Source: Xanthomonas campestris pv. campestris str. ATCC 33913
Lineage (GTDB): Bacteria; Pseudomonadota; Gammaproteobacteria; Xanthomonadales; Xanthomonadaceae
NCBI RefSeq assembly: GCF_000007145.1
Contig: NC_003902.1
Location: forward strand, 280,325 to 312,324
Direction: 5' to 3'
Length of the DNA stretch: 32,000 nt
Shown: one piece after another, positions 1-32,000 of the stretch
Numbering within the stretch: the stretch's first letter is position 1
How the letters are laid out: the number at the start of each line of letters is the position of its first letter
Program-made: the position numbers and the translations under genes
Notes under the pieces: model-generated
What the model was told of the DNA's origin: nothing
Seen by the model: only the letters and a program-made list of their open reading frames with translations
The model's database searches: none

Positions 1-18
1 GGACGGTAGAATGCGCCC

Positions 19-663
19 ATGCCCGGATCACTCTTCAACTCACTCAAGCCGCTCGCCGGCCAGGCCCTGCAGGCCGCGCTCAACCGCGCGCTGGCGCTGG
101 ACCCGGATACCCGCGACGCCCTGCTGCCGCTGGAAGGCCAGCGCATCGCACTGACCCTGGAGGCGCCGGCGCTGGCGCTGCAGATCCGCGTGCACGAGCG
201 GCGGCTGCTGGTGGGCCCGGTGGATGCCAGCCAGGAGCCGGATCTGGCGGTGCGCAGCAGCCTGGCCGGCTTGCTCGGGCAGCTGCCGTTTCTGGCCAAT
301 GCCCGCCGCAGCGGGGCGCCGGCCGGCCGGCTCAAGGTCTCCGGCGATGCCGAGCTGGCGCGCCAGCTGCAACAACTGGCCGGGCGTTTCGATCCGGACT
401 GGCAGCTGCCGTTCGTGGCGGTGTTCGGCGAGATCCTGGGCGTGCAGATCGCCAGCGCCGTGCGCAGCGCCTTGCAGCAGGCCCGCCGCAGCGCCACCGA
501 CCTGGCGCAGAGCGCAGCCGAATTCGTCACCGAGGAATCGCGCGACGTGGTGCCGCGCGCCGAACTGGAGGCCTTCCACGACGACGTGGATGAGCTGCGC
601 GACGCTGTCGAACGCCTGGCTGCGCGCATCAATCGCCTGTCTGCGGCCGGAGGCACGCCATGA
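19..663 (+). CDS. ubiJ: Ubiquinone biosynthesis accessory factor UbiJ (SCP2-like lipid-binding protein)
   Basis: The 214-aa ORF lies directly upstream of ubiB, and its stop overlaps the ubiB start (ATGA at 660-663). It has an Ala/Leu-rich SCP2-type N-terminal half and a coiled C-terminal tail. The position matches the conserved ubiE-ubiJ-ubiB arrangement. Confidence 0.75.
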
Positions 664-2333
664 AGGCAATCCTGCGGGCAAGCCGCATTGGCCGGGTGAT
701 CCTGCGGTATCGGCTGGACGCATTGCTGGAAGGCACCCCGGCCGAGCGCTGGTTGCGCCTGGCCAAGCCGTTCGTGCCGCGTGCCAGTGCCGAAATCGCT
801 GCGCAATCGCGCGGTGCGCGGCTGCGTCTGGCGCTGCAGGAACTGGGCCCGATCTTCGTCAAGTTCGGGCAGATTTTGTCCACCCGCCGCGACCTGATTC
901 CGCCGGACGTGGCCGAAGAACTCACCTTGCTGCAGGACCGGGTCAAGCCGTTCGACGGCGAGGCCGCGCGCCTGATCGTGGAGCGCGCGCTGGGCCTGCC
1001 GGTGAGCGTGGCGTTTGCCGCCTTCGACACCACGCCGCTGGCCTCGGCCTCGATCGCGCAGGTGCACGCGGCCACCTTGCCGCCCGATGCCAATGGCCTG
1101 CGCCGCGAAGTGGTGGTCAAGGTGCTGCGCCCGGACATCGAGCGCCAGATCGACGCCGACATCGCGCTGCTGCATTCGCTGGCCACGCTGGTCGAGCGCA
1201 CCCATCCGCGCGCCGACAAGATCCGCCCGCGCGAAGTGGTGGCCGAGATCGAAGGCACGTTGTCGGCCGAACTGGATCTGCAGCGCGAAGGCGCCAACGC
1301 CAGTGTATTGCGGCGGTTCTGGGAAGGCTCGGACGATCTGTACGTGCCGGAGGTGATCTGGTCGCACACCGCCGAGCGCGCGCTCACGCTGGAGCGCGTG
1401 TACGGCATCCCGTCCGATGACGTGGCCAAGCTCGACGCCGCCGGCATCGACCGCAAGGCGCTGGCCGCCAAGGGCGTGCGCGTGTTCTACACGCAGGTCT
1501 TCCGCGACAACTTCTTCCACGCCGATGCGCACGCCGGCAACATCTGGGTCGATTCGGACCCGGAGCGGCGCCTCAATCCGCGCTTCATTGCGCTGGATTT
1601 CGGCATCATGGGCCAGCTCTCGCAAGAAGATCAGTACTACCTGGCCGAGAACTTCATGGCGATCTTCCACAAGGATTACCGCCGCATGGCCGAGCTGCAC
1701 GTGGAGGCGGGCTGGATGCCGTCCAACGTGCGTATCGACGAGCTGGAAGCGGCCGCGCGTTCGGTGTGCGAGCCGTACTTCACCCGGCCGTTGTCGGAGA
1801 TCTCGCTGGCCGAGGTATTGATCAAGTTGTTCCGCGTGGCGCAGCGCTATGAATTGACGCTGCAGCCGCAGCTGATCCTGCTGCAGAAGACGCTGCTCAA
1901 CATCGAAGGCGTGGGCCGCCAGCTCGATCCCAAACTCGACATCTGGGCCGTGGCGCGGCCGGTGCTCGAACGCATCCTGCGCGAGCGTTACAGCCCGCGC
2001 CGCGTGCTGGGCGAGCTGCGCAAGCGCCTGCCGGAGATCATGACCCACGCGCCGGACATGCCGCGCCTGGTGCATAGCTGGTTGAAGCAGCAGGTGGAAG
2101 GCCGGCACCAGCTGGACATCCGCTCGAGCGAATTGCGTGCGCTGGACCTGAGCCTACGCAAGCTGCAGACCCGCGTGGTCACCGCCATCACCGGCAGCGG
2201 GCTGCTGGTGGTCGCCGCCGTGTTGTATGGCCTGCATCCGGACGGCTGGTATCTGGGCACGGTGCCGGTGTGGAGCTGGATCAGCGGCGGCGCCGGCTCG
2301 GCAGCCTTGCTGATCGCCTGGCTGCGCCGCTGA
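660..2333 (+). CDS. ubiB: Ubiquinone biosynthesis regulatory protein kinase UbiB (ABC1/ADCK family)
   Basis: 557 aa. It carries ABC1 kinase-like motifs ([44 protein letters not shown]) and two C-terminal hydrophobic helices. The start is translationally coupled to ubiJ. Confidence 0.92.
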
Positions 2334-2429
2334 CACATTGCGATAGGTGGCCCGCTGCATTCGGCTGCATTTAGGCAGTGCCTGCAGCGGAGCCCCAGCG
2401 CGGCCCTTGAGTCGTGGCGCGGCAACGCA

Positions 2430-3203
2430 GTGGCATGCGCTGTCGGCGACGCGGATAATCCGCCGGTGAGCACATCCCCTGATCCATTGCAGATTCTCTA
2501 CCAGGACGCCGTCCTGGCCGTTGTCGACAAACCCGCGGGCCTGATGGTCCACGACAGCAAGCTGGCGCGCGGGGAAGACGATTTTCTTGCGGACCGTCTG
2601 CGCGTGCAGCTGGGCCGCCCGATCTTTCTGGTGCACCGGCTCGACCGCGCCACCAGCGGCTGCCTGTTGCTGGCCTTCGATCGCGACACCGCCAGCGCGC
2701 TAGGCAAGGCCTTGATGGCCGGCGAGGTAGAGAAGGATTATCTGGCCATCTGCCGCGGCTGGCCCGCCGAGGAGCGCTTCATCGTCGACCACGATCTGGA
2801 TGGCGGCCCGGGCAAACCGATCAAGAAGCCGGCGGTGACCCACTTCCAGCGCCTGGCCACCGGCGAGCTGGAGATCCCGTCCACCGGCTTTGCCACCTCG
2901 CGCTATGCCTTGCTGCGCTGCCAGCCGCAGACCGGGCGGTTTCGGCAGATCCGCCGGCATCTCAAGCACCTGTCGCATCACATGATCGGCGACACCAGCC
3001 ATGGCGATGGCCGCCACAACCGCAGCTTCCGCATGCTCGGCATCCACCGCATGTTGCTGCATGCCGAACGCCTGGGCTTCCCGCATCCTGCCGATGGCAG
3101 GCGCATCAGCGTGGTGGCGCCGCTGGATGTGGAGTTTGCGAAAGCGTGTGCGTTGTTCGGGTGGGACGTGGCGGGGTTGCAAGGCACGACACACGTGCAG
3201 TGA
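2430..3203 (+). CDS. truC: RluA-family pseudouridine synthase, TruC-like (tRNA pseudouridine65 synthase)
   Basis: It has the catalytic motif HRLDRATSGCLLLA and an N-terminus (LQILYQDAVLAVVDKPAGLMVH) typical of TruC/RluA enzymes. The ORF-track start at 2430 is GTG. An in-frame GTG at 2466 is an equally plausible start. Confidence 0.8.
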   Translation: MACAVGDADNPPVSTSPDPLQILYQDAVLAVVDKPAGLMVHDSKLARGEDDFLADRLRVQLGRPIFLVHRLDRATSGCLLLAFDRDTASALGKALMAGEVEKDYLAICRGWPAEERFIVDHDLDGGPGKPIKKPAVTHFQRLATGELEIPSTGFATSRYALLRCQPQTGRFRQIRRHLKHLSHHMIGDTSHGDGRHNRSFRMLGIHRMLLHAERLGFPHPADGRRISVVAPLDVEFAKACALFGWDVAGLQGTTHVQ

Positions 3204-3261
3204 TGCGGCGTGGTCATTGATCTGTCCGTGCCTTAACGTCGAACGGCAACGTCTCTAGGCA

Positions 3262-3880
3262 GCCGTACCCTCACCCCAACCCCTCTCCCGACGGGAGAGG
3301 GGCTTGACTGTTGCTTCTCCCCCTCGGGAGAAGGTGCCCCGTAGGGGCGGATGAGGGTGCGAGCGAAGCCTGGTGAAGTTTGGATACACGTGCTGCTTCG
3401 CCGCTTACCGCCTTCACCCCAACTCCCTCTCCCGGCGGAGAGGAGCTTGACTGTTCCTTTTCCCCTCGGGAGAAGGTGCCCCGGGGGCGGATGAGGGCGC
3501 GAGCGAAGCCTGGCGGAGTTTGGATGCACGTGCTGCTTCGCCGCTTACCGCCTTCACCCCAACTCCCTCTCCCGGCGGAGAGGTGCTTGACTGTTCCTTC
3601 TCCCCTCGGGAGAAGGTGCCCCGTAGGGGCGGATGAGGGTGCGAGCGAAGCCTGGTGAAGTTTGGATACACGTGCTGCTTCGTCGCTTACCGCCTTCACC
3701 CCAACTCCCTCTCCCGGCGGAGAGGGGCTTGACTGTTGCTTCTCCCCTCGGGAGAAGGTGCCCGTAGGGGCGGATGAGGGTGCGAGCGAAGCCTGGTGGA
3801 GTTTGGATGCACGTGCTGCTTCGCCGCTTACCGCCTTCAACCCAACTCTCTCTCCCGGCGGAGAGGGAGTTGGAGCAGGC
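3262..3880. repeat. Tandem array of about 4.4 copies of a roughly 141-bp REP-like unit, each carrying three short GC-rich inverted repeats
   Basis: The anchor TCACCCC/TCAACCC recurs at 3271, 3414, 3554, 3696 and 3837, giving periods of 143, 140, 142 and 141 bp. Each unit contains CCTCTCC-cggc-GGAGAGG, CCTTCTCCC-ctc-GGGAGAAGG and GCCCC-gta-GGGGC. The array fills the gap between convergent truC and the DUF2059 gene. Confidence 0.9.
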
Positions 3881-3936
3881 TTCTCTCACTGGAGGAAAGC
3901 TGGGGCACCGCCGGAATCGTCAATGCGATCGACCTG

Positions 3937-3972
3937 GCATCCGCATCCGCATGCTCATCCGCATCCGCATTC
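3937..3972. repeat. Imperfect hexanucleotide microsatellite (GCATCC)n, about 6 units
   Basis: Read directly as gcatcc gcatcc gcatgc tcatcc gcatcc gcattc. It is followed by a TCCCCAATCCC direct repeat at 3998-4008 and 4012-4022. Confidence 0.7.
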
Positions 3973-4028
3973 GCCGCAGCGATCACGCGGTTACGAATCC
4001 CCAATCCCGATTCCCCAATCCCTGCCCC

Positions 4029-4571
4029 TCACGGCTTCGCCGCAGGCGCCGCCGGAGTGTTGACGATCTGTTCCAGATCCTTCTGCAGGTCGGTAAACAG
4101 CGGCAGCATCTTCTGCTGGATGGCGCCCATCAGGTTCTGGGTCAGTGCCGGGGTCTTGTCCAGCAGGCTTTGGCCGGCCGAACTCTCGTAGAACTCGGCC
4201 ATGGCAATCACGTCCTCGCGCGAGAAAGAGCGCTTGTACAGGTCCACGTACATCGGGCGCAGCTCCGACCACGACAGCGCCTTGCGCACGGTCTGGCGGG
4301 TGCGGTCCTGGATGCGCTGCAGCAGCGCCTGCTGGTCGGCATCGAGCTGGCGCTGCGCGGTGAGCTGGGCGAACTGCTGCTGCTGCATCGCTTCGATCTG
4401 CGGCAGCATGGTGTCGAGCATGGTCTGTGCGCGCGAAGCGGCCAGCAGCCGGTTGACGTCGGCATCGCTGGGCGCCTGGGCGCAGGCCACCGGCGCGGCA
4501 AGTGCCAGCGCCAGCAGCACCAGCAGGCGACGGGCATGGCGGCGGGCCGAAATGAAAGCGGTGGGTGTCAT
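4029..4571 (-). CDS. Exported DUF2059-family protein
   Basis: 180 aa counted from the internal Met (CAT on the + strand at 4569-4571) of the 375-aa ORF. It has a signal peptide (RRLLVLLALALAAPVACAQA). The C-terminal segment VIAMAEFYESSAGQSLLDKTPAL resembles the DUF2059 core. The upstream 195 codons of the ORF overlap arfB on the opposite strand and are Arg/Ser-rich junk. Confidence 0.8.
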   Translation of the reverse strand: MTPTAFISARRHARRLLVLLALALAAPVACAQAPSDADVNRLLAASRAQTMLDTMLPQIEAMQQQQFAQLTAQRQLDADQQALLQRIQDRTRQTVRKALSWSELRPMYVDLYKRSFSREDVIAMAEFYESSAGQSLLDKTPALTQNLMGAIQQKMLPLFTDLQKDLEQIVNTPAAPAAKP

Positions 4572-4665
4572 CGGAGCATCCTGCAGTCGGGGGACCGGCC
4601 GCAGCATACGGGATGACGCTGGCGTTCGCGCGCGCGTCCACGCCCGTCCCGATACAATCCGGCGC

Positions 4666-5097
4666 ATGGCCAGTGAACCCATCCAGATCACCCCCAACCT
4701 GGCGATCCCGCCCGGCGAGATCGTCGAGCGCTTCGTGCGCGCGAGCGGCGCCGGCGGGCAGAACGTCAACAAGGTGTCGACGGCGGTGGAACTGCGCTTC
4801 GATGTGGCCGGCTCGCCGTCGCTGCCGGAACCGTTGCGTGCGCGTCTGCTGTCGCGGCGTGATCGCCGCATGACCGCCGACGGCGTGCTGGTGATCGATG
4901 CGCAGCGGTTCCGCACCCAGGACCGCAACCGCGAAGATGCGCGCGAGCGGCTGGCCGAGATCATCAATGCATGCCTGTCGGTGCCCAAGCGCCGCGTGGC
5001 CACCAAACCGAGCCATGGTGCCAAGCTACGGCGGCTGGATGCCAAGCGTGAGCGTAGCCAGATCAAACGTGGACGCTCTGCGTCCCACTGGGAGTAA
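4666..5097 (+). CDS. arfB: Alternative ribosome-rescue factor ArfB (peptidyl-tRNA hydrolase, YaeJ family)
   Basis: 143 aa counted from the internal ATG at 4666. It has the GGQ motif in SGAGGQNVNKVSTAVELRF and a basic C-terminal tail (KLRRLDAKRERSQIKRGR), both typical of ArfB. Confidence 0.9.
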   Translation: MASEPIQITPNLAIPPGEIVERFVRASGAGGQNVNKVSTAVELRFDVAGSPSLPEPLRARLLSRRDRRMTADGVLVIDAQRFRTQDRNREDARERLAEIINACLSVPKRRVATKPSHGAKLRRLDAKRERSQIKRGRSASHWE

Positions 5098-5099
5098 GC

Positions 5100-5729
5100 G
5101 TGAGTGACACTGACCCGTCGTTGCCGCCGGTAACGCAGGCCAACATCCTGTTGCAACCCTCACCACCACGCATGCCGCGTGCGCATGGCCGCTTCGGCCG
5201 TTGGCTCGGCCGCACCGCGCTGCGGTTGACCGGCTGGCGGCTGGTCGGCCGGCTGCCCGACGAGCCCAAGCTGGTGATGATCGTCGCCCCGCACTCCTCC
5301 AACTGGGACGGTTTTCTCGGCTTTGCGGCCAAGTTCGCGCTCGGCTTCGATGTGCGCGTGCTGGGCAAGGCGCAGCTGTTCTGGTGGCCGCTGGGGCCGC
5401 TGCTGCGCAAGCTCGGCGCCATCCCGCTGGACCGCAGCTCGCCGCAAGGCACCATTGGCCAGGCGGTGCGGTTGATCCGCAACTCCGAGCAGATGTGGTA
5501 CGTGATCACCCCGGAAGGCACGCGCAAGCGCGTCGAAAACTGGAAGGCGGGGTTCTGGAAGATCGCCTCCGATGCCAAGGTGCCGATCCTGCCGGTGTAT
5601 TTCGATTACCCCAGCAAGACCGTGGGCATCGGCGAGCCGTTCTGGACCGGCACCGACATGGCCGCCGATATCGCCGCCGTGCGCACCTGGTACCGCCCGT
5701 GGCGCGGCAAGCACCGCGATACGCTTTGA
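5100..5729 (+). CDS. PlsC-family lysophospholipid (1-acyl-sn-glycerol-3-phosphate) acyltransferase
   Basis: It has the HX4D acyltransferase motif (APHSSNWDG) and an ITPEGTR motif. The GTG start lies 2 nt after the arfB stop. An in-frame ATG (MPRAHG) at 5172 is an alternative start. Confidence 0.8.
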   Translation: MSDTDPSLPPVTQANILLQPSPPRMPRAHGRFGRWLGRTALRLTGWRLVGRLPDEPKLVMIVAPHSSNWDGFLGFAAKFALGFDVRVLGKAQLFWWPLGPLLRKLGAIPLDRSSPQGTIGQAVRLIRNSEQMWYVITPEGTRKRVENWKAGFWKIASDAKVPILPVYFDYPSKTVGIGEPFWTGTDMAADIAAVRTWYRPWRGKHRDTL

Positions 5730-5788
5730 GCCCACCATCCCCTGTTTGCGTGGTGGCGAGCGCCGGCCACGCCTTGCGAGGAACGCCA

Positions 5789-6796
5789 ATGTCATCTGCC
5801 CGCGTGTTGTGCCTGTCGTTGCTGCTGTGGGCCACCGGCCCGGTGTGGGCCGCGACACCCATGCTGGTGATCCACGGCGGCGCCGGTGTGGAGAAATCCA
5901 GCCTGTCGCCGGAGGAACAAGCGCAGGCACGCGAGGCGATGCAGCGCGCGCTGCGTGCTGGCCATGCGGTGTTGACGCGCGGCGGTAGCGCGGTGGATGC
6001 GGTGGCCGCCACCATCACCGTGCTGGAGGATGCGCCGCAATTCAACGCCGGGCGCGGTGCGGTGTTCACCCACGATGGCAAGAACGAACTCGATGCCGCC
6101 ATCATGGATGGTGCCAGCGGCAAGGCCGGCGCGATCGCTGGCGTGCACACGGTCAAGAACCCGATCCTGTTGGCGCGCAGTGTCATGGACCGCTCCAAGC
6201 ATGTGATGCTGGTCGGCGACGGCGCCGAGCAGTTCGCGCGCGAGCAGGGCATCGCGTTGGTCGATCCCAGCTATTTCCGTACCGACAAGCGTTGGCAGCA
6301 ACTGCAAAAAGCGCTCAAGGCCGAGGCCGGTGACCGCCAGGCCCAAGCCGAACTGGATCTGGAAACCGCCAAGCACTTCGGTACCGTGGGCGCGTTGGCG
6401 CTGGACCGCGACGGCCATCTGGCCGCCGGTACCTCCACCGGCGGCATGACCAACAAGCGCTACGGCCGCGTGGGCGACGCGCCGATCATCGGCGCCGGTA
6501 CCTATGCCAACACCCAGTGCGCGGTGTCCGGCACCGGCTGGGGCGAGTTCTATATACGTGCGGTGGCCGCCTACGACATCTGCGCGCGTATGAAATATGC
6601 CGGGCAATCGCTGCAACAGGCGGCCGAGGCAGTCATCGATCAGCAGATTCCCAAGGCCGGCGGCGACGGTGGCGCAATTGCGCTGGATGCGCAGGGCAAT
6701 GCCGCATTTCCGTTCAATACCGAGGGCATGTACCGCGGCTGGATCGGTGCCGATGGCACTGCGCATGTGGCGATCTTCAAGGACGAGGCGCTGTAA
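5789..6796 (+). CDS. iaaA: Isoaspartyl peptidase / L-asparaginase (Ntn hydrolase, IaaA family), exported
   Basis: 335 aa counted from the internal ATG at 5789. It has a signal peptide (LCLSLLLWATGPVWAA). Family motifs present are VIHGGAG, FNAGRGAVFT, the autoprocessing site HFGTVGALALD and GTSTGGMTNK. The 5' part of the 531-aa ORF overlaps the acyltransferase gene in another frame. Confidence 0.88.
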   Translation: MSSARVLCLSLLLWATGPVWAATPMLVIHGGAGVEKSSLSPEEQAQAREAMQRALRAGHAVLTRGGSAVDAVAATITVLEDAPQFNAGRGAVFTHDGKNELDAAIMDGASGKAGAIAGVHTVKNPILLARSVMDRSKHVMLVGDGAEQFAREQGIALVDPSYFRTDKRWQQLQKALKAEAGDRQAQAELDLETAKHFGTVGALALDRDGHLAAGTSTGGMTNKRYGRVGDAPIIGAGTYANTQCAVSGTGWGEFYIRAVAAYDICARMKYAGQSLQQAAEAVIDQQIPKAGGDGGAIALDAQGNAAFPFNTEGMYRGWIGADGTAHVAIFKDEAL

Positions 6797-7020
6797 CGCT
6801 GCTGCGCTTGCCCGGTAGCGCGTTGAAGACTGGCGCGTGCCAGCCCACTACCACATCCGGCGCGCATGACGACGCAGCGGCGGCCCAGGCGATGGCGCCT
6901 GGACGGCACGCGATCTCGCAGCCCCACTGCGTTCATCCATCCAATCCAACGGCACATGCCACACGCGACGAAACCCGCTAGCGTGGCCGGCTGCTGTTAC
7001 CCACTCAGGAATTACACGCC

Positions 7021-9189
7021 ATGTCGCGTACCGTCGTTCTGGCCGCTGCCATCACCCTGGCACTGGCTGCTTGTTCTGGAAAAGATTCGTCCGGTAAGGA
7101 GTCCACCACCGTGCCCGAGAAGACCGCTACCACCCAGACCCCGGATGCCGCGCCGAACCCGCTGCTGACCGCCAGCACGCTGCCGTTCCAGGCGCCGCCG
7201 TTCGACAAGATCCAGGACAGCGATTACCTGCCTGCGTTCGAAGAAGGCATGCGCCAGCATCTGGCGGACGTGCGCAAGATTGCCGACAACCCCGAGCCGG
7301 CCAACTTCGACAACACCATCGAGGCGATGGAGCGCAGCGGCGAAACGCTCACCCGCGTCTCGCGCATTTTCTTTGGCCTGGTGCAGGCCGATACCAGCGA
7401 CGCCCGCCAGAAAATCCAGGAAGAGGTGGCGCCCAAGTTGGCCGCGCACCAGGACGAGATCAATCTGGATCCCAAGCTGTTCGCACGCGTCAAGGCGATC
7501 TACGACCAACGCGACACGCTCAGCCTGGAGCCGGAGCAAAAGCGCCTGGTCGAACGCCATTACGAAGAGCTGGTGCGCGCCGGTGCGCAGCTGTCCGACG
7601 CCGACAAGACCACCTTGCGCAAGCTCAACGTGGAGGAGACCACGCTCTCCACGCAGTTCCATACCAAGCTGGTGGCTGCCTCGGCTGCTGCCGCCGTGGT
7701 GGTCGACGACAAGGCCAAGCTCGATGGCTTGAGCGAGGGCGACATCGCCGCCGCCGCCGATGCCGCCAAGGCGCGCAAGCTCGATGGCAAGTATCTGCTG
7801 ACCCTGCAGAACACCACCCAGCAGCCGGTGCTGGCTTCGCTGAAGGACCATGACCTGCGCGCGCAGGTGATGAAAGCCTCGCAAACCCGTGCCGAACAGG
7901 GCGACGCCAACGACACCCGCCAGACCATCCAGCGGCTGGCGCAGCTGCGCGCGCAAAAAGCCAAGCTGCTCGGCTTCGACAGCTACGCCGCCTACAGCCT
8001 GGGCGACCAGATGGCCAAGACGCCGGAGGCCGCGCTCAAGCTGTTGACCGACACCGTGCCGGCGGCGACCGCCAAGGCGCGCAGCGAAGTGGGCGAGATG
8101 CAGAAGGTCATCGATGCGCAGCAGGGCGGCTTCAAGCTCGCTGCGGCGGATTGGGACTTCTACGCCGAGCAGGTGCGCAAGGCCAAGTACGACCTGGACG
8201 AATCGCAGATCAAGCCGTATTTCGAACTGGACAACGTGCTGCAGAACGGCGTTTTCTACGCGGCCACGCAGCTGTATGGCATCACCTTCAAGCAGCGCAC
8301 CGACATCCCGACCTATCACGCGGACATGAAGGTGTACGAAGTGTTCGATGCGGACGGCACCTCGATGGCGCTGTTCTACACCGACTACTTCAAGCGCGAC
8401 AGCAAGTCCGGTGGCGCCTGGATGGATGTGTTCGTGGAGCAGGACGGGCTGACCGGCACCAAGCCGGTGGTCTACAACGTGTGCAACTTCACCAAGCCCG
8501 CCGCGGGCCAGCCGGCGCTGCTGAGCTTTGATGACGTCACCACCTTGTTCCATGAGTTCGGTCACGCACTGCATGGCATGTTCTCCAAGGTGAAGTACCC
8601 CTCGATCGCCGGCACCAGCACCTCGCGTGACTTTGTCGAGTTCCCCTCGCAGTTCAACGAGCACTGGGCGTCCGACCCGAAGGTCTTCGCCAACTACGCC
8701 AAGCACTACCAGACCGGTGCAGCGATGCCCGATGCCCTGGTGGAGAAGATCAAGAAGGCCAAGACCTTCAACAGCGGCTACGCCACCACCGAGTACTTGT
8801 CGGCGGCATTGCTCGACCTGGCCTGGCACACCCAGCCGGCCGATGCACCGCTGCAGGACGTGAGCAAGTTCGAGGTCGATGCGTTGAAGCGCTTCAAGGT
8901 CGATCTGGCCGAAGTCCCGCCGCGCTACCGCAGCACCTATTTCGACCACATCTGGGGCGGCGGTTATTCGGCCGGCTACTACGCCTATTTCTGGTCGGAA
9001 GTGCTCGATGACGACGCGTTCGAGTGGTTCAAGGAAAATGGCGGCCTGACCCGCAAGAACGGCGACACCTTCCGCGCCAAGATCCTTTCGCGCGGCAATA
9101 CCGTGGATCTGGCGACGCTGTACCGCGATTTCCGTGGCAAGGATCCCAGCGTCAAGGCGCTGTTGGAAAACCGTGGTTTGACGGAGTAA
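7021..9189 (+). CDS. dcp: Peptidyl-dipeptidase Dcp (M3 zinc metallopeptidase), lipoprotein form
   Basis: 722 aa. It has the HEXXH zinc site (HEFGHALH) in a context typical of M3A Dcp/oligopeptidase A, and an N-terminal lipobox (LALAAC at residues 13-18). Confidence 0.92.
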   Translation: MSRTVVLAAAITLALAACSGKDSSGKESTTVPEKTATTQTPDAAPNPLLTASTLPFQAPPFDKIQDSDYLPAFEEGMRQHLADVRKIADNPEPANFDNTIEAMERSGETLTRVSRIFFGLVQADTSDARQKIQEEVAPKLAAHQDEINLDPKLFARVKAIYDQRDTLSLEPEQKRLVERHYEELVRAGAQLSDADKTTLRKLNVEETTLSTQFHTKLVAASAAAAVVVDDKAKLDGLSEGDIAAAADAAKARKLDGKYLLTLQNTTQQPVLASLKDHDLRAQVMKASQTRAEQGDANDTRQTIQRLAQLRAQKAKLLGFDSYAAYSLGDQMAKTPEAALKLLTDTVPAATAKARSEVGEMQKVIDAQQGGFKLAAADWDFYAEQVRKAKYDLDESQIKPYFELDNVLQNGVFYAATQLYGITFKQRTDIPTYHADMKVYEVFDADGTSMALFYTDYFKRDSKSGGAWMDVFVEQDGLTGTKPVVYNVCNFTKPAAGQPALLSFDDVTTLFHEFGHALHGMFSKVKYPSIAGTSTSRDFVEFPSQFNEHWASDPKVFANYAKHYQTGAAMPDALVEKIKKAKTFNSGYATTEYLSAALLDLAWHTQPADAPLQDVSKFEVDALKRFKVDLAEVPPRYRSTYFDHIWGGGYSAGYYAYFWSEVLDDDAFEWFKENGGLTRKNGDTFRAKILSRGNTVDLATLYRDFRGKDPSVKALLENRGLTE

Positions 9190-9244
9190 GTGATGCGCGT
9201 GGGTCGTTGACGTATGCGCGTGTAGTGCATGCGGTTAGCAATCG

Positions 9245-9276
9245 AAACGGGATGGCCGCAAGGCCATCCCGTTTTT
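9245..9276 (+). terminator. Rho-independent terminator downstream of dcp, possibly bidirectional
   Basis: The stem is AAACGGGATGGCC / GGCCATCCCGTTT with loop GCAA, followed by TTTTTGTTG. It sits between the convergent dcp stop (9189) and the effector-like gene stop (9314). Confidence 0.8.
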
Positions 9277-9313
9277 GTTGCGTCGCTTTTGATGCGCCGC
9301 GGTCGGCGCCGCA

Positions 9314-11473
9314 TCATGCCGGTTGCGGCGCCTGATCATCCTCGATCTGCACGATCACTTCGTGCGACTGCGATGTGGGCGCTGTTCCCGGACGCAGCCG
9401 CTCCACTGCCTGCGGCAGGGTCAGCGACGGCGCGGCCTGCGCTGCGGAGGACGTGGCACCGTGCGGTTGGGTGAGCGCTTTGGCCTGACCCAACAGCTGT
9501 TCCACATCGTTGCCTTGCAGTAGCGCGTTGATCGCTCGGCTCGCCTTGGTCGCCCGACGCTGGGACAGCGCTTCGTTGGCCCCCCCCATCACGCCACGTA
9601 AGACTTGCTGCTTCAATCCGATGTCGGTGTCGCCCTCACGGCGATTGTTCTTGACGGTGATGGCGGTGTGCTGATTCAGCGCGCCGACCGTAGCCATGGT
9701 TCCGGACAGGGCAGAGATCGCCAGGGTCTGTGCGGTCGGCACGTTGCGCGTTCCACCCTGCGCCGCAGAGCTGGCCTTGCCGATCACCGAGGATGCCGCG
9801 CTGCCCAGCACGCCGAGATGGAACATCTGGCCAATGCGTTGGGCGGTCTGTGCGGAGAACTCGCGCGAGGTGTACTTCTTGGCGATATCGTTGATCAGTT
9901 GCTCCGACACCACCGACTTCTCGGCGCCGAGCAGCACCGCTGCAGCGACACCGTCTGGATCGAGTTCGTCCAACTTGCCTTCGCGCAAGGCTTGTAGATC
10001 CTGGCTCAGCAGTTTCAGTGCCTTCGCCGGGCCGGCGCCGTGGCCCGCTTGCAGATCCAGGTTGTCGGCGTCCGCCGTCCCCTGCGGCGAGGGCGACGCG
10101 GCCAGTTCCGCCTTGAGCGCTTTTTCCATCGACACCAGTCCGTTGATGACGCGTTTCACCAGAGCCTGCGTGGGAGACTGGATCAGTTTGCGCAGTTTGA
10201 TCTGATCGATCTCCTCTGCCGCAACCGGCTCGCCACGTGCAAGTTTCAATTTACCCGTCTCGGTCAATACATCGGCGTACAGCAGATTGAGCTTGTTGTT
10301 GTAGTCCTGTTTTGCCTGTTCGTCGAAGCCGGCGGCCACATGCTGCGCAGCTGTCATCAACAGGGCACCGACGGTCTGCGCGGTCGGCGACAGCGCCCGC
10401 ATTGCGCCGGTTTTGCTCAGCAGGCCCAGCATGCCCGCCAATGGCGAACGCAGGATGCGCGGGACGGCCTGCCAGCGATTGCCCATCCATTGCCGGTCGT
10501 GCGCGCCCTGGGTCATGACAAAGTCGTGCTGCGCCTGATGCAGGCGCTTTTCGGCTTGCAGCAATTGGTGGGCAGCGGCGATGAGGGCGTCAGTTGGCGG
10601 TGCGGCGGGAGTCTGGTCTGCGGCGCGCTTGAGTTGTCTGAAATTTTCTAAGCACCCGCTGAATTCGACAATATGCCTTTCCAGCGCCTTCGCAAGGTCC
10701 GGTAGCCAATGCTTGTCGTTGATCTGATTCTTGTCCGGCACGATGACGTGACCGCCATGCTCGCGGATGGATTCGCACAGGCTGACCACTGCCGACTGCT
10801 GGGCCGCATTCATCGGTGCGGCGACGGCCGCTGTTGCAAAGCCCAATCCTGCGCCTGCCCATGGCTGACGGGTTGCGTAGTTGATCCACGGCGAAACGAT
10901 GAACTGCATCGCATTGTTTAGAAAACTACCGGTGGGATTGGGCATGCCGGACAACAGCGCGGTGCGTCGTAAGTCGGAAACCTCGACGTCGCTCAATCCC
11001 TGCGCCTGGTACCAAGCCATCGCATCCGTTTCGTGGATGCGGCTCAACAAATCTGTGTGTGTCGCTGCGCGTTCCTGCACGCCGGTGGTGTCCGGCAGTT
11101 TCATCGGCCTGACCTTGTTGATCAATTCGGCGGCCAGTTGCGGCTCGACGGCACGGTTGTTGTCGTCAGCCAGTTTCTCTTTGAGTCGCACCAGCGACGC
11201 TTTGCCAGGATGCGACGGCATTACAGGCTGCGAAATCTGCAGACCAACCGTGTGCAGGTGGCTAGCCGTATGAAATGCGTCCGCAGTGGCGTCTGCGGTC
11301 TCCTTGCCGCGCTTGTTCGGGCGGCTGGATAGCTTGGTCAATGGGCCACCGGGCTGGGCATCCGAATGGCTGGGCGAGGCATCCTGGGACGCTTCTTCTT
11401 CGATCTCATGGATGTGAGCACTCGACGCTGACACAGTGCGACTGGGCGGATTGGCAGATGCAGCAGGTTTCAT
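9314..11473 (-). CDS. xopN: Candidate type III secreted effector, possibly XopN/HopAU1 family; otherwise a large alpha-helical protein of unknown function
   Basis: 719 aa counted from the ATG at 11473, which is preceded by AGGAGA with 6-nt spacing. The 39 upstream codons of the ORF are probably not translated. The first 50 aa (MKPAASANPPSRTVSASSAHIHEIEEEASQDASPSHSDAQPGGPLTKLSS) contain 11 Ser, 6 Pro and only 2 Leu, with no acidic residue in the first 12, which fits a T3S signal. GC is lower than in neighbouring genes by hand count: 52 of 100 nt at 10201-10300 versus 77 of 100 nt at 16201-16300. The family name rests only on remembered synteny: in X. campestris pv. campestris xopN lies 8 to 9 genes before the cNMP-GGDEF/cyclase pair, matching the gene count here. 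Confidence 0.6.
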   Translation of the reverse strand: MKPAASANPPSRTVSASSAHIHEIEEEASQDASPSHSDAQPGGPLTKLSSRPNKRGKETADATADAFHTASHLHTVGLQISQPVMPSHPGKASLVRLKEKLADDNNRAVEPQLAAELINKVRPMKLPDTTGVQERAATHTDLLSRIHETDAMAWYQAQGLSDVEVSDLRRTALLSGMPNPTGSFLNNAMQFIVSPWINYATRQPWAGAGLGFATAAVAAPMNAAQQSAVVSLCESIREHGGHVIVPDKNQINDKHWLPDLAKALERHIVEFSGCLENFRQLKRAADQTPAAPPTDALIAAAHQLLQAEKRLHQAQHDFVMTQGAHDRQWMGNRWQAVPRILRSPLAGMLGLLSKTGAMRALSPTAQTVGALLMTAAQHVAAGFDEQAKQDYNNKLNLLYADVLTETGKLKLARGEPVAAEEIDQIKLRKLIQSPTQALVKRVINGLVSMEKALKAELAASPSPQGTADADNLDLQAGHGAGPAKALKLLSQDLQALREGKLDELDPDGVAAAVLLGAEKSVVSEQLINDIAKKYTSREFSAQTAQRIGQMFHLGVLGSAASSVIGKASSAAQGGTRNVPTAQTLAISALSGTMATVGALNQHTAITVKNNRREGDTDIGLKQQVLRGVMGGANEALSQRRATKASRAINALLQGNDVEQLLGQAKALTQPHGATSSAAQAAPSLTLPQAVERLRPGTAPTSQSHEVIVQIEDDQAPQPA

Positions 11474-11709
11474 CAGATTTCTCCTGGCGCTTGATGCAGT
11501 GGCGGCATCGATCAATGGCCGGTGCCGAGGAATGCGATCGCCTCGCAGCCCTGAGCTGGGCGCATTGTCGAGGGGCGGCGTGGTCGCCATGGCTCGAAAA
11601 GAGCACTGAGTTCAAGCACGCGACGAAACCGTTGCCGATGAAAGATCAAACTGCGGATCGCATTGCTCAGAGATTGAACCACTCTACAGTGTGCATCTTT
11701 GCCGGATAG

Positions 11710-11734
11710 CAGAACCGATGTCGCTGCACCCGAA
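11710..11734 (-). promoter_or_regulatory. Imperfect PIP-box-like motif (TTCGG-N15-TTCTG) upstream of the effector-like gene
   Basis: The minus strand reads TTCGG GTGCAGCGACATCGG TTCTG. This has one mismatch to the HrpX consensus TTCGB-N15-TTCGB and lies 237 bp upstream of the ATG at 11473. No perfect PIP box occurs in the 411-bp upstream gap. Confidence 0.25.
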
Positions 11735-11884
11735 TCCCCCTGTAGGTGTGGGCGCCAAGGTCGGGTGCGCTGCTTCCCATGGCAGGGTTGGTGAAGCGTC
11801 ACGCGGCGACGGGTGCCGCGCGCATCCGCGTGCGAGGTGTGCCATCAAAACGTCATGGCAACGCGTCGGCATGCCTCAGGCCAG

Positions 11885-12937
11885 TTACCGCGTCACCACC
11901 ATTCCATCCGACGCCGCTGCCGCCGCATCCTGCCGCCACCAACGCACGCGATTGGCCGGCGCCTGCAGATCCACCCGCTCGCCCATGCACGGCGTGACCA
12001 GCGCAACGCCGGCGCTATCGGCCAACGCCACGATCCGGTCCAGCGGCTCCTGCCAGGCGTGCATGGCCAGATCGAAGGTGCCGTTGTGGATCGGCAGCAG
12101 CGTCTGCCCGCCCACGTCCAGATATGCCTGCAGGCTCTGCTCCGGTTGCATGTGCACATGCGGCCATTGCTGGTCGTAGGCGCCGTTTTCGATCAGCGCC
12201 ACATCGAACGGGCCGAGCTGCTCACCGATGGTCTTGAAGTGCGGCGCGTAGCCACCGTCGCCGCTGAAGAACACCCGCAGCTCCTCGTGCTGGATCACCC
12301 ACGAGCACCACAGCGAGCGGCCGCTATCGAACAACCCGCGCCCGGAAAAGTGCTGCGATGGCGTGGCGGTGAGCTGCACACCGTCCACGTTGAGCGAGTC
12401 CCACCAGTCCAGCTGCCGCACCTTGGCCGGGTCCACGCCCCAACGTACCAGTAAATCGCCCACGCCCAGCGGCGCGACGAAAACGCCAACGCGGTCGGCC
12501 AGTGCGCGGATGGTGGCGCGGTCCAGGTGGTCGTAGTGGTTGTGCGACAGGATCACCCCGGCCAGCGGCGGCAGGTCGGCCAGTGCAATCGGCGGGGCAT
12601 GGAAGCGTTTGGGGCCGGCGAAGGAAAACGGCGAGGCGCGCTTGGCGAACACCGGGTCGGTGAGCCAGAAACCGCCGGCCAGCTTCAGCAACACGGTGGA
12701 GTGGCCAAGCCGGTACAGGCTGCGGTCCGGCGCGGCGAGCAGCTGCGCGCGAGTCAGCGGCAACACCGGCGGTGGTGTGGACGGTACGGTGTCGCGTGGC
12801 TTGTCGAAGAAGAACGTCCACAGCAACCGCAGCTGCTCGCCCAGGCGCAGCGAGGTGGTCAGCGTGGGCTGGGCGTTGCGAAACCGGCCATTGCGGAACT
12901 GCGGCGAAGCGGCATAAGCGGAAGAAGGGGGGGGCAC
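11885..12937 (-). CDS. MBL-fold metallo-hydrolase (NAPE-PLD-like / beta-lactamase superfamily)
   Basis: 350 aa with a GTG start. It has the metal-binding motif SHNHYDH (HxHxDH) and downstream motifs TPSQHFSGR and FFSGDGGY typical of this subfamily. Confidence 0.85.
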   Translation of the reverse strand: MPPPSSAYAASPQFRNGRFRNAQPTLTTSLRLGEQLRLLWTFFFDKPRDTVPSTPPPVLPLTRAQLLAAPDRSLYRLGHSTVLLKLAGGFWLTDPVFAKRASPFSFAGPKRFHAPPIALADLPPLAGVILSHNHYDHLDRATIRALADRVGVFVAPLGVGDLLVRWGVDPAKVRQLDWWDSLNVDGVQLTATPSQHFSGRGLFDSGRSLWCSWVIQHEELRVFFSGDGGYAPHFKTIGEQLGPFDVALIENGAYDQQWPHVHMQPEQSLQAYLDVGGQTLLPIHNGTFDLAMHAWQEPLDRIVALADSAGVALVTPCMGERVDLQAPANRVRWWRQDAAAAASDGMVVTR

Positions 12938-12965
12938 GGGCGGAATCCGTCGGCGGGGAAGTGAT

Positions 12966-12981
12966 TACACTGCACAGTGTA
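12966..12981. promoter_or_regulatory. Perfect 16-bp palindrome, candidate TetR operator
   Basis: TACACTGCACAGTGTA lies in the 88-bp gap between the divergent MBL-hydrolase start (12937) and TetR start (13026). Confidence 0.5.
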
Positions 12982-13025
12982 GTTTCCGCGACGTGAAAGT
13001 AAACTGCCCGGTGTAAAATCAGCGC

Positions 13026-13658
13026 ATGTCCATTCACTCGTCCACTTTCGCTGCGCCGCAGCGGCTGACCGACCGCAAGCGTCACGCGATCCTGGAAGCG
13101 GCGATCGCCGAGTTCCGCCAGCAGGGCTTCGAGGCGACCAGCATGGACCGCATCGCGGCCACCGCTGGCGTCTCCAAGCGCACGGTTTACAACCATTTCC
13201 CCAGCAAGGACACGCTGTTCGGCGAGATCCTGCGCGGGCTATGGCAGCGCAGTGCCGAGGCGGTGAGCCTGGCGTATCAGCCCGGCCAGCCATTGCGGCC
13301 GCAGCTGCTGGAGTTGCTGCAGCAGAAGCTGCGGCTGCTGGAAGACCCGGCCTTCATCGACCTCTCCCGCGTGGCGATTGCCGAGGGCATCCACTCGCCG
13401 GCGCGGGCACGCGAACTGCTCGCGCAGCTGGGCAGCAAGGAGGAAGGCACCACCACCTGGGTGCGCGCCGCGCTGGCCGACGGCCGGCTGGTGGCAGTGG
13501 ACCCGGCCTTTGCCGCACAGCAATTGCAGGCCCTGGTGAAGGGCTTTGCGTTCTGGCCGCAGCTGGCCCTGGGCCAGCCGGCCCTGTCGCCGGAAGAACA
13601 GGCGCAGGTCGCGGCGTCGGCGGTGGACATGTTCCTGGGCGTGTACGCGCGTCAGTGA
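13026..13658 (+). CDS. TetR/AcrR family transcriptional regulator
   Basis: 210 aa. The N-terminal HTH region (ILEAAIAEFRQQGFEATSMDRIAATAGVSKRTVYNHFPSKDTLF) is typical of TetR regulators. Confidence 0.9.
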   Translation: MSIHSSTFAAPQRLTDRKRHAILEAAIAEFRQQGFEATSMDRIAATAGVSKRTVYNHFPSKDTLFGEILRGLWQRSAEAVSLAYQPGQPLRPQLLELLQQKLRLLEDPAFIDLSRVAIAEGIHSPARARELLAQLGSKEEGTTTWVRAALADGRLVAVDPAFAAQQLQALVKGFAFWPQLALGQPALSPEEQAQVAASAVDMFLGVYARQ

Positions 13659-13879
13659 GTGCGCATTGCGCGTGCCGGGCGTTGGCTCTTGGATGGCGGG
13701 CACGCGCGCAAGCCGCTACAGATGACCTGCGTCAGTCGGCACGTACGCATGCAAGCCGTGCTGCCTGCCGTCGGGTTGGCGCCCCAACTCCTGGAGACGC
13801 CCAGCTGTGCCGCCCACGACCTGCGGGTCACGCGCTTCCAGCGAAGCGGCCTGCAGGCCGAGCGGCCCCGCAGTCGCCG

Positions 13880-14254
13880 CTAGTCCTTCGACCACACCGC
13901 CAGCGCATAACCGTGCGGATCGGTGAAGTGGAAGCGCCGCCCGCCGGGAAAGGCGAACACCGGCCGGGTGATCTGCCCGCCGGCGGCTTCGATGCGCGCC
14001 TGGCTCTGTGCCAGGTCATCGGAGGCCAGCACCACCAGGGCGCCGCCGGGCTGCGGCGTGCCGTGGAAGAATCCACCGCTGAGCCGGCCATCGCGGAACT
14101 CGCAGTAGTCGGGGCCGTAGTCCTGAAAGGTCCACGCGAAGGCCTCGCCGTAAAAGGCCTTGGCGGCGGCGATCGAGGTGACGGCGAATTCGAGATAGTC
14201 GATACGGTGCTGGGTGTCCACGGCGGGTCCTTGCGAAGGCGAGGGCCCCAGCAT
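13880..14254 (-). CDS. VOC-family (glyoxalase / bleomycin-resistance fold) protein
   Basis: About 124 aa counted from the internal ATG at 14254; a GTG at 14221 is also possible. It has the motifs IDYLEFAVTSIAAAKAFYGEAF and FTDPHGYALAVW. The longer ORF start would run into the AraC gene. Confidence 0.8.
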   Translation of the reverse strand: MLGPSPSQGPAVDTQHRIDYLEFAVTSIAAAKAFYGEAFAWTFQDYGPDYCEFRDGRLSGGFFHGTPQPGGALVVLASDDLAQSQARIEAAGGQITRPVFAFPGGRRFHFTDPHGYALAVWSKD

Positions 14255-14294
14255 GCCGGCCGCGCGCACCTGTGGCTTGGCGAAAACGGCCAAC

Positions 14295-15032
14295 TCACCG
14301 CGCGTGTTGCTGCACCAGCTCGCGCGGCGCCAGCCCGGCCAACTGGCGGGCATCGCGTACCAGGTGCGGCGCATCGCCGTAACCTGCGGCCAGCGCGGCG
14401 TCGGTCAGGGTGCGGTGCCGGTGTGCAATGGCCAAAAAGCGCTGCAGCCGCAGAATCCGCTCCAGGGTCTTGGCGCCATAACCGAAGGCGGTCTGGCAGC
14501 GCCGCCGCAGCGCACGCTCGCTGATGCCCAGCGTGGCGGTGAGCGCGGCCAGCTGCATCGGCATGCCGGCCGCCAGCTGTGCGAACAGCCAGGCCATGGT
14601 CGGGTCGCTGCGGCCAGCGTGCTGCTGACACAGTGCCTGCAGCGTCAGCACGGGGTCGGCGCCGTCTTCGAGCCGGTGCTGCCAGGCCAGCCCGGCGGTG
14701 CCCCACAACGCGTCCAATGCCACGCGCTGGTCGGTGAGCGTGTGCAATGCGGTGCCCAGCACCGCCGTGGCCGCCCCGGGCGCCAGGCGCACACCGCTGA
14801 GCACGCGCCCGGCCGGCACGCAGGCCAGGTTGGCCGCGCGATCCGGCCCGGCCACGAACAGCTGCGCACCATCCCAGATCAGGTCGACATGCGCGTCAGG
14901 CAGCACCCGCACCGGCGCGTCCGCCGCCGCACCCTGGCGAAATCGCCAGCTGCACAGCAGTTGTCCGCGCAACGCGGCAGGTGCGGCGCGTTCGGCATAA
15001 CGGCTCACAAGGTCGGTCATCGTAGCGGGCAT
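14295..15032 (-). CDS. AraC-family transcriptional regulator
   Basis: 245 aa. The C-terminal double HTH (LGISERALRRRCQTAFGYGAKTLERILRLQRFL ... AAGYGDAPHLVRDARQLAG) is typical of AraC/XylS. It lies immediately upstream of the VOC gene on the same strand. Confidence 0.85.
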   Translation of the reverse strand: MPATMTDLVSRYAERAAPAALRGQLLCSWRFRQGAAADAPVRVLPDAHVDLIWDGAQLFVAGPDRAANLACVPAGRVLSGVRLAPGAATAVLGTALHTLTDQRVALDALWGTAGLAWQHRLEDGADPVLTLQALCQQHAGRSDPTMAWLFAQLAAGMPMQLAALTATLGISERALRRRCQTAFGYGAKTLERILRLQRFLAIAHRHRTLTDAALAAGYGDAPHLVRDARQLAGLAPRELVQQHAR

Positions 15033-15066
15033 GGCGCGTGGACGTAGAGCTCAGCGTAGCGCGCGC

Positions 15067-16023
15067 TCAGCGCTCGGAGTGACCACTCTCGTCGTAGCCG
15101 CGCGGGGTGAACAGGTCCGGCTGGATCAGTTCGATAAAGGCGCGTGCCTGCGGCGAGAGGTATTTGCCCTTGCGCACCACCACGCCGTAGCTGCGGGTGG
15201 GGAAATAATCCTTGAGCGAGCGTGTGGCGAGTTTGTCGCGGTCGGCGTCGGTGACGCAGATCGCGGTGACGATGGAAATGCCCATGCCCATCGCCACGTA
15301 TTGCTTGATCACCTCCCAACCGCCCACTTCCAAGGCCACGGTGTAGGGCACGCGTGCCTGTTGGAAGATCAGATCGACCAGCCGATAGGTCACTTGCCTA
15401 CGCGGCGGCAGGATCAGCGGATACGGCGACAGATTCTGCAGCGTAACTATCGGCTTGCTTGCCAGCGGGTGATCGGGCGGGGTGATCAATAACTGTTCGA
15501 AGCGATATACCGGCGCGTAGTTGAGGTCGGCCGGCACGTCCAGCATCGAGCCGACTGCCAGGTCCACCGCATCCTCGCGCAGCAGATCGGTGCCATCGGC
15601 GCTGATGGCGTTGTGCAGTGTCAGGCGCACGTCCGGATGGCGCGCGCGGAAGTTGGCCACGATGCGCGGCAGCAGGTACAGGATGGTGGAGCTGTTGGCG
15701 GCGATATTGAGCTCGCCGGCGTCCAGCCCGCGCACTTTCTCGCGGAAGGCGGCCTCCAGGCCGTCCAGGCTTTCCACCAGCGGCAGCGCCATGTCGTACA
15801 GCAGCTGGCCCTCGCGGCTGGGCGCCAACCGCCGGCCGGAGCGTTCGAACAGCGCCACCCCCAGGTCACGCTCCAGCGCCTGCAACTGCAGGGTCACCGC
15901 CGGCTGGCTCACATATAGTGCCTCAGCGGCGCGTGAGACAGAGCCCAGTCGCACCGTCTGGCAGAACGCGCGCAGCGGCTTGAGGCGGTCGGATTTGTAG
16001 GAAAACCGAGGGGTTGGCGCCAT
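15067..16023 (-). CDS. LysR-family transcriptional regulator, divergent from aceB
   Basis: 318 aa. It has an N-terminal LysR HTH (LRAFCQTVRLGSVSRAAEALYVSQPAVTLQLQALERDLGVALFER) and a substrate-binding domain. Confidence 0.9.
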   Translation of the reverse strand: MAPTPRFSYKSDRLKPLRAFCQTVRLGSVSRAAEALYVSQPAVTLQLQALERDLGVALFERSGRRLAPSREGQLLYDMALPLVESLDGLEAAFREKVRGLDAGELNIAANSSTILYLLPRIVANFRARHPDVRLTLHNAISADGTDLLREDAVDLAVGSMLDVPADLNYAPVYRFEQLLITPPDHPLASKPIVTLQNLSPYPLILPPRRQVTYRLVDLIFQQARVPYTVALEVGGWEVIKQYVAMGMGISIVTAICVTDADRDKLATRSLKDYFPTRSYGVVVRKGKYLSPQARAFIELIQPDLFTPRGYDESGHSER

Positions 16024-16047
16024 GGCTTTAGGGGTTTGCGCCTAACT

Positions 16048-16062
16048 ATAAGTCAGGCTTAT
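16048..16062. promoter_or_regulatory. Candidate LysR-type binding site (T-N11-A dyad)
   Basis: ATAAG-TCAGG-CTTAT is an inverted repeat that contains T-N11-A. It lies in the 120-bp divergent gap between the LysR gene and aceB. Confidence 0.45.
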
Positions 16063-16143
16063 TTACAGCATTGATAAAACTGCTTTGTCAAATAGATTGC
16101 CGAGGCGCAGGTTGGAGCTCCGGATCACACCAGGATTCCCCCA

Positions 16144-17766
16144 ATGTCTGCCACCGCCGCTTCCGCCCGTCCCGTCGCCGCTGACCGTGCCACTCCCGGC
16201 GTGTCGCTGACCACCCAGCTGGCGGGCCAGGCCGAGCTGCTCCCCGCTGCCGCGCTGGCCCTGCTGGTGTCGCTGCACCGGGCGATCGAGCCTGGCCGCC
16301 AGCAGCGGCTGGCGCAGCGTCGCAGCCGCCAGGCCGCGTTCGACGCCGGCCAGTTGCCCGACTTCCGCACCGACACCCGTGCCATCCGCGCCAGCGACTG
16401 GCGCGTAGCCGAACTGCCGGCCGCCCTGCAGGACCGCCGGATCGAGATCACCGGCCCTACCGATCCGAAGATGGTCATCAACGCGCTGAACTCCGGCGCC
16501 AAGGTGTTCATGGCCGACTTCGAAGATTCCACCGCGCCTACCTGGCGCAACCTGCTGGCCGGGCAGCGCACGTTGGCGGCCGCGGTGCGCGGCGAGCTCA
16601 CATTCGATGCGCCCAACGGCAAGCACTACGCGCTGCGTCCGGAACACGAACGTGCGGTACTGATCGTGCGCCCGCGTGGCTGGCACCTGGACGAGAAGCA
16701 CGTGTTGATCGATGGCCAGCCGATGGCCGGCGGCCTGTTCGATGCGGCGCTGTTCGCCTTCCACAACGCACGCACGCTGATGGCCAAGGACCGCGGCCCG
16801 TACCTGTATCTGCCCAAGTTGCAGAGCATGGAAGAAGCCGCGCTGTGGGAGACCGCGCTGGCGCATATCGAAGCGATGCTCGGCCTGCCGCACGGGCAGA
16901 TCAAGGTCACCGTGCTGATCGAAACGCTGCCTGCGGTGTTCGAGATGGACGAGATCCTGCACGCCTTGCGCGCACGCATCGTCGGGCTCAATTGCGGCCG
17001 TTGGGACTACATCTTTTCGTACCTGAAAACCTTTCGCGCACATCCGGACCGCGTGTTGCCCGAGCGTGGCCAGGTCACCATGACCCAGCCGTTTCTCAAG
17101 GCGTATTCGGAACTGCTGATCAAGACCTGCCATCGTCGCGGCGCGCATGCGATGGGCGGCATGGCCGCGCAGATTCCAATCAACCACGACGAGGCCGCCA
17201 ACGAACAGGCCATGGCGCGCGTGCGTGCCGACAAGCTGCGCGAAGTCAGCGCCGGCCATGACGGCACCTGGGTGGCGCACCCGGCACTGATTCCGGTGGC
17301 GATGGCGGTGTTCGACGAGCACATGCCCACCGCGCATCAACACCATGTGCTGCGCAACGATGTGCACATCACCTCCGACATGTTGATTGCCACACCGCCC
17401 GGCGGCATCACCCGCGCCGGTTTCGAGGGCAATGTCGAGGTCTGCGTGCGTTACCTGGCCGCGTGGCTGGACGGCAATGGCTGCGTGCCCATCCATAACC
17501 TGATGGAAGATGCGGCCACTGCGGAAATCAGCCGCGCGCAGCTGTGGCAGTGGCTGCATCACGGCCGCCATCTCGATGACGGCACCGCCATCGACCAGCA
17601 CCTGCTCGACACCACTCTGCGGCAGTTGCCGGCGCGCCTGGGCACCACTGCTGGCGTGCCGGGCGGCGCACGTATCGCCGAGGCCATCGGCTTGCTCGAC
17701 CAACTGAGCCGCGCCGAGGAACTGGCCGACTTCCTCACGGTGCCTGCGTATCGCCTGATCGACTGA
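16144..17766 (+). CDS. aceB: Malate synthase A
   Basis: 540 aa. Conserved malate synthase A blocks include [48 protein letters not shown] and the C-terminal DGTWVAHP. Confidence 0.95.
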
Positions 17767-17771
17767 CCGCC

Positions 17772-17807
17772 GCGCGCATGCGCCGGCTACGGCAGGCGCA
17801 TGCGCGC
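17772..17807 (+). other. GC-rich intercistronic stem-loop between aceB and aceA
   Basis: A 13-bp perfect stem (GCGCGCATGCGCC at 17772-17784 and GGCGCATGCGCGC at 17795-17807) encloses a 10-nt loop. It starts 6 nt after the aceB stop and has no following T-run. Confidence 0.6.
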
Positions 17808-17951
17808 ATACCGATGCACCCCAGAACACCCGCGTTGCAGCTGCGTGCTGCGCGCAATGGCAACGCCTTGCCTGCAATCACGCAGCACCGCACCACATCA
17901 CACCGCCCAACACCGCTGCATTTGCCCCATCCCTGCCCGAGGAGACGCACG

Positions 17952-19247
17952 ATGAGCACACCGCTGCAGACCGCCGAACAGATTCAGCATGACTGGGCCA
18001 CCCACCCGCGCTGGGCCGGCATCACCCGCAATTACACCGCCGCCGATGTGGTGCGCCTGCGCGGCACCGTGCACGTCGAGCATTCGCTGGCACGGCTGGG
18101 CGCGGACAAACTCTGGACATCGCTGCATGCCACGCCCTTCGTCAACGCCTTGGGCGCGCTCACCGGCAACCAGGCGATGCAGCAGGTCAAGGCCGGCTTG
18201 AAGGCGATCTATCTCTCCGGTTGGCAGGTGGCGGCCGACGCCAATCTGGCCGGGCAGATGTATCCGGACCAATCGCTGTACCCGGCCGATTCGGTGCCGG
18301 CGGTGGTCAAGCGCATCAACAATACCTTGCTGCGCGCCGATCAGTTGCACCATGCCGAAGGCGATGATGCGATCGACTTCCTGCAGCCGATCGTGGCCGA
18401 TGCCGAAGCCGGTTTCGGTGGCGTGCTCAATGCCTTCGAACTGATGAAGGCGATGATCGAAGCTGGCGCAGCCGGCGTGCATTTCGAGGACCAGCTGGCC
18501 TCGGTGAAAAAATGCGGACACATGGGTGGCAAGGTGTTGGTGCCGACCCGCGAAGCGATCGAGAAATTGAATGCCGCGCGGCTGGCCGCCGATGTGCTGG
18601 GCGTGCCCACCGTCTTGATCGCACGCACCGACGCCGAAGCCGCCGACCTGATCACCAGCGACGTGGACGACAACGACCGCGGTTTCACCACCGGCGAGCG
18701 CACTGTGGAAGGCTTTTTCAAGACCCGCAACGGCCTGGACCAGGCCATCAGTCGCGGCCTGGCCTATGCGCCGTACGCGGATGTGATCTGGTGCGAAACC
18801 GGCAAGCCGGACCTGGAGTTTGCCCGCGCCTTTGCGCAGGCCATCCATGCCAAGTTCCCCGGCAAGCTGCTGGCCTATAACTGCTCGCCCAGCTTCAACT
18901 GGAAGAAGAATCTGGACGACGCCACCATCGCCAGGTTCCAGACCGAACTGGCCAGCTATGGCTACAAGTTCCAGTTCATCACCCTGGCCGGCTTCCACGC
19001 GCTGAATTACGGTATGTTCCACCTCGCCCACGGCTATGCGCGCAGCCAGATGAGTGCCTTTGTCGAGCTGCAGCAAGCCGAGTTCGCGGCCGCAGAGCGT
19101 GGCTTTACTGCGGTCAAGCACCAGCGCGAAGTGGGCACCGGCTACTTCGATGCAGTGACGCAGGCGATTCAGCAGGGGCAGTCCTCGACCACCGCATTGC
19201 GTGGCTCCACCGAAGAAGCACAGTTTCACGGCGAGAAGGCGGCTTAG
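17952..19247 (+). CDS. aceA: Isocitrate lyase
   Basis: 431 aa counted from the ATG at 17952, which is preceded by GAGGAG. It has the ICL signature KKCGHMGGK and conserved N-terminal and C-terminal blocks. The 58 upstream codons of the ORF are Arg/Pro/His-rich and non-coding in appearance. Confidence 0.95.
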
Positions 19248-19288
19248 CCTGCAGCGGGCCGCCAGCGTGCCGACCCCGGGAGGGGGAA

Positions 19289-19315
19289 GGGTCCGGGAAA
19301 CCGGACCCTTTTTTT
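19289..19315 (+). terminator. Rho-independent terminator of aceBA
   Basis: The stem is GGGTCCGG / CCGGACCC with a GAAA loop, followed by TTTTTTT. It begins 42 nt after the aceA stop. Confidence 0.85.
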
Positions 19316-19437
19316 GCGCTGAAAACCCGTCATTTCGTCTCTTTGTCTGTGAGAACAAGTGTGATCTGGTGCTGAACAAAGCCCTCATGTACGATTCGAC
19401 GACGGGCCGGCGCTGCAGGTCGGCCTAAGGGATCTGG

Positions 19438-20481
19438 ATGACCTGCCATACCTCCAACGGCGCCGTCGAACCGACTGGAAGCGTTGCCAAAACACTCTCC
19501 GATGGGCTGCATGCCTTGATGACCGCCGAAGAACTCGCGTTTTTCGCGCGTTTCGGCCGTATGCGCGAGATCGCCGCAGGCCAGGCCTTGTTCGAACGCG
19601 GCGCGGTGGGCACGCAGATGTTCATCGTGGTCACCGGCCAGATCGACCTGGATTTCGGCGAAGACCTGATGCTCAAGCATCTGGGCCCGGGCGAGTTCTT
19701 TGGCGAGCTCGGCCTGCTGATCGGCGACCACGCCCGCAGTGCCGGCGCCAGCGCTTCGGTCGACAGCCGCCTGATCGAACTGGCACACGACGATTTCCAG
19801 CGCCTGGTCGATCACGACCCGTCGATGGTGGCGCATTTCCTGCGCCGCTCCATCGTGCGCGTGGTCAATAACGAGCAATTGCTGATCCGCCAGCTGCGCC
19901 GCCGCAACCACGACCTGGAAGCGGCGCTGGACAATCTCTACGTCACCTCGCATCAGCTCAACCACACCGAAGAACTCAGCCGCACCGACGAGCTCACCGG
20001 CCTGCACAACCGCCGCGGCCTTGCGCTGCATTTGCAGGAATGTCGCCGCGGTGGCGGCGCGCCGGGCGTGGGCCTGATCCTGATCGACTGCGACCGCTTC
20101 AAGCACATCAACGACGAGTACGGCCACCTGGCCGGCGACCGCGTGCTGCAGAACGTTGCCCACGCGCTGCGCTCGGTGATCGCCGAAGGCGACCTGGTCT
20201 GCCGCCTCGGCGGCGACGAATTCTGCGTGCTGGTGGCGCAAGGTTCGATCGAGCTGGTGCAGCACATGGGCGAATGCATCGTCAACGCAGTGCAGGCGCG
20301 CCAGGCCAGCAGCCCGGATGGCTGCCACAGTTGCTCGGTGAGCGTGGGCGTCTGCAGCATCGACGCCAGCACCTCCTATAACGACTGGTATACGCGCGCG
20401 GACACTGCGCTGTACCAGGCCAAGCGCCAGGGCGGCAACAGCCTGTGCGTCTATGAAGCATTGCCGTTGGACAACAGCTAA
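19438..20481 (+). CDS. Cyclic-nucleotide-binding (cNMP) domain plus GGDEF diguanylate cyclase
   Basis: 347 aa. It has a CAP/cNMP phosphate-binding cassette (FGELGLLIGDHARSAGASA), a coiled linker, and a GGDEF domain with an intact active site (DELTGLHNRR, RLGGDEFCVLV). The architecture and neighbourhood match the cGMP-responsive GGDEF protein described in X. campestris (XC_0249, locus tag from memory). Confidence 0.9.
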   Translation: MTCHTSNGAVEPTGSVAKTLSDGLHALMTAEELAFFARFGRMREIAAGQALFERGAVGTQMFIVVTGQIDLDFGEDLMLKHLGPGEFFGELGLLIGDHARSAGASASVDSRLIELAHDDFQRLVDHDPSMVAHFLRRSIVRVVNNEQLLIRQLRRRNHDLEAALDNLYVTSHQLNHTEELSRTDELTGLHNRRGLALHLQECRRGGGAPGVGLILIDCDRFKHINDEYGHLAGDRVLQNVAHALRSVIAEGDLVCRLGGDEFCVLVAQGSIELVQHMGECIVNAVQARQASSPDGCHSCSVSVGVCSIDASTSYNDWYTRADTALYQAKRQGGNSLCVYEALPLDNS

Positions 20482-20484
20482 ACG

Positions 20485-23145
20485 ATGACCATCCGCAGCC
20501 ACGCACGCAAGGAGGCGTCGTCGGAAGCGATCCAGGCACCGCGTCTACGCACCCTGTTGTTGACCGACCTGTGCGATTCCACCGCGCTGGTCGAACGCAT
20601 TGGCGACAACGCCGCCGCCGCACTGTTCCGCGAGCACGACCATCTGGTGGTCAAGCTGCAGCAGCATTGGCGCGGGCGATTGATCGACCGCTCCGACGGC
20701 TTGCTGCTGTTGTTCGATCGCCCGATCGACGGCCTGGGCTTTGCGCTGGACTACGCGCGCGGCCTCAAGCTGCTGGGCGAGACGCGCGACCTGGTCGTGC
20801 GTGCGCGCCAGGGCCTGCATGTGGGCGAAGTGCTCACCTGGCGCAACAGCGATGAAGCGGTGAGCATCGGCGCCAAACCGCTGGAAGTGGAAGGCCTGGC
20901 CAAGCCCACCGCGGCCCGCCTGATGTCGATGGCCCGGCCCGGGCAAATCCTGCTCTCGGCGGTGGCCGAATCACTCACCCACCGCGCCGCCCGCGAACTC
21001 GGCACACCCAGCGAGCGCCTGCTGTGGAAATCCCACGGTCGCTGGCGCTTCAAAGGCATGCCCACGCCGATGGAGATCTACGAAGTCGGCGAAGTCGGCC
21101 TCACGCCGCTGCGCGCGCCAAAGAGTTCTGCCAAGGCATGGCGGGATATTCCGTTGTGGCGGCGGCCGGCGGCGTTGCTTGCCGAGGCGCTATTGGTGAC
21201 CACGGTGTGTGTTGCGATCTGGTTCTTCACCCGCGCCGAGCCCGCAATTGCGTTCGCCGAACGTGACTGGGTGGTGGTGGGGGATCTGCGGAACCTGACT
21301 GGCAACACGGTGCTTGACAACTCATTGGAGCAGGCACTGCGGATCAGTCTGGAGCAGTCGCGCTACGTCAATGTGCTGAGCGACATGAAAATGCGTGACA
21401 CGGTGACGCGCATGAAGCGCGACCCGGACCGTGTGGTTGTCGATCGCGCCATCGCCTCGGAGATTGCGATACGTGATGGCGCCAGCGCCGTCATCCTGCC
21501 CACCGTTGCCGAGATCGGCGGCAAGCTGCGCCTGAGCGTGGAGCTGGTGGACCCGCGCACGCAGACCACGGTGTACTCGGAATTCGTGCAGGGAAATGGG
21601 CTGCCGTCTGCGCTCTCTTCGGTTGATCAGCTCACGCGAAAATTGCGTCAGGGCCTGGGCGAAGTAGTAGCCTCGATCGACAAGACCTCCGTCCCGCTAC
21701 CGGCGGTTACCACGGCAAGTCTTGATGCGCTGCGCGCCTATGCACTGGGTGTGGATGCCACGGTCAAAGGTCAATGGCGCGAAGGTCTGGAGCTGTTCAA
21801 TCGCGCCGTCGCCATCGATCCGGAATTTGCATTGGCGTATCTCGGCGCCGCCCGGATCAAGGTGGCGATATCAGACCGCACGGGAGCGCTTCCCTACCTC
21901 GACAAGGCCATTCGCTTTCGACAGCGCCTGCCGCAACGTGATCAGCTGTATCTGGACGCCTGGGCGGCAGAGTTACGTGCGCCGGACAAGGCGCTGTCGT
22001 TGTGGAGAACCCTGGCATCACTGTATCCGGACAACTTCGCCGGGACTGCAAATGCATCGTGGCATCTCTTCGAGGCCAACCGTTTTGCCGAAGCGCTGCC
22101 GTACGCGCAGGCTGCCGATGTACCGCAGGATCCGTTGCGTTCGATTGCCGCCGACCGCGTAGGCCGAATTTTGCTGGCCCAGGGAAAGCCGGAGGCGGCG
22201 CTGCAACGTTTTGCCACCTCCGGTGACGCCGATCGCGCTGGTCCGCTGCGGCGGCAAGCCAACGCGTTGGCGGTGCTGGAACGCTACCCAGACGCGCAGC
22301 GCGTGCTCGACCAGATCGTGGGCAATGGCTACAGCAATGATGATGTGGTCCCGTTGATCGACCGCACCAGCGTGGCGATCGATCAGGCGGATTGGGACGC
22401 GGCACGCAAGGCGATCGCGCGCGGCTTGCAGCACAGTCAACAACACGATGACTTCAACCATCGCCAGTTCTCGGTCATCGCAGCGACCACCGAGGCGTTG
22501 ACCACGCCTTCCAGCGCAACAGCGACGCTGTTGAGGCCAACACTCGATCGCCTGGCCACTGCGGTCGTCAACGAGGATTGGGCAGCGGCCAACCTGCAGG
22601 ACAGTGCAGCCATGGTGCTGATCGTTGCCAGTCAGGCGCAGCGCCATGGCGACGATGGCCTGACCGCGCGTGCGCTTGCAACGATCGAACCGGCACTCGC
22701 ACACGAGACACCGATGCTTGCCGAGCTGCGTACCATCGTCGAAGCGCAGCACCTCGCGCTTGCGGGCGACACCAACGGGGCAATCGCACAGTTGCGGCCG
22801 CGCGAGGACGATCTGTTTCAGTCCCGTGTTGCGCTCTACAAGCTTTTGAGCGATGCGGGGCGGCATGCCGAGGCGTTGGCTCAGGCGCGTTGGCTCACGC
22901 AACAGCGCGGGCGCGCTTACATCGAAGCCAACGCATCGCAGACATTGCAGCCGCTCAACGTTGCGGATGCGCGTCTTGCCCAGTTGTGGGTTGCCGAGTC
23001 GTTGTACGCGCTTGGCCGCAACCAGGCGGCGCGCGAGCAGGCGCTGGCGTTTGTTCGCGCCTGGCCCGTCACGCGTCTGCCTGCTTACCTGCGCAGCAGG
23101 GTGGAGCGGATACTTTCCGATTCGAAGGCAAAGATGACCGTGTGA
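20485..23145 (+). CDS. Membrane-anchored class III nucleotidyl (guanylate/adenylate) cyclase with a large periplasmic/TPR-like C-terminal region
   Basis: 886 aa starting 3 nt after the GGDEF gene stop. The N-terminal cyclase homology domain has LLLTDLCDSTALVERIGD, GDGLLLLF-like DGLLLLFD, and GLHVGEV. One TM helix follows (AALLAEALLVTTVCVAIWFF), then about 630 aa that include TPR-like helical repeats. It corresponds by synteny to the guanylate cyclase XC_0250 of X. campestris (from memory). Confidence 0.88.
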   Translation: MTIRSHARKEASSEAIQAPRLRTLLLTDLCDSTALVERIGDNAAAALFREHDHLVVKLQQHWRGRLIDRSDGLLLLFDRPIDGLGFALDYARGLKLLGETRDLVVRARQGLHVGEVLTWRNSDEAVSIGAKPLEVEGLAKPTAARLMSMARPGQILLSAVAESLTHRAARELGTPSERLLWKSHGRWRFKGMPTPMEIYEVGEVGLTPLRAPKSSAKAWRDIPLWRRPAALLAEALLVTTVCVAIWFFTRAEPAIAFAERDWVVVGDLRNLTGNTVLDNSLEQALRISLEQSRYVNVLSDMKMRDTVTRMKRDPDRVVVDRAIASEIAIRDGASAVILPTVAEIGGKLRLSVELVDPRTQTTVYSEFVQGNGLPSALSSVDQLTRKLRQGLGEVVASIDKTSVPLPAVTTASLDALRAYALGVDATVKGQWREGLELFNRAVAIDPEFALAYLGAARIKVAISDRTGALPYLDKAIRFRQRLPQRDQLYLDAWAAELRAPDKALSLWRTLASLYPDNFAGTANASWHLFEANRFAEALPYAQAADVPQDPLRSIAADRVGRILLAQGKPEAALQRFATSGDADRAGPLRRQANALAVLERYPDAQRVLDQIVGNGYSNDDVVPLIDRTSVAIDQADWDAARKAIARGLQHSQQHDDFNHRQFSVIAATTEALTTPSSATATLLRPTLDRLATAVVNEDWAAANLQDSAAMVLIVASQAQRHGDDGLTARALATIEPALAHETPMLAELRTIVEAQHLALAGDTNGAIAQLRPREDDLFQSRVALYKLLSDAGRHAEALAQARWLTQQRGRAYIEANASQTLQPLNVADARLAQLWVAESLYALGRNQAAREQALAFVRAWPVTRLPAYLRSRVERILSDSKAKMTV

Positions 23146-23423
23146 TTGGTCTTTTCGGTCAGGTAGCTTTGCAGTTCCGCACGCGCCTGGGCGATGTCTT
23201 CCTTCGATGCAAGCTGTTGAGTGGTCATGCAGAAATAGGGCTCGCCTGCGACCGGTGCGCTGTCGTTCGCGCTCGCGCCACACGCGCCGATCTTGGCCAG
23301 TGCTTGTGCCGGATTGCAGCGAAAGCAGTCACGGAAGGTGTCGTCACTGGAAAGCAGTTCAAGCAGCTTGTCAGCGGTGGTTGCGTCTAACGGGGCATGG
23401 ACGTTGTTGGCTGGGTCGGTCAT
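23085..23423 (-). CDS. Small Nif11/NHLP-like protein, candidate RiPP precursor peptide
   Basis: 112 aa counted from the internal ATG at 23423. The N-terminal helical segment TTADKLLELLSSDDTFRDCFRCNPAQALAKIG resembles Nif11/nitrile-hydratase-type leader peptides. It has four Cys (33, 36, 48, 65), including a CxxC pair. It is divergent from, and 86 bp away from, a SagB-type dehydrogenase. The last 61 nt overlap the convergent cyclase gene. Hand-counted GC is 57 of 100 nt at 23151-23250. Confidence 0.65.
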   Translation of the reverse strand: MTDPANNVHAPLDATTADKLLELLSSDDTFRDCFRCNPAQALAKIGACGASANDSAPVAGEPYFCMTTQQLASKEDIAQARAELQSYLTEKTNHTVIFAFESESIRSTLLRR

Positions 23424-23509
23424 CGGTCTGTTCTGAAGGGTGAGGGTGGGTGCAACGCCAGTGAGCTGACACAATATCGACCGTGCTCATGCGTCCTTGA
23501 GAGATCCCC

Positions 23510-24706
23510 ATGCAACTACGTCGCTGTGCCACGCTATTTTTTGAACTTCGCGACGCTGCGGTGTTTGATCTCTCGCAGCTGCTCGCAGGAGGCGATGGTC
23601 TGCGTCGGCGCATCCGTTGCTTTGCGTTGGCGCCGCATCTGGATGCAGAGGTCGAAATCGCCGCAGCCGATCGCGAGTGGCTGAGTACATTGAGCAGCGT
23701 GCGCTGGTGCGCTGTGGATCAGCTGCCATCCTTGCCCGAGTCGCTTGATCAGTTGATCAAGCAAGGCCTGGTGATCAGTGATCAGCCAGAGCACGCACAG
23801 CACCGCAGCAACGACGAACAGGTCCAGCAGCAGCGCTGGTGGCCTCTGGCCGCGCTGTGGCATCGCTTTGCACGCTGGCGAGGCGAAGACAGCGTGGCAA
23901 CGATGGAAGCACAGGGCATGACAACGGCCGAAGGCATGGTGGAGCGTCTCGGCGCACCTCCGCCAGAGGTGGTGGACCGTGGCGACGCTGGCCAGCGAAT
24001 CCCGTTGCCGCGTGCCACGCCAGGGCCTTTTGATGCGCTGTTGGCCCGCCGCGTGACCTGCCGCAATTTCGACCCGCAACGTTTGCTCTCTGCCGAATTG
24101 TTGGGGCAGATGTTGGAGCGCAGCGTCATGGCGCGTGCGCGCGTCGAGGTGGGGCATGACACGGCGTTTCTAAAGAAGCCGGTTCCCTCCGGGGGGAGTC
24201 TGCATCCCACGGAAACCTATCTGCTGGTGCAGCGTGTGCAGGGAGTGGACAGTGGGCTGTACCACTATCGCCCGCTGGAGCACGCGCTTCAACGGTTGCC
24301 ATCGCCTGCGCAGCCGCTTGCTGCTGTTGCGCGCAATGCCCTGTCAGGGCAGCACTGGTTTGCCGATGCGCCGGTGCTGATGATCCTGGCGCCACGCTTC
24401 TTGCGTAGCTTCTGGAAGTATCGCAATCACGCCAAGGCCTATCGCGCGATGATCCTGGACGTAGGGCATATCGCACAGACCGTCTATCTCAGTGCGACCG
24501 ATCTGGGTTTGGGCGCGTTTGTCACCTCTGCCATCAATGAGGTCGACATCGAACAAGTGCTCGGACTCGACGGGCTGCAGGACGGGCCATTGGCCATCTG
24601 CGGATTTGGCTGGCGTGCCGAGCAGATGCGCAACACGGAGCTGGACCCTGGCGGTGCGATCTGGTCCCAAGCAGGTAATCCAGCGCAGGCTGGTAACCAC
24701 GTGTAA
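23510..24706 (+). CDS. SagB-type (nitroreductase-fold, FMN-dependent) dehydrogenase, putative peptide-maturation enzyme
   Basis: 398 aa. The C-terminal 200 aa or so carry SagB/ThcOx-type motifs: ARRVTCRNF, KKPVPSGGSLHPTETYLLV, LYHYRP, ILDVGHIAQTVYLSATDLGLGA and ICGFG. I do not recognise a domain in the N-terminal 165 aa or so. Confidence 0.85.
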   Translation: MQLRRCATLFFELRDAAVFDLSQLLAGGDGLRRRIRCFALAPHLDAEVEIAAADREWLSTLSSVRWCAVDQLPSLPESLDQLIKQGLVISDQPEHAQHRSNDEQVQQQRWWPLAALWHRFARWRGEDSVATMEAQGMTTAEGMVERLGAPPPEVVDRGDAGQRIPLPRATPGPFDALLARRVTCRNFDPQRLLSAELLGQMLERSVMARARVEVGHDTAFLKKPVPSGGSLHPTETYLLVQRVQGVDSGLYHYRPLEHALQRLPSPAQPLAAVARNALSGQHWFADAPVLMILAPRFLRSFWKYRNHAKAYRAMILDVGHIAQTVYLSATDLGLGAFVTSAINEVDIEQVLGLDGLQDGPLAICGFGWRAEQMRNTELDPGGAIWSQAGNPAQAGNHV

Positions 24707-24864
24707 GGCCAATTTCAAGCTGTCCGCGCCAACGATCCGAGAGGCGAGAGCGAGGCGCGCCACACGCAGCGCGTGCGCCAGACATCGGTTCCAGAATAGA
24801 TAAAACACTGGCTGGCCCCAACGATACGGCCTGAATTTTCGCGCTGCAGAAATAACCACGTAGA

Positions 24865-24900
24865 GCGGTTCGTCGCCAGCGTCCACTGGCGACGAACCGC
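24865..24900 (-). terminator. Strong hairpin downstream of the S9 peptidase gene (candidate terminator)
   Basis: A 14-bp perfect stem (GCGGTTCGTCGCCA / TGGCGACGAACCGC) encloses an 8-nt loop and lies 11 nt beyond the peptidase stop (24911). Only a weak U-tract (TTATTT) follows on the minus strand. Confidence 0.6.
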
Positions 24901-24910
24901 ATCGCCAGGC

Positions 24911-27004
24911 CTACTTCCGAATCGCCTGCGTATGCGTCTTCAATGCATCGGCCAGGCCAGTGATGCGGTCTGCGCCCTCGGGCACGGTGATGCTGGAGCC
25001 TTCGAAGTCCGCGCCGATGGGTTGTGCGCGGCCGCCCAGGCATTGGCTCAGGAACCCTTCGGTCACTGCGTTGAACGCCTTGCTGTTCTCCGGGCGCTGG
25101 AAGCCGTGGCCTTCATCGGGGAACAGCACGTAGGTCACCGGGATGTTCTTGGCCTTCATCGCGTTGACGATCTGGTCGCTTTCGGCCTGTTTGACGCGCG
25201 GGTCGTTGGCGCCCTGGCCAATCAGCAGCGGTTTGCTGATCTTGTCGACGTGGCTGAGCGGCGAGCGCTCGGTGAGCCACTGCTTGCCGGCGGCGGTGGC
25301 CGGGTCACCCATGCGCTTGGTCAGTTGCTTGTAGAAGCTGGCCCAATAGGGCGGCACGGTGCCGAGCAAGGTGTTGAGGTTGGCCGGGCCCACGATGTCC
25401 ACGCCGCACTTGAACGCGTCCGGGGTGAAGGTCATGCCCACCAGCGTCGCGTACCCGCCGTAGCTACCGCCCATGATGGCGACGTCCTGCGGCGTGGTGA
25501 CGCCCTGCTTGACCGCCCATTGCACCGCGTCGAGCAGGTCGTAGTGCATCTTGCCGGCCCACTCGCCGTTGCCGGCGTTGGTGAACGCCTTGCCGAAGCC
25601 GGTGGAGCCGCGGAAGTTCACCGACAGCACTGCGTAGCCGCGGTTGGCCAGCCATTGCTCGTACGCGCCATAGCCATAACTGTCGCGCGCCCACGGGCCG
25701 CCGTGCACGAACAGCACCAACGGCACTGCTTTATCGGCCTTGCCATCATGGTTGCTGTCGGCCTCGGCCGGTAGCGACAGGTAGCTGACCAGTTTTAGGC
25801 CGTCGCGTGCGGCAATCTCCTGCGGCCACATCGGCACCAACGGTTTGCCCTCCAGCGCCGGGCGTGCGGAGAACAGCTTGGTGAGCTTGCCGCCATCGGC
25901 ACGGTCGTAGCGGTAGTAGGTCAGCGGGGTTTCGGCGGCCGAATAGGCGACGATCCAGGTGCGGTCATCGAGCGTGCGTGCGGCAATGCCGGCATCGCCT
26001 GGGCCGAGGGATTTGAGCTTCTGCAGGTCGGCGGCGATGCTGGTGTCCAGCGTCTTCCACTCTTCGCGCAGATAGTCGGTGGACACGGCCTGCACCACGC
26101 CGGTCTTGGGGTCGTTCAAGGTGCTGCCGGCATCGGCGCGCGCGTCTTCGAACAGCAGCGTGCGTGCATTGCTGGCGGTGTCGATCGCGTACAGCGCGGC
26201 GGTATCGCGGTTACGCGAGTCCAGCATGTAGAGCGTCTTGCCGTCATCGGTGAGGCCGGCCGGCGCGGTATTGGTGACATCCTCGAACGGGATGCGGTCC
26301 ACGCTCTTCCAACCCTTGCCCTCGGGCACCAGTAACTCGCGGCCGGCGTCATCGGTGGCGCGGGTGGCGTAGCGCAGCTGGTAATTGCCATCGAGCAGGT
26401 AGCTGTCCAGGCTGTCGGTGTTCTTCTGCACCAGGGTGCGTGTGCCCGAGGCCAGTTCGACCTTGTACAGGTCGTGCCATTTGGCATCCCGATCGTTCAT
26501 GCCGACCATGATCGCGTCCGGATGCTGGTCGCTGATGCCGTACACCTCGGCGTTGGTCTTCTTGAACGGGGTGAGGTCCTTGCTGCTGCCATCGCTGAGG
26601 TTGACGGCATAGAGGTGGAAGTCCTCATCGCCGCCGGTGTCGCGCAGATAGAGCAAGGTGTCGCTGTGATAGGTCCAGTAATAACTGCGGATGCCGCGTG
26701 CGGTGTCCTTGGTGATGGCGCGCGCCTTGTCCGGCGCGTCGACCGGCGCCACCCACACGTTGAGCACGCCATCCAGTGGCGCGACCCAGCTGAGATATTT
26801 GCCATCGGGGCTGATGCGCACGCTGGCGCGCTCGGGATTGCCGAACAGGGCGTCGCGCGGGATCAATTCGGGCGCTGTGGCCGGCGCAGTCGCTGCCGGT
26901 GCCGCAGCGGGGGCGGCGGCGTCAGCGGTGTTGGCGGGCGCGGATTTGTCGCTGCAGGCGCTGAGCGCCAGGAGCAGGCTGGATGCGAGAAGCAGGCGTT
27001 GCAT
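24911..27004 (-). CDS. S9-family serine peptidase (prolyl oligopeptidase / dipeptidyl aminopeptidase type), lipoprotein
   Basis: 697 aa. It has a lipobox (LLLALSAC), an N-terminal beta-propeller-like region, and a C-terminal alpha/beta hydrolase domain with the triad contexts GGSYGGY (Ser), GANDPRV (Asp) and DEGHGF (His). Confidence 0.9.
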   Translation of the reverse strand: MQRLLLASSLLLALSACSDKSAPANTADAAAPAAAPAATAPATAPELIPRDALFGNPERASVRISPDGKYLSWVAPLDGVLNVWVAPVDAPDKARAITKDTARGIRSYYWTYHSDTLLYLRDTGGDEDFHLYAVNLSDGSSKDLTPFKKTNAEVYGISDQHPDAIMVGMNDRDAKWHDLYKVELASGTRTLVQKNTDSLDSYLLDGNYQLRYATRATDDAGRELLVPEGKGWKSVDRIPFEDVTNTAPAGLTDDGKTLYMLDSRNRDTAALYAIDTASNARTLLFEDARADAGSTLNDPKTGVVQAVSTDYLREEWKTLDTSIAADLQKLKSLGPGDAGIAARTLDDRTWIVAYSAAETPLTYYRYDRADGGKLTKLFSARPALEGKPLVPMWPQEIAARDGLKLVSYLSLPAEADSNHDGKADKAVPLVLFVHGGPWARDSYGYGAYEQWLANRGYAVLSVNFRGSTGFGKAFTNAGNGEWAGKMHYDLLDAVQWAVKQGVTTPQDVAIMGGSYGGYATLVGMTFTPDAFKCGVDIVGPANLNTLLGTVPPYWASFYKQLTKRMGDPATAAGKQWLTERSPLSHVDKISKPLLIGQGANDPRVKQAESDQIVNAMKAKNIPVTYVLFPDEGHGFQRPENSKAFNAVTEGFLSQCLGGRAQPIGADFEGSSITVPEGADRITGLADALKTHTQAIRK

Positions 27005-27106
27005 GAAAGCCTCCGGAGGGAACCTCGGCCAATCCAGCCGAAGCAGCCACGCTAGAGGCAGCGGCCGCCCCGGGGAACGTGCCGTTGGTCACGCTGGCGG
27101 ATGCAA

Positions 27107-29149
<2,043 letters not shown>

Positions 29150-29254
29150 GGCAAAGCTCTCTGCACGCCGCCGTGGTGGCGGGTGGAAGGTCGAAGAAGA
29201 AACAACCGCTGCGGCAGGTCACTGCCCATCACGGCGCACTCCAAAGCTGCATCG

Positions 29255-29324
29255 TTGCATTGCGTTGCATTGCGTTGCATTGCGTTGCATTGCATTGCAT
29301 TGCATTGCATTGCATTGCACTGCG
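29255..29324. repeat. Pentanucleotide microsatellite, 14 units: (TTGCA TTGCG)x3, (TTGCA)x7, CTGCG
   Basis: Read directly from the sequence. It lies inside the 293-bp non-coding gap between the mccB stop (29443) and the mccA start (29149). Confidence 0.9.
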
Positions 29325-29442
29325 CCGGCACGGCGCTGTGGTGCGTACGCACGTGGCGCGCTGCGGCCCCGCAGCCGAAAACACTCCTGCGTGTATCCAC
29401 GCGCATCGTGTCGTTTCGGCGAGCCGGCACGCCGCATCTGCA

Positions 29443-31053
29443 TCACATCCGGAACACGCCGAAGCGCGTGGCGTCGATCGGCGCATTCAAGGCGGCCGAC
29501 AACCCCAGGCCCAGCACGCGGCGGGTATCGGCCGGGTCGATGATGCCGTCGTCCCACAGGCGCGCGCTGGCGTAATACGGGTGGCCTTGCTGTTCGAACT
29601 GCGCACGGATTGGCGATTTGAAGGCTTCTTCGTCGTCGCCCGACCACGCGCCGCCCTTGGCTTCGATGCCATCGCGCCGCACGGTTGCCAACACGCTGGC
29701 AGCCTGTTCGCCGCCCATCACGCCGATCCGCGCATTCGGCCACATCCATAAAAAGTTGGGCGAATACGCGCGGCCGCACATGCCGTAATTGCCGGCGCCG
29801 AACGAGCCGCCAATCACCACGGTGAACTTGGGCACCTTGGCGCAGGCCACGGCCATCACCAGCTTGGCGCCGTCCTTGGCGATGCCGCCGTGCTCGTATT
29901 TACGGCCCACCATGAAGCCGGTGATGTTCTGCAGGAACACCAGCGGAATGCCGCGCTGCGTGCATAGTTCGATGAAATGCGCACCCTTGAGCGCGGACTC
30001 GGAAAACAGGATGCCGTTGTTGGCGATGATGCCAACCGGGTATCCATGCAGGTGCGCAAACCCGGTCACCAGGGTGCTGCCGTAGCGCGGCTTGAATTCG
30101 TCCAGGCGCGAGTCGTCCACGATACGCGCGATCACTTCGCGCACGTCGTAGGGCCTGCGCGTATCAGCCGGAATCACGCCATACAATTCGTCGGCGGCAT
30201 GCCGCGGCGGCAGCGGTGCCTGCACCGCCATGGAGAGCGCAGGCTTGCGCCAGTTGAGTTGCGCAATGATCGCGCGCACCCGTGCCAGCGCCTGTAGATC
30301 GTTGTCGGCGAAATGATCGGCCACCCCGGAAATGCGCGTGTGCACATCCGCACCGCCCAATTCTTCAGCGCTGACTTCTTCACCGGTGGCGGCTTTGACC
30401 AGGGGCGGGCCGCCGAGGAAGATGGTGCCCTGCTCGCGCACGATCACCGTTTCATCGCTCATCGCCGGCACGTACGCGCCGCCCGCGGTGCACGAGCCCA
30501 TCACGCAGGCGATCTGCGGGATGCCTTGCGCAGATAGATTGGCCTGGTTGTAGAAGATGCGGCCGAAGTGATCGCGGTCCGGGAAGACCTCGTCCTGCAG
30601 CGGCAGGAACGCACCGCCGGAGTCGACCAGATAGATGCACGGCAGCCGGTTCTGCTGCGCGATTTCTTGCGCGCGCAGATGCTTCTTCACCGTCATCGGG
30701 TAATAGGTGCCGCCCTTGACGGTGGCATCGTTGGCCACGATCACGCATTCCACCCCGGACACGCGGCCGATCCCGGCCACCACGCCGGCGCAGGGCACCT
30801 GATCGTCGTACATGCCATGCGCAGCCAGCGGCGCAATTTCCAGCAGCGCACCGCCCGGGTCCAGCAGTGCATCGATGCGCGCACGCACCAGCAATTTACC
30901 GCGCGCGGTGTGCTTGGCACGGGCCGCCTCGCTGCCACCCAGCGCGGTGCGCGCCAGCGTGGCACGCAAGTCCTCGACCACCGCGCGCATCGCTGCCGCG
31001 TTGTGCTGGAAGCTCTCGCCGCCCACCTGCAGCTGGCTGTTGATCACGCTCAT
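29443..31053 (-). CDS. mccB: 3-methylcrotonyl-CoA carboxylase beta subunit (carboxyltransferase)
   Basis: 536 aa. It has acyl-CoA carboxyltransferase blocks ([51 protein letters not shown]) and lies 10 nt downstream of ivd. Confidence 0.93.
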
Positions 31054-31063
31054 GATGGCTCCG

Positions 31064-32000
31064 TCAGGCAGTGCGTTCGAACAACTCGCGGCCGATCAGC
31101 ATGCGCCGGATTTCAGACGTGCCGGCGCCAATCTCGTACAGCTTGGCATCGCGCCACAACCGCCCGGTGGGGTACTCGTTGATGTAGCCGTTGCCGCCCA
31201 GCACCTGGATCGCTTGGCCGGTGAGCCAGGTGGCCTTCTCGGCGGCATACAGAATCGCGCCAGCCGCATCCTGGCGCGTGGTGCGGCCGGCATCGCAGGC
31301 GCGTGCCACGGCATAGACGTACGCACGGCACGCGTTGAGCCCCACGTACATGTCGGCCAGCTTGGCCTGCATCAGCTGGAAGGTGCCGATCGGCTCGCCA
31401 AACTGCTTGCGCTCGTGCACGTACGGCAGCACCACGTCCATGGCCGCGGCCATCAAGCCGAGTGGTCCACCCGCCAGCACCACGCGTTCGAAATCCAGCC
31501 CGGACATCAACACGCGCACGCCGCCGTTGAGCGTGCCCAGCACGTTTTCGGCCGGCACTTCGCAATCGGTGAACACCAGTTCGCAGGTGTTGGAGCCGCG
31601 CATGCCGAGCTTGTCGAGCTTCTGCGCGGTGGAAAACCCGGGCATGCCCTTTTCGACGATGAAGGCAGTGATGCCGCGCGCACCGGCGCTGGGGTCGGTC
31701 TTGGCGTACACCACCAGCACGTCGGCATCGGGGCCATTGGTGATCCACATCTTGCTGCCGTTGAGTACAAAGCGGTCGCCGCGTGCCTCGGCGCGCAGCT
31801 TCATCGACACCACGTCCGAGCCCGAACCGGCCTCGCTCATCGCCAGTGCGCCGACGTGCTCACCGGTGCACAGCTTGGGCAGGTAGCGCTGCTTCTGTTC
31901 GTGGGTGGCGTTCTTGCGCAGCTGGTTGAGGCACAGGTTGGAGTGCGCGCCGTAGGACAGCCCGATCGCACCGCCGGCACGCGAAATTTCTTCCATCGCC
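31064..32000 (-). CDS. ivd: Isovaleryl-CoA dehydrogenase, 5'-truncated by the window edge
   Basis: The C-terminal 311 aa or so of an acyl-CoA dehydrogenase carry IVD-type blocks ([64 protein letters not shown]). The reading frame stays open to position 32000, so the Met at 31996 is internal. Confidence 0.9.

Follow-up and report, generated by a model that had tools for sequence, protein, structure and literature searches.

What does a small, NHLP-related protein do when it is encoded divergently from a SagB-related dehydrogenase in Xanthomonas campestris? A sequence-only reading of this DNA had described the two genes as an orphan RiPP-like pair. They are not an orphan: the peptide and dehydrogenase genes are part of a four-gene block with the orthologs of XC_0250 and XC_0249, the members of a cGMP to c-di-GMP virulence pathway in X. 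campestris (An et al., 2013). We tentatively regard the locus as a four-gene signaling module rather than a stand-alone RiPP pair.

Gene Content of the Locus

The window (the whole 32-kb stretch of DNA that was analyzed) contains the following block.

19438..20481, plus strand: protein of 347 aa with cNMP-binding (PF00027, E 1e-18) and GGDEF (PF00990, E 5.5e-40) domains
20485..23145, plus strand: receptor-type class III nucleotidyl cyclase, membrane protein of 886 aa (TIGR04510)
23085..23423, minus strand: NHLP-related small protein of 112 aa, putative precursor or substrate (TIGR04509)
23424..23509: divergent intergenic region of 86 bp that separates the small gene from the dehydrogenase gene
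23510..24706, plus strand: SagB-related FMN dehydrogenase of 398 aa (TIGR04511, TIGR03605, PF00881)

The divergent arrangement across an 86-bp gap was reproduced at these coordinates, and the motifs quoted previously (ADKLLELLSSDDTFRDCFRCNPAQALAKIG, RRVTCRNF, PSGGSLHP, YHY, GHIAQTVYL, and LGLGA) are all found in the translations. The cyclase ATG follows the stop of the GGDEF gene by 4 bp, and the last 61 bp of the small gene overlap the 3′ end of the cyclase gene convergently (23085–23145). Neither a sigma-70 consensus match nor a CRP/Clp-type box at ≤3 mismatches was present in the intergenic region (23424–23509). The reported lack of a YcaO, an E1-like partner, and an ABC exporter in the 32-kb window was borne out by profile checks, and a C39 peptidase was likewise not found there.

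The Dehydrogenase and the Small Protein

The 398-aa ORF scored 564.2 bits against TIGR04511 (cut-off, 240) and 129.2 bits against TIGR03605, the SagB domain (cut-off, 78.4), and matched PF00881 with an E-value of 1.7e-30. Its assignment as a SagB-type protein is upheld by these matches and by an FWKY motif, which aligns with FWKY of ThcOx and represents the Lys-Tyr motif that azoline oxidases have. The codons of the catalytic-type Lys303-Tyr304 lie at 24416–24421, and both residues are invariant in 15 diverse homologs; in McbC, Lys201-Tyr202 abstracts the Cα proton while hydride passes from Cβ to FMN. The protein has a two-domain architecture like that of BmdC and ThcOx, with an N-terminal α/β domain (aa 1 to ~105), a linker, and a nitroreductase-fold oxidase domain (aa ~175–370), and the best Foldseek matches were BmdC, ThcOx, and McbC (E 1e-12 to 2e-11). 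These closest structural relatives have peptide substrates and a peptide-recognition-like domain, and the N-terminal domain of the dehydrogenase resembles a RiPP recognition element, a role that it may also play.

The minus-strand ORF at 23085–23474 encodes 129 aa if a TTG start is used, while the ATG at 23423 gives a protein of 112 aa that begins with MTDPANNVHAPL..., a start shared by its homologs. It scored 113.6 bits against TIGR04509 (cut-off, 34; E 3e-33), and both NCBIfam families named in the sequence-only reading proved correct. The exact sequence was found on 558 X. campestris contigs, and 413 clusters of the family were recovered from 1.84 billion representatives. The protein can be divided into two parts.

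23289..23423, minus strand: leader-like N-terminal part, aa 1–45, helical bundle (AF2 model and sequence comparison)
23088..23288, minus strand: variable part, aa 46–112 (family alignments)

In the AF2 model, helices cover residues 14–44 (pLDDT 86–93); overall, the structure models are of moderate confidence (pLDDT 75 and 70). Residues 1–45 matched nitrile hydratase alpha weakly (E 0.02), and the fold matches of the model to NHLP-type precursor structures were weak and not significant (E > 3). The proposed Nif11/NHLP-type leader is supported to the extent of a faint, though consistent, relationship with NHLP-clan proteins and nitrile hydratase alpha; the classical NHLP and Nif11 leader models gave no match at E ≤ 1. 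The small protein has no double-glycine site and no signal peptide.

The variable part consists of a linker of variable length (6–39 aa in the family), Cys65, a LASKEE helix, a TVIFAFE strand, and a basic tail, and contains at least one Cys in 167 of 170 family members. The remainder had been described as Cys/Ser/Thr-containing, and there are indeed four Cys in the protein (C33, C36, C48, and C65); however, only C65 (codon 23229–23231) is conserved, being near-invariant in the family but missing from the alternative X. campestris allele and from 3 of the 170 members, and the region is not Cys/Ser/Thr-rich, unlike an azole-forming core. The idea of a precursor with leader and core fared similarly. 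Family-wide, conservation extends along almost the entire small protein, without the pattern of a leader and a hypervariable Cys/Ser/Thr core, but the split is seen at short evolutionary distance: residues 1–45 are nearly invariant and residues 46 to the end diverged in six Pseudoxanthomonas loci, and the C-terminal two-thirds diverge among loci whose dehydrogenases are 92–99% identical in the pairs tested. The observation of the earlier reading is confirmed and its interpretation partly supported.

The Cyclase and Its GGDEF Partner

The sequence-only reading had overlooked two further conserved genes of the block, which lie directly upstream of the pair. The cyclase scored 1187.8 bits against TIGR04510, named “putative peptide modification system cyclase” by NCBIfam (cut-off, 400), and is 99% identical to X. 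campestris proteins. Because its 886-aa length, N-terminal sequence, residue numbering, and cNMP-GGDEF neighbor are the same, we identify it as the ortholog of the guanylate cyclase XC_0250; the 347-aa protein is the ortholog of XC_0249, a cGMP-binding and cGMP-activated diguanylate cyclase (An et al., 2013). The peptide/dehydrogenase pair is nowhere mentioned in that report, and the literature yielded no experimental work on it, in agreement with the earlier reading. Neither XC_0251 nor XC_0252 appears in the literature or in those tables of the XC_0250 mutant that are available in text form. The cyclase can be divided as follows.

20542..21054, plus strand: cytoplasmic catalytic domain, ~aa 20–190, conserved output part
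21163..21234, plus strand: single predicted transmembrane helix, aa 227–250 (Kyte-Doolittle 19-residue maximum, 2.20)
21235..23142, plus strand: predicted periplasmic sensor region, aa 251–886 (TPR Pfam matches)

The catalytic domain aligns with class III cyclases of solved structure, namely Ma1120 (E 1e-10) and Rv1900c (E 1e-8), and its mean pairwise distance is 0.22 over 56 loci. A single hydrophobic segment of this kind, near aa 230, occurs in 64 of 64 orthologs, with a net charge of +3 before and about 0 after it, and the sensor region, which contains TPR repeats, is predicted from this positive-inside charge to lie in the periplasm. Its most variable stretch is aa 561–720 (about 22165–22644).

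Conservation Among Genomes

Gene neighborhoods were compared at 80 genome loci (68 Lysobacterales and 12 actinobacterial). The peptide gene adjoins the dehydrogenase gene divergently in all 80, in line with the expectation that the two stay together in related genomes, and 19 loci have 2–5 tandem small-protein paralogs per single enzyme. At all 68 Lysobacterales loci the cyclase is present or its position is lost to a contig end, and the order GGDEF-cyclase-peptide-dehydrogenase holds in every one with enough flank. All 12 actinobacterial loci (Streptomyces, Kitasatospora, and Kribbella, often with 2–5 precursor paralogs) have the pair without the cyclase or any other conserved neighbor; therefore the pair can work without this receptor. 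Neither a YcaO within 10 kb (two phyla) nor an exporter, protease, or immunity gene is conserved with the pair among the 80 loci. Because Lysobacterales synteny reaches aceA/aceB/LysR (53–56 loci), vertical inheritance alone accounts for part of the linkage. The peptide-dehydrogenase-cyclase trio is nevertheless kept in distant metagenomic contigs, in which the remaining neighbors differ and the dehydrogenase is only 40–47% and the cyclase 28–34% identical. The convergent overlap of the cyclase and small-gene 3′ ends is widespread among loci.

Cassette Replacement and Co-variation

Some X. campestris strains, carrying a minority allele, have a replaced 3.7-kb cassette at the same site, as seen by comparison of the window with an allele of X. 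campestris pv. raphani (L085; CP155923.1).

21190..24900: cassette replaced as a unit, comprising the cyclase transmembrane helix and sensor, the small protein, and the dehydrogenase (window versus L085)

The flanks are 95–97% identical in DNA to L085, and the interior is not alignable. The left breakpoint falls in the transmembrane helix, with nucleotide identity falling from 0.98 to 0.63 across 21140–21259, and the right one lies just past the dehydrogenase gene. Protein identity in the flanks is 100% for the GGDEF protein, 97–100% for cyclase aa 1–200, and 98.7% for the S9 peptidase, versus 20–60% for the sensor, 36% for the peptide, and 45% for the dehydrogenase within the cassette. In summary, the replaced parts are 20–49% identical, against 97–100% for the flanks with the catalytic domain. 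The three replaced parts are all Pseudoxanthomonas-like in affinity, and each continues to match its family model. Breakpoints may simply fall where homology exists (the conserved catalytic domain and the S9 gene).

Mosaics recur in Xanthomonas, Lysobacter, and Pseudoxanthomonas. The catalytic domain is 88–100% identical and sensor aa 561–720 only 19–51% identical in seven mosaic pairs; in the recurrent mosaics the GGDEF protein is 88–100% and the peptide 38–78% identical. The hypervariable tract always takes in the cyclase sensor and sometimes leaves out the enzyme. Strains and species carry different, non-alignable versions of sensor and peptide, with or without the enzyme, on a near-identical background. 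Because the pair has been exchanged between strains together with the outer sensor domain of the cyclase, we suggest that it makes the signal for the virulence pathway.

The two parts of the peptide also co-vary with different partners. The N-terminal part (aa 1–45) tracks the N-terminal half of the dehydrogenase (aa 1–170; partial r 0.35), while the C-terminal part (aa 46–112) tracks cyclase aa 401–886 (partial r 0.61) and not the dehydrogenase (partial r −0.08). Whole-gene mirror-tree comparison was mixed, the peptide-cyclase Spearman correlation being no better than that of the peptide with rate-matched dehydrogenase columns. Gene order confounds this co-variation, since the part of the small gene that encodes the C terminus borders the 3′ end of the cyclase gene and the part for the N terminus lies toward the dehydrogenase gene, and recombination tracts alone could explain both the double dissociation and the joint swaps.

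Alternative Explanations

It is unlikely, though the most serious of the alternatives, that the pair makes an end product of its own, for example an antimicrobial or some other modified peptide or small protein with bioactivity, while the cyclase sensor binds something else and the adjacent cGMP/c-di-GMP genes at most regulate the pair or are co-regulated with it. The pair-alone actinobacterial loci with their paralogs would fit, Os1348, a related NHLP-clan protein, contributes to antibiotic activity, and bacteriocin loci are typically hypervariable too. Against this, immunity, exporter, and protease genes are not conserved with the pair, the hypervariable tract follows the sensor even without the enzyme, and the genes given in the text of the supplement as changed in the XC_0250 mutant do not include the pair. 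A much smaller chance is given to the alternative implicit in the sequence-only reading, in which the enzyme oxidizes genuine azolines in a thiazole/oxazole pathway and the gene for the YcaO cyclodehydratase lies at another place in the genome; the SagB match, the Lys-Tyr motif, the nearest structures, and the near-invariant Cys point that way, but no YcaO is conserved nearby or found in the window, and a single conserved Cys, absent from a family member that still scores well, is not a Cys/Ser/Thr-rich core.

We also consider it improbable that pair and cyclase are neighbors only through inherited synteny and recombination hitch-hiking, with diversifying selection acting on the cyclase sensor only (e.g., for varied environmental ligands) and dragging the small gene along. 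The syntenic aceA, aceB, and LysR genes, physical contiguity as an account of the co-variation, swap breakpoints at the nearest conserved DNA, and the actinobacterial pairs all favor it, whereas the trio persists in very distant contigs, NCBIfam curators, judging from the family names, had independently grouped the three families into one system, the 3′ overlap is widespread, and several independent alleles begin to diverge at one shared leader/core junction, which random tract ends would not predict. Marginally less probable still is that the small protein serves the flavoenzyme as an obligate partner or regulatory subunit rather than as a substrate, the complex acting on or sensing a small molecule or redox state, whether or not it is coupled to the cyclase. 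The precedent is AlbA, a nitroreductase-fold α,β-dehydrogenase that requires AlbB, a helical subunit of ~100 aa; the end-to-end conservation, the folded helical part with one near-invariant Cys, and the persistence of Os1348 in cells as a full-length protein agree with it. Several diverged paralogs per enzyme, however, are more in keeping with substrates than with a stoichiometric subunit, a C-terminal two-thirds that diverges rapidly beside a 99% identical enzyme is hard to reconcile with a structural subunit, and the nearest structural relatives of the enzyme act on peptides.

Proposed Mechanism

The explanation that we favor, still tentatively, is that the peptide is the substrate of the dehydrogenase, which probably alters it by a 2-Da dehydrogenation, and that the product is the cognate ligand of the receptor-type guanylate cyclase. 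The N-terminal domain of the dehydrogenase would bind the helical aa 1–45, and Lys303-Tyr304 with FMN would take two hydrogens off a residue in aa 46–112, for which an azoline would not be required. Either the whole modified protein or a fragment would get to the periplasm via an unlinked route and be recognized by the TPR-containing sensor of the single-pass membrane cyclase. By analogy with the XC_0250/XC_0249 literature, the cyclase domain would make cGMP, which would activate the cNMP-GGDEF neighbor to form c-di-GMP; the c-di-GMP output of XC_0250/XC_0249 promotes biofilm formation and virulence. Weighing against this scheme, the sensor is predicted to be periplasmic, yet the peptide lacks a signal peptide and the locus a conserved exporter or protease, and the link between pair and cyclase rests on gene context and sequence comparison. 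If the scheme is true, the pair supplies the signal for the cGMP to c-di-GMP virulence pathway of X. campestris.

A precedent for the chemistry is PflD, whose nitroreductase domain, without YcaO association, makes dehydrophenylalanine on an NHLP-type precursor. The allelic versions of sensor and peptide may represent specificity groups, and in this respect the locus can be likened to the comQXP and agr pherotype loci.

Gene Organization of the Locus

The genes considered here form a single block, with positions in the window as follows:

19438–20481, forward strand: GGDEF protein gene (cyclic-nucleotide-binding and GGDEF domains), ending 4 bp before the cyclase gene
20485–23145, forward strand: cyclase gene, 886 aa, convergent on the small gene and overlapping its last 61 bp
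23085–23423, reverse strand: small gene, ATG at 23423 and end at 23085, 112 aa
23510–24706, forward strand: dehydrogenase gene, 398 aa, separated from the small gene by a gap of 86 bp

An alternative TTG start at 23474 gives a small protein of 129 aa, and public records contain annotations of either form. The ORF layout and all motifs quoted in an earlier, sequence-only reading of this DNA were found in the sequence, and the NCBIfam families that it had put forward for the small protein and the dehydrogenase were correct and strong, both being above cut-off in the HMM scan. The small protein scored 113.6 bits against TIGR04509 (cut-off 34, E 3.3e-33, profile positions 1–86 of 87), and the dehydrogenase scored 564.2 bits against TIGR04511 (cut-off 240, profile positions 1–380 of 380), 129.2 bits against the SagB domain TIGR03605 (cut-off 78.4), and E 1.7e-30 against Pfam PF00881. 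The same reading had regarded these two genes as an orphan pair, which was not borne out, because a TIGR04510 cyclase converges on the small gene and the GGDEF protein is encoded just upstream. The cyclase matched TIGR04510, the "putative peptide modification system cyclase," with 1187.8 bits (cut-off 400, profile positions 1–813 of 814).

All three families have database entries, under whose names the genes are already annotated, and the cyclase and the GGDEF protein have been published; the pair of small protein and dehydrogenase is therefore known but uncharacterized. In the literature searched, we found no functional study under the TIGR04509–TIGR04511 accessions or product names, and no papers that deal with XC_0251/XC_0252 or with SagB in these genera.

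A terminator-like hairpin (23136–23151) is located at the cyclase stop codon, inside the coding end of the small gene. The ends of tblastn matches suggest that several related loci have an overlap similar to that of the convergent cyclase and small genes (23085–23145, 61 bp), and the two transcripts may influence one another by antisense. No CRP/Clp-type operator was matched at ≤3 mismatches in the 86-bp divergent region (23424–23509), the window as a whole having fewer such matches than shuffled sequences, and a c-di-GMP feedback loop via a CRP/Clp site in the divergent promoter was rejected for lack of an operator match there. A sigma-70 consensus promoter was not found in this 86-bp region either.

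Malate synthase and isocitrate lyase genes (16144–19247) and a divergent LysR regulator gene (15067–16023) lie directly upstream of the GGDEF gene. The region beyond them is a second strain-variable junction close to the locus: a metallo-beta-lactamase-fold gene is found there in the window (~11885–15000), type I-F cas3 and cas1 genes in the X. campestris pv. raphani locus L085 (CP155923.1, locus positions 1–2508), and metallo-beta-lactamase-fold, TetR, glyoxalase, and AraC-type genes in L086 (1–2544), in each case upstream of the shared LysR/malate synthase genes.

The Cyclase and the Published cGMP Pathway

XC_0250 of X. campestris 8004 is an 886-aa protein with a cyclase domain and TPR repeats, and was reported to synthesize cGMP, from the behavior of mutants and, for residues 1–220, in vitro (An et al., 2013; PMC3770947). 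XC_0249, once it has bound cGMP, raises c-di-GMP synthesis, and mutants of either gene lose biofilm formation and virulence; the TPR part was described as "of uncharacterised function," and the input signal was left open (An et al., 2013; PMC3770947). The window cyclase agrees with the published XC_0250 in N-terminal sequence and residue numbering, and it is 99% identical to X. campestris database entries. Because this ORF is XC_0250, a reported cGMP maker, the "cyclase" of the NCBIfam trio is a nucleotide cyclase, and its interpretation as a peptide macrocyclase was rejected. Neither a retraction nor an independent replication of the 2013 paper was found in the literature searched.

Among class III cyclases of solved structure, Ma1120 (E 1e-10) and Rv1900c (E 1e-8) are homologous to the catalytic domain; the Pfam cyclase model stayed short of E 0.001 against this ORF. 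In the alignment to these structures (window 20485–21084), the metal-binding Asp residues are D28 and D71, the transition-state Arg is R145, and the Asn position is occupied by Pro141. The residues named for XC_0250 were D41, D71, L157, and A161 (An et al., 2013; PMC3770947), so that, judging from the alignment, the published assignment seems to be out of register at three of the four positions. A single hydrophobic segment near residue 230 was found in all 64 full-length cyclase orthologs, with a net charge of +3 before it and ~0 after it. Because of this single segment and the charge asymmetry, the catalytic domain is predicted to be cytoplasmic and the TPR region, of 640 residues, periplasmic.

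The Small Protein

Homologs of the small protein formed 413 clusters in a HMMER search of 1.84 billion representative proteins, all of them ~90–130 aa long and matching over almost their whole length. In 66 diverse members, a conserved helical N-terminus (LLxLLSxDDxFRxxFxxDPxxAL) is followed by a linker of 6–39 residues, a near-invariant Cys, a conserved LASKEE helix, and, at the C-terminal end, a strand-like TVIFxFE segment and a short basic tail; none of the conserved positions is a double-glycine site. The linker region contains one to three Cys residues in 167 of 170 family members, the other 3 having no Cys. Cys65 as a universal modification site is weakened by these three members and by the Cys-free alternative allele of X. 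campestris pv. raphani.

The AlphaFold model of the small protein (pLDDT 75.5) has confident helices at residues 14–44 and 74–89 and a poorly defined linker. The sequence-only reading had proposed an NHLP/Nif11-type leader, for which there were hints at the level of the clan only, as neither NHLP (TIGR03793) nor Nif11 (TIGR03798) matched the small protein at E ≤ 1 in the NCBIfam scan. The small-protein profile found nitrile hydratase alpha in the PDB at E 0.02, and the Os1348 model matched the window small protein at E 0.0086 and that of the alternative allele at E 4.8e-5. Foldseek with the small-protein model gave no significant match (best E 3.5), the non-significant top matches being thematically consistent (nitrile hydratase alpha, proteusin precursors, SonA, and Os1348). 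The indications of kinship to nitrile hydratase alpha and NHLP-type precursors are thus weak but consistent.

The Dehydrogenase

The azoline oxidases BmdC, ThcOx, and McbC are closest to the dehydrogenase by both sequence and fold (Foldseek E 1.5e-12 to 2e-11). The invariant FWKY of the dehydrogenase (K303-Y304) aligns with the FWKY of ThcOx and, together with the TIGR03605 match, marks a SagB-type, putatively FMN-binding domain with the catalytic Lys-Tyr motif. In McbC, the Lys-Tyr pair takes the C-alpha proton while a hydride moves from C-beta to FMN, a chemistry that in principle does not need an azoline.

Conservation is high over the N-terminal 105 residues, for which strands and then helices are predicted, an order that agrees with the RRE-like domain ahead of the oxidase in BmdC/ThcOx. 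From this predicted topology and long Foldseek alignments to BmdC/ThcOx, the domain may be RRE-like. The profile of residues 1–105 found nothing in the PDB at E ≤ 10, and the domain matched nothing in Pfam at E ≤ 10 and no known RRE at the sequence level.

Distribution and Neighboring Genes

Relatives of the dehydrogenase were found in 382 species in a scan of one genome per species, and the best 80 loci were fetched. The sequence-only reading had treated the small ORF and the dehydrogenase as a divergent pair, and the neighborhood survey with an HMM of the small protein confirmed this arrangement in relatives: in 80 of these 80 loci, the small gene is the immediate upstream neighbor of the dehydrogenase gene and points away from it. 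Two to five tandem copies of the small gene were present in 19 of the best 80 loci. Among the arrays inspected (L029, 8061–9949; L035, 8108–10191; L041; L010), there are five copies in Kribbella antibiotica, four in Lysobacter soli, and three in each of the two others; the copies diverge over their whole length and keep the architecture.

The order GGDEF, cyclase, peptide (reverse strand), and dehydrogenase was found at every Lysobacterales locus with enough flank among 68 from Xanthomonas, Lysobacter, Stenotrophomonas, Pseudoxanthomonas, Thermomonas, and others. Distant metagenomic contigs have the same arrangement, with dehydrogenases only 40–47% and cyclases 28–34% identical. The 12 actinobacterial loci (Streptomyces, Kitasatospora, and Kribbella) have the pair only, and no conserved third gene was found at them. 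The actinobacterial dehydrogenases (L009–L014, L017–L019, L024, L028, and L029) are 53–58% identical to the Xanthomonas enzyme; because this is about as close as other Lysobacterales genera, sequence comparison suggests transfer of the two-gene cassette between phyla.

An S9-family peptidase gene (24911–27004, reverse strand; 697 aa, lipoprotein-like N-terminus MQRLLLASSLLLALSAC) lies just downstream of the dehydrogenase gene. It is beside the dehydrogenase gene in only ~24 of the 68 Lysobacterales loci, at variable positions; this adjacency is limited to Xanthomonas and Pseudoxanthomonas, and in some Lysobacter loci the gene is located elsewhere. Given this adjacency and its position outside the replaced cassette described next, it was not counted as the missing protease of the system, though it could process or degrade a periplasmic peptide.

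Replacement of the Cassette Between Strains

A different version of the locus occupies the same chromosomal site in some X. campestris pv. raphani genomes (L085 and L086). The alternative allele is 95–98% identical to the window DNA up to ~21170–21200 and again from ~24900, and between ~21200 and ~24900, a cassette of 3.7 kb, it cannot be aligned to the window except for one 68% patch.

Amino acid identity between the window allele and the alternative allele
GGDEF protein: 100%
Cyclase, residues 1–200: 97–100%
Cyclase, from the transmembrane helix onward: 20–60%
Small protein: 36%
Dehydrogenase: 45%
S9 peptidase: 98.7%

The replaced L085 proteins are still members of the same three families, and the nearest versions of all three are from Pseudoxanthomonas. 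The window allele is the commoner one, its exact peptide being found on 558 contigs and the other allele on ~27. The alternative small protein (L085, 10521–10832, reverse strand) has no cysteine, yet scores 84.6 bits for TIGR04509, and it matches the Os1348 NHLP-clan model better than the window small protein does.

Similar mosaics were found in six further locus pairs, from the Xanthomonas translucens group, Lysobacter, and Pseudoxanthomonas. Across the seven pairs, including that of X. campestris, the GGDEF protein and the catalytic domain are 88–100% identical, while identity falls to 19–51% in cyclase residues 561–720 and to 38–78% in the small protein. The dehydrogenase is replaced in the larger swaps (40–64%) and 90–99% identical in the smaller ones. 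At six Pseudoxanthomonas loci, where the dehydrogenases are 92–99% identical in the pairs tested, residues 1–45 of the small protein are almost invariant and the remainder is divergent, with one to three Cys residues.

Distance matrices for 56 loci indicated that the N-terminal part of the peptide co-varies with dehydrogenase residues 1–170 (partial r 0.35; with the sensor, i.e., the predicted periplasmic TPR part of the cyclase, 0.13), and the C-terminal part with cyclase residues 401–886 (partial r 0.61; with the dehydrogenase, −0.08). In the whole-gene mirror-tree comparison of peptide and cyclase, the Pearson partial r was 0.45–0.53, and the Spearman coefficient was no better than that of rate-matched dehydrogenase columns.

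A Candidate Peptide Ligand for the Cyclase

This pattern of variation is that of a specificity cassette. In the pherotype loci of Gram-positive peptide quorum sensing (comQXP of Bacillus subtilis; agrBDCA of staphylococci), the genes for a small precursor, for the enzyme that modifies it, and for a membrane receptor are neighbors. The precursor and the sensor part of the receptor, and in some cases the enzyme as well, fall within a hypervariable tract, the output domain being conserved. Because the variation resembles that of these loci, we favor a model in which the conserved leader of the small protein would be recognized by the fairly conserved dehydrogenase, and the variable part would travel with the cyclase sensor, the output domain remaining constant; the small protein, once modified by the dehydrogenase, would be the cognate ligand of the receptor-type guanylate cyclase. 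We judge this ligand/receptor model to have a little less than an even chance of being correct. Its extension to the Lysobacterales, which include major plant pathogens and Stenotrophomonas, is more tentative: a YcaO-independent, SagB-matured peptide might act as a strain-specific extracellular signal that is read directly by a receptor-type guanylate cyclase, with pherotype-like allelic groups, and feeds c-di-GMP, biofilm formation, and virulence.

Several observations speak against the ligand/receptor model. A signal peptide was not found in the small protein, and a C39-peptidase ABC exporter or other exporter/peptidase domain was neither found in the window nor conserved in related loci, leaving the small protein with no export signal and no linked exporter; we know of no dedicated exporter encoded with comQX. 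Recombination tracts alone could yield the same co-variation, because the C-terminal end of the peptide gene abuts the 3' end of the cyclase gene and the N-terminal end faces the dehydrogenase, and the swap breakpoints may merely follow available homology. The Actinobacteria have the pair without the receptor. It is conceivable, if unlikely, that the pair makes an autonomous bioactive peptide. Association of the pair with the cyclase by mere linkage is improbable. The glyoxylate-shunt genes (malate synthase and isocitrate lyase) and the LysR gene upstream are also syntenic with the signaling block in 53–56 Lysobacterales loci, so that part of the linkage of the block is plain inheritance; against linkage alone stands the same arrangement in the distant metagenomic contigs.

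We give about the same low weight to the small protein as an accessory subunit of the dehydrogenase. The AlbAB cyclodipeptide oxidase is likewise a nitroreductase-fold enzyme encoded beside a small helical protein of ~100 aa; it is an FMN enzyme that performs alpha,beta-dehydrogenation of amino acid side chains, and AlbA needs AlbB, a four-helix subunit that completes the active site and is not a substrate. AlbA, however, consists of a minimal "hub" of the nitroreductase fold and has no N-terminal domain, unlike the window dehydrogenase, and no sequence relationship of the pair to AlbAB was found. A hidden azole pathway, which the kinship to azoline oxidases might bring to mind, is very improbable. 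As the sequence-only reading had stated, no YcaO or E1-like partner is encoded in the 32-kb window, and no YcaO-like conserved neighbor was found within 10 kb at the 12 actinobacterial and 68 Lysobacterales loci; the small protein has one near-invariant Cys only and no Cys/Ser/Thr-rich core of the azole type.

Novelty and Implications

As far as our searches show, what is new here is the connection of the NCBIfam "peptide modification system" with the XC_0250/XC_0249 pathway, the predicted periplasmic-sensor topology of the cyclase, the within-species replacement of the cassette and its recurrence, and the leader/core behavior of the small protein at short evolutionary distance. Few cGMP pathways of bacteria are tied to virulence, that of XC_0250 among them, and the pair provides concrete candidates for making the input of XC_0250. 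SagB-type function without a cyclodehydratase could be tested simply, with two genes, in the dehydrogenase family (~2,400 proteins), one YcaO-free nitroreductase domain of this kind having been shown to make a dehydroamino acid (2025 preprint, PMC12636437). If the ligand/receptor model is true, the locus encodes a bacterial counterpart of peptide-activated receptor guanylate cyclases, and if the alleles are specificity groups, Gram-negative plant pathogens have a peptide-based, strain-discriminating communication whose cyclic-nucleotide output is a possible target for interference. If they are not, the locus is still a diversification hotspot that needs another explanation.

Comparison with Known Systems

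All three window proteins are clear members of the NCBIfam three-gene "peptide modification system," and the genes are adjacent as the family names imply; the naming points to a peptide "cyclase," whereas the window protein is a nucleotidyl cyclase of class III, located in the membrane and carrying a TPR sensor. The 886-aa and 347-aa genes encode the same proteins as XC_0250/XC_0249, or near-identical orthologs. The paper on that pathway does not mention the two downstream genes, and the link to the pair is made here from comparative data only. With the azoline oxidases McbC, ThcOx, BmdC, and SagB, the dehydrogenase has the FWKY Lys-Tyr in common, and its two-domain layout resembles the RRE-like domain plus oxidase of BmdC/ThcOx, but neither a cyclodehydratase partner nor an azole-type core was found with the window pair.

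The nitroreductase domain of PflD/PosD has no YcaO partner and acts on the NHLP-type precursor PflA/PosA of the Os1348 family, PflD producing dehydrophenylalanine (−2 Da) in an NHLP-clan precursor without a double-glycine site (bioRxiv 2025, PMC12636437). By analogy, the window pair would also combine a nitroreductase-fold flavoenzyme without YcaO and an NHLP-clan-like small protein without a double-glycine site. PflD is fused to an MNIO domain and has HEXXH, GNAT, and transporter genes as neighbors, whereas the window dehydrogenase is free-standing, with its own N-terminal domain and signaling proteins as neighbors.

The likeness to comQXP and agr lies in the presence of precursor, enzyme, and membrane receptor together and in a within-species polymorphic tract over precursor and sensor with a conserved output domain, linkage being a possible confounder. 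There the enzyme is a prenyltransferase or peptidase and the receptor output a histidine kinase; here they are a SagB-type flavin dehydrogenase and a nucleotidyl cyclase, an enzyme type and an output that are not known from other peptide signal/modifying enzyme/receptor loci with specificity groups. Those systems are Gram-positive, and secretion, signaling, and cross-specificity in this Gram-negative host are putative, by analogy. Among animal receptor guanylate cyclases, the natriuretic peptide receptors and GC-C (with guanylin or heat-stable enterotoxin) have peptide ligands. Their extracellular domains are unrelated to the TPR region of the cyclase, and the ligand proposed here is hypothetical; the common logic would be that of a single-pass membrane protein with a ligand domain outside and a class III cyclase inside that makes cGMP.
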